Shown here in pieces: positions 1 to 46,637 of a stretch of DNA of 46,637 nucleotides. Source of the stretch: Armatimonadota bacterium (GTDB lineage: Bacteria > Armatimonadota > Armatimonadia > Armatimonadales > Armatimonadaceae); NCBI GenBank assembly GCA_043754515.1, contig JAYUUO010000086.1:1-46637 (forward strand), written 5' to 3'. The first letter of the stretch is position 1. Each line of letters starts with the position of its first letter. The notes beneath the pieces were generated by a model. The model was not told the origin of the DNA. It worked only from the letters and a program-made list of their open reading frames with translations, and searched no databases. Made by a program: the position numbers and the translations under genes.

Positions 1-1607
1 GAGGTCGGTCTGTCTTCGGGACGCGCGATCTTTTGCAGGTATTGGCCGCCGAGATTTCTACCATAGCTACTCGGCTCGACCGCGATACCGCCGGGTAGAA
101 CGAGCTGGCAGGTGAGTTGGGTATCCAGTCGCACCTTCTGCGTGTCGAGAGGGTCGCCGGATTGAATCCAGCGGTTCATCGAACTCTGTGCCTCTTCGCG
201 CAGGTTCGGGGGCAGTTCGCTCATCGGCATCCCCGCCGCGAACCCGAACCGCTCGGCGCGGTAGGCTTTGTCTACGGTTGCCAGAAGTGCCGGGGGCAGG
301 GCGTACGGGTCGTTCGGCGCGAACCCGATCAAGCCGAGCGGGTCTAGAGTTGCTACCTTGCTCGTGACCCCTTCGAGGAGTTTATACTGTTTGCTATCTG
401 CTTCCTCCGCCCAGTCGCTCCAGCGTAGCAGGCGGGTGGCGATCCCCTCGCGGTCGTAGGTGAGCAAGTAAACAGGTTCCCCCACTCTCTCGATCTTACG
501 GAAGGCGCCGCAGACCCCGAGGCAGACGCTTTGCAAAAGGTCGGAGGCGGTCACGGTCAAACCATTCCCGGTCACGCGCCGGATGACCGACAATGCAACA
601 ATGCGCTTGTCGCACCGCAGATCGAACCCGGTCGCTGCGCCGACCCGCGCGAGCAGTTCGCCAACCGTCTCGGTCTTCGCGCCGAGCGGTACGCCGACGC
701 CGAGCGCGGGCAGGGCGAGATCCAGATCGCAGGTCTTTAGTCGATTCGGCACGGCCTGGAGGATGGTGGCACCGAACGTCTTCTCCGGGGTTTTTCCATC
801 GCCGTGATTACGTTCGTCGGGCGCGTAGTCGAAATTGCCGGTGTACGCGGTGTCCGGCTCGCGGAGTTGCTTATCAATGTCACTCGAGAAACCGTAGTCG
901 TCGGAGTCGGACTTCTTGAACGAGAAATGTACCCGCCGCACGAGACGGAGCCGCGCTGTATCGGGCGCGAACTCCTGTTCCGCGCCTTCCTGCTTATAAG
1001 TATACGATCCTGGACCGGTGGCGATGGTCTTGTTCTTCTGGACGGTGATCTTGTCGAGTGGCAAAAAACTTCGCCATAGTTCTTGCTGTTCCGCGGTCAT
1101 GTCTGCCATCCCCAGTCCCGCCGCGCTGGTTACGGTAACCCACTGCTCGCGTGTCAGCAAGGAAAGCAGAACGCCGAACCGCTGGGTTATTTTCAGATTA
1201 GCGAGAGGGTCGGCGGGCTTGTTCGGCACCTCGGCTATGACACGCTGATCCCGTGGTGCCATAGCTGTGATGGTAGGGAGATTGAAGAGTCGACACGCAG
1301 AGCGGTCTGCGAACTGGCGTAGGGTCATAGCTCGCAAGAATCGTGCCTCCTCTCGGCCTCGGTCGCTCCGGAAGAACTCGGTGCTGTAGCCGATGTTTTC
1401 CGGGATCCATATCAGCACGCCATCCGTCTGGGGGTCGTACCGGAGCATGTCCAGAACCGAAGCAGATGGCGCGGGGGTTGCACTTGTGGGGGCGGGAGGG
1501 GTCACAAGGGCGGGAGGGGGAGTTTGTGCCAGACACGGCGCGGCCAGTGCCGCAGTCGCCGCGAGTGAGGCGGCGCGGGCCAGGAAGTGGATATATCGGT
1601 AGTTCAT
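1..1607 (-). CDS. Large secreted protein, tandem paralog of 1631..4423 (3'-truncated by window edge)
   Basis: Not in the ORF track. Manual translation from ATG 1607 (MNYRYIHFLARAASLAATAALAAPCLAQ..., signal peptide) gave no stop in the stretches read, and the frame is consistent to base 3. Shared blocks with the neighbour: SVLDMLRYDPQ/SLLDLLRYDPQ, GLGMADMT/GIGMADLT, VPNRLK/IPNRLK, PVYLLTYDREG/PIYLLTDDVEG, ATLDPL/ATLDPL. Confidence 0.85.
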   Translation of the reverse strand, partial: MNYRYIHFLARAASLAATAALAAPCLAQTPPPALVTPPAPTSATPAPSASVLDMLRYDPQTDGVLIWIPENIGYSTEFFRSDRGREEARFLRAMTLRQFADRSACRLFNLPTITAMAPRDQRVIAEVPNKPADPLANLKITQRFGVLLSLLTREQWVTVTSAAGLGMADMTAEQQELWRSFLPLDKITVQKNKTIATGPGSYTYKQEGAEQEFAPDTARLRLVRRVHFSFKKSDSDDYGFSSDIDKQLREPDTAYTGNFDYAPDERNHGDGKTPEKTFGATILQAVPNRLKTCDLDLALPALGVGVPLGAKTETVGELLARVGAATGFDLRCDKRIVALSVIRRVTGNGLTVTASDLLQSVCLGVCGAFRKIERVGEPVYLLTYDREGIATRLLRWSDWAEEADSKQYKLLEGVTSKVATLDPLGLIGFAPNDPYALPPALLATVDKAYRAERFGFAAGMPMSELPPNLREEAQSSMNRWIQSGDPLDTQKVRLDTQLTCQLVLPGGIAVEPSSYGRNLGGQYLQKIARPEDRPT

Positions 1608-1630
1608 AGGATAGTCTCTTGAAACGTTGT

Positions 1631-4423
1631 TCAACGGAGCTGGGTGTCGTTCGGGCGCGGCTTATCTGCCGTGGGGCGCGGCGACGGTGCCACATCATCG
1701 GGAAGGATCGCTAGTGCCTTGCGCACGCTCGCCGCGTCGCCGCCCGCTATGTTGTAGACGAAGCCTTTCCAGTTCGCCAGATCCTTCGCCATCTGCCCCC
1801 ACATCGGGCTGTAGAACGTTTCCATCAGTCGGTTCTGGGGCGCGATCATGGAAAGCAACGGATCACCGACTAGAAACGCTTGGGTCCGTTGCGAACCACC
1901 TCCGAACTGAACCGTAGCTTCCGGCACCACGTCCGGCTTGTTCCAGTGCGCATAGTAGGTTGAGCCTGTAACAAATACAGCGGCTGACGGAGAACTGATG
2001 TAAAGCGGTGTCGTCGGCGCGGCCCCGTTCAGAGCACGCCAGACACCCGTAAGCCAGGTCTTATTACGTCCGGCGCGATACTGCGCGAGTGTCTTGCGCC
2101 GGTCGGCATCGGGATCGAACGGCGCGGAAAGTACGTTGCGCAGTGCTACCGGGTTTTCAACGACGTCAATAGGATCGAGGGCGGTTTGTTGAACGCAGAC
2201 GGCTCTCAGATCAGGGGAGAATCCGAACCGCGTCGTGCTGTCCGCGACGAAATCGTTATCCGACCAGCCGGCATAACCTGGCGCGGCGACGTCTTCGAGT
2301 ACAACGGCGGATAGACCCGGCACCGAGGCAATGGCAGTCGCCGCCCGGACCGCGCTGTCGCCGCTCGGCACGACCCACCCGAGTTGCGCGGCTACCAGCA
2401 TCTCCCGGAACTCACGGGCTAAATCTTCCGGCAAACCGTTCGTGTCCAGAGAAAAATCCCAGTTTTTCGCCCATGCCTCGCCCGTGCGTCCGAGGACGTC
2501 GGTCTCATCGGGCGCATCGGGGTTGGCTTCGCGCTTACGGAGCCACCCGACCACCGCGCCCGTCGCCATGCCCGCCTTCTTCCCGCGCGAGACCGCGCTC
2601 GCTAAACGCCCCATCCGGTCGGGCGCGAACGGCACCCGGTACCACACCTCGTTGAACCCCTTTTGCCGCAACAGAGCGGACTGTGCCTCGCCCGCCGCGT
2701 CGTCTGTGTCGCTACCAGGAAGCGGCAACACTACGACGCGACGATGTACCCCAGGGTTAAGTTTCGCCAGCGATGTTTTCGAGGGCGGGGGGATGGCGAA
2801 GGACTTGCCGCTGTTCGAAATCTGCCGTAGAAATTGCTCCCCTATTTTACCGGAAAACCGCTCGGGGAAAGCACTACCGTCAGGGAGGATCCATTCACAA
2901 CGAAGGTCTATACTCAGCACTATGTTGTCACCGTCCATCGTCTCTGGTTTCCTTCCGAACCTTTCGCTGCTTTTTTTGAACGCATCCTGAAGGCCAGGGG
3001 GTAAGTTCGCGAGGGCGACGGTGGGGCCGGGGGCGTCGGCTTTACTTCGCAGGGCGGAATCCATTTCCTTCTGCGTCTCGGGCGATGGGGTAAGTGGATC
3101 ACCATCTTGGTAGCGGATAAATCGCAATGGATCCAGAGTGGCACTTTGCTTGGCCGCTTTATATACGGCAAGTTCTTTTCGCTTCTTAAGTCGCGCCGCC
3201 CAGGCATCGAACCGGGCGACACGTGTTCCCGTGCCTTCGACGTCGTCAGTCAGCAGATAAATCGGTTGACCGTCCGCGCCGACGAGGCGGCGGAACGCAC
3301 CGCCGACCGAGCGGCAAATAACTTTCAAAACGTCGCCCGCGCGGACAGACGCCCCGCCGGGGGCGACACGCGCCGCCATGGGAACTGAAGCGTAGCGCGA
3401 ATCCGCGACCACTACGAATCCGGTGGCGTTACGCACGGCAAGTATCAGATCGCCCACGGTTCGTTGCGCTTCACCGATGGAAACCGCCGCACCCATCGCG
3501 GGCTGACCGAAGTCAAGTTGCCCCATCTTAAGCCGGTTTGGGATCTCATGTGTGACCAATTCGCCGAATACCGTCTTCGTCTCATCGCCGGGATTATTCC
3601 ATCGTGATCCCTTACGCAGTTCCTTACGCTCTCTCTTTCCATCGGGACGTGTCGCTGTGATTTCGTCGCTGTATCCATCGGAACTACCCCCGTAAGTCTC
3701 GTCCCGATTCCCGACAGGATGGTAGGAGAGCAGAGTGCTTCGCGAGAGCCGCAGGTGCAAAGATTTGAAAGGAATCTCAATTGCCTTCGTTTCGGTTAGC
3801 ATCATCGCTCCATCGCGAGTCTCTCCGGGCTTAGTAGGCGCATACACTGAAGTGACGAGTTGTGCCGACTCGCCTTCCGACGGGCCTAAAAATAAAGCGC
3901 GTTGCTCGTCCGTTAAGTCCGCCATCCCGATCCCTGTTTTACTCCCTGCCTTCTCCCACTGCGCCTCGTCGAACCCGGCTATAAGTAGTTGCGCCCGCTC
4001 ATCGGCGTCCATGTCGGCGAACGGGTCGCCGGTGAGCGGAGGGTTACTCAAGACGGTAATCACGCGTGGAACGAACGCAGTGACCGCGCCCGCCGTGACG
4101 ACGCGACGCGACGTCAGGTCGGCGAACTGCGTCGGCGTCTTGCCCCCGAGATACTTGCGGGCTTTAGCGCGATTTTTAGTGCCGGCGGGGAGGCGCATGT
4201 CCGCGGTGATACTGTCCGCACCGTAGCCGATGTACAGGAGCGGCCCCTGCGCTTGCGGGTCGTATCGCAACAGATCCAACAGCGAGACGCTATCCGCCGC
4301 GGGCTTCGCTTCCCCGACTCGGGTTGGCGTCGGAACGGGCGGGGCGGCGTTCTGCGCGAGGACAGGCGCGCAAACAGCCGACAATGCTATAAGGGTGCGA
4401 ACACAGACAGGAAGGTTCGGCAT
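1631..4423 (-). CDS. Secreted 930-aa protein with a C-terminal glycosyl hydrolase-like family 10 (GHL10/DUF187)-like barrel
   Basis: Signal peptide (...APVLA-QN). C-terminal segments GFNEVWYRV, LASAVSRGKKAGM, VPGLSAVVLEDVAAPGY, FGFS...TALDPID and YRAGRNKTWLTGVWRALN resemble GHL10 motifs. Family call is by eye. Confidence 0.6.
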   Translation of the reverse strand: MPNLPVCVRTLIALSAVCAPVLAQNAAPPVPTPTRVGEAKPAADSVSLLDLLRYDPQAQGPLLYIGYGADSITADMRLPAGTKNRAKARKYLGGKTPTQFADLTSRRVVTAGAVTAFVPRVITVLSNPPLTGDPFADMDADERAQLLIAGFDEAQWEKAGSKTGIGMADLTDEQRALFLGPSEGESAQLVTSVYAPTKPGETRDGAMMLTETKAIEIPFKSLHLRLSRSTLLSYHPVGNRDETYGGSSDGYSDEITATRPDGKRERKELRKGSRWNNPGDETKTVFGELVTHEIPNRLKMGQLDFGQPAMGAAVSIGEAQRTVGDLILAVRNATGFVVVADSRYASVPMAARVAPGGASVRAGDVLKVICRSVGGAFRRLVGADGQPIYLLTDDVEGTGTRVARFDAWAARLKKRKELAVYKAAKQSATLDPLRFIRYQDGDPLTPSPETQKEMDSALRSKADAPGPTVALANLPPGLQDAFKKSSERFGRKPETMDGDNIVLSIDLRCEWILPDGSAFPERFSGKIGEQFLRQISNSGKSFAIPPPSKTSLAKLNPGVHRRVVVLPLPGSDTDDAAGEAQSALLRQKGFNEVWYRVPFAPDRMGRLASAVSRGKKAGMATGAVVGWLRKREANPDAPDETDVLGRTGEAWAKNWDFSLDTNGLPEDLAREFREMLVAAQLGWVVPSGDSAVRAATAIASVPGLSAVVLEDVAAPGYAGWSDNDFVADSTTRFGFSPDLRAVCVQQTALDPIDVVENPVALRNVLSAPFDPDADRRKTLAQYRAGRNKTWLTGVWRALNGAAPTTPLYISSPSAAVFVTGSTYYAHWNKPDVVPEATVQFGGGSQRTQAFLVGDPLLSMIAPQNRLMETFYSPMWGQMAKDLANWKGFVYNIAGGDAASVRKALAILPDDVAPSPRPTADKPRPNDTQLR

Positions 4424-4686
4424 GGGACGGTTTCTTTCTGGGCGGTTTCGGCCCCAAGGAAAAACTATTTCCGCGTGGCGTAACCAATCGCGTCACGGCG
4501 CGTCTATACAGATAGACGCACGTGGGGAGACGCGGTTACGAACTACCGGGGAATATTTCGGACTCGCCGAACTTTTCTCCGACACTGTTGTACCAATCAT
4601 TAGGAAAACACGAACTGATCCATTGAAGGTTAATGAGATGGGCGTTGTCAAACAGGGTATAACAAACTCAGTTGACACGCGGAGTA

Positions 4687-4716
4687 GCGGGAACCTAACG
4701 CCGGGCGGGAGTCGTA
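4687..4716 (+). promoter_or_regulatory. Putative ECF sigma promoter GCGGGAACC-N16-TCGTA
   Basis: AAC/CGTA elements typical of ECF promoters directly upstream of an ECF gene. An identical motif with identical spacing lies at 12379-12408. Confidence 0.6.
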
Positions 4717-4753
4717 TCAAATTTTTTAAGCGGGGGGCGACGCAGGAAACACA

Positions 4754-5359
4754 GTGAGCGAAACCAAAGCACTTGACATCAAAAACCTAGGGGCGTCGGC
4801 TGTCGAAGTTCTGTCGAAGCCGAAACGCGAGTTCGACGGGTTGGTACGCCGTTATCACAAACAGGCATACAACATCGCGTACCGGCTGACCGGCAACCAC
4901 ACCGACGCCGAAGACCTGACGCAGGAAGCGTTCGTCCGCGCTTTTCGCTTTTTCGGCAATTATCGCCGCGACCTACCGTTCGAGAACTGGCTGTATCGGA
5001 TCATGAGCAACCTGTTCGTGGACGACCTGCGCCGCAAGCCTAAAGTGCGCATTCAGTCCCTCGACGCGCCGGTTGGCAACGACCCGTCCGCCGAGTCGAA
5101 CGCGTTTCTAGAGATTCCCGATAACCGAGCCGAGCCGGAGCGGGTTGTACTGCATGAGGAGCTTGACGAGCGCATACAGAAGGCACTCGCCTCGCTACCC
5201 GCCGACTTCCGTATGACGGTCATCCTCGCCGACATTGAGGGGATGTCTTACGAAGAGATCAGCGAGACTATGAAGTGTTCGCTCGGCACAGTCCGCTCGC
5301 GGCTCCACCGCGGTCGCAAACTCTTACGAAACAAACTCGCCGGTTTCGGCGTAAGATAA
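4754..5359 (+). CDS. ECF-subfamily sigma-70 RNA polymerase sigma factor
   Basis: Region 2 (DAEDLTQEAFVRAF, FENWLYRIMSN) and region 4 (MSYEEISETMKCSLGTVRSRLHRGR). GTG start preceded by AGGA. Confidence 0.95.
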   Translation: MSETKALDIKNLGASAVEVLSKPKREFDGLVRRYHKQAYNIAYRLTGNHTDAEDLTQEAFVRAFRFFGNYRRDLPFENWLYRIMSNLFVDDLRRKPKVRIQSLDAPVGNDPSAESNAFLEIPDNRAEPERVVLHEELDERIQKALASLPADFRMTVILADIEGMSYEEISETMKCSLGTVRSRLHRGRKLLRNKLAGFGVR

Positions 5360-5376
5360 AACGGTAGACGAAATGG

Positions 5377-5409
5377 GGCGCGACGGTTTACCAGACCGCG
5401 CGCCTTTTT
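5377..5409 (+). terminator. Putative rho-independent terminator between sigma and anti-sigma genes
   Basis: GGCGCG-A-CGGT/ACCG-CGCGCC stem followed by TTTTT. Confidence 0.5.
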
Positions 5410-5489
5410 CTTGTCCCGATTTTCGGGCACCTGGTTCTCCGTGACGACGCTAGGTGACCGCACTCTAATGAAACAAGGGGTATCCCGGC

Positions 5490-6209
5490 TTGAATTGCCG
5501 TAAAGCAAGCAGTCTGTTATCCGCCTATATTGATCGCGAGTTGACCGGCATGGAAATGCTTGATGTTCGCGCCCATGTGGAGCAATGTACCGTGTGCCGC
5601 GCCGAGCAGGAGAGTCTTTCGCAGACGAAAAGGCTCCTCTCGTCTCTCTCGTATACCACGCCCCGTGCCGAGCTAGAACAGATGCTCGTAGTACGCGCCG
5701 AGCGCGCTAGCAACCCGAAACTGCTGGACCGCATCATGCCGCCCGAGTGGGGTGACGCGATGCTCTGGCGGTGGGAGGGCATCGGCAGTCTCGGCTCGCC
5801 ACGCCTTAGGTCCCTTGCCGCGACCGCGCTGTTATCACTAGCCGGGCTTTGCCTAGCAACCGTGAGCCGTCCCGCCGATGAATCGCCGTTCGGGGATACG
5901 CCGAACGCGGGGGCGTTCGCCGTTTATGTAGGCCCGACAGGGACGCTCACTCACATCCCCCTGATGCCAACCGTGGGTGATCTGGCACGCCCCGATCCGA
6001 ACGTGATATCGGCGTCGCTCGCGCCGAACGCCTCCGTCGGCGCGGCATGGCAGACGATGGCGACCCCTTCACTACCCGCCTCATACCGGAACTCGCGAGA
6101 TATTCCCGCGAATTGGGAGAACGACCTGATCCCGCCCGCTCACCGCCCCACGCCTTCGTTTTCTCGCTTCAACATGTCCGTCGTGATAGCCGCGTCACGA
6201 CCCCATTAG
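5490..6209 (+). CDS. Zinc-finger (zf-HC2/ZAS) transmembrane anti-sigma factor
   Basis: MNC...LLSAYIDREL...HVEQCTVC (HxxxCxxC), one TM helix, downstream of an ECF sigma. Confidence 0.88.
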   Translation: MNCRKASSLLSAYIDRELTGMEMLDVRAHVEQCTVCRAEQESLSQTKRLLSSLSYTTPRAELEQMLVVRAERASNPKLLDRIMPPEWGDAMLWRWEGIGSLGSPRLRSLAATALLSLAGLCLATVSRPADESPFGDTPNAGAFAVYVGPTGTLTHIPLMPTVGDLARPDPNVISASLAPNASVGAAWQTMATPSLPASYRNSRDIPANWENDLIPPAHRPTPSFSRFNMSVVIAASRPH

Positions 6210-6226
6210 GCGGGATATCGGTCGCG

Positions 6227-7078
6227 ATGGATGATCGGGGCGAGGCGAGGCGGATAACATTCGGTTTGATATCCGCCATCGCCGTAAATACATTGTTGCT
6301 GATCGGTGCCGGGCTACTGACGCGCGAACAACCGCCTCGCTCCTACGGCTTAGAGACAGGATTTATCACGCTCGAATACGTTGACAATTCCCCTGCGACG
6401 AACCCGCCGAAAGCCACCCCGACGCCGGGCGCGACCTCGCCACAGCAAGTCGCCCCTGCTCCGTCCTCCAGAACAATGATCGCGAGGGTACCGACCCGAC
6501 GCCACGCCGCGAAGCCGTTGAACGCGAAGCCGTTGAAGACGATTCCGCGCGGACTAACTCCGTCACCGTCTTCCCCGCCGACGCGCGGTGTCCCCCCCGC
6601 TTATGCCGACGAGTCGCCGATGCGCCCGGACGCGCCCGCGAGCGATAGCTCGTCACCAGAGGCGGCGGACTCAATTACCAACACGGGAACCGGTACCGCG
6701 ACGCCCCCTCTCCCGACCGGGGGCGCGGACGATACGGGGACCGCGAATCTAGACCCCGTAACACCCTCGCTCGCCGAGGACGCCAAACCGCCCACCGGCG
6801 CGTCGGGTCTCACGCGCGACGCCAGCGTGTCTCATCAGGAGTCGCCCTTCATCCCCGACGCACTCCGCGAAAGCGGCTACCGCTCCTCCGTGCTGGTGAG
6901 GGTCGAAATCGCGCGGGACGGCTCGTTCACTGTCGCGCTCGGCGCGTCCAGCGGGATGGTGGCGGTTGACGCGCTGGTACTAGAGTCGCTAAGGCGTTGG
7001 CGGTGGAACCCGGCACTCAAGAACGGCGTGCCGGTCGCGTCCTCGCAACAATTTCGCCTATCATTCGCCGTAAATTAG
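6227..7078 (+). CDS. TonB family energy transducer
   Basis: N-terminal TM helix, long Pro-rich linker and TonB_C (VLVRVEIARDG...SSG...D...WRWNPALKNGVPV). Start moved to ATG 6227, after the anti-sigma stop. Confidence 0.85.
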   Translation: MDDRGEARRITFGLISAIAVNTLLLIGAGLLTREQPPRSYGLETGFITLEYVDNSPATNPPKATPTPGATSPQQVAPAPSSRTMIARVPTRRHAAKPLNAKPLKTIPRGLTPSPSSPPTRGVPPAYADESPMRPDAPASDSSSPEAADSITNTGTGTATPPLPTGGADDTGTANLDPVTPSLAEDAKPPTGASGLTRDASVSHQESPFIPDALRESGYRSSVLVRVEIARDGSFTVALGASSGMVAVDALVLESLRRWRWNPALKNGVPVASSQQFRLSFAVN

Positions 7079-7139
7079 GCCGACGCGTCGGGTACAATAC
7101 TGGAGCGCGAACTCACAATCCGTCGCGCACGCGCAAACT

Positions 7140-7709
7140 ATGAAAATATATCCCTTCCGCTATCTCCTTCTCCTCGCTGGTATCGCGGCGACTGGGCTGA
7201 CTCTCGTCGGCTGTCCTAAAGAGGAACCGAAGCCCGGTGACGCCCCATATGGGCAAGCCGCCCCCCCGCCTCCCGCACGGACCGTCCCTACAGTCGGTGG
7301 CAGGGTCGCGCCGCCGGGTCCGCCCGCGACCAGTCAACCACCTATGGCCGGTGAATCGAACGCGGCGGTGCCTGGCGCGCCTCCCGCTGGGATGACGGGT
7401 GGACCGATAGCGGGCGGGCCAATGTCCGGGGGCGATCCGATGGCTCCCATGACGCCGACTCCCGAGCTTGATAAAGCCATCCAGGACGCGACCGCGAAGG
7501 GCGATAAGAAACGGCTCGCCGCCGCCTACGCGGGCCGGGGCTTCTCGCGCATGTACGACGACAAGGCGGGGCAACGGGTTCGGTACCGGATGGCACTCAA
7601 AGACTTCCGGGTCGCGCTCCAGAACGACCCGAACAACGACAAGGCGAAGACGAACAAGAAGAAGATTGAGGACATCTACGCTTCCATGGGGCGTCCCGTA
7701 CCTGAGTAA
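7140..7709 (+). CDS. Lipoprotein with a Pro-rich linker and C-terminal TPR-like helices
   Basis: Lipobox LVGC; YRMALKDFRVALQNDPNNDKAK is TPR-like; TACAAT upstream at 7093. Confidence 0.75.
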   Translation: MKIYPFRYLLLLAGIAATGLTLVGCPKEEPKPGDAPYGQAAPPPPARTVPTVGGRVAPPGPPATSQPPMAGESNAAVPGAPPAGMTGGPIAGGPMSGGDPMAPMTPTPELDKAIQDATAKGDKKRLAAAYAGRGFSRMYDDKAGQRVRYRMALKDFRVALQNDPNNDKAKTNKKKIEDIYASMGRPVPE

Positions 7710-7792
7710 GCCGCATTGTTCCTCTGCCGGTGCGAAAAACTACACCCAATCCCCCATTTCTAGTTACGGGCGGATGTTATTCGGGTAGAACC

Positions 7793-8194
7793 ATGGTGAA
7801 GACGTCGGACTTATCACATGACGCGGGCAAGGGCAGACAGATGATACTCGGACGAACAAGCGAAATCACGGAAAATAGGTGTTCGAACATTGACGACGAT
7901 TTGGCATTGACCACCGAAGCGCGGGGGGAGATGCTTATCGTGCGCGGCGACGTTGATCTCTATGCGGCCGCGGCGTTCCGTCAGGTCGTGGAGGATCATG
8001 TCCGAGCACATGCCAGCCCGGTACTTGATCTTTCCGGTGTACCCTTCCTTGATTCGGCAGGTCTCGCGGCTCTGCTGATGGTGGTGCGCGTCGCCCGCTC
8101 TCTGAGCCATCCGTTACAGGTCATTGCAAGTGGCAACCCGCGACGTGTCTTGCGGTTGACCGGCGTGGACAGGATGCTAGTCATTGAGGACTAG
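7793..8194 (+). CDS. STAS-domain anti-sigma factor antagonist
   Basis: VRGDVDLYAA, LDLSGVPFLDSAGL (phospho-acceptor Ser motif), RVLRLTGVD. Start is either 7793 or 7841. Confidence 0.9.
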   Translation: MVKTSDLSHDAGKGRQMILGRTSEITENRCSNIDDDLALTTEARGEMLIVRGDVDLYAAAAFRQVVEDHVRAHASPVLDLSGVPFLDSAGLAALLMVVRVARSLSHPLQVIASGNPRRVLRLTGVDRMLVIED

Positions 8195-8984
8195 ACTCAG
8201 TGGTGTCACCAACACAAAGATGGGCGGTGTCATTTACACAGGCGACCCGCCCGTTTTGTTTGGTTGATCCAATCCCGGCGAACTCGACCACGGATAGACT
8301 CGTGTTCTCCAAGCGAAAACAACGCATCCCCGCCGCGCCCAGACCCAGTACCAGGCAAAGTAGCGCGCGGAGTGAGCCGCCATGCCCGTAAACGAGCGTG
8401 ACACCCCCTGCCGCAGTCGGCATACTCTCGAGGTAGTTCATCATCACCCGTAGTGCACCGCCCATTCGCTCGAACACTTCGGCTTCCGTCTCGCCGCCGG
8501 GCGGCTCGTTTATGGAGTCGCGCCGTCTCGCGCGCAACTCGCCTGGTTCCATCCCCTCCCACTCACCGAAGTGCCGCTCGCGCAAGAGCGGCGTCGTGAT
8601 CAGTGGGAGCGACTCCAAAGCGGGAACTTGAATTTGCGCGATCCTCGCCGTTTCGGTCGCGCGAGAAAGATCGGAGGTGAACTGCGCCGCGACTTCGAGA
8701 GGATTACCCGCCAAGCGTGGTATTAATGGGCGCGGGTTAATCGGCCGACACGCCGCCCGAAGGCGGCTCCCGAGTAGTGATGCCTGCTCACGCCCGGTGG
8801 GAGAGAGCGGCACGTCGCGTTGCCCCTGTATTCTCCCCTCCGCATTCCACGCCGTTTGCGCATGACGTATCAGAACTAGTGTCCAGGGGTATCCGATCTG
8901 ATCAGTTAAAGCCGACGACGGCGCGGTCGCCCCTGCCCCGACCGTAGCGTCGGCGTTCGTGTCCGATGCCGGGGCAAACGTCAT
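8181..8984 (-). CDS. Histidine phosphatase (phosphoglycerate mutase) family protein
   Basis: LIRHAQTAWN, SDLSRATET, LRERHFGEWEG and GHGG motifs. Confidence 0.92.
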   Translation of the reverse strand: MTFAPASDTNADATVGAGATAPSSALTDQIGYPWTLVLIRHAQTAWNAEGRIQGQRDVPLSPTGREQASLLGSRLRAACRPINPRPLIPRLAGNPLEVAAQFTSDLSRATETARIAQIQVPALESLPLITTPLLRERHFGEWEGMEPGELRARRRDSINEPPGGETEAEVFERMGGALRVMMNYLESMPTAAGGVTLVYGHGGSLRALLCLVLGLGAAGMRCFRLENTSLSVVEFAGIGSTKQNGRVACVNDTAHLCVGDTTESSPQ

Positions 8985-9814
8985 TAATGCATCTCCCGCT
9001 TACCGTTGATATAGAGCGTGATAGGGGCACCCCCTGAACCTGACGAAGGAGCGACGATCGGGTCATTGCCGATCACGCCGTCCTTAAGGTCGGGCATAAG
9101 CCGGTCCAGATTACCGGCCCCGGCGAGCACCGCGACGTTTCCGGCTTTGTCGTGGATGTAGAAGGTCGGGGTGGCATCCACTTTCTGATCGGTGGCGACG
9201 CCGAGGTCACCGTCCACGAGTTTGCGGAGCGACTTTTCGTTCTTGCGATCCACCGCGAACCGGGCTGCATCCAGTCCCGCCGCGCTCGCGGCGGCGACGA
9301 GTTGCTTCTCAGTCAAATCCTCGTTTTTCTTGTCAAAGAGTTGTGCGTACATCTCCCAGAACTTGCCCTGCTTCGCGGCGGCCTCGGAGGCGATGGCGGC
9401 GGGAACCGCTCGCTCGTGCATCGGTAACGGCAAATGCACGAAGCCGACGCGGAACGCGGGGAGGGTTTTGTCCCAACCGACGATGGAGTCTTTGTAGGCG
9501 CGTCGGCACGACGGACACTGGAAGTCGGCGAACTCAACGACGGTCAACGTGGGCGTGATAGAACCCTTCCGGTGGCGTGCCTTGGCGAACAGCGCGTCTA
9601 CCTCCGCTGCGGTTACCATTGCGGGTACCACCGGGGGCGGGGGTGTCGGGGGCGCGCCGCCCAATTTGTTCAGGCCGAACATCGCGCCGCCGCCCAGCAG
9701 GATGATCAGCAGGGCGATTATCATGAACCGCGTTTCGCCGCTCACGCCGCTCTTCCGGGCGGGGCCGTCGGCTAGAGTCGGCTGGTCGGCGAGGGGTTTA
9801 TCAGAGGTTGTCAT
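8984..9814 (-). CDS. Membrane-anchored DsbA-family thioredoxin-fold protein
   Basis: N-terminal TM helix; VVEFADFQCPSC active site; QGKFWEM; ATPTF cis-Pro loop. Confidence 0.92.
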   Translation of the reverse strand: MTTSDKPLADQPTLADGPARKSGVSGETRFMIIALLIILLGGGAMFGLNKLGGAPPTPPPPVVPAMVTAAEVDALFAKARHRKGSITPTLTVVEFADFQCPSCRRAYKDSIVGWDKTLPAFRVGFVHLPLPMHERAVPAAIASEAAAKQGKFWEMYAQLFDKKNEDLTEKQLVAAASAAGLDAARFAVDRKNEKSLRKLVDGDLGVATDQKVDATPTFYIHDKAGNVAVLAGAGNLDRLMPDLKDGVIGNDPIVAPSSGSGGAPITLYINGKREMH

Positions 9815-10286
9815 AGTTTTTGTTCACCAGAGCGTGCGTACGCCCGTACGAGAGCCACTCGGACACGCTAACCGCGGCGACGGCGAATATAATCACCTGT
9901 GACATTACGCACCACTTGCAGATAGCATGGATCACATACAGCTCCAGGTAGGTCAGGCGAAGAGAGAACAGGGTGCCTGCGACCGCGCCGAGCACGATCA
10001 ACGCAAGTAGCGCATGATCCCCGGTGGACGATGTCCGCAGGGTGCGCAGGAAGGACAGCGTGGCGAATCCGATGTAGCCGAGGGTACCCCACCCCGCGAC
10101 CCAGAAGCCGTCCCCTTCGGGGAACCTGGCATATTTACTCGCCGCGACCATCTCGCAACCACGCGAGACCCCGCAGGGTATGTCGCCATGCGTCGAGTGG
10201 AGGAACCACAGGTATCCCGCCACGAACGCACCCAGCACGGACAGGATGAAGAGGAGTCGGTTAGCGAGGGGGTTGGTCCCGGTCAT
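9801..10286 (-). CDS. Vitamin K epoxide reductase (VKOR) family disulfide-bond formation protein
   Basis: Loop cysteines IPCGVSRGCEMV, a CKWC motif and TM helices. Overlaps the DsbA gene. Start set at ATG 10286, after AAAGG. Confidence 0.92.
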   Translation of the reverse strand: MTGTNPLANRLLFILSVLGAFVAGYLWFLHSTHGDIPCGVSRGCEMVAASKYARFPEGDGFWVAGWGTLGYIGFATLSFLRTLRTSSTGDHALLALIVLGAVAGTLFSLRLTYLELYVIHAICKWCVMSQVIIFAVAAVSVSEWLSYGRTHALVNKNYDNL

Positions 10287-10338
10287 GGCAAACCTTTCAC
10301 GGGTCGCGACGCGCACTGAATGGCGTGACGCCCCCGCG

Positions 10339-11469
10339 CTATTCTACCGCTTCATCCGGGTTTTCGTTCCCGCTTTCGTCCTCGTAGTACTCCGTCTCAT
10401 CCGGCTCCGGCGCGACATCGCCGAGGCCGAAGCGGGCAGCGACATCTGGGGCGTATCGCGCTAAGTCGCGCCTCAGACGGAGCAGGGCGAGGTCCTTCGA
10501 CTTCGCCTCGATCATAACGTCGAAGCGCGGCGTATCCGGCGCGTCCCCGAACGCGTCGCGCGCGAACCCGGCGAACTCGAACGGGTGAATGAAATCGGCA
10601 TGCCCCGTCCAGATGGGTTGCTGATAAAAAGTCGCGAGTTTGTTGGTCGCCTTGTCCTTGCGGCGCACCTCGCGCATCGCCGTGTTCGGCGACGAGAAGT
10701 GCATCTTCGGGCGTACCCCCGCCGCCCATGTTCGGAGGAACTTATGGAAGGTTGGCGTGACCTCCAGACGCTCCGGGTTGTTGCACCAGAAGTGCAGGTT
10801 GTCGAACACGAGCGGGACACCCGTCTCGTCGTGGATCGAGAGCACGTCGGCGGCGGAATAGCGGATGTCGTCGTTTTCGAGAACCAGTCGGCGTCGAACG
10901 GGTTCAGGCAAAGTCAGATACGTCTCGACCCAGCGTTCGCACCCGCTTTTAGGATCGCCGTACGTGCCGCCGACATGGATGATTAGCACCGCTTCCGGGC
11001 CCATTTCCATCGCGTCTAGGGTTTCGGCGGCGGCGGACAGGTCCTTGATGCTCTTCCCCACGAGAACCGGATCAGGGCTGTTCAGGATGATGTACTGCGA
11101 CGGATGCATCGAAAGCCGTATCCCGTGGTCGCGGGCGACTTTACCGAGGGCAGCCAACTCCTTCTCGCACCCGGCGATCTGCCCCCAGAACTGCGGCATG
11201 TCGGGATGCGTGGAGTACGGCGCGAGGTCGGACGACATGCGATACATGTTGATCTCGTTTTTGGCGAGGTACGCGAAGATCTCATGCAGGTAGCCAATTG
11301 TGACGGACAGATGCGGATCCGACTGCCAGCGGCGCGCGTCGCTCGCCTTCATGCCCCCGTTCCCTAGCACCTTCACGGCGAACCCGAGGCGTTGCGGCGC
11401 ACCGTCGGGAATCGTAACGGGGGCAGATGTCTCGTCACCAGGAGTAAAACTCGAAGTTGTCGTGCTCAT
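10339..11469 (-). CDS. uvsE: UV DNA damage repair endonuclease UvsE
   Basis: YRMSSDL, RLSMHPSQY, IIHVGG, LVLENDD, LVFDNLH, PKMHFSS, HADF and DVMIEAKSKD motifs. Confidence 0.95.
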   Translation of the reverse strand: MSTTTSSFTPGDETSAPVTIPDGAPQRLGFAVKVLGNGGMKASDARRWQSDPHLSVTIGYLHEIFAYLAKNEINMYRMSSDLAPYSTHPDMPQFWGQIAGCEKELAALGKVARDHGIRLSMHPSQYIILNSPDPVLVGKSIKDLSAAAETLDAMEMGPEAVLIIHVGGTYGDPKSGCERWVETYLTLPEPVRRRLVLENDDIRYSAADVLSIHDETGVPLVFDNLHFWCNNPERLEVTPTFHKFLRTWAAGVRPKMHFSSPNTAMREVRRKDKATNKLATFYQQPIWTGHADFIHPFEFAGFARDAFGDAPDTPRFDVMIEAKSKDLALLRLRRDLARYAPDVAARFGLGDVAPEPDETEYYEDESGNENPDEAVE

Positions 11470-11520
11470 GCCCCGTCTTTACCCAAAAACGGCGACGGCG
11501 TGGACATACGCCGCGCCCTA

Positions 11521-12306
11521 TCAGATGATCCCGTGGGAGACGGCGTAGAGGGAGACGGCCACGGCGACAAGAAATAAAACCGCTACGACCGCGATGACGC
11601 GTTGCCGCTTTATGAGTATCTCGCGCGACTTGAACCGGTTCCGGTACACCGCCGGGGCGTAATGGCCTATCGCGTCGGCGACGGCGGAAACAGCGGAGGG
11701 TTGCATTTTGAACAACGTCAGGTGGTGACCCTTGAATACCGATAGGCGGTACCACTTTTTGGGCTTCGGATTAAGCGAGTCGGTCAGTGGGATATGGTAC
11801 GCGATGTTCAGAAAGCGCAACGATTTATCCAGTTGCAGTTCGCGAAGGTCAGGCCAGGGCACGGTAAAGGCGAGCGGCTTGCGGTTCCGCTCGTTAAGAA
11901 CTCCGAGTGCCGCGGATGCCACCGAACACAATGAGATAAACCCAATGGATACCAGCCATGTATAGCCGGTCGCAGGTCGGTAGTGTTGGATGCCCACATA
12001 GCCGACGACTCCGAGCACTCGCCCGGCGGCACCAAGGAATGTGAGCCAGGGTACCGGCACATGCTGGAGGCCGCTGAAGTGCATTCCACTCTCGTCGAGG
12101 CGCATCTCGCCGACGCGGAACGGCGAGCGGGTCGCGCTCAACTTCGAGCCGAGTTTTGAGTACACCATGGCTCCGGCGTGAACCGGAACCACGCTGATCG
12201 GCGTGTGCCACTCGTTCCCGGTTGACGCATGGAAGGCGGGATCCTGATTCCCAGTCCCGGCCAGGACTGGGAGCGGCGCGTCCACGAACTTATTGGCATT
12301 CATCAC
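11521..12306 (-). CDS. Hypothetical membrane protein
   Basis: 261-aa ORF with about 3 hydrophobic helices; TATCAT lies 6 nt before the GTG start. Confidence 0.65.
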   Translation of the reverse strand: MMNANKFVDAPLPVLAGTGNQDPAFHASTGNEWHTPISVVPVHAGAMVYSKLGSKLSATRSPFRVGEMRLDESGMHFSGLQHVPVPWLTFLGAAGRVLGVVGYVGIQHYRPATGYTWLVSIGFISLCSVASAALGVLNERNRKPLAFTVPWPDLRELQLDKSLRFLNIAYHIPLTDSLNPKPKKWYRLSVFKGHHLTLFKMQPSAVSAVADAIGHYAPAVYRNRFKSREILIKRQRVIAVVAVLFLVAVAVSLYAVSHGII

Positions 12307-12378
12307 GACGCTATGATAGTCTGCTCACCGGTCCCGTGCCATACGGATCAGGTGCCAGAATACCGTGGTGGACGCGCG

Positions 12379-12408
12379 GCGGGAACCCGTCCTCTGTCCC
12401 GTTTCGTA
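12379..12408 (+). promoter_or_regulatory. Second copy of the putative ECF promoter GCGGGAACC-N16-TCGTA
   Basis: Exact match of both elements and the spacing to 4687-4716; lies 9 nt before GTG 12418. Confidence 0.55.
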
Positions 12409-12417
12409 AAGCGTGGG

Positions 12418-12825
12418 GTGAATAACGCGCCCGAAATCGCCTATAATCAACTACCGCTCGATTTGCCGCACGCCGGACGGATCGCGCTACGTCTATGCCG
12501 GGTGATACAGAACCGGGCAGAAGACTCAATCACGCCCGGTTATGAAGAGGCATGGGAACTGGCGGCGGAACTAAACGAACTGTTATTCCCGTGCCGCCAA
12601 CGGGATGAAGCATCGGCTACCGTGGCGGAGTCTGAAGCACTACGACAAGACGCGGCGGCACTCGGCCGCCGACTGGCCGAAGAGTTAGAGCGACATCGGA
12701 TCGGTGACGACCGGATCGGGCAGTGTGTCCGTAACCTGTTTGAGTGCCTTGAGATGGGGCGGGAGGGAGCGATGCTCTCGCTACGCGCGGGGGAAAACCC
12801 GCGCTCCTTACAGCGTCCGACGTGA
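12418..12825 (+). CDS. Small alpha-helical hypothetical protein
   Basis: The C-terminal part (EEAWELAAELNELLF...DDRIGQCVRNLFECLEMG...LRAGENPRSLQRP) looks protein-like. Start is uncertain (12418, 12463 or 12502). Confidence 0.6.
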   Translation: MNNAPEIAYNQLPLDLPHAGRIALRLCRVIQNRAEDSITPGYEEAWELAAELNELLFPCRQRDEASATVAESEALRQDAAALGRRLAEELERHRIGDDRIGQCVRNLFECLEMGREGAMLSLRAGENPRSLQRPT

Positions 12826-12945
12826 CGCGTTTCGCGCGGCTAATAGCCCGCCTCGTTGCAAGGGAACGCTCCGCCGTGCTATCATCACTTATCGGTCGTC
12901 GCCCGCCGTGTCGCCTTACGAGGAACAAGGAGTTTCCCCCAACTA

Positions 12946-15642
12946 ATGAAACACTCATCTACGCCCGTGACCCGCCTACCGCTGGCTGGTTTCTGTTCCG
13001 CGCTGATCACGCTCGGCATCCTGCCGACCGGAGCCGTATTCGCCGCCGTCCCCCTTTTACCCGGAGTTCTGCGCGTTTCCGCCGCGCCCGCCCTGATCGC
13101 CGCTGATGACAGCGCGAATGTTGACCCGGATTATCTGTATTTGCAGGCGTTGACTCAGCAGTCGGGCCGGTACCGGACCGCCGATGGGAGCAACTACCGC
13201 CGCGCGATCAAACTGTACGACGAAGCCCTGAAGCGGCGGAAGAACTTCTACGACGCGTTATATAACAAGGCAATCTGCTACTATCAACTGAAAAAGTACG
13301 ACGACTCTATCACACAGTCGAGCCGACACATCGGACTGCGCCCCGACATCATGCAGGCGTACTTGATCCGGGCGCAAGCCTACATCCAGAAGAAAGAATT
13401 CGATCCGGCCCTGAATGACTTGAACATGGTCGAGAAGAAGCGCCCCGATCTGATGGACTACCGTCTGCGCGGGAAGATCTACTACGCCCGCGAGGCGTAT
13501 CCCAAAGCCATCCCCGACTTCGAGAAATACGTCGCCAACAACAAGGACCGGCAGGGGCGCATCAACCTTTCCGCGATCGGCGCTTATCTGGATCTCGGCG
13601 ACGCGTACACGAAGGTGAGCGACCCCCAGAAGTCGGTGGCCGCGTACGGCAACTACATCTCGTCCTACCCAGACCCCGCCGTCGCCTGGGAGTTCCGGGG
13701 TGACAAGGAGTACGACAACCTGCCGTACGCGCTGGACAAGCGCGGCTCGGCTTACCTTGACGTCGCCCGCAAAGACGGCGACGCGAGCGCGCCGGAACTG
13801 GCGAAGGCAGAGGCCGACTTCCGCCGGTACACGGAGCTAGCACCGCAGTCGCCGGTCGGGTTCATCGGGCTGGGTAACGTGTCACTCCTGAAGCGGCAGT
13901 GGAGTCAGGCGGTTCAGACGCTGGAGAAGGCAGTCAGCCTCACCGGGGGGGCGGACGACACCGCGCTCGCCGCGCTGGGCGAGGCGCGCCGGTTACAGGC
14001 GGTTGACGGGGCGGGCACCGGTAGCAGTTCCGCGGGCGCGGAGGCGGTTGCCCTTGAGCGGTCCGCCTCCGAGTTTTCGGGTGCCCTGCTCAAAAACCCC
14101 AACAACACCCTCGCGTTGCGCGGTCGGGGGCTTGCGAACGCGAACCCGTCCGTCGGCAAGTACGCGGAGGCGGCAGGGGACTTCACCAGACTGCTCGCGG
14201 TGCTCCCGGCGGGCGATCCCGGAATCGCCGACGCATACTTCAACCGAGCCACCGTGTATCTGAACCAGACGCCGCCCGCCTACGACAAGGCGGTCCCCGA
14301 CTTCACGGCGGCGATTAGCGCGGACCAGAAGAACACCCGCGCTTACATCGGGCGCGGCGACGCCTACGCGAAACTGGGACAGTACCCCCAGGCGATTCAG
14401 GATTACGATGTGGTCGTGAACGGTGCCGGTGTGGACGACGCCTCGAAACTGAATGCGCGCCGCAACCGCGCCTACTCCTACATGCAGGTGACGCCGAAGC
14501 GGATAGACGAAGCGATCACGGACTTCACAGCGTACTTGCAGGCGAACCCTCAGGATAAAACCGTCGCCGACGCCCTGTTCAACGCACAACTTTCGGGCGA
14601 CGCGCCGAAAAAACTGACCGCGCTCAATGACCGCCTTAAGACCAGCCCGAACGACGCGCCGACGTACCTGCTACGCGCTTCAGTCTATGACTCGCTCAAG
14701 CGGTACGACGAGGCGATAGCGGACTACAAGAAAGTGACGATGCTGGACACACGCAATGCGAAGGCGTTCCAGAACCTAGCTTTCGACTACACCCAGAAAG
14801 GGTTCAGTGATCCGGCGAACGTGGACGGGGCGATCGTCGCGAACACCGGTTTGATCGCTTTGGAACCCACCAACGCAGTTTACCTGTTGGCTCGCGGCGA
14901 CCTGTACGGCGTCAAAAAGCAGTATCAGGAAGCGTCCGCCGACTACAAGAAGGCACTGGCGCAACTACCCGCGGGCGACGCCCGCCGCGCGGATGTCCGG
15001 TATCTGGTCGCGAACCTCGACCTCGCCTCCGGGAACAAGGCGGTCGCGAAGCAGGACTTCGACGCCTACTTCGCCGACGCGCAACCCGGCCACCCTAAGT
15101 ATGCCGAGGCTCTAGTACAGCGCGGCGACCTCCTTCGCGGGGACAAGAACTACGCCGGAGCCATCACGGATTACTCGAAGTATCTGACGGCGGTGCCCCG
15201 CGACGTGAAGGTATTGAAGGTGCGCGGCCAATCTTACCTGGATAGTGGCGATGAGGCGAAGGCACTCGCAGACTTCGAGGCGGCAGCCGCTACTACTCCG
15301 GACGCCGAAGCACTAACCCTCGCGGGTTCCCTGTACTACACACAGGCCGGGAAACTGGCTTCCAGCGATCCGGACAAGGCCATCCCCCTTTACAAGAAGG
15401 CGATTGACTACGCGAACCGAGCCAGCGGCGCGGACAACACCTACGCGGGTGCCTACTACTTTAAGGGGCTCGCGCTCGCGGAGGACGCGGACATTGATAA
15501 CCTGACACCCGCCGCGCAGAAGGCACAGCGACAGGACGCGCTCGCGCTCCTAGTCAAGTTCGTCCAACTCGCGCCGGACAACCCGCAGACACCGAACGCG
15601 AAAGCAGTCGCCGCGAAATTAACTAAAGTGATCGGCGGATAG
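12946..15642 (+). CDS. Secreted multi-TPR protein (about 900 aa)
   Basis: AAGGAG RBS, signal peptide and many TPR units (AYFNRA, AYIGRGDAY, AIADY). Confidence 0.92.
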   Translation: MKHSSTPVTRLPLAGFCSALITLGILPTGAVFAAVPLLPGVLRVSAAPALIAADDSANVDPDYLYLQALTQQSGRYRTADGSNYRRAIKLYDEALKRRKNFYDALYNKAICYYQLKKYDDSITQSSRHIGLRPDIMQAYLIRAQAYIQKKEFDPALNDLNMVEKKRPDLMDYRLRGKIYYAREAYPKAIPDFEKYVANNKDRQGRINLSAIGAYLDLGDAYTKVSDPQKSVAAYGNYISSYPDPAVAWEFRGDKEYDNLPYALDKRGSAYLDVARKDGDASAPELAKAEADFRRYTELAPQSPVGFIGLGNVSLLKRQWSQAVQTLEKAVSLTGGADDTALAALGEARRLQAVDGAGTGSSSAGAEAVALERSASEFSGALLKNPNNTLALRGRGLANANPSVGKYAEAAGDFTRLLAVLPAGDPGIADAYFNRATVYLNQTPPAYDKAVPDFTAAISADQKNTRAYIGRGDAYAKLGQYPQAIQDYDVVVNGAGVDDASKLNARRNRAYSYMQVTPKRIDEAITDFTAYLQANPQDKTVADALFNAQLSGDAPKKLTALNDRLKTSPNDAPTYLLRASVYDSLKRYDEAIADYKKVTMLDTRNAKAFQNLAFDYTQKGFSDPANVDGAIVANTGLIALEPTNAVYLLARGDLYGVKKQYQEASADYKKALAQLPAGDARRADVRYLVANLDLASGNKAVAKQDFDAYFADAQPGHPKYAEALVQRGDLLRGDKNYAGAITDYSKYLTAVPRDVKVLKVRGQSYLDSGDEAKALADFEAAAATTPDAEALTLAGSLYYTQAGKLASSDPDKAIPLYKKAIDYANRASGADNTYAGAYYFKGLALAEDADIDNLTPAAQKAQRQDALALLVKFVQLAPDNPQTPNAKAVAAKLTKVIGG

Positions 15643-15654
15643 ATGGTCGCCTTG

Positions 15655-15689
15655 CCGTGACGCGCGGATGATGCGCCCGCGCGTCACGG
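15655..15689. terminator. Perfect 13-bp hairpin between the two TPR genes
   Basis: CCGTGACGCGCGG-atgatgcgc-CCGCGCGTCACGG with only a weak U-tract; either a terminator or a stability element. Confidence 0.55.
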
Positions 15690-15876
15690 AACAGGTTTCT
15701 GAGTCGTTGCTTGATTAATGTGGGCAGAGCCACTTTCCGGGGTGGCCAATATCACACCACATCGGTGGAAAAATGCCGGTTTGTTCGCCTATAATATACC
15801 GGCAATCGCCGCACAACCTAGCTTGATACGCGCTCCGTCGGGGATCCCCCCGTCAGCGCAGGAGATAAGACATTTC

Positions 15877-18399
15877 ATGTTGCCGTTGAACCGTATTTCT
15901 CGCGCGGGTAACGCCCCGCTAACCACGTTACTGACTGCCTTCGGTGCCGCGATCATCTTCGCCGGGACGTCCGGCGGCGCATGGGCACACCCGCTGTTAC
16001 CCGGTACCACCGTCATTCCATCCGGCCTTCTCGTCGGACAGGCCGGGACCGAAGCCGACGCCGAAGCGGCGGTCGCGGCGGGTGACCCCGCGAAAGCGAT
16101 CAGCCTTTATTCTTCAATGATCCAGGCGACGCCGAAGAAGAACAAGTTGTACCTCGGGCGCGGTATCGCCTACTTCAAGGCCAAACAGTACGACAAGGCG
16201 GCGGGCGATTTCGGGCAGTTCATCACGCTCCGCCCCGCCCTGATCGAGGGCTATCTCAACCGCGCCTACGCCTATAAAGAACTCGGCAAGGCGGGCGAAG
16301 GTCTCGCGGATTTGGCCAAAGTGCAGTCGCTAGATGCCGACAAGGTGGACGAGAAACTGCGCGGCGATCTGTATCTGGTTAAAAAAGACTACGCGAGCGC
16401 GATCGGATCGTACAACAAGGTCGGTGCCAAGGGGGGGGAGAGTGGCGCGATAGCGTTCCTGCTGATCGGCGACGCCTACGCGGCTCAGAACGACGCCGCG
16501 AACGCGATCACCAGCTACAGCAAGGGCATCGCGGGCGCGCCGAAGAACCCATATGGTTACGCACAACGCGGCAGGCTTTATGTCAAGGATGCGAAGTATG
16601 CCCCCGCTATCAAGGATTTGACGCAGTACATCGCGTTGTCACCGGGCGAGTCGTACGGCTACTATCTGCGCGGCCTCGCCAACGTATCCCTGAAAACGCC
16701 CGAAGGGTACGCCGCCGCGAAAAGCGACCTGACGAGGTATCTGACGCTGGAGAGAGACCCGGTAGCCAACCTCGGCGGCGTCAAGTTGCTGGCCGTCGCG
16801 CAGGCACAGACCGGCGACGTGAAAGGCTCGATAGACTCGTACGGCAAGATCATCGCCGCCGACAAAAAGAACGGCGACGCGACGTTCCAACGCGGCATGG
16901 CATACATGACCCTCAAAGACTATCAGAACGCCATCAAGGACTTCCAGACCTACACTACGGCGTTCGGCGGCGGGCCGAACGCCGGGGACGCGGCGTACAA
17001 CCTCGGCACCGCTTATCTCAACACGAAGGATTACGAAAAGGCGGCACCCGCTTACACGGCGGCTGTCAAGGCGAACGGCAAAGACACCGCGTCGTATTAT
17101 GGGCGGCTCGTCGCCTACTACTCGCTCAAGGAATACGAGAAGGCCATCCCCGACGCGGACGCGGTGATCAGCACGGGCGACCCTAAGTCCGATGAAGTAG
17201 CTGACGCGTACCTGAAGCAGGGTTCCGCCTATAGCGAGCTTGCCAAGTCGAAGAAGGACAAGAGCCTGGGTGTCAAGGCAATCGCCGCGATGAAAAAATA
17301 CATCGCGCTCAAGCCGAAAGACACGGCGAACGCGCAGTTTTACCGCGACCTTGTGACCCTGTATAGCGACCCCGCAAACCTGATCATCGAACTGACCAAG
17401 ATGCTGACACCGCCGCCGACGGACGCGAAAGCCGCCGCCGACATTTATTACAACCGGGGTGCCGCGTACGCGTCAAACAAAGACTACGCGAAGGCCGTAG
17501 CCGACTTTACGAAGGTCACCGCACTCACCCCGAACGATAAGGACGTCTACATCACGCTCGCGCAGACGCAATTCGTGGCAAGCGATATAGACGGCGCGAT
17601 CGCATCCTACACCAAGGCGATCGCGCTTAACCCGGATAAGGCGGAACTGGTCGCCGCGCGCGCGGACTTGTATATCGGCAAAGGGGATCAGGCGTCTTTC
17701 GCGAAAGCCGACGCCGACCTGACCGCCTACGAAGCGAAGGCAGGCAACAAGGTGGAGCCTCTTATTTTGCTTTCCCACGCCCAAATCAAGCGTGCCCTAG
17801 GCAAGACCGACGCGGCGATAGCCCTGTATCTACGCCATCAGGCGGTGGAGAAAGACCCGGTACAACTCGCGCAGTCCACCAAGGAATTGGGCGGGGTTTA
17901 CTTCTTCAAGCCGGACTATCCGAACGCGATCAAGACATACACCGAGTTCCTAAAGAACAACAAGGATGCCGGAGTGTTGGTCAACCGGGCGACCGCGTAC
18001 CGGCTGACGAAGGACGTTGACAAGGCGATGGCGGACGCGAACGCCGCGCTCGCGGTGAAGCCAGGCAACGCGGCGGCACTGACCGAGCGCGGCCTGATCA
18101 ACAACAAGATCGGCGACAACGTCGGTGACGCGGACCCGGACAAGGCGGGTGCCGCTTGGGACGCGGCGATCGCGGACAGCGACAAGGCGATCGCGGCGAA
18201 CCCGAAGGTAGCACTGGCCTACTACTGCAAGGGCTTCGCCGCTTATAAGAACGCCGGCACCCTCGGCAAAGGCGACGCGAAGACATATAACCCCATCGCG
18301 CTCGACGCCCTGACCAAGTTCCTGGCGACCACGACGCCGACCGACCCGCTACGCAAATCGGCGCAGGACGCGATCGCGGGAATTAAATCCGGCAACTAA
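15877..18399 (+). CDS. Secreted multi-TPR protein, paralog of 12946..15642
   Basis: GGAG RBS, signal peptide (AWA-HPLLPG) and tandem TPRs; TATAAT near 15790. Confidence 0.92.
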   Translation: MLPLNRISRAGNAPLTTLLTAFGAAIIFAGTSGGAWAHPLLPGTTVIPSGLLVGQAGTEADAEAAVAAGDPAKAISLYSSMIQATPKKNKLYLGRGIAYFKAKQYDKAAGDFGQFITLRPALIEGYLNRAYAYKELGKAGEGLADLAKVQSLDADKVDEKLRGDLYLVKKDYASAIGSYNKVGAKGGESGAIAFLLIGDAYAAQNDAANAITSYSKGIAGAPKNPYGYAQRGRLYVKDAKYAPAIKDLTQYIALSPGESYGYYLRGLANVSLKTPEGYAAAKSDLTRYLTLERDPVANLGGVKLLAVAQAQTGDVKGSIDSYGKIIAADKKNGDATFQRGMAYMTLKDYQNAIKDFQTYTTAFGGGPNAGDAAYNLGTAYLNTKDYEKAAPAYTAAVKANGKDTASYYGRLVAYYSLKEYEKAIPDADAVISTGDPKSDEVADAYLKQGSAYSELAKSKKDKSLGVKAIAAMKKYIALKPKDTANAQFYRDLVTLYSDPANLIIELTKMLTPPPTDAKAAADIYYNRGAAYASNKDYAKAVADFTKVTALTPNDKDVYITLAQTQFVASDIDGAIASYTKAIALNPDKAELVAARADLYIGKGDQASFAKADADLTAYEAKAGNKVEPLILLSHAQIKRALGKTDAAIALYLRHQAVEKDPVQLAQSTKELGGVYFFKPDYPNAIKTYTEFLKNNKDAGVLVNRATAYRLTKDVDKAMADANAALAVKPGNAAALTERGLINNKIGDNVGDADPDKAGAAWDAAIADSDKAIAANPKVALAYYCKGFAAYKNAGTLGKGDAKTYNPIALDALTKFLATTTPTDPLRKSAQDAIAGIKSGN

Positions 18400-18421
18400 G
18401 GCGGACGCGGTGACAGAACTA

Positions 18422-18451
18422 CCCCGGCCCGACCTCTAGCCGGGGCGTTTT
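18422..18451 (+). terminator. Rho-independent terminator
   Basis: CCCCGGC...GCCGGGG stem followed by CGTTTT after the TPR gene. Confidence 0.6.
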
Positions 18452-18500
18452 CATGCCGCTTCCGCCATTCCCGCGCCCTCGCGTGGCGGGCACAATCTCG

Positions 18501-18586
18501 GCCCCCCGCGTGCGCGACGTGGGGGGACTGTTTAATACTATGGCATTCCGCTATACCCTCGCCCCCCGCGTGCGCGGCGCGGGGTA
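18501..18586. repeat. Two direct copies of a GC-rich palindromic unit, 60 bp apart
   Basis: GCCCCCCGCGTGCGCGACGTGGGGGG at 18501 and GCCCCCCGCGTGCGCGGCGCGGGG at 18561. Confidence 0.6.
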
Positions 18587-18653
18587 CATCGCACGGCAGA
18601 GCGTTTGAGCGATAATTTAGCCATCCCGAACTTTTCGTGTTAGAATGTATACC

Positions 18654-19622
18654 GTGGCACTGAACGCTCAAATTGACGAATCCCCGCCAGATCTCACCCA
18701 CGGTGGTCGCGGGCGACACTGGGGCGTGACCGAGTTTAAGCAATTTTTTCACGACGAGAGGCACTGGCTCCTGCTGATCGTGCCCCTCTTGATTAGTCTT
18801 TTCGGGCCAATACAGTGGCTGGCGCAACAGTGGAGCATGTCTAGCGACGCGCTCGGGTTTCAGCCGTTCGTCCCGCTCGGCGTGGGTTACCTAATTTGGG
18901 CGGAGCGCGACGCGACCGCTTCCACTTATCACGGCCTCGCAAGCATCTACCCGGAAGGACACAGTTCGCGACGCGGGACGCCTTTCATCGCCTACATAGG
19001 TTGCGCGATCCTCTTCGTCTCGTACATAACCACGATCGGCATGATCGCGGTGGTCGGGTTTTGGGTTTGCGTCATCGGCATCCTCCTCCACGTTTACGGG
19101 TTTACCGTGCTGAGGACGCTGTGGCGACCTTTCTTGTTCGCGGCTACCATGGTTCCGATCCCCGGTAGTATCATAGACGCGGCGACCAGCCGCCTACAAC
19201 TCGGTTGCGCGACCGCGGCGGGTGCCCTCCTGAAGGTAATCTATCCGCAGACGCACACGCTGGGCAACTTCATCACCGTCGGTCAGTACACGGCGCAGGT
19301 AAGCGGGCCTTGTAGCGGCGTCGGCATATTGCTTCCGGTGTTGGTGTTGACCCTGTTCCTCGCGCTGTTGCGCAAGATCCGATGGCCGCTCGCGCTGATT
19401 CTGCTCGGTTGTTCGGCGGGCATCGCGCTATTCATGAACACGATCCGCATCGTCATCATGGGGCTGATCGGCGTTCAGAATCCCGGACTCGCGAGCAACC
19501 TGCACGACGCGAACTCCTGGGTTTTCACTGCTCTGGCGTTTTACCTGACCTTTCTGCTAGCGCGACGTATCGGGCCGCGCACGCAATACGTCGAAGACGA
19601 TTTACCACCGGACGAAGAGTAA
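18654..19622 (+). CDS. Exosortase/archaeosortase family protein with intact catalytic residues
   Basis: Multi-TM protein; VSGPCSG (Cys), MNTIRI (Arg), NLHD (His), F..MVPIP. Start is ATG 18645 or GTG 18654 (7 nt after TG-n-TAGAAT). Confidence 0.92.
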   Translation: MALNAQIDESPPDLTHGGRGRHWGVTEFKQFFHDERHWLLLIVPLLISLFGPIQWLAQQWSMSSDALGFQPFVPLGVGYLIWAERDATASTYHGLASIYPEGHSSRRGTPFIAYIGCAILFVSYITTIGMIAVVGFWVCVIGILLHVYGFTVLRTLWRPFLFAATMVPIPGSIIDAATSRLQLGCATAAGALLKVIYPQTHTLGNFITVGQYTAQVSGPCSGVGILLPVLVLTLFLALLRKIRWPLALILLGCSAGIALFMNTIRIVIMGLIGVQNPGLASNLHDANSWVFTALAFYLTFLLARRIGPRTQYVEDDLPPDEE

Positions 19623-19626
19623 ACAC

Positions 19627-20343
19627 ATGACCCCTTACCAAATGAAGCCGTTCATTCATCTCGGTGCCGTGATCGTGCTGATGGCGATCCTCGGCATCTT
19701 CACGGGAACCCGTATGCAACAACGGGGACAGTGGCTCCCCGTCGTGCCTAACGAGATCGGCCCGTGGACAGCCGTAGATGTACCCCTGGAATCGACCACG
19801 GTGAAACTTTTAGGCGCACCGAAAACGCTCGGTAGACAGTACAAAAACCCGTTCGACGAGCCGGTTGACGCGCACGTGATCGCCGGTGCCTCGTTCGACG
19901 CGTATCACGAACCAGCGATGTGCATGAGCGGCTACGGGTTCACGGTCACCGCGCAGATATTCCCGGAGGTATTCGGCAAGGGCAACACAGCGCGCGCTCT
20001 GGTGCTCAAGCATGAGGACAGCGGCGTGCGCGTGTTGATGCTGTTCTGGGTGCAGTATGAGGACGGGAGCACCTCCGGCATCGGCGATATGCACGCCTAT
20101 GCCGACCTCAATCAGCGGATGAAGGTCGGGTGGAGCACCGTGATTAACAACAGGCAGTGTGTCATAATCCGTGCTTACACGCGCGTAGCCGCCGGGGATG
20201 CGAACAGCGCGCAGGCGCGGCGGAACCTGTACGATGTTTCACGCGGTTTGTACGAAGGCATCAAGCGCGACGGCGAGATGTGGCGTGCGCACGCGAATGG
20301 CGTGGCGGCCGTGGGCCGAGACCGGAGCGACGATGCGTCTTAA
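19627..20343 (+). CDS. Exosortase-associated EpsI family protein
   Basis: N-terminal TM helix; PNEIGPW, RQYKNP, YHEPAMCMSGYG (HxPxxC) and LMLFWVQ; follows an exosortase. Confidence 0.85.
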   Translation: MTPYQMKPFIHLGAVIVLMAILGIFTGTRMQQRGQWLPVVPNEIGPWTAVDVPLESTTVKLLGAPKTLGRQYKNPFDEPVDAHVIAGASFDAYHEPAMCMSGYGFTVTAQIFPEVFGKGNTARALVLKHEDSGVRVLMLFWVQYEDGSTSGIGDMHAYADLNQRMKVGWSTVINNRQCVIIRAYTRVAAGDANSAQARRNLYDVSRGLYEGIKRDGEMWRAHANGVAAVGRDRSDDAS

Positions 20344-21040
20344 CATGAATCGTCTAGTGCCGATGGTAGTCGTACCCCTGGCATTGCTCCCCGTCGGTTG
20401 CTCAAGTGGTTTGAAGGGACGCGGTCAGGAGATCGACCTCATATCCGAAACCCCGTCACATGCGACGCCGCGGCCGACCGGTTCGGGCCCACTCTGGCCA
20501 CTGACACCGGGGAGGGCATGGCAGACGCTGACCCTCCGCCCGGATCAGCCCAATACGCCGAGCGAGATCCGGGTCACCGGCCCGTACCGTTCGGCAGACG
20601 GGCGGGCCGGGGAGATGGTGCAGTCCTACCGCGCGGGGAAGTTGTTCCGCGTCGAGGTGTTCCAGATAGACCCGAAGGGCAACATGAAAATGTTGGCACT
20701 GGGCGAATCGCCCGACAAGTTGCTGGTCTTCACGCCCTCCGTCCCGTTCCTGAACGCCCCCGTCAAGGAGGGCGAGGCGATGCAGTGGCGTGGAACCGCG
20801 CGTCTGAAAAACCAGGACTATCCGGCGACCGCCTACCACCGGATGAGCGCGGTGGACACGGTGAAGACCCCGTTCGATTCGTTGCTCGCCTACCGACTCG
20901 ACTGCATTATATCCCTTATGAATGGTACTCAGCGGATTGATTATCCGGGTGTCTACTGGCTCGTCCCCGGCAAAGGCATCGCCCAACGCCGACTCGCCGA
21001 CCAAGGCAAGGTCGCGCTCGAAGTCATCACCCGGTTCTAA
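20333..21040 (+). CDS. Lipoprotein (beta-rich, DUF3108/TapB-like)
   Basis: Lipobox PVGC; VKTPF..AYRL and YWLVPGKGI motifs; overlaps the epsI stop; paralog of 23009..23725. Confidence 0.78.
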   Translation: MRLNMNRLVPMVVVPLALLPVGCSSGLKGRGQEIDLISETPSHATPRPTGSGPLWPLTPGRAWQTLTLRPDQPNTPSEIRVTGPYRSADGRAGEMVQSYRAGKLFRVEVFQIDPKGNMKMLALGESPDKLLVFTPSVPFLNAPVKEGEAMQWRGTARLKNQDYPATAYHRMSAVDTVKTPFDSLLAYRLDCIISLMNGTQRIDYPGVYWLVPGKGIAQRRLADQGKVALEVITRF

Positions 21041-21070
21041 CCTTTATCGCCTCACAAAGTCGCTCACGCC

Positions 21071-22234
21071 ATGACGCCCCTAAACACCGCCCCTGACATC
21101 CCCCGCGCCCCCGACGTTGCCGCCCCCGACGCGCAACCGGGGAAACGCCCGCTATCGGGGCTTGCCTCCATCGGGGGGGGAATTATTGCCGTATTTCGGC
21201 GCAGCCCCGAATGGCTCGTGATCGTCTTCGCCTGGGTCGCGGCGGGGTTCATCCCGGCGTTCTGGTTTATGGGCGAGGACCACTGGTGGGTACAGTCCAC
21301 TTCGCCTCTGGTCTTCGAGCCGTTCGTGCCGCTCTTGTGTGCCGTGTTAATCTGGCAGGATCGCGAGCGGCTGATGGACGCGTGGCAACGGACGCCGCGC
21401 AACAAGCGAATCGGCTCACCGGTTTTGCTCTGGGTCGGTTGCGCCTTGATTTTGGTCTCGCACTTAATTCACGTGCTGACGGTGGCGGCAGCGGGTCTGC
21501 TGATCGCGGCGGCGGGGGTCGTTTATCTGGGCTACGGGCCAATCGTACTCATGCAAGCACGGCGCGCCCTGCTGTTCGGACTGCTTCTCATCCCTCCCCC
21601 GGTGAAGCCGATTGATGTGGCATCGAAACTGTGTAGCAGATCAGCCTGGAACATCCTTTACACCATTCTGCTGAAGCTAAAGCGCATCCCCCCGCGTGGA
21701 CAGAGCGACGATATCTTCACCCTGATGGTTAGCGGTCGTGTGTATCAGGCGGAAAACACACAGTTGTCCGCGATCTTCATCACCGGGTTTGTATTGCTTT
21801 TCTTCGCGGTATGGCGTCGGAGGCGCTTCGGGGAGGCCGTGGTGAGCATGGCGTTCGGCGGCCTGATCGCCGCTGTACTCACAGTCCTGGTACCCTTGAT
21901 CGCGCTACTGCTACCGGTGACACCGCTCACGGATATGCTGGTACACATCCACCCGCTCCTCGTCGCGGCAGCGGCGGTCGGCATCACCGTCGGCGTGAGC
22001 GCACGGCTCGGGGCGTGGTCCTCCGCCCTCCTGGAACGCTCCCACGCGCTGGGGAGAATATCGCAGAGTGCCCAGAAGCTTACGGACCGGGCCGCCTCGG
22101 GCGTCGCGGCGGGCATGGGCGGTAGCATCGGGCGGGCGAGACGCGGCGCGGGGAAGCACACCGAGGCCGCCATGGATAAGTTCTTCGCCGCAATCGTCAA
22201 GCCGTTCAAGCGCAAGCGGCGTGACCGCTGGTAG
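21071..22234 (+). CDS. Degenerate exosortase paralog lacking the catalytic Cys and Arg
   Basis: PLVFEPFVPLLCAVLIWQDRE aligns with ALGFQPFVPLGVGYLIWAERD, and LLIPPP with MVPIP. The CSG and NxxR motifs are absent. The ORF is intact. Confidence 0.75.
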   Translation: MTPLNTAPDIPRAPDVAAPDAQPGKRPLSGLASIGGGIIAVFRRSPEWLVIVFAWVAAGFIPAFWFMGEDHWWVQSTSPLVFEPFVPLLCAVLIWQDRERLMDAWQRTPRNKRIGSPVLLWVGCALILVSHLIHVLTVAAAGLLIAAAGVVYLGYGPIVLMQARRALLFGLLLIPPPVKPIDVASKLCSRSAWNILYTILLKLKRIPPRGQSDDIFTLMVSGRVYQAENTQLSAIFITGFVLLFFAVWRRRRFGEAVVSMAFGGLIAAVLTVLVPLIALLLPVTPLTDMLVHIHPLLVAAAAVGITVGVSARLGAWSSALLERSHALGRISQSAQKLTDRAASGVAAGMGGSIGRARRGAGKHTEAAMDKFFAAIVKPFKRKRRDRW

Positions 22235-22253
22235 CCACGAAAGAGATACCCTC

Positions 22254-23012
22254 ATGCTCGATACCGAAGTCATCACCCCCGTCATTCTGCTGAGTTTCGT
22301 CGTCTCCGCGCTCGCCCTGGCACTCGCGGTCATCGGATTGTTCGTTAACCGTCGTCGGTTCCAACTGGCGGCACGTGTCGCGATCCCGCTCGCCGCCGTC
22401 GCCTTCGCGGGAACCTTCGCGACCTACCGCTTCCGCCACGCCGGTTCCTGGCTCCCCCCGCTCCCAGACGCGGTGGGCGACTGGAAGGCTATTGATACCC
22501 CAGTCCCCAAAGACACGCTGGCACTGCTCGGCTTCCCGATGGCCCGCGGACACGAGTATCAGAACCCGTTCGGAGAAATGGTGTATTCGTCTGCGGTGTG
22601 CGCGGGGCCGTTCGAGAACTATCATGACCCGACCGTGTGCGTGGTCGGAAACGGCTTCGCGCTGACCGCCAAGAAAACGCTTCCGATGGGCGTCGGAAAC
22701 TGGCGCGTCCGGGCGATGATCTTCAAGCGCTCGATAGGCAACGGCGACCTGCGGATCATGATGTACTATTGGACACAGACTCGCGCGGGGCACACGGCGA
22801 CCGAGGCGCGCATGGGCAACTTCCAGGACATGTCCGCGCGCCTGCAGACCGGCTACAGTTCCGTGGTACAGGGCGAGCAGAACGTAATCCTGCGCATCTA
22901 CGCGATAGTCCCGCCCGACGACCCGGACGGGATCCAGGCGCAACGCAACCTCAACGAAGTGTGCCACGCCACTTATGAGATGTTACTGAAAGACGGGGCG
23001 AAGAAACAATGA
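22254..23012 (+). CDS. Second EpsI family protein
   Basis: WLPPLPDAVGDW, EYQNPF, YHDPTVCVVGNG, MYYWTQ and QAQRNL; two N-terminal TM helices. Confidence 0.85.
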   Translation: MLDTEVITPVILLSFVVSALALALAVIGLFVNRRRFQLAARVAIPLAAVAFAGTFATYRFRHAGSWLPPLPDAVGDWKAIDTPVPKDTLALLGFPMARGHEYQNPFGEMVYSSAVCAGPFENYHDPTVCVVGNGFALTAKKTLPMGVGNWRVRAMIFKRSIGNGDLRIMMYYWTQTRAGHTATEARMGNFQDMSARLQTGYSSVVQGEQNVILRIYAIVPPDDPDGIQAQRNLNEVCHATYEMLLKDGAKKQ

Positions 23013-23725
23013 AACTCCGACAAACCTTTCCACGAATGTTGCTCCTGCTAATCCCGCTCGCCGCGCTGTTATCGGGTTGCGGATCGGACGGACGCGACGG
23101 CGGCGCGGACATGAAGTACCTGCGTACTCCCGATCCGGACGGGGACAAGAAAAAAGTGGTCGAGGATCGGGTCTCGCTCCTTTTCCCAACCGGCAAGGAT
23201 CGGGTCTGGCAGGTCGCGGTTCATGCCATGGGCACGAACACGCAGGAGACCGTGCGGGTAGATGTCCCGCACACGGTCGGGAAGTTGAAGGACGCCACCA
23301 CTCTGACCATGTACCAGAACAACAAGCCGTACCGGAGCGAGATGTTTTTAGTCAAGCCCGACGCGCTGTCGCTGGCCGCGGCGGGCGGTGCCGACAAAAT
23401 GGTGATGTCCCCGCCGATGGTGCTCCTGCGCAATGACTCCGCTGAAGGAGCGGAGTATAAGTGGGAGGGCGAGATTACTTTCAAAGGGGCGAAGGCCCCC
23501 GCGCAGGCTTACAGCCGCGTGTACGCCCCGCGCGAGGTGGACACGCCCGCCGGTAAGTTCAAGGCGTACCGCGTGGATACGTCGCTGACCACGATCATCG
23601 AAGGACACGCGGTCACGTTCCCCGCCTCGCGTTGGTTCGCCCCCGGTGTCGGCATCGTCCGCCAAACTTTCCGGGTCGGCAACGCCTCCGTGGAAAAAGA
23701 ACTGGTCTCATACAAGGGCGGGTAG
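23009..23725 (+). CDS. Lipoprotein (DUF3108/TapB-like), paralog of 20333..21040
   Basis: Lipobox LSGC; VDTPAGKFKAYRV and WFAPGVGIV; ATGA overlap with the second epsI. Confidence 0.8.
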   Translation: MKLRQTFPRMLLLLIPLAALLSGCGSDGRDGGADMKYLRTPDPDGDKKKVVEDRVSLLFPTGKDRVWQVAVHAMGTNTQETVRVDVPHTVGKLKDATTLTMYQNNKPYRSEMFLVKPDALSLAAAGGADKMVMSPPMVLLRNDSAEGAEYKWEGEITFKGAKAPAQAYSRVYAPREVDTPAGKFKAYRVDTSLTTIIEGHAVTFPASRWFAPGVGIVRQTFRVGNASVEKELVSYKGG

Positions 23726-23737
23726 CCGAGGCACCCG

Positions 23738-24424
23738 ATGCTATCCGCCTCCCTGGCCCCCCCTAGGCGAATGCCCTGGGGCCCCTACGTCCTACCGATG
23801 ACGTTGTTTCTGGTCGCGACGTTTGTGGAAGGCCATCTGCCCAAGCACTGGTACCCTCTCGCCTATACGGCGAAGGCGGTGCTGGTCACTGCGATGCTGG
23901 TGGTCGGTTGCCGCACCTGGAAAAACGAGTTGCGCGGCGGCGGCGGGGCTATCTTCTTCGGCATACTGGCGGGGCTGGCCGGTCTGCCGCTCTGGCTCGC
24001 GGTGGACGCCGTGACGCCGCACCTGTCCTTCCTGGGCACTCGTGCCGCGTACAACCCGTTCCTGGAGATCCCCGACGCCCCGGCGCGTTGGGCGTTCCTC
24101 GCGGCCCGCTTCTTCGGGCTTGCGGTGATGGTACCAGTGATGGAAGAGGTATTCTGGCGTTCGTTCCTGCTCCGCTTCGTGACAGATCAGGACCGATGGA
24201 ATAGCCTACCGATCGGGGCGTTCTCGCTCCCCGCGCTGGCGGTGGTCTGCACCCTCTTCGGCGTCGCGCACCCGGAGTATCTGGCGGCGGTCGTGTTCGC
24301 GCTCCTCATGGCGGGGTTACTTCGGCACACGAAAAGCCTTCTCTCCTGTGTCGTCGCGCACGGCGTCACCAACCTATCCCTCGGCATCTATGTTCTGATG
24401 ACCGGCGATTGGCACTACTGGTAA
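23738..24424 (+). CDS. CAAX prenyl protease-related (CPBP) intramembrane protease, exosortase-associated type
   Basis: VPVMEEVFWRSFL, FGVAH and HGVTN motifs; the N-terminal PYVLP and C-terminal W..W are typical of the PEP-CTERM-linked subfamily. Confidence 0.9.
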   Translation: MLSASLAPPRRMPWGPYVLPMTLFLVATFVEGHLPKHWYPLAYTAKAVLVTAMLVVGCRTWKNELRGGGGAIFFGILAGLAGLPLWLAVDAVTPHLSFLGTRAAYNPFLEIPDAPARWAFLAARFFGLAVMVPVMEEVFWRSFLLRFVTDQDRWNSLPIGAFSLPALAVVCTLFGVAHPEYLAAVVFALLMAGLLRHTKSLLSCVVAHGVTNLSLGIYVLMTGDWHYW

Positions 24425-24450
24425 GCCAGGCCGGGCTTAAGGCAGAAACG

Positions 24451-25722
24451 TCAAAGGACGAATCCGCCGCCGAGCAACTGATAAATCGCGAGAAGGAGCA
24501 ACACAAATGGCACCGCCAGAACAGATAGCCAGCGTACCGGCATTGCTCCGCCCTCGGGTCCGGGTGGACGCCTCGCCCATGCCAACCCAGTAACAACCGC
24601 CACTGGTAATAGCGCGGGCAAGAAGTACCGCCCCTGCGCCTGAAACACGGTGAGGATGAAACGTAGGTAGAACGGGAGCAGGAGCGGCACGGCGGGCGCG
24701 AACATGGCGATGACCCTGCGCGCCTCGTCACCGAGGTTCCCCCCCTTCGCCTGACGATACAGCGAGGCAAGCGACGTGAGAGGGATCGCAATCACGACGA
24801 GGAGCGGCAGTGCCGGGCCGGTGAAGTGATTGAAGGGCAGATCCGGACGGAGGAAATACCAGAACGTCGCGAAGGAGCGAACCCCGACCTGCCGTAGGTA
24901 GTCGGACGCCGACCAGTGCGCGAGGGCTTGTATATCGGTCGGCGAATAGTTAGGCCCCGTCAGGCGGTATATCTTCAGCGTCAGCGGATCGCCGTAAAGC
25001 ACCGTGTTGCGGATCAGCCAGGGCGACGCGACCGCGGTGCCGAGAAGAAGCGCGCCGACGCAGTAGCCCGCCGCTCGCGGGTAGGTCATTTTATCCCCGC
25101 GTACAGCCAGGAAGTAGGCGAGCGCGAACGCGGGGACGAGTTGAACCACAGACAATTTCGTCCACAACCCTAGCCCGAATAGCACACCGAGCCAGATCAT
25201 CGCTCGATTTGTCTGCCCGCGTAATACAACCGCCCCTAGCCGCCAGTAGATCGCCGCGCAGAGCAACGTGCTCAGTGCGTCGTTGTTTATCGCGCCGCCG
25301 AGTTGCGCCTGAACCGGCAGACATGCTACGAACGCTCCCGCGCCGATCGCAACCTCCCCGAGATCGGGGAACAGGTCGCGACAGGCGTGGAAAACTAACG
25401 CGACGGTCGCGAGTTGCAGAACGGCGGAGACGAGCCGCACGGCGGTTTCGTTGCCCCGCGTCGCCGCATAAACCGGTGCGCAAAGCAGATAATATAGCGG
25501 GGGCTGATGCGCCTCATCGCGGCTCGGTGCCCCCTCGGGAAGTTCGCCGCGCGGGACAAACCGCACCGGTCCCCGCGACTCGACCAGAAGCCGCAAATAG
25601 TCGCGGTGCGCATTCTCGTCCGGGTTATCCCCCACCGGGACGCGGAGCGCAAAGCATAAGGATAGCAGGAGCGACAGGGCGAGAAGCGCGAGCAGGGCGC
25701 GGCGGGAGAGAACGGGACTCAT
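24451..25722 (-). CDS. GT-C membrane glycosyltransferase (family 39/ArnT/DUF2142-like)
   Basis: NPDENAHRDY, HQPPLYY, INNDAL, LWTKLS, PWLIRN and QGRYFLP. Start placed 7 nt after TACAAT. Confidence 0.85.
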   Translation of the reverse strand: MSPVLSRRALLALLALSLLLSLCFALRVPVGDNPDENAHRDYLRLLVESRGPVRFVPRGELPEGAPSRDEAHQPPLYYLLCAPVYAATRGNETAVRLVSAVLQLATVALVFHACRDLFPDLGEVAIGAGAFVACLPVQAQLGGAINNDALSTLLCAAIYWRLGAVVLRGQTNRAMIWLGVLFGLGLWTKLSVVQLVPAFALAYFLAVRGDKMTYPRAAGYCVGALLLGTAVASPWLIRNTVLYGDPLTLKIYRLTGPNYSPTDIQALAHWSASDYLRQVGVRSFATFWYFLRPDLPFNHFTGPALPLLVVIAIPLTSLASLYRQAKGGNLGDEARRVIAMFAPAVPLLLPFYLRFILTVFQAQGRYFLPALLPVAVVTGLAWARRPPGPEGGAMPVRWLSVLAVPFVLLLLAIYQLLGGGFVL

Positions 25723-25799
25723 TAAGCCCATTGTACCGTCCCAACGCGGCGGCGGGAAATCTTCTCGCCGCCGGGCCACTCACGGCCAACGCGGAAAGA

Positions 25800-26411
25800 C
25801 TACGCGGGAAGACGCGGCGTGGCGCGGGTGCGCGGCGCGGGCACGTCCGCTAGGGACACGGACGCCATTTTAGAGCTACCCTGTGCCTCGGGCCGCCACG
25901 CGAACAGGGCGCGGCGTACGCGGCTACGCGCTCGGGACAGACGCGAACGCACCGTGCCGATGGGCAACGCCATCGTGTCGGAAATCTCCTGGTACGACAT
26001 CCCGCGCATGTCGGACAATACAAGCACCTCGCGGTAATCGTCCGGCAGGTTCGCGACGGCGCGATTTACCGCTTCGGACTCCATTCGGGCGAATACCTGA
26101 CGCTCCGGGGACGGTTCGGTCGGCACCACGGGGTCGGGATTCTCAAGCGAATCTAGCGACACCGAATGCGGGGCGCGGACGCGGGCGCGGTAGGAGTTGA
26201 TAAATAGGTTTCGCAAGATGGTCAAGAGCCAAGCCCGGAGGGGACCTTCCGAGCGGAGGGAATCGAACCCGCGCAGGGCGCGCAGATTCGTCTCCTGTAC
26301 CAGATCCTCAGCCTCCTCGGCGTTGCGAGTTAGCGACAGGGCATGCCCGTACAGCATGTCGCGGTGCGGAAGCACTAGCCTCTCGAAGTTATGTTGTGTT
26401 CGCTTAGTCAT
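25800..26411 (-). CDS. ECF-subfamily sigma-70 factor
   Basis: EAEDLVQET, RAWLLTILRN and SYQEISDTMALPIGTVRSRLSRAR. ATGA overlap with the TetR gene. Confidence 0.95.
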   Translation of the reverse strand: MTKRTQHNFERLVLPHRDMLYGHALSLTRNAEEAEDLVQETNLRALRGFDSLRSEGPLRAWLLTILRNLFINSYRARVRAPHSVSLDSLENPDPVVPTEPSPERQVFARMESEAVNRAVANLPDDYREVLVLSDMRGMSYQEISDTMALPIGTVRSRLSRARSRVRRALFAWRPEAQGSSKMASVSLADVPAPRTRATPRLPA

Positions 26412-27106
26412 TTGAGTTGATCCGTTCCGGCTATCGTCGTTCGCGGCATTCCCATTAGTTGCGAGACATGGCTCCGCACTCGGTTCAGGTTCCGGGTGGC
26501 CGCCTCGTCATCCCCAAAAAGTGTGTGGTGTAAAAGCACCCCGTCCACAACGGCGACCATGTATCCGGCGAGTTCCGGGACGGTCAGTCCGGGGGCGAGC
26601 GTGCCACCCTCCGCCAGATGCCGCCCGATGATCTCTTCCACGAAGCATTGATAACCGCCATAGACCACGCACGCCTCCCGCCGGGCATCCTCATCCCGGA
26701 AGCCGCGTACGGCGAGGTCAAACCGCAATATGCCGGGACGACGTAACATCAACTGTAGCGTGATCCCGAACGCCCGGTTCATCATTTCCTCGGCGGTGTC
26801 CACTCCAGCGAGCGCGTCCCGCATCCGGCGATCCACCCACCACTGGGCGTAACGCACCGTCTCAGTCAGCACGGCTTCCTTGTTGCCAAAGTGGTAATGT
26901 AGGGTCGCGATGTTGATCCCCGCCGCCTCGGCGATGCGGCGCGTGGTGATCTTCTCGAAACCGACCTGCGACAGGATAGTCCACGAGGCGGCAAGAATAC
27001 GTTCCCGTCGCTCCTCGCCGCTCTCACGCTTGCTATGCCCGCCGTCTTCCTGCCGCACATCGGGCGTTATCTTGGTCGCCTCTTCCGAATTTAATTTAAC
27101 CATCAT
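26408..27106 (-). CDS. TetR/AcrR family transcriptional regulator
   Basis: RRERILAAS...GFEKITTRRIAEAAGINIATLHYHFGNKE HTH. Confidence 0.93.
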   Translation of the reverse strand: MMVKLNSEEATKITPDVRQEDGGHSKRESGEERRERILAASWTILSQVGFEKITTRRIAEAAGINIATLHYHFGNKEAVLTETVRYAQWWVDRRMRDALAGVDTAEEMMNRAFGITLQLMLRRPGILRFDLAVRGFRDEDARREACVVYGGYQCFVEEIIGRHLAEGGTLAPGLTVPELAGYMVAVVDGVLLHHTLFGDDEAATRNLNRVRSHVSQLMGMPRTTIAGTDQLK

Positions 27107-27216
27107 TAGCCGCGCGTCCTTCCACGACCATTCCTCGTCCCTCCCCAAGCGATTGGGGAATAAAGCACACGGGATAGGTCGCTTGTTTACTGTGACTGAC
27201 CTAACCTGGGAGTTGT

Positions 27217-27232
27217 TCCATCAATTGATTGA
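27217..27232. promoter_or_regulatory. Candidate TetR operator palindrome
   Basis: TCCATCAATTGATTGA, a 16-bp palindrome with one mismatched pair, in the tetR/galK divergent region. Confidence 0.5.
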
Positions 27233-27323
27233 TTAGTTCGGGAGGGGCGAGTGATTGATATAGTTCACCTTCCGGGGACGCCCACCACGATGTATTCAGT
27301 TCCAGATCGAATACAAGTTCGCC

Positions 27324-27352
27324 TTGACAGACGATGCGGAACTCGCTAACAT
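27324..27352 (+). promoter_or_regulatory. Sigma-70 promoter of galK
   Basis: TTGACA-N17-TAACAT, 9 nt before ATG 27362. Confidence 0.75.
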
Positions 27353-27361
27353 TCTGCTCTT

Positions 27362-28585
27362 ATGGACAATTTTAACATCAGCGACGACAGCCGACGCGAG
27401 GCATTGATCGAGGAGGCGCGGCGGGGCTTCGTCGAGCGGTTCGGGCCCGAGCCGGACGCGGTCGGTGTCGCGCCAGGCCGCGTCGAGCTGCTCGGCAATC
27501 ACACCGACTACAACGAGGGCTTCGTACTTACCGCCGCTATTGATAGGGGCATTGCCGTCGCCGGCTCTAAACGCGAGGTACCTGGCGCGCGTGTTGCTTC
27601 GTTGGAGCGCGGCGACACAGCCACCTTCGACCCCGCCCGGCCTGAGCGCGACCCGCGAGCCCTCTGGGGCGACTACGTCAAGGGGATCGTGGACCAGTTG
27701 AACCGGGTCGGCGTCGGGGTCGGCGGCTTCGATGCCCTGATCGCCTCCGACATCCCGGCGGGTGCTGGCGTCTCCTCGTCCGCCGCGCTCCTGGTCTCCA
27801 CCGCCCAGCTCCTCCTGAACCTGCACCCACACACCCTCGCGGGCGACCCCATGGCACTCGCGAAACTCGCCCGACGCGCCGAGAACGAGTTCGTCGGCGC
27901 GCCAGTCGGCCTGCTCGACCAGTTCTCCTCTGTGTTCGGGCGCGCCGGGCACGCCCTGTTCCTGGACTGCCGCTCTCTGGAGTGGCGGGCCGTCGCGCTA
28001 CCCGGCGACGCCGCGCATATCCTGATCGCCGACTCGGGCGTCAAGCACGCGCTGGCGGCGGGCGGGGGCTACGCCGAGCGGCGGGCGCAGTGCGAGGCGG
28101 CGGCGGCGTGGTTCTCGGAGCGCGAGCCGGGCAGAAGCATCCGCTCTCTGCGCGACGTGACGCCGGAGATGCTGGAGGCGTACGCGCCGGAGCTCGACCC
28201 GGTGCTTGGGAAGCGGGCGCGGCACATCGTGTACGAGAACGCGCGAGTCGTGATGGGCGCGGAGGCACTGGAGGGTGGCAATGTGGCGGCGTTCGGGGAG
28301 ATGATGTCGCTCACGCACGAGTCGTGCCGCCGGTTCTTCGAGAACTCGTGCGAGGAGGTAGACGCCCTGGTGGAGATCGCGTCCGCGCACGAAGGGGTAT
28401 ATGGCGCGAAACTGTCGGGGGGCGGGTGGGGCGGGTGCGCGGTGATCCTGCACGCGCCGGAGGCGACCGACGCTCTGTGTGCCGCGCTGACAGCGGGCTA
28501 CCGGGCGCGGTTCGGGCGCGAGGTGGGATTGCTACCGACGGTCGCGGCGCGGGGCGCGGAGTCCTTCCGCTTCGGGGCGGGATAG
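27362..28585 (+). CDS. galK: Galactokinase
   Basis: APGRVELLGNHTDYNEG signature, PAGAGVSSSAA GHMP motif and GAKLSGGGWGG. Confidence 0.95.
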   Translation: MDNFNISDDSRREALIEEARRGFVERFGPEPDAVGVAPGRVELLGNHTDYNEGFVLTAAIDRGIAVAGSKREVPGARVASLERGDTATFDPARPERDPRALWGDYVKGIVDQLNRVGVGVGGFDALIASDIPAGAGVSSSAALLVSTAQLLLNLHPHTLAGDPMALAKLARRAENEFVGAPVGLLDQFSSVFGRAGHALFLDCRSLEWRAVALPGDAAHILIADSGVKHALAAGGGYAERRAQCEAAAAWFSEREPGRSIRSLRDVTPEMLEAYAPELDPVLGKRARHIVYENARVVMGAEALEGGNVAAFGEMMSLTHESCRRFFENSCEEVDALVEIASAHEGVYGAKLSGGGWGGCAVILHAPEATDALCAALTAGYRARFGREVGLLPTVAARGAESFRFGAG

Positions 28586-28625
28586 TGGCAAACACGGGCA
28601 CGTCCGGCGTGCTATAATAGCAGTC

Positions 28626-29306
28626 ATGCGGCGAGGCAGTAGTAGTGGGAATCGGAACGTGCGCGGAAGCGGGGCGCAGGGCATTGCCAAACTGCTGGGC
28701 GAGGGGCTACGCGGCTTGCAGATCGAGCGCAAGATCAAGGAGCACACCGCCCCGCTCGTCTGGGCGGAGGTGGTCGGCCCTCAGGTCGCCGGCTCGACGC
28801 AGATACTGGGCGTGTCGGATGGGGTGTTGCGCGTTTCGGCGAAGTCAGCGGTCTGGGCGAATGAACTGACGTTCTACAAGACCGATATTCTGAAGCGGCT
28901 CAACTTGCGACTGAACGGCACGCCGTCCCCCCCTTATATCATCAAGGACATTCACTTCCAGAACCGGGGCGTCGAGCCGCGCGAGGAAGAGGCCGCGCCG
29001 CGTACCACGATTCCCAAACCGACTTCGGACGAACTCGACGACATCGCCTTATCCCCAGACGACTTCGCGGCGATAGAAGCCAGCATCGCAAACATTTCCG
29101 ATGAGGGCTTGCGCGATCGGATGCGCCGGTTCCGCACCACCGACACGCGGCTTAAATACTGGCGTATGGAGAACGGCTGGATGCCGTGCGACGTTTGCAC
29201 CACCCTTTCCCCGCCGCGCCTCGACCGCGAAGGCACAATACTGTTCGGCGAACCGGACTGCCCGCGTTGCCGCGTCATCCGGCGCGCCCGCTTCTCGGAG
29301 CGGTAG
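28626..29306 (+). CDS. dciA: DUF721/DciA family protein with a C-terminal Zn-ribbon
   Basis: WAEVVGPQVAG...DGVLRVSAKSAVWANEL...I.F; CDVC...CPRC. Confidence 0.82.
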   Translation: MRRGSSSGNRNVRGSGAQGIAKLLGEGLRGLQIERKIKEHTAPLVWAEVVGPQVAGSTQILGVSDGVLRVSAKSAVWANELTFYKTDILKRLNLRLNGTPSPPYIIKDIHFQNRGVEPREEEAAPRTTIPKPTSDELDDIALSPDDFAAIEASIANISDEGLRDRMRRFRTTDTRLKYWRMENGWMPCDVCTTLSPPRLDREGTILFGEPDCPRCRVIRRARFSER

Positions 29307-29313
29307 ATAGCCT

Positions 29314-31782
29314 TTGCGCGTTCCACCGCTGGTCGGAATGACCGCGTTTCTGATCGCCGGGATTCTGGCGGCTCCCTTCCTTCCTGGTACGCCCCCTTGG
29401 ACGACACTCGCGCTCGGGTCGGGATTCGTGGTAGCCGCGATTCTCCTGCGCCGCCACACGGTGGTTTCGCTTCTCTGCTGGCTGATGCCGCTCGCTTTCT
29501 TCGGCGCGGCTTCGGCGCGGATGCGGGAAACGCCCAGGCCGGACGACGTGTCGCGCGTCGCCGGGGGGCCATCCATCTGGTTCACGGGCACGGTCGCGGC
29601 GGAGCCGGACCGACGCGGGCGCGGCGACATCTCCTACCCGCTGGAAGTGACAGATATTCAGGGCGGGGCACCCGTGCGCGGGGGACTTCTGGTGACGCAA
29701 CGGGCCGATGCCGGACCCGCACCGCGCTTCGGGGACGTGATCAGGGCGCGCGGACGCGTGGAGGTTCCCGCAGGGATGACGAACCCCGGCGGACTAAATT
29801 ACAAGGCGTTCCTGTGGCGTCGGAGCATATTCGCGACGCTCGCCGCGAAGCGTCAAGGGGATATGGTTATCCTCTCACGCCCGGTGGACATCTCCCCGCG
29901 CGGCGTCGCCGCGTCGCTACGGCGGTCGCTAATCGCCGCGCTGGACCGTTCTCCCTTGACCGATGACGACCGCGCGCTGGTCGGCGGCGTCATGCTCGCG
30001 GATCGGGAAGGGATCGGCTACGAAACGCGGCTGGCGTTCGAGCGAACCGGCGCGATGCATCTCTTGTCTGAATCCGGTCTGCACCTCGCCGTGTTCGCCG
30101 CCGTGCTGGCGTTCCTGTCGCGCGCCCTGCCCCTACCCCACCGCATACGCATCGGCGGAAGTCTGCTGGCGATTCTTTGTCTGTGGGTGTTCGCGCTGGC
30201 GACTGGCTTCTCGTCGGCGACGGTACGCGCAGCAGTGATGATGAGCGTGGTGCTACTCGCGCCCGTCGTCAGGCGGGACGCGGAGCCGCTGCACTCGCTG
30301 ACCGTGGCGGCATTCGTCATTCTGCTTTTCGACCCGCTCGCGCTTTACGACGCCGCGTTCCAACTCTCGTTCGCGTGTGTCGGCGGCGTACTCCTCTGGA
30401 TGCCACCCCTTCATTCGCTCCTGTTCCCGCTGGAGCACGCGATGCCGTGGCATATGAGGCTGTGGCGCGGCATCATTTTCGCGGCGTTAGGCGGGTTCGT
30501 AGCGCAGGTCGCCGCGTTGCCGCTCACCACGCACTACTTCTCGCTGGTGTCGTTGGTCGCGCCGCTGACGATGCTAATCCTGGTACCGCTCGCGGAGACG
30601 ATGCTGGTATGCTCCCTGCTGGCGGCGGGCGCGGCAACGCTTGTGACGGTTCCCACGCTCGCGTGGGTGCCGGTCCACTGGCTCGGCGCGGGCATCACAT
30701 CCGCCGCGTACGCGTTCGCCGCGCCGGACTGGGTCGCGATCAGTGTACCATCGCCATATTCGGCGGGCGTGATCTGTTTCTACCTCTTGTTCGCGACACT
30801 CGGCCTGATCTTCCGGTCGTTCGTGTCGCGACGCGTCTTCCACTCGGACAGCATCACCCAGACTCCCACGCTTATCCTAGCCACGCCGCCTATACTCGGG
30901 TTTCTGCTCATGCCGCTCTTGATCATCGCTCCGCCCTTAATCGCGCTACGGCGGGAGCGGAGTGAATCGCGCCGACTGCGTGTGACATTTCTCGACGTCG
31001 GGCAGGGCGACGCGGCGGTGGTGGAAACGCCGGATGGGGCGGTCGCGGTGATAGATGGAGGCGGACGCCCCGGAGCCGACGAGCGGTTCGAGAACGAGCC
31101 GGGGAGGAGCGTGGTGGTGCCGTTCCTGCATCGCAGGGGTATCACGCGGGTGGATCTACTCGCTCCTTCTCACCCGGACGACGACCACGTGCAGGGGCTG
31201 ATCGCCGTGGCGCGGGCGTTCCCCGTCGGCACCGCGCTCGACGGGGGTGTTCCCGACGGCGGGGCGGGCGCATGTACGCGATTGCGCGCCCTGTTGCGGC
31301 GCGGGCGTGTGCGCGTGGTCACCGCGCGGCGCGGCCAGAGCGTGGCCCTCGGCACGTTCGGCGTGACGCTCGAAATCCTGCACCCCGCGGTGCCGTTCCT
31401 GACGCGGACCCATTCGGTCACGAACGCGAACAGCGTGATATTCCGGCTACGTTACGGGAAGGTGAATATGCTGTTTACGGGGGATGCAGAGGAGGCCGCC
31501 GAGGCTAGCCTTCTCAAGAGCAGTGTTTCACTCCACGCCGACGTGTTGAAGGTGGGACACCACGGCTCGCGGTTCTCGTCGGGCGCGGCGTTTCTGGCGG
31601 CGGTGCGTCCGTCGGTGGCCGTAATTTCGTCCGGGCGCGGGAACAACTTCGGCCATCCCGCGCCCGAAGTCATCTGGGATTTGAACGCGGTCGGCGCGGC
31701 CATATACCGCACCGACCATCAGGGGGCGATCACGGTGGAGACGGACGGCGAGCGCGTATTCGTCACACCCACCGTCCGATGA
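29314..31782 (+). CDS. comEC: DNA internalization competence protein ComEC/Rec2
   Basis: OB/DUF4131 region (NPGGLNY), competence domain (HLLSESGLHL, FQLSF) and metallo-beta-lactamase domain (FLDVGQGDA, SHPDDDH, KVGHHGS). Confidence 0.95.
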   Translation: MRVPPLVGMTAFLIAGILAAPFLPGTPPWTTLALGSGFVVAAILLRRHTVVSLLCWLMPLAFFGAASARMRETPRPDDVSRVAGGPSIWFTGTVAAEPDRRGRGDISYPLEVTDIQGGAPVRGGLLVTQRADAGPAPRFGDVIRARGRVEVPAGMTNPGGLNYKAFLWRRSIFATLAAKRQGDMVILSRPVDISPRGVAASLRRSLIAALDRSPLTDDDRALVGGVMLADREGIGYETRLAFERTGAMHLLSESGLHLAVFAAVLAFLSRALPLPHRIRIGGSLLAILCLWVFALATGFSSATVRAAVMMSVVLLAPVVRRDAEPLHSLTVAAFVILLFDPLALYDAAFQLSFACVGGVLLWMPPLHSLLFPLEHAMPWHMRLWRGIIFAALGGFVAQVAALPLTTHYFSLVSLVAPLTMLILVPLAETMLVCSLLAAGAATLVTVPTLAWVPVHWLGAGITSAAYAFAAPDWVAISVPSPYSAGVICFYLLFATLGLIFRSFVSRRVFHSDSITQTPTLILATPPILGFLLMPLLIIAPPLIALRRERSESRRLRVTFLDVGQGDAAVVETPDGAVAVIDGGGRPGADERFENEPGRSVVVPFLHRRGITRVDLLAPSHPDDDHVQGLIAVARAFPVGTALDGGVPDGGAGACTRLRALLRRGRVRVVTARRGQSVALGTFGVTLEILHPAVPFLTRTHSVTNANSVIFRLRYGKVNMLFTGDAEEAAEASLLKSSVSLHADVLKVGHHGSRFSSGAAFLAAVRPSVAVISSGRGNNFGHPAPEVIWDLNAVGAAIYRTDHQGAITVETDGERVFVTPTVR

Positions 31783-31935
31783 CGGAGCTTGCCACGCCGC
31801 CGACAGTCCTGCAGACGCCGTCCGGGTCGCGAACCCCACGCCGGTATGCCGAACGTACCGCTCCGCCGGGGCGTGTAGAGCGCGGTGTTTCGCGCCTGCT
31901 TTTGCACCGGGCAATCCCGCGATATAACAGTAGCC

Positions 31936-32688
31936 GTGACCCATAGAGAACCCATAGCCGAAGAAGTGATCTACCGCCGTCGCGGGAGAAAGCCAGCCGA
32001 CGCCGGGGAGCGGCGCACCCGCGTAGAGGCGGCACTTGGCGATCTCAGATCGTCGCGCACGCCTTTTTCGATGGGCGATGTTGCGGAGCGGGCAGGGATC
32101 AGTCGGGCGACATTGTACCGGGACGCCGCCCTGCGCGATCTAGTCGGCAGTGTTGGGGATGGCCCCGCCGACCGACCCGTTTCCTTTCGCGACTACGAGA
32201 AGCAACGTGCCGAGCGCGATAAACTGAGCGAAGAGCGAAAAACGTTACGCCGCCGGTTGCGGGAGCAGGACGAGATCAAGGCGGGCCTAGAGCGCGAGAT
32301 AGAGAAACTAGAAACCCGAATCGCCAACTACGTCGCGCACTTCGCCAAAAACGCCGCGCAGGACGTGGACGGCATCCGTAAGGAAGCCTATGCGGAGGGT
32401 TTTTCGCAGGGCGCGCGCACCGCGATGGGTCAGCGCGGGGCGGGACCCGGCGGTGCCCGGCGTCCGGGCGTGCCGCCTTTGGGCGGCGGTGCCCCGGCGG
32501 GGCTGGCATCGGTCGCGGCGCAACTCCCAGTGCCCGCGCTTCAGACGGCGCGTAAGAATCTCGCCCGCGTCTTGCACCCGGATTTGTTCGTGGGCGAGGA
32601 CCCGGCGACGGCAGCCCTCGCGACGGAACTGCTGAAGCAACTGAACGCGCTGATGTCTCAAAGCGAGAGGCGGGCCGGTGGTTTGTAA
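31936..32688 (+). CDS. HTH - coiled-coil - J-domain-like protein
   Basis: SMGDVAERAGISRATLYR HTH, heptad region, and C-terminal ARKNLARVLHPD...ATELLKQLN. Start GTG lies 7 nt after TATAAC. Confidence 0.72.
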   Translation: MTHREPIAEEVIYRRRGRKPADAGERRTRVEAALGDLRSSRTPFSMGDVAERAGISRATLYRDAALRDLVGSVGDGPADRPVSFRDYEKQRAERDKLSEERKTLRRRLREQDEIKAGLEREIEKLETRIANYVAHFAKNAAQDVDGIRKEAYAEGFSQGARTAMGQRGAGPGGARRPGVPPLGGGAPAGLASVAAQLPVPALQTARKNLARVLHPDLFVGEDPATAALATELLKQLNALMSQSERRAGGL

Positions 32689-32798
32689 AATGAGGCAGTG
32701 GAATGTGAACTTGTCAGGCACCGATTGCGTAGAAAAGGTATAATCCGCCTGGAGCCGCGCTGGGGCGCGGGTATATTGGGGCAGGACGTAACACGAAT

Positions 32799-33230
32799 AT
32801 GTTCATAGGCATGGAAAAAATTATTCTGGTTCTGGTAGTCGCGCTCCTCCTGTTGGGGCCGCAACAGATGCCGGAGATAGGGAAGCAGATCGGCAAGTTG
32901 TTGCGCGACTTCCGCAACATGTCGGGGGATGTCCAGCGCGCCCTCGACCTCGAAGGGCACCACGACTACGACACGTCGTACAGCCACTCGACATCCTACA
33001 GCAACGGTTTTCACCCGAACACGCCCGGTGAGACACCCACGTTCGCCTATTCGGCACCGACTCAGGGCATTCCCGTCGCCGCTATCGGCGCGATGTCTGA
33101 TGGCGCGACCGCCGGGGAAGCCGCGACTGCCGGCGATGACACATCGGAAACGAGAGTCGGCGCGCGGGTGTATAATGAACCGGCGAAAAGCAACGCGGAA
33201 GGGGGCGCGATGGCGTCCTACGAAATTTAA
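32799..33230 (+). CDS. tatB: Sec-independent translocase TatB-like subunit
   Basis: IGMEKIILVLVVALLLLGPQQMPEIGKQIGK followed by a long tail. Confidence 0.75.
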   Translation: MFIGMEKIILVLVVALLLLGPQQMPEIGKQIGKLLRDFRNMSGDVQRALDLEGHHDYDTSYSHSTSYSNGFHPNTPGETPTFAYSAPTQGIPVAAIGAMSDGATAGEAATAGDDTSETRVGARVYNEPAKSNAEGGAMASYEI

Positions 33231-33246
33231 GGAACGAAATTAAATC

Positions 33247-33459
33247 ATGTATCCGACAATGGCATACCTCACGGGCGGTTACGACTGGCTCATCATCGCG
33301 GGAATCGTCCTCGTCCTTTTCGGGGGCACGAAACTGCCGCAACTCGCCAAGGGCCTGGGCGAAGGAATCCGCGAGTTTAAAAAGAGCGTCAATGGGGAGG
33401 ACGTTGGCCACAGAGACGACGTAACTCATAAAGACGACGATACACACAAACAAAGTTAG
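33247..33459 (+). CDS. tatA: Twin-arginine translocase TatA/TatE
   Basis: LVLFGGTKLPQLAKGLGEGIREFKKS. Confidence 0.93.
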   Translation: MYPTMAYLTGGYDWLIIAGIVLVLFGGTKLPQLAKGLGEGIREFKKSVNGEDVGHRDDVTHKDDDTHKQS

Positions 33460-33468
33460 GAGCCAAAC

Positions 33469-33714
33469 GTGCCGATTTTTATCAACATTTTCACCGGTAT
33501 CGTGGTGTTCATCAGCGCGCTACTGATCGCTCTTGTGATGCTACAAACGCCGAAGAATGAAGGGTTCACGGGGGCCACATCGGTCGCGGGCGGAAACTTT
33601 CGTGGCAAAGCCGGTATGGACGAAATCCTCTCCAACTACACGCGCATAGTGGCATTCGGCTGGTTCGCGTCGGCGTTCATCCTCGCGATACTGAACGAAT
33701 TCGTTAAGCGGTAG
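33469..33714 (+). CDS. secG: Preprotein translocase subunit SecG
   Basis: Two TM helices; LIALVMLQTPKNEG...G..EILSNYT; AGGAG RBS. Confidence 0.9.
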   Translation: MPIFINIFTGIVVFISALLIALVMLQTPKNEGFTGATSVAGGNFRGKAGMDEILSNYTRIVAFGWFASAFILAILNEFVKR

Positions 33715-33728
33715 AGGTGCGGGCGATG

Positions 33729-33772
33729 AAAAGCGCGGCGCGGGCGATCGATATCGTCCGTGCCGCGCTTTT
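33729..33772. terminator. Bidirectional rho-independent terminator
   Basis: AAAAGCGCGGCGCGGGCGAT-cgat-ATCGTCCGTGCCGCGCTTTT; long stem flanked by A and T tracts. Confidence 0.8.
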
Positions 33773-33801
33773 GCCATTCGTGATTCAACCAGGCGAAACG
33801 G

Positions 33802-33936
33802 TCACGACACCGGTCGCCGCTTGACGAAGCGTCGCGCTAATGTCAGTAGCGATTCGCTACTCGGATCCGGTTGCGCCGTCGCCCACAGGAAGCCGTAAAA
33901 AAGAGTAACCCCAATCAAATACCATATCGCCGTCAT
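33802..33936 (-). CDS. Unannotated 44-aa single-TM small protein
   Basis: MTAIWYLIGVTLFYGFLWATAQPDPSSESLLTLARRFVKRRPVS; GAGGAGG 6 nt upstream; has its own promoter-like site and a downstream terminator. Confidence 0.65.
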   Translation of the reverse strand: MTAIWYLIGVTLFYGFLWATAQPDPSSESLLTLARRFVKRRPVS

Positions 33937-34050
33937 CGTCATCCTCCTCGTCCGTGAGAGGAGTGGGAAAACATTGCCCACTTACTTCTTCCGTTTGCGT
34001 TCCGCCATCGAAGCGGGTCCCCGAGACTGCCGCTCATTTGGGACTACCCA

Positions 34051-34080
34051 ATCATACCGCAACTGAAACGATATCCGCAA
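34051..34080 (-). promoter_or_regulatory. Sigma-70-like promoter for the small-protein transcript
   Basis: TTGCGG-N18-TATGAT on the minus strand. Confidence 0.5.
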
Positions 34081-34108
34081 AGGTATTTTTACATAGCGAC
34101 TGATGATC

Positions 34109-34762
34109 TCAGTACCGTCTGAGTAAGCCGATCACCCGCCCCACGATGTCAGGCGCTTTCGCGGTCGGTTCATCGGCTCCCGTGCCGCCATGACGCTGGA
34201 CCGACAAATCGCCTTGCGCGACATAGACGGCTAGTTCCCCCCGAAGCACCGAGCGTTGCGGACGCACCACCAGCAGGTCACCGGGCACTACCGGTTCGCC
34301 GTAGACGCCGCTGGCACCGATACGTAGCACGAAACCGTCCGCGGTCGCCGCGCTCGCCAGCTCCTCCGGCACCGGCACATACCGCTCGATCAGGGCGTCC
34401 GGAGTCTCGAACTTGCCGCCGCTGAGCAGGATGTCCGTACGGGGAACGCCGCGCAGGAGCGGCAGATTGAGAACAGTCTCCACGCGCAGGTGACTCGTCG
34501 CGGGGGCGGATGATGGCGCGGCAGGCGTGGCAACCGGGTTACGTGGGTCGGGGCCGATCACGCGCAGGGAGCGTGACGCGTGGTCGCGCGTGACGAAGCC
34601 TTTTCGCACCAGCGCGTCCAGATGAACCGTCACCCCGCGCAGACTACCGATCCCGAACGCGTCGCCGATCTCGCGGATCGTCGGCGGGAAACCGTTGGCC
34701 TTCTGATAATCAATTACGTATTCGAGAACTTTCTGTTGCTTCTCTGTCAAACCTTTTGCCAT
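34109..34762 (-). CDS. LexA-like repressor with a degenerate peptidase S24 domain
   Basis: The LexA N-domain (LTEKQQKVLEYV...GFPPTIREIGDAFGIGS...HLDALVRKG) is intact; the cleavage and catalytic motifs are altered. Confidence 0.85.
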   Translation of the reverse strand: MAKGLTEKQQKVLEYVIDYQKANGFPPTIREIGDAFGIGSLRGVTVHLDALVRKGFVTRDHASRSLRVIGPDPRNPVATPAAPSSAPATSHLRVETVLNLPLLRGVPRTDILLSGGKFETPDALIERYVPVPEELASAATADGFVLRIGASGVYGEPVVPGDLLVVRPQRSVLRGELAVYVAQGDLSVQRHGGTGADEPTAKAPDIVGRVIGLLRRY

Positions 34763-34902
34763 TTAGAGTATGCCTTTACCGTTCCACCGTCGTGGGAGAG
34801 AATCACCCAACCAGCATAGCAAAAAACGTTCCAGAACGCAGGGGTGGGTTACAAAAATACCGGGGAATGTCCCGCCGCCCGGAGTGGCGTGCCCGTGTCG
34901 CC

Positions 34903-35727
34903 TTACACGTCCCTCCTGCCGAGTATCACGGCACCGGCGGTGAAGACGAGGGCGATGTACAGCCCCAGGTACAGGAGGTCTTCGGGAACCGCCGGTATGT
35001 CCTTAAACGGGTTGCGGTCGCCGATGTTCGCGCCGCCGAACGTGGGGAGAGGCCCCAGCCCTCTAGAGACCCAGCGCGACATCCGCCCCAAAGGGAACAG
35101 ATACCCGGATGCCTTCGACAGGGTGCCCAGGAGTCGCACGTCGAACGCCTGGTTTAACGAATAGAAGATGCCCTCCGACCAACCGACACCCGCCGTCAGG
35201 ATGGCGAGTCCAGTAGCCAGCCCGAACCCGGCGAATGTCGAGTAGGTCAGGCCGAGCGACACGAAGATAGCGGGATATAAGAGCAGATAAGGGAGCGCGT
35301 GCCACAGGGTACCATGCGACTCGTCCGGTGAGCGGTACGTCGCCACTGCCCAGATGACCCCCAGCCAGATCACCAGGTTTAGCACGCAGAACCCGAACAG
35401 GCCGACCCACTTTCCAGCGTACACGGAGAAGCGGCTAATCGGCTTGGGCAGGATGGAGGAGAGTACGCCGCGTTCGAGTTCCGCCGAGATGGCACCCGCG
35501 GAGAGCGCGAGAGCAAGTGTAGACACGAAGAACTTGGCGACATCGGTCGCGAGGAACAGATACAAGGAGGAGACGATCCGGTTCGCCTCGCGCGGGGGCA
35601 ACAGTTCCAGGCGCCCCGTGATCGGGATAAACGCGGGGATCACCAGCAGGACCGCGACCAGAAGCGTTATGAACGGGGAGCGGCGGCGAAGGGTCTCCTG
35701 TAAAGTTAGCGCGGCGATGGTAAGCAT
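34903..35727 (-). CDS. ABC-2 type transporter permease
   Basis: IAALTLQETLRR, ISAELERG...LPKPISR...GKW, about 6 TM helices, ends RRDV. Confidence 0.9.
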   Translation of the reverse strand: MLTIAALTLQETLRRRSPFITLLVAVLLVIPAFIPITGRLELLPPREANRIVSSLYLFLATDVAKFFVSTLALALSAGAISAELERGVLSSILPKPISRFSVYAGKWVGLFGFCVLNLVIWLGVIWAVATYRSPDESHGTLWHALPYLLLYPAIFVSLGLTYSTFAGFGLATGLAILTAGVGWSEGIFYSLNQAFDVRLLGTLSKASGYLFPLGRMSRWVSRGLGPLPTFGGANIGDRNPFKDIPAVPEDLLYLGLYIALVFTAGAVILGRRDV

Positions 35728-35892
35728 CGTCAGTATTGTACGCCACGCGCAATTTTTTTTCTACCTGAAGGGTGCCGGGCCTGAAAACCGCGTACACGCG
35801 ACTCCCAGGCGGACGGCTTCGGCGACGCGGGCACGGGGAGGAGAATACCGGATGCGCGGCAAACCGATGCCGGGGCGGATATGCAAGCTTTC

Positions 35893-35907
35893 TGGCACGC
35901 TTTTTGC
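35893..35907 (+). promoter_or_regulatory. Sigma-54 (-24/-12) consensus
   Basis: TGGCACG-CTTT-TTGC matches TGGCACG-N4-TTGC exactly. Confidence 0.5.
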
Positions 35908-35920
35908 GAGGAAATATATC

Positions 35921-36376
35921 ATGCAGATTAACCACGCCAATATTGTCACCGCGAACATGGACCGGAGCCTCGCCTTCTATGAGGAGTTACTCGGGTTGGA
36001 GCGCGTCTACGAACAGGAGTTATCCGGTGACTGGTTTCACGAGTTGACCGACATCGCACTGTCCACGGCGAAGTGCGTCTTTTTGCAAGGCGCGAAGGGC
36101 GGGACACGTCTGGAACTACTCCAGTACATCAAGCCAGTCGGGGGTATGGTGCCCAACAATGCCCTGGCGAACACCCTGGGTCTGCGCCACATCGCGTTCG
36201 AGGTAAAGAGTTTGGACGACCTGTTCGAGCGGCTGGTCGCGGCGGGCGTGCCGGTCAAGTCGAACCCGGTCGAAGTGCCGTTCCCGGTCGTCGGCACGAA
36301 GAAGCGGCTCTTTTACGCGCTGGACCCGGACGGGGTGATCGTCGAGTTCGCCGAGTATAAGAAGATCAAGGAATGA
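35921..36376 (+). CDS. VOC (glyoxalase/bleomycin resistance) family protein
   Basis: INHANIVTANMDRSLAFYEELLG, LELLQY, HIAFEV and DPDGVIVEF. Confidence 0.93.
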   Translation: MQINHANIVTANMDRSLAFYEELLGLERVYEQELSGDWFHELTDIALSTAKCVFLQGAKGGTRLELLQYIKPVGGMVPNNALANTLGLRHIAFEVKSLDDLFERLVAAGVPVKSNPVEVPFPVVGTKKRLFYALDPDGVIVEFAEYKKIKE

Positions 36377-36380
36377 CGGC

Positions 36381-36410
36381 TTGACGTCCGGGCGCGCCGG
36401 GTGTTAGAAT
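36381..36410 (+). promoter_or_regulatory. Sigma-70 promoter of the pil operon
   Basis: TTGACG-N18-TAGAAT with an extended -10 TG. Confidence 0.65.
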
Positions 36411-36521
36411 CGCATCATCGGAATATCAAGCGGGGGCAGGAAACGCTCCTACGGGTGGCGAACGTATACACTCATACGACGTGCAATACCCTCTTCGAGA
36501 CAAAAGGACGAAAGAAGCGTA

Positions 36522-37970
36522 GTGGCTAACAGACCGAGCGGCGGAACATTTGTAGGGCTTGACATCGGCACCGCCAGTATAAAGGTGGTGCAGGTCAAGG
36601 GCGCGGGCGCGACCCTGGAAGTCACGGCACTCGGCGTCGCCGACACACCGCCGGGCACCATCCAGCAGGGTCTGGTCGCGGATGCCAAGACGCTAGGGGC
36701 CGCGATCAAGTCCCTGCTGACCAGAAGTGGCATTCGCTCCGGTCGGTGCGTGTCGGCGGCGTCCGGCAACGCGAGTGTCGTGGTACGCGTGATCGAGGTA
36801 CAGAAGATGACACCCAAGGAACTCGCGGAGACCATGAAGTGGGAGATCGAGCGGCATATCCCCTTCGCTGCGAACGACGTGGAGATGGGTTACCAGAAGA
36901 TTGACGACCCCCAGTCCGACGCCGACCCGAACAATCCCAACATGGAAGTGCTACTCGCGGTCGCGCAACGCGACATGGTCGCCGGGCACCTTAAAACCCT
37001 AGAGGCCGCCGGTCTCCAACCTTTCTCGATCGACGTCGAGCCGCTCGCCATCGGCCGCGCCCTGCTCGACCTCGATAACACCGGGCTGGCGTCGCGCAAC
37101 GTGGCGGTGATCAACATCGGCGCGGCGAACACGGACGTCGGTATTTACAAGAACGGAACGCTCCGCTTCCCGCGCGCCGTTCCCATTGCGGGCGATACGT
37201 TCACCCGAAACATCGCCGACCATCTCGGCATCAGCATGGATCAAGCCGAGGACGAGAAACGCCAGAACGCGTCGGTGATGATGGACGTGCTGGAATCGGC
37301 GCAAGCAACACCCGAGAATGGTCCCTTCGGAACGGAAAACTTCGGCGCGTCGCCCTTCGACGCGCCGGGCATCCCCCCGGCGAACCCGTTCGACACGGCA
37401 CCGACTCCGCTCGCGAACCCGTTCGCCGCGCCCGTGCCGAGCCCATTCGGCGGCCCAGTCGCCGCGTTCGACGCGCCGCCCGCGAATCCGTTCGGCGTGC
37501 CCCCGCCCAACCCATTCGGTTCCGACCCGGCAAGCTCCCTCGGCACCGCCCCCGATGGCGGCGCGGCGGCGTACGAGGCACCCGCCTCAAGCCCATTCGA
37601 TGCCCCGGTGGCGACGCCCGCGCCGGAGGACCCGAGAAGGCGGCGTCAGCGCGAGATATTCGACGCGTTGTTCCCCGTTCTCGGAGAACTCGCCGTCGAA
37701 GTGGGTCGTAGCGTAGACTTCTTCCGTTCGCGGTACCCGAGCGAGACGATTGATCAAGTGGTTTTATGCGGCGGTTCCGCGCAGATCCCGAACTTGGACA
37801 AGTTCTTCCAGCGCGAACTGGGAATCCCGACGCGGATCGCGAACCCGTTCCAATCGGTCCGCAACAGCAGTCGCCAAATAGACCCGATGGCACTCGAAAA
37901 GATGGCACCGATATTCGCCGTCGCGCTCGGCCTCGCCGCTCGAGACGCGGTGATCGGGTCGGACAAGTAA
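36522..37970 (+). CDS. pilM: Type IV pilus assembly protein PilM (with Pro/NPF-rich insertion)
   Basis: VGLDIGTASIK, WEIERHIPF, IDVEPLA, INIGAANT, LCGGSA and AVALGLA. Confidence 0.93.
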   Translation: MANRPSGGTFVGLDIGTASIKVVQVKGAGATLEVTALGVADTPPGTIQQGLVADAKTLGAAIKSLLTRSGIRSGRCVSAASGNASVVVRVIEVQKMTPKELAETMKWEIERHIPFAANDVEMGYQKIDDPQSDADPNNPNMEVLLAVAQRDMVAGHLKTLEAAGLQPFSIDVEPLAIGRALLDLDNTGLASRNVAVINIGAANTDVGIYKNGTLRFPRAVPIAGDTFTRNIADHLGISMDQAEDEKRQNASVMMDVLESAQATPENGPFGTENFGASPFDAPGIPPANPFDTAPTPLANPFAAPVPSPFGGPVAAFDAPPANPFGVPPPNPFGSDPASSLGTAPDGGAAAYEAPASSPFDAPVATPAPEDPRRRRQREIFDALFPVLGELAVEVGRSVDFFRSRYPSETIDQVVLCGGSAQIPNLDKFFQRELGIPTRIANPFQSVRNSSRQIDPMALEKMAPIFAVALGLAARDAVIGSDK

Positions 37971-38085
37971 AATAGTTGAAGTCAAGTAGCCGATTCGCGG
38001 TCAAAACCGGTGAGCGGGTTTCGCGCATCCCCCTGTTCGCCACTGACGCTCGGCACTCACCCAAGGGAACTACACGGAAAAGTCT

Positions 38086-38868
38086 ATGTCGGCACTAAGA
38101 ATAAACCTACTACCGGCGTCCATCGCGGAAAGACGGCAGACGCAACAGGCACTCGTCGCGTGCGTCGCCCTCTCCGCGTTGCTGGTCGGCGCGTCGCTCG
38201 CCTATGCCGCGAGTCAACAAGTGAAAGCGAAGGCCGCGGAGACCGAAGCGGACGCGATGGAGACGCAGGCGACAGGGAAGGCGAAGGAAGTCTCCGATAT
38301 CAAGGCCGAGGCCAGCAAGCTCAGGGCGCAGATTCAGCCCATCAGCGACCGGGTTGACTTCGTCAAACAGGTCAAGTTTTACAACACCTGGGTACAGAAG
38401 ATCTACCGACGCGCCGCACTCTACACCGACAGCCGGGTCGAGTACTCCTCAATGGCAGTGAACGGCGGCACGCTCGCGATGACGGGATATGTGCAGAGCG
38501 TGGACGATCTGGCGCGCTACCTGATCACGTTCTATGGTAACCCGGACGTCACGGCGGTGTCGGTGTCAGGCCCTCCGGGTTGGCAACGGCCGTCGCAGGT
38601 GTCCATCAACCCCCTCCAGCAGAGCGCGACCGCGCCCAAAGGGTTTAGTTTTTCGGTGAACGCCACGTTATATAAGGCACTCCAGAGACCGGCTCTGCCG
38701 ACCTCGCTGGGAGGCGACCCGGTGGCCACGGAAGCACCGCCTAAGGGAGCGCCCACGGCGACGACAACGACCGGGGGCAGTGGCAAAAAAGGGGCTGGCC
38801 CGACGACGCCCCCCACCGCCCCTAGCGTCACCGCAAGCCCTGGCGGCCCGAACGACGGCGGACAGTGA
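38086..38868 (+). CDS. pilN: PilN-like protein
   Basis: RINLLP PilM-binding motif, TM helix and coiled coil; follows pilM. Confidence 0.85.
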   Translation: MSALRINLLPASIAERRQTQQALVACVALSALLVGASLAYAASQQVKAKAAETEADAMETQATGKAKEVSDIKAEASKLRAQIQPISDRVDFVKQVKFYNTWVQKIYRRAALYTDSRVEYSSMAVNGGTLAMTGYVQSVDDLARYLITFYGNPDVTAVSVSGPPGWQRPSQVSINPLQQSATAPKGFSFSVNATLYKALQRPALPTSLGGDPVATEAPPKGAPTATTTTGGSGKKGAGPTTPPTAPSVTASPGGPNDGGQ

Positions 38869-38895
38869 TGCCCAAACGAGCGAAGGATCTATAGC

Positions 38896-39699
38896 GTGTT
38901 AGCAAAAATTAAATGGTTCCAGGTAGTGATCATCCTGGGTGTACTTACGGCACTCGCGGTCGCCGGCATATACATCTTCATGATCAAGCCGCTCAACGAG
39001 CGATTGGACGCGGCGAAAAGTAAACTGGATGTGCAGACTGCCGCGCTCGAGACGGCGAAAAAAGACAAGCCGAAGCAGGAACAGGATCGCGTCAAGGCGC
39101 GACAGGAAGTCGCCGACGCGCGACGAGACTGGGCCCGCTACGACCGCGCCCTGATGCCGAATATTGACTTGTCAAACCGCTTCGCGGCAACGAAGCAACT
39201 ATGGAACGAGCAACTACGCGTCCTCGGACCCAAAGTGCTTAAGTTCCTTTACGACGACCGCTCCATACACGTGGTCACCGAGACTATTTCCATCCCGACC
39301 CCAGTCGGCGACCCGAACGCGGTGGTGAAAAAGGTGTTCGTCTACCCACTAGGCAACATTACTGTTGCGGGTAACTTCGAGCAGGTTTTACGGCACACGG
39401 AGCGTTGGAACAAGTTCAGCCGCCTCGCTCTCGTGGATGGTTTAACCCTTTCGGGCAACTCGCCGACGCTCACCGGCACCTACACCGTGACGTTGTACGA
39501 GATTACGCACTTCGACAAGGTCGGCACGGCGATCCCGCAAGCGGCCCCAGCAACCGGCGGTGGCGGGTTCCCCGGCGGTGGCGGGTTCCCCGGTGGCGGT
39601 CCCGGTGGCCCTCCGCAAGGGTTCCAGGGGGCACCCTTCATTCCGCCCGGCGCGAACGGGCCACCGCCAGGGATTAGCGGCGGCGGACAGGAGAGATAA
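38896..39699 (+). CDS. pilO: PilO-like protein
   Basis: TM helix, coiled coil and ITVAGNFEQVLRH...RLALVDGLTL; operon position. Confidence 0.72.
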   Translation: MLAKIKWFQVVIILGVLTALAVAGIYIFMIKPLNERLDAAKSKLDVQTAALETAKKDKPKQEQDRVKARQEVADARRDWARYDRALMPNIDLSNRFAATKQLWNEQLRVLGPKVLKFLYDDRSIHVVTETISIPTPVGDPNAVVKKVFVYPLGNITVAGNFEQVLRHTERWNKFSRLALVDGLTLSGNSPTLTGTYTVTLYEITHFDKVGTAIPQAAPATGGGGFPGGGGFPGGGPGGPPQGFQGAPFIPPGANGPPPGISGGGQER

Positions 39700-39702
39700 A
39701 GC

Positions 39703-40644
39703 ATGAGTACACCAACCATCGAAACGAAAAAACCGGGGGTGCCACGCGCGGCACTCCTAGGCGGGGCGTTACTGTTTCTGGCGGGACTCGCCTACGCCGG
39801 ATTCTCGCTATCAGGTAAGCCGGCAACGGATACCACCGTGGCGGACGCGCCCCCGCTACCCCCAGTGTCGCGAAAGGCACCCGTGAGAGCCAAGGCAGGT
39901 AAACCTGCGGCGGTAGCGAAGCGCATCGTAGCGACCCCAGCCGACTCCGCGCTCGCGGCGGCGAAGGCACAGGCACTCCAGGCGGGCGGCACCCCGGGCG
40001 GGCGCATACTCTATGACACCTCGTTCGACAACGTGCCCAAGAGTCTGGGAGGCTCGGACGCTCGGGTATTCCCGGTGACGCCGAGTCCCGCGACAGATAA
40101 CGGCGGCAAAGTACGTCCCATCGTTCTCGGTAGACTCCCCAACGGGTTACGGGGCGATCCATTCGTGTCGCGCCTGATCGTGCCCCTCCCACGCGAGTTC
40201 GCCTATACCCTCGCGGTGCCGATCCGGTTGGCACGCCAGCCGAGACCCATCGTGGTAAGAGGACCAGATATACCTGCCGACATCGCTCTCGGGCCGCTCC
40301 CATATATCCCGCGCCGCGTGGCGGGCTTTCTGGAGTTCGGCGGCGTGTCGGCGATCCTGGAGACGGGCAACTTCGGCTCCGGGGAGATCAACATCGTTCA
40401 GCCCGGTTCGAGGGTCGCGAGTGGCGATGCGGCTATCGGCCCACTCACCGTCGAGAGTATAAGTAGCACCGAGGTAGTGCTACGCTCGGATGACAAGCGC
40501 CGAACCAGGGTCGCGCTCTCAGGCGTGCCGGGCGGCATCGCGGTTCCCTCCCGTGGTTCGCAGGGAGCTCCCCGGGGCGGTCCGCCCCCGGGATTCAATG
40601 GTGGAGGTGGCAACGGCGGGGGCGGGGCGATGGGTGCCGACTAG
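39703..40644 (+). CDS. PilP-like bitopic protein
   Basis: TM helix, RGDPF motif and a C-terminal beta domain (SAILE...IVQPG...VESISSTEVVL); lies between pilO and the secretin genes. Confidence 0.55.
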   Translation: MSTPTIETKKPGVPRAALLGGALLFLAGLAYAGFSLSGKPATDTTVADAPPLPPVSRKAPVRAKAGKPAAVAKRIVATPADSALAAAKAQALQAGGTPGGRILYDTSFDNVPKSLGGSDARVFPVTPSPATDNGGKVRPIVLGRLPNGLRGDPFVSRLIVPLPREFAYTLAVPIRLARQPRPIVVRGPDIPADIALGPLPYIPRRVAGFLEFGGVSAILETGNFGSGEINIVQPGSRVASGDAAIGPLTVESISSTEVVLRSDDKRRTRVALSGVPGGIAVPSRGSQGAPRGGPPPGFNGGGGNGGGGAMGAD

Positions 40645-40704
40645 GTGGGTTGCCCGTCCCCGATGTTAATATGATTCGGCGCAAGCCCTTGAGTAATGGC
40701 TTAG

Positions 40705-41439
40705 ATGAACGAAAGCGAGAGTGAACGAACCGTGATGAATAAACGAAAAATACTGTGCGCGCTGTGCGCGATGAGCCTCCTGGGAGGCATCGTGCTGACG
40801 ATCGGCACGCCGAAAGCGGCGTGGGCGCAGGCGACGACGCCCCCGAACGTGACTCTGGATTTGCAGGACGCACCCATCCGCGCTGCACTAGAGCAGATCT
40901 TCCGGAGTGCCAAGGTGGACTACTCCATTGACCCCACCGTACAAGGCTATGTGAACCTGAAGGTGACTGATATTCCGTTCGAGAACGCGCTGAAATTGAT
41001 CCTGCGCTCCTCGACTTCCCCTCTCACCTACTCCCGCGAGGGCAACATATACCTTGTCAAGCCTCGCGCCGTGGACGCTGCCGGTATCGTTCAACCGGCT
41101 AACCCCGAAGGCCCGGACGGCGGCCCGAAACGTACCAACTATGAGCAGATCGAGCTAACCTACGTGGATCCAGCGGATCTGGCGCAGTTGCTCGGAATCA
41201 CTATCCTTAAGGTCGGTGTTCGCCAGCCGCAAGGCGGTCAGGGCGGCGGCGGCGGACTGGGTGGCGGCGGCGGCTTAGGAGGTGGCGGCGGTATGGGCGG
41301 CGGAGGCGGATTAGGCGGTGGTGGCGGCTTAGGCGGTGGAGGTGGTAGCTTCGGCGGCGGAGGCGGAGGCGGATTAGGCGGTGGCGGCGGCGGCGGCGGC
41401 ATTGTCAGCGGTGGCTTCGGCGGTGGGCGTGGTTTCTAG
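40705..41439 (+). CDS. Stand-alone secretin/TonB N-terminal (STN/N0) domain protein with a poly-Gly tail
   Basis: Signal peptide (AWA-QA); VTLDLQDAPIRAALEQIF...VQGYVNLKVTDIPFENALKLIL. Start may be 40735. Confidence 0.8.
   Translation: MNESESERTVMNKRKILCALCAMSLLGGIVLTIGTPKAAWAQATTPPNVTLDLQDAPIRAALEQIFRSAKVDYSIDPTVQGYVNLKVTDIPFENALKLILRSSTSPLTYSREGNIYLVKPRAVDAAGIVQPANPEGPDGGPKRTNYEQIELTYVDPADLAQLLGITILKVGVRQPQGGQGGGGGLGGGGGLGGGGGMGGGGGLGGGGGLGGGGGSFGGGGGGGLGGGGGGGGIVSGGFGGGRGF
41231..41436 (+). repeat. Low-complexity Gly-codon repeat encoding (GGGGG[L/M/F])n
   Basis: Runs of GGC/GGT/GGA codons at the end of the STN gene. Confidence 0.85.
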
Positions 41440-41490
41440 CGCGGGCGGCCAGTAACTTCAATGATGGTAAAGAAAACAGTGGAGGACGGA

Positions 41491-43140
41491 ATGCGTCATT
41501 TAGTGCGGCGCGGCAAAAATGCCGCCAACAAACCAGTCTACGCGGCGGCTCTGTGCCTTGCCGCGCTCACCCTCGCGCCGATCACGGCGCGGGCGGAAAC
41601 CCCGACCAGCGCGGTGACGCTGGATGTGCGCGAGGCGCGCCTTGAGGACGCGGTGCAACTACTCACCCGGCAGACCGGCGTGGACAACGTCGTTTTTGTC
41701 AACGTGAAGGGTAAGGAGTTCGGAGTGGTTACGGTCAAGATGACCGAGCAACCGTTCGAGAAGGTACTCCGCGCAATGGCGGCCTCCGCGGAAGCGACCG
41801 TGAGCCTCGAGGAGGGCGTCTACTACTTGCGCCCGCGCGGGTCGGAAACGGAAGCCCCGAAGGCGAAGACGCCTACCACGGTGCAACCGGCGCAGACCGC
41901 TAGAAAGCATAACTACCCGTGGATAATCATCCCGATGCAATACATGCTCCCGAGCACGCTGAAAAGTATCGCCGAGACGGGTATGACCGAGCTATTCGCC
42001 GATGACCCTTTACGCCCAAAGCTTGAAGCTGAGGTAAAGAAGCAACGCGATTCGCAGTCCGGCGGTCCCGGCTCGCAGATGATACAAACCAACGTGATCG
42101 GTAATGGCAATAATGTGGTGCCAACCCCGCAGAAGCCAGTAGAGAGCGAGGGTCTCTCCGCCGGGCGCGACGGGGGAGACTCCGCGGGTCAGCGCGGAGG
42201 ATTCGGCGGTCAGGGTGGCGGCGGTGCCGGAATCGGAGGGCGGCCCGGTGGGCAGGGCGCGGGTGGTGCGGGAGGGGGATTCTTGCCAGAAGGCGTGGAC
42301 CGCATCATCTCCTACGACGCGAACAACACGCTCCTCGTACAGGGTGATGCCGAAGGGATCGAGGAGCTACGCGCCCTCATCCGCTTCCTGGACGTTGCCC
42401 CGAAACAGGTATCCATTAAAGTTGAGTTCGTACAACTTAACATTACCGACTCCGATCAGTTCGGTATTGACTGGCAGTTCAAGTTTGCGAACAACATAGA
42501 CACTGCCATCCCGTCACAGGGTGGTTCGACCCCGACCCTGACGCTGGCGTACGCGAGCGGCAACACAGTCGCGAACCTGAGGGCATCCTTGCTACGGAAC
42601 ACGGGGAATCTGATCCAGTCGCCGATCATCGCGACCACGAATAATACCGCCGCGAGCGTCGCGTTCCAGGACAGCCAACCGGTCTTCATCTCGCAAACTC
42701 TGTTCGTGCAGGGGGCGGGAGCACAGCAGACCACGCAACCCGTGAACGTCACGGCGAGCAACGGCCTGAGCGTGACGCCGCATATCAACGGCGACAACTC
42801 GATCAGCATGGCACTCGCGCCGCAACTGCAACGCAACAACGTCGTGAACGGCCCGAACAACTCGCAGGGTATCGCGCAGACCACCCAACGGCTGACAACG
42901 TATCGCACCGTGCAGAACGGCGAGACAATCGTTCTCGGCGGTTTCATCACCCGGCAGGAAGACCGACAGACCATCAAGGTGCCGTTCCTGTCGGATCTGC
43001 CGATCATCGGAAACCTGTTTACGCAGAAGAACCGACAGGTGATCGGGAACGAGGTGCTGGTGTTCGTGACACCGACGATCATCGAAACCCGCTCACAGGG
43101 CACGACGGGCGTGATCGGTAGCCCGTCCCCAACTCCGTAA
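41491..43140 (+). CDS. pilQ: PilQ/GspD-family secretin
   Basis: GGAGG RBS and signal peptide; N0 and N3 (NNTLLVQG...IRFLDVAPKQVSI) domains; secretin core (LSVTPHIN, GETIVLGG, KVPFLSDLPIIGNLF, LVFVTPTII). Confidence 0.88.
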   Translation: MRHLVRRGKNAANKPVYAAALCLAALTLAPITARAETPTSAVTLDVREARLEDAVQLLTRQTGVDNVVFVNVKGKEFGVVTVKMTEQPFEKVLRAMAASAEATVSLEEGVYYLRPRGSETEAPKAKTPTTVQPAQTARKHNYPWIIIPMQYMLPSTLKSIAETGMTELFADDPLRPKLEAEVKKQRDSQSGGPGSQMIQTNVIGNGNNVVPTPQKPVESEGLSAGRDGGDSAGQRGGFGGQGGGGAGIGGRPGGQGAGGAGGGFLPEGVDRIISYDANNTLLVQGDAEGIEELRALIRFLDVAPKQVSIKVEFVQLNITDSDQFGIDWQFKFANNIDTAIPSQGGSTPTLTLAYASGNTVANLRASLLRNTGNLIQSPIIATTNNTAASVAFQDSQPVFISQTLFVQGAGAQQTTQPVNVTASNGLSVTPHINGDNSISMALAPQLQRNNVVNGPNNSQGIAQTTQRLTTYRTVQNGETIVLGGFITRQEDRQTIKVPFLSDLPIIGNLFTQKNRQVIGNEVLVFVTPTIIETRSQGTTGVIGSPSPTP

Positions 43141-43166
43141 AACGGCTGTTGGTCTTCGGTCGGGAC

Positions 43167-43201
43167 AAAAAAGGCCCCGCGCTACTTGGCGCGGGGCTTT
43201 T
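43167..43201. terminator. Bidirectional rho-independent terminator
   Basis: AAAAAAGGCCCCGCGC-tacttg-GCGCGGGGCTTTT. Confidence 0.85.
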
Positions 43202-43273
43202 CTTGTGCGCGGGGAGCGTCGTGACAGATTTTGAACTGCCGATCCGTCCGAAATATGATAGTATAAACCTGCT

Positions 43274-44443
43274 ATGTTTCGCTTTTTAACCGGCGGCGAG
43301 TCGCACGGGCCCGCCCTTTCTGCTGTTATCGAAGGCCTCCCCGCAGGAATGCCGCTTCTCGCCGAACCCATCAACGAGCAACTGCGCCGACGTCAGGGCG
43401 GCTACGGTCGCGGCGCGCGTCAGAAGATCGAAACGGACTCCGCCGAGATCCTGACCGGGGTGCGGTTCGGGCGCACTCTCGGGTCGCCCGTGACGATGCT
43501 TGTGCGCAATCGCGACTGGGAGAACTGGCGCGGGCGGATGCGCATAGAGCCAAACGAGGACGGCGTGGACGAGCCGAGCGCGATCACGATCCCCCGCCCC
43601 GGCCACGCGGATTACGTCGGCATGGTCAAGTATGGCCACGACGACTTGCGTAACGTACTAGAGCGGTCGTCGGCTCGGAACACGGCCACCCTGGTCGCGG
43701 TCGGCGCGGTCGCGCGTCTCCTGCTGACCGAGTTTGGCGTGCGCATCGTCTCGCATGTCACGCGTATCGGCTCCGAGGCGGCACCCGCTGTCACGGGGCT
43801 AACGGCGTCCGAGATTTACGACGCTGCGGAAGCCTCCCCCGTCCGGTGCGTGGATGAGGGGGCGAGCGAGCGGATCGTATCTTTGATTGACGGATGCAAA
43901 AAGCGCGGTGATACGCTTGGCGGCATTTTCGAGGTGGTTGCGTTCGGACTGCCCGTTGGCCTCGGTTCGTATGTCCATTGGGACAAGCGCATTGACGGGC
44001 GACTCGCGATGGCGATGATGAGCATCAATGCGATCAAAGGGGTCGAGATCGGAATGGGTTTTGGGGTCGCCGAAGTACCCGGTTCACAGGTTCACGACGA
44101 GTTTACACCGGGCGGCGATACCGGGGTTCAGCGGCTGACGAATCGGGCAGGTGGCACGGAGGGTGGTATAACAAACGGCGAACCGCTGGTGATCCGCGCC
44201 GCGATGAAGCCTATCGCGACACTGATGCGCCAACTCGGGTCTGTAGACCTGTCAACCGGCGAGGCGAAGCCGGCGTTCGCGGAGCGGTCCGACGTTTGCG
44301 CGGTTCCGGCGGCGGCGGTGATCGGCGAAGCGATGGTGGGAATTACGCTGGCTCAGGCGTTGCTGGAAAAGTTCGGGGGTGACTCGCTCGCCGAAGTGCG
44401 GCGCAACTACGAATCGTTCGCCGCGACGTACCACCGGGAATAG
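43274..44443 (+). CDS. aroC: Chorismate synthase
   Basis: TGGESHG, RRQGGYGRG, PRPGHAD, ERSSAR, GGTEGGITNG and RSDVCAVP. Confidence 0.97.
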   Translation: MFRFLTGGESHGPALSAVIEGLPAGMPLLAEPINEQLRRRQGGYGRGARQKIETDSAEILTGVRFGRTLGSPVTMLVRNRDWENWRGRMRIEPNEDGVDEPSAITIPRPGHADYVGMVKYGHDDLRNVLERSSARNTATLVAVGAVARLLLTEFGVRIVSHVTRIGSEAAPAVTGLTASEIYDAAEASPVRCVDEGASERIVSLIDGCKKRGDTLGGIFEVVAFGLPVGLGSYVHWDKRIDGRLAMAMMSINAIKGVEIGMGFGVAEVPGSQVHDEFTPGGDTGVQRLTNRAGGTEGGITNGEPLVIRAAMKPIATLMRQLGSVDLSTGEAKPAFAERSDVCAVPAAAVIGEAMVGITLAQALLEKFGGDSLAEVRRNYESFAATYHRE

Positions 44444-44470
44444 CATGGTGATACGTCACTACGCTCGGGG

Positions 44471-46039
44471 TCACACCAACGCCCGTTCCGTGACCGCGTT
44501 CGCCTGACGCCCCGGCTCTTTCGTCAGCAGCTTGTTCAGCGCGTTCAGATAGGCTTTCGCGGCAGCGACGATGATGTCGGTGTGCGCGGCGTGTCCCGTA
44601 AAAATGTCATCCCCCGCCCGCACCCGGATCGTGATCGCGGCTTGCGCGTCCGTACCTTCGGTGACCGACTGGAGCGCGATCTCCGTCAGGTCATTCGGGA
44701 CGCGCACGATGCGGTTAATCGCCCGGTACACCGCGTCCACCGGCCCATTTCCGGTGTCGGCGTCCATCAGAATCGCCCGGTTCTCATGGCGCAGTTTCAC
44801 AGTTGCCGTCGGCATCGCCCCGTCACCGGACATCACTTGAAGCGCGACTAGTTCGTAGATCTGTGTCGCCGGGTGCCGCGCCTCGTCGGTCGCGAGTGCC
44901 TCCAGATCCTCGTCATAGACCACCTTCTTGCGATCCGCGACGCCTAAAAACCGCTGGTACACGCGCTCGAACTGCTCGTCGGCATCGAACGTGTATCCGA
45001 GTTCAGTTAAACGGTGCTTCACCCCGGCGCGTCCCGAACGCGGCGACAGAATGATCTTCGACTCGTTGATGCCGACCGTTTTCGGGTCCATGATCTCGTA
45101 GGTCGAACGCTCTTTAAGCACCCCATCCTGATGAATGCCCGACGAGTGCGCGAATGCGTTCGCCCCGATGATCGCCTTGTTCGGTTGGACGAAGATACCG
45201 GTCAGGTTCGAGACGAGGCGCGACGTCTTGAAGATTTCGGTGGTCGTGATGCCAGTGGAAAGGCCGACGAAGAAGTCGCGGCGCGTCTCGATCGCCATCA
45301 CTATCTCTTCGAGTGCCGTATTTCCCGCGCGCTCCCCGATCCCATTGATAGTGCATTCCACCTGCCGCGCCCCGTTCTTTACGGCGGCGAGTGAGTTCGC
45401 GGTTGCCATCCCCAGGTCGTTGTGACAATGCGCTGAAATGATGGCACTATCTGTGTTCGGCACGTGCTCCAGAATGCCACGGATTAACGCCCCGTATTCA
45501 TCCGGCGTCGTATAACCGGTGGTGTCAGGAACGTTTATCACGGTCGCGCCCGCGTTAATGACGGCTTCTATGACCCGGTACAGATAGTCGGATTCGGCGC
45601 GTCCGGCGTCCTCGGTAAAATACTCAATGTCCTCGCATCCCAGCGACTTGGCGTGCTTCACGGCAGCGACACCCATCTCCAGTGCCTCATCCGCCGTTTT
45701 GCGCAACTTATGGCGCAGGTGGCTTTCGCTCACGCCGAGGCCGGTGTGGATGCGCGGGCGTTTCGCGCCTTTGAGCGCGTCCCACGCCACGTCAATATCG
45801 CCCGCTTTCGCCCGCGTCAGACCACAGACCACCGCGTTTTGCACAAGCCCGGCGATACGGCGCACGGCTTCAAAATCGCCGGGTGACGAGATCGGGAACC
45901 CCGCCTCGATGACGTCTACGCCAAGCCGTTCGAGTTGTCGGGCGATCTCCAACTTCTCCTCAATGTTGAGCGAGGCACCCGGCGACTGCTCCCCGTCCCG
46001 CAGGGTAGTGTCGAAGATAAAAATTCGGTTTGTGGACAT
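44471..46039 (-). CDS. leuA: 2-isopropylmalate synthase
   Basis: DTTLRDGEQSPG, HCHNDLG, GIGERAGN, HSSGIHQDG and the regulatory-domain GNGPVDA. Confidence 0.97.
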   Translation of the reverse strand: MSTNRIFIFDTTLRDGEQSPGASLNIEEKLEIARQLERLGVDVIEAGFPISSPGDFEAVRRIAGLVQNAVVCGLTRAKAGDIDVAWDALKGAKRPRIHTGLGVSESHLRHKLRKTADEALEMGVAAVKHAKSLGCEDIEYFTEDAGRAESDYLYRVIEAVINAGATVINVPDTTGYTTPDEYGALIRGILEHVPNTDSAIISAHCHNDLGMATANSLAAVKNGARQVECTINGIGERAGNTALEEIVMAIETRRDFFVGLSTGITTTEIFKTSRLVSNLTGIFVQPNKAIIGANAFAHSSGIHQDGVLKERSTYEIMDPKTVGINESKIILSPRSGRAGVKHRLTELGYTFDADEQFERVYQRFLGVADRKKVVYDEDLEALATDEARHPATQIYELVALQVMSGDGAMPTATVKLRHENRAILMDADTGNGPVDAVYRAINRIVRVPNDLTEIALQSVTEGTDAQAAITIRVRAGDDIFTGHAAHTDIIVAAAKAYLNALNKLLTKEPGRQANAVTERALV

Positions 46040-46074
46040 AATTAGCCTTACGTAACGGCGGGTACGAGTGCCCG

Positions 46075-46332
46075 CTATCGGTTCAACCGCCCCTTACGAG
46101 CGTCCTCACGCTCGCGCTGAATCTGCGAAGTAGGTGGGCCTTCGTGCGAACCGGACGGCTGGAACTCCTGCGCGTTCCGCAGGTAAACGATCAGCCAGAA
46201 CACGATGGAAATAAGGAGCAACACCGAGCCGATGATCGCGGCGAAACACCCCTGATCCGGCGTGATCGGGGTAGGGGCGAGGAGCCGGACCAGGTCTTCC
46301 GGCCCGCGTTTTTTGTGTCCATTGTTGTTCAT
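46075..46332 (-). CDS. Small single-TM hypothetical protein
   Basis: 85-aa ORF with a TM helix (GCFAAIIGSVLLLISIVFWLIVYL), co-oriented between ilvC and leuA. Confidence 0.6.
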   Translation of the reverse strand: MNNNGHKKRGPEDLVRLLAPTPITPDQGCFAAIIGSVLLLISIVFWLIVYLRNAQEFQPSGSHEGPPTSQIQREREDARKGRLNR

Positions 46333-46360
46333 AGCATTGCCCCCGCTCCGAAGTCCCCAA

Positions 46361-46393
46361 CCCGGCCTCACTCTCATCAGAGCGGGGCCGGGG
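46361..46393. other. Long hairpin downstream of ilvC
   Basis: CCGGCCTCACTCT-catc-AGAGCGGGGCCGG imperfect inverted repeat with no U-tract. Confidence 0.45.
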
Positions 46394-46407
46394 TCAGGCA
46401 CCCAACA

Positions 46408-46637
46408 CTACAACTCGATCTGCCGCTGGCCGCTCGATACGGTCTGCACGGCACTTTTTTCTTCCGTCGCGCTCGTGGTCGCGGTGACAACATCCGACTT
46501 CTTGACCCAGGACATCATGCCGCGCAGTTCGCGACCGACTACCTCGATCTGATGGTTCTGATCCTTGCGGGTGAGCGCGTTGAACGTCGGGCGGTTCGCC
46601 TTGTTCTCCAGAATCCACTCTTTGGCGAACTCGCCGC
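46408..46637 (-). CDS. ilvC: Ketol-acid reductoisomerase, C-terminal part (5'-truncated by window)
   Basis: Manual translation gives [43 protein letters not shown], the IlvC C-terminus; lies upstream of leuA. Confidence 0.9.

Follow-up and report, generated by a model that had tools for sequence, protein, structure and literature searches.

The window analysed here, a 46,637-nucleotide stretch of DNA from an Armatimonadota bacterium, encodes an exosortase–EpsI–lipoprotein trio, the same trio again and then a TIGR03008 protease. We read this doubled cassette, with a probability of roughly 0.5, as an old tandem duplicate in which module 1 would be a dedicated sortase for proteins ending in a PAPP-CTERM tail and module 2, itself non-catalytic, would anchor an EpsI–lipoprotein pair that is chemically active. 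Comparison of orthologs demonstrates that the second exosortase, Xrt2, lacks the catalytic triad and is under purifying selection, and PAPP-CTERM is a previously unnamed sorting signal, found by the scan for novel C-terminal signals that a preliminary description of this DNA had proposed. A literature search, with most subscription papers outside its reach, found no description of this doubled system.

The doubled cassette and its relatives

ORF and profile analysis of the window gave seven intact open reading frames between 18645 and 24424, all on the plus strand; they are listed below with the sites upstream of them.

18502..18526, plus strand: GC-rich hairpin of 10 pairs in the spacer that separates Xrt1 from the TPR genes upstream of it, perhaps a terminator
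18618..18646, plus strand: candidate sigma-70-like promoter ahead of Xrt1 (1 found against 1.6 expected from shuffles, not above chance)
18645..19622, plus strand: Xrt1, exosortase, likely PAPP-CTERM sortase (PF09721, 129.2 bits against a cut-off of 25.7; triad Cys223/Arg268/His287)
19627..20343, plus strand: EpsI-1, DUF3485 (PF11984, 37.2 bits against 26.1; His94-Glu-Pro96-x-x-Cys99 at 19906-19923)
20333..21040, plus strand: Lp1, lipoprotein (lipobox Cys23, alignment A2; paralog of Lp2 at 27% identity, E 1e-18)
21071..22234, plus strand: Xrt2, pseudo-exosortase (PF09721, 35.3 bits against 25.7, N-terminal half only; N229/V274/V291 at the triad columns)
22254..23012, plus strand: EpsI-2, DUF3485 (PF11984, 39.9 bits against 26.1; His124-Asp-Pro-x-x-Cys129 at 22623-22640)
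23009..23725, plus strand: Lp2, DUF3108-like lipoprotein (lipobox Cys24; PF21347, 30 bits against 27)
23738..24424, plus strand: CPBP/CAAX-type intramembrane protease (TIGR03008, 144 bits against a cut-off of 81.05; the genome's only copy)

The intergenic gaps, from Xrt1 to the protease in order, are +4, -11, +30, +19, -4 and +12 bases, bearing out the claim of a tight tandem of intact trios; the Xrt1 start given earlier, 18654, is a GTG that lies in frame, three codons downstream of 18645. The copies are as diverged as had been stated, with 28% identity between the two exosortases over 151 amino acids, 36% between the EpsI proteins and 27% between the lipoproteins, and the profile searches that had been suggested place both exosortases in PF09721, both EpsI proteins in PF11984 and the protease in TIGR03008. 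Terminator-like sites numbered 8 against 5.3 expected, a weak excess. One sequencing run, probably of DNA, covers the stretch as short pieces at 95-99+% identity.

The synteny survey covered 32 genomes of the window's Armatimonadota family, in which G000 denotes the window's own genome. Pieces of the doubled cassette, under purifying selection, are present in 29 of the 32, and PF09721 matches above cut-off occur in all of them. In trees, Xrt2, EpsI-1 and EpsI-2 each form a single clade spanning genera, and dN/dS is about 0.06-0.24 (0.03-0.24 for Xrt2, EpsI-2 and Lp2), indicating that the duplication is old and retained, as had been proposed. Gene fusions join EpsI-1 to Lp1 in G012 and G019 and Xrt2 to EpsI-2 in G029, and in genus g6 a canonical exosortase–EpsI fusion adjoins the cassette divergently (6/6 genomes). 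The upstream TPR genes were rejected as fixed members, as one lies upstream only in G001 among the relatives' loci. The window's seventh gene is a full member of the TIGR03008 family of PEP-CTERM-associated CAAX proteases, which is single-copy in 28 of the 32 genomes. That it caps the cassette is true in the window; it adjoins the cassette only there, and in all 27 relatives having the gene it lies on a different contig, so that it was rejected as a fixed cassette member.

The cassette resembles the exosortase/EpsH–EpsI–PEP-CTERM system (PF09721, TIGR02602, PF11984, TIGR02914; Haft 2006, PMC1569441) in its membrane protein family, in the Cys-Arg-His of Xrt1, in having EpsI beside or fused with the enzyme and in the tripartite tail of its likely substrates. 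It differs in that the module is doubled, Xrt2 has no triad, a lipoprotein stands third and the tail reads PAPP rather than PEP, and its enzymes and EpsI proteins fall below the TIGR02602 and TIGR02914 cut-offs (for the latter, EpsI-1 17.2 and EpsI-2 23.7 bits against 42.8). Xrt1 reached neither the NCBIfam cut-off of TIGR02602 (54 against 105.55) nor that of any named subfamily, XrtA-XrtZ or Crt, and Xrt2 scored lower; the best NCBIfam matches, XrtD and XrtW, are far below theirs (Xrt1 102.5 against 400 and 90.7 against 425; single modules at best 147 against 400). Exosortase subfamilies were reportedly described by Haft et al. in 2012. As module 1 probably does, XrtD/VPLPA-CTERM, XrtW and XrtE/VPEID pair an enzyme with a variant tail that is often encoded by a neighbour, and the accessible text of bioRxiv 2023.06.07.544157 uses neighbouring genes as a criterion for such pairing. 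Archaeosortase ArtA is a homolog, but it is archaeal and acts on PGF-CTERM substrates, and the accessible part of PMC9263693 describes for it no EpsI–lipoprotein pair like that of the cassette.

The preliminary description also took the lipoprotein family as a fixed component, which holds for the window's clade, near-fixed in the module, but not for the wider family, which outside the surveyed family is mostly unlinked to exosortases (linked at 1 of the 40 loci read). Unlike Lp1 and Lp2, other Armatimonadota DUF3108-like members stand in arrays of 2-4 genes that include no exosortase, and in G187 such an array sits between a SecDF-head gene and rodA. Atlas neighbours of Lp2 are DUF3108 clusters at 0.92-0.94. 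Its predicted model (pLDDT 87.5) has a YmcC-like open beta-sheet fold, similar to that of DUF3108-like/YmcC-like lipoproteins (PF21347; 4fvs, 3fzx, 2in5; Foldseek E 2e-7 and 4e-4), with Z of 12.0 to 4fvs and 10.3 to YmcC (2in5) against the PDB; Z of 6-7.4 to many LolA/LolB chains lies within the tool's stated background. Lp1 matched nothing in Pfam at E 0.1, PF21347 included, and its homology rests on the 27% identity to Lp2. YmcC (2in5) we take to be GfcB of group 4 capsule export. The accessible text of PMC8592465 places GfcB in an outer-membrane complex.

Exosortase triads and the EpsI motif

Xrt1 carries the Cys-x-Gly, Asn-x-x-Arg and His motifs (C223, N265/R268, H287), with the triad codons at 19311-19313 (Cys223), 19446-19448 (Arg268) and 19503-19505 (His287). 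Across the family this state is rare: the catalytic Cys is kept in 6 of the 25 genomes in which Xrt1 was seen and is missing in 19, contrary to the earlier notion of a fixed pair of one active and one dead exosortase. The Cys-less forms are nevertheless constrained (dN/dS 0.09-0.14, unsaturated pairs). In G003, of the window's own genus, Cys is replaced by Ala and no PAPP tail was found in a genome that is 82% complete. The Xrt1/EpsI-1 losses of G003 and G005 fall within groups of intact relatives, which requires that loss occurred independently three times or more. Cys loss is read here as activity loss because Cys173, Arg214 and Arg253 of ArtA are critical by mutagenesis, with cleavage being followed by lipid attachment, according to the accessible part of PMC9263693.

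The claim that the second exosortase is catalytically dead has stood up well. None of 26 Xrt2 orthologs has the full Cys-Arg-His triad, the three cysteines of the window's Xrt2 (90, 124 and 188) sit away from the triad columns, and the protein is conserved as a pseudo-enzyme, with dN/dS of 0.17-0.20 (unsaturated pairs) and a long C-terminal helix and basic tail that are both conserved. With its predicted model (pLDDT 86.5) as query, Foldseek matched no PDB entry at E 0.001. Xrt2 may well be a non-catalytic membrane anchor for the EpsI-2–Lp2 pair. Conserved pseudo-exosortases form a family-wide set, which current annotation calls ordinary exosortases.

EpsI-1 has His-x-Pro-x-x-Cys in all six genomes in which Xrt1 has its Cys and in none of the 19 in which it does not. 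The frameshifted module of G009 has a Cys-less enzyme, yet its EpsI has both His and Cys. No gene of the cassette is as well conserved as EpsI-2, whose H-D-P-x-x-C is invariant in 29/29 orthologs; since the motif Cys is often the only cysteine of EpsI-2, it does not form an internal disulfide. The retention of this motif beside a dead Xrt2 breaks the rule that the motif follows its partner, and an extra assumption, that of action in trans, is therefore needed. The EpsI profile found no relative among solved structures (best E 0.89), and an atlas search with EpsI-2, PF11984 set aside, returned only unnamed clusters at scores of at most 0.90. In the accessible text of Haft 2006 (PMC1569441), EpsI is without known function and an “unknown periplasmic nucleophile” is postulated.

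The PAPP-CTERM tail

A [VT]PAPP-CTERM tail was found in all ten family genomes whose Xrt1, or whose enzyme of a single module, is intact and in none of the 22 others, counts that overstate independence as the genomes are related and that come from a profile trained on eight of the ten positive genomes, with at most 150 candidates scored per genome and Xrt1 off-contig in 5 of the 22 negative ones. Two genomes outside the training alignment, G004 and G015, are nonetheless tail-positive, and at the level of genera the tail accompanies an intact enzyme in 6/6 against 0/6. Moreover, of eight single-copy modules whose triads are intact, seven have a variant-tail gene beside them and the other is cut by a contig end. 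The tails are tripartite, consisting of the motif, a hydrophobic helix and a basic C-terminal cluster, and the motif has Ala in place of the Glu of Pro-Glu-Pro. The candidate substrate in G000 is a choice-of-anchor-E protein (G000:C156:8227-9087). Taken together with the intact triad, this co-occurrence makes it likely that Xrt1 cuts PAPP-tailed proteins.

Existing models fail to capture the tail: two PAPP tails scored 12.9 and 13.3 bits against the TIGR02595 cut-off of 16, the G000 tail gave no match, and none of the NCBIfam tail models reached cut-off on seven tail proteins. Searching for the tail by a DNA pattern matched controls equally often, and because the pattern was too noisy alone its matches were read one by one. 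A point against the pairing is that tails of the form xPAP, lacking the second proline, occur in genomes of family f8, outside those surveyed for this exosortase subfamily. G000 also has a separate canonical exosortase on contig C41 (TIGR02602, 151 bits) and 13 PEP-CTERM matches above the Pfam cut-off.

Proposed mechanism and competing explanations

Exosortases are widespread, and according to the accessible parts of PMC1569441 and bioRxiv 2023.06.07.544157 the fate of the protein after the tail is cut and the role of EpsI are open. In the family studied here, enzyme, EpsI motif and substrate tail were kept or lost jointly several times, a natural experiment whose repetition names EpsI His94/Cys99, His124/Cys129 and one substrate as testable. 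As a first step, Xrt1 quite probably recognises [VT]PAPP-CTERM proteins, here the C156 protein, and cuts the tail via Cys223, with ordinary PEP-CTERM proteins going to the housekeeping exosortase on C41. The EpsI His/Cys motif would then join the chemistry, most simply as a periplasmic nucleophile taking cargo from the exosortase thioester, a step that we consider about as probable as its converse. More tentatively, the lipoprotein might receive the product or carry it towards the outer membrane. Finally, Xrt2 would hold EpsI-2 and Lp2, which would take cargo in trans from an active exosortase, an evenly balanced proposal; the donor would be Xrt1 in G000 and the housekeeping enzyme in genera in which Xrt1 is dead too. 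A bolder generalisation, which we think rather less probable than its denial, is that EpsI is the missing second sorting enzyme, whose His-x-Pro-x-x-Cys takes the cut protein from the exosortase Cys and passes it to a lipoprotein carrier, and that the family's exosortases became non-catalytic adaptors routing the cargo of other exosortases to a dedicated EpsI-2/Lp2 line. G000, in which Xrt1 is live and has a PAPP-CTERM substrate of its own, would then be a rare ancestral state and, if this is true, a natural system for testing the exosortase–EpsI relay.

The loss of Cys from both Xrt1 and Xrt2 in most genomes may instead point to a non-proteolytic envelope scaffold or sensor. On this view the dead exosortases would have membrane helices or lipids as ligands and would keep EpsI and GfcB-like lipoproteins in place, in the service of either polysaccharide export or the display of fasciclin; the EpsI His/Asp/Cys would be a metal or redox site and Xrt1 activity a leftover second job. 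Consistent with this idea, at 13 loci in six genera the next gene after the cassette encodes a fasciclin whose N-terminal motif is conserved, O-antigen-ligase-like and GT4 genes adjoin that gene in 8-9 loci, and YmcC is the best characterised fold match of the Lp2 model. The idea nevertheless leaves unexplained why EpsI-1 loses its His/Cys exactly with the Xrt1 Cys; there is no fasciclin gene behind the cassette in G000 or in the g1, g6 and g10 loci, nor was a clear ortholog of the fasciclin N-terminus found in G000, and we consider the scaffold unlikely. A role for the fasciclin gene as universal substrate is unsupported, given its absence behind the cassette in G000.

The preliminary description favoured an obligate heteromer of active Xrt1, dead Xrt2, two EpsI proteins, two lipoproteins and the CAAX protease. 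The tight operon spacing, the purifying selection on all parts and the presence, in 14 genomes from 7 genera, of all six genes in order along a single contig agree with it. It is hard to reconcile with a Cys-less Xrt1 in most genomes, with the protease gene lying elsewhere in the relatives, with single modules that have intact triads and no adjoining Xrt2, with the unlinked modules of G014 and with an EpsI-2 that, in some members of genus g5, has no Lp2 after it, making an obligate complex improbable. A complex prediction for Xrt1 (30-315) with Xrt2 (38-387), with alignments given, scored 0.00 twice, its controls were unfolded, and it bears on binding neither way.

That Xrt2 is still a protease using a shifted or different nucleophile, the “dead” call being an alignment artefact, seems very improbable. 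In genus g1 the alignment has a gap at the column that follows the beta-hairpin, a Cys lies within two columns in 9 of 46 metagenomic Xrt2-like representatives, and two orthologs keep Cys and Arg (C-R-N in G011, C-R-Q in G014) and may be active. However, the nucleophile column holds no conserved residue (N, Y, G, I, T, L, C, Q, A, S or M), Arg and His too are missing from the window's Xrt2, whose predicted model retains the hairpin-helix layout with high confidence, and none of the 46 representatives has the full triad. Lastly, a second module that is a decaying duplicate, with dN/dS near 1 or absent from relatives, is refuted by the low dN/dS of Xrt2, EpsI-2 and Lp2 and by conservation across genera, the frameshifts being confined to single assemblies (Xrt1 in G019, EpsI-1 in G004, the module of G009) and the cassette reading frames being intact across ten genera.

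The doubled cassette and its exosortases

Seven genes without broken frames occupy 18645-24424 of the plus strand, and Pfam and NCBIfam together give their order as exosortase (Xrt1), EpsI (EpsI-1), unknown (lipoprotein Lp1), exosortase (Xrt2), EpsI (EpsI-2), DUF3108-like (lipoprotein Lp2) and TIGR03008 protease. The frames are indeed intact and tightly spaced (gaps of -11 to +30 bases) and the copies diverged (27-36% identity between modules 1 and 2), as the preliminary description had it. The TIGR03008 gene, described there as a CAAX protease capping the cassette, does so in the window but not in relatives: it is single-copy in 28 of the 32 genomes of the window's own family (f1), and lies on a different contig from the cassette in all 27 relatives that have it.

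Features of the window and of two related loci
1631-4423 (-): 930-aa open reading frame, without a Pfam match at E 0.001
12856-15642 and 15718-18399 (+): two tandem TPR proteins of ~900 aa just upstream of the cassette, 29% identical to each other, with weak PrsT matches below cut-off; among relatives, only G001 has a TPR gene (one copy) here
21960-22234: extra conserved C-terminal region of Xrt2, a long helix and basic tail, absent from Xrt1 and the single-module enzymes
24451-25779 (-): PMT-like membrane glycosyltransferase gene, convergent with the operon end
36522-43140 (+): run of PilM-like to secretin genes, several of them unassigned, probably for a type IV pilus or a type II secretion system
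L043:9262-10431 and L048:4778-6184: Xrt2 of genomes G011 and G014, with Cys and Arg, Xrt1 being dead

Aligned with 30 canonical exosortases, all of which carry the Cys/Arg/His triad, Xrt1 presents Cys223, Arg268 and His287, and Xrt2 has Asn, Val and Val in these columns. The predicted structure of Xrt2 (pLDDT 86.5) retains the helices and the hairpin preceding the lost Cys. ArtA mutagenesis (PMC9263693) supports equating loss of the Cys with loss of activity. The window's genome (G000) also encodes a canonical exosortase-EpsI pair (contig C41) and has 13 PEP-CTERM matches above cut-off.

The proposed pairing of an active with a dead exosortase fits the triad residues in the window but is not a rule of the family. 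The Xrt1 Cys is kept in 6 of the 25 genomes in which Xrt1 was seen (G000, G001, G002, G004, G015 and G016), and a full triad is found in none of 26 Xrt2. Those of G011 and G014 retain Cys and Arg where Xrt1 is dead, and the roles of the two enzymes may therefore be swapped there. Among 50%-identity representatives assigned by best BLAST match (at least 100 bits), the full triad is present in 0/46 Xrt2-like, 6/41 Xrt1-like and 12/16 single-module-like sequences. Most cassettes have two dead enzymes, which puts the window in the minority.

The EpsI motif His-x-Pro-x-x-Cys occurs in 4/4 canonical and 7/8 single-module proteins. EpsI-1 has both His and Cys in all six genomes with the Xrt1 Cys and in 0/19 without it, where G003 and G005 lack just the His and G011 just the Cys. 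EpsI-2 retains H-D-P-x-x-C in 29/29, and the motif Cys is the sole cysteine in 7 of 20 aligned EpsI-2. In this pattern of loss and retention the motif resembles a functional site tied to the chemistry of the exosortase, with EpsI-2 staying "live" next to a dead enzyme. A counter-example is G009, where a frameshifted module combines an enzyme lacking the Cys with an intact EpsI motif.

Single modules and the PAPP tail

The enzyme subfamily of Xrt1 also occurs in eight single modules (G005, G006, G011, G014, G016, two in G209, and G323), all with an intact triad. Seven adjoin a gene for a secreted protein whose tripartite tail carries a variant motif (TPAPP, TPAPA, VPAPP, SPAPP, VPLPP or VPGP); the eighth is truncated by a contig end. 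Such adjacency of tail gene and enzyme is described in bioRxiv 2023.06.07.544157 as a criterion by which dedicated systems are recognised. None of the seven tail proteins tested reached the cut-off of an NCBIfam tail model. In G000 a variant tail of this kind is carried by a single choice-of-anchor-E protein, encoded on contig C156.

The suggested scan for a novel C-terminal sorting signal was fruitful. Profiles were run over the f1 genomes and matches read individually, with at most 150 candidates scored per genome; among these, PAPP-type tails number one in G000, G005 and G011, two in G004, G014, G015 and G016, four in G006, and five in G001 and G002 (excluding one further strong profile match in each of the last two). 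These ten genomes, eight of which contributed to the profile's training set, are exactly the ten with an intact enzyme of the Xrt1/single-module subfamily. The other 22, in five of which Xrt1 is off-contig, gave no PAPP-type tail among at most 150 scored candidates each, the matches read being ordinary PEP or tailless. Counted by genus, the tail occurs in 6/6 with an intact enzyme against 0/6 of the others (nominal p 0.002, kin genomes not being independent). As Xrt1 is the sole intact subfamily member found in G000, G001, G002, G004 and G015, the tail is tied to Xrt1. Related xPAP tails (VPAPS, TPAPS, VPAPG, VPAPD) occur at loci L265, L268, L272, L276 and L278 of family f8, with up to six profile matches per genome.

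Age and retention of the duplication

All 32 f1 genomes were searched and their loci inspected. The six cassette genes lie in order on a single contig in 14 genomes of seven genera, and seven further genomes show the same order interrupted by contig ends. In genus g5, four genomes have five genes without Lp2 and three more have pieces; in G014, modules 1 and 2 are on separate contigs, with flanks present on both. The doubled cassette or its pieces are thereby found in 29/32, the exceptions being G006 (single module only), G009 (one frameshifted module) and G031 (no module found in a genome 61% complete). The doubled form looks confined to f1 among the genomes searched, because an EpsI-2 query against 401 sampled genomes of the phylum matched only f1 and two f27 genomes.

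Xrt2 forms one clade (support 100/98), as do EpsI-1 and EpsI-2 in a quick tree (97 and 99), and the duplication is therefore older than the genera. Xrt1 is not one clade, since its Cys-less rows cluster with Xrt2, possibly owing to long branches, in a tree built without three incomplete Xrt1 sequences and the bulk of the canonical ones. By the Nei-Gojobori method on unsaturated pairs, the EpsI genes have a dN/dS of 0.06-0.16 and the lipoproteins one of 0.07-0.24, while Xrt2 lies at 0.17-0.20 and Xrt1 without the Cys at 0.09-0.14. Pairs including G000 come close to saturation (pS 0.63-0.75); those that allow a value yield 0.07-0.24. Values of 0.06-0.24, and not near 1, show that module 2 is not decaying. 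The duplication is old and retained, as initially described.

A possible relay and its alternatives

Lp2 is predicted (pLDDT 87.5) to form an open antiparallel sheet. It matches 4fvs over 175 aligned residues (Z 12.0, rmsd 4.3) and YmcC over 150 (Z 10.3, rmsd 3.7), with LolA/LolB next at Z 6-7.4, within background; the lipoproteins may be carriers. Fusions of EpsI-1 with Lp1 (G012, G019) and of Xrt2 with EpsI-2 (G029) suggest that enzyme, EpsI and lipoprotein may act as a chain. The expected linkage of the lipoproteins to exosortases elsewhere did not hold: the family is present in 97/401 phylum genomes, and outside f1 an exosortase lies within the fetched flank of only 1 of 40 loci inspected. 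At L218-L237 (families f11 and f34), two to four DUF3108-like lipoprotein genes form tandem arrays without an exosortase, the array of G187 sitting between a SecDF-head gene and rodA.

In the preferred reading, to which a probability of about 0.5 is given as a whole, Xrt1 would cut PAPP tails, EpsI would accept the cargo or aid its release through its His/Cys, and the lipoprotein would then hand the cargo on; Xrt2 would be an anchor for EpsI-2 and Lp2, supplied in trans by an active exosortase. The cargo acceptor is left as an "unknown periplasmic nucleophile" in Haft 2006 (PMC1569441). None of the NCBIfam exosortase subfamilies fits, and a literature search of incomplete coverage found no account of the system. 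The window contributes a cassette in its live state, PAPP-CTERM proteins as a class of probable substrates, the form with one module, and the joint loss of tail, Xrt1 Cys and EpsI-1 motif.

The main rival, a non-proteolytic scaffold for the display of polysaccharide or fasciclin proteins, is suggested by the neighbours of the cassette in six genera, and appears rather unlikely. The fixed heteromer of the preliminary description is the least probable of the three. A fasciclin-domain gene lies directly 3' of the cassette in six genera and is absent there in the window; its product combines a conserved "Q-I/L-P" signal region at the N-terminus with a further hydrophobic segment.

L047:6523-7293: fasciclin gene, with orthologs in L042, L043, L045, L048, L054, L061-L065, L074 and L081

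At the loci of genus g6 (L052, L053, L055, L057-L059), a canonical exosortase-EpsI fusion is divergent from the cassette, and glycosyltransferase and NRPS/PKS-like genes lie downstream.
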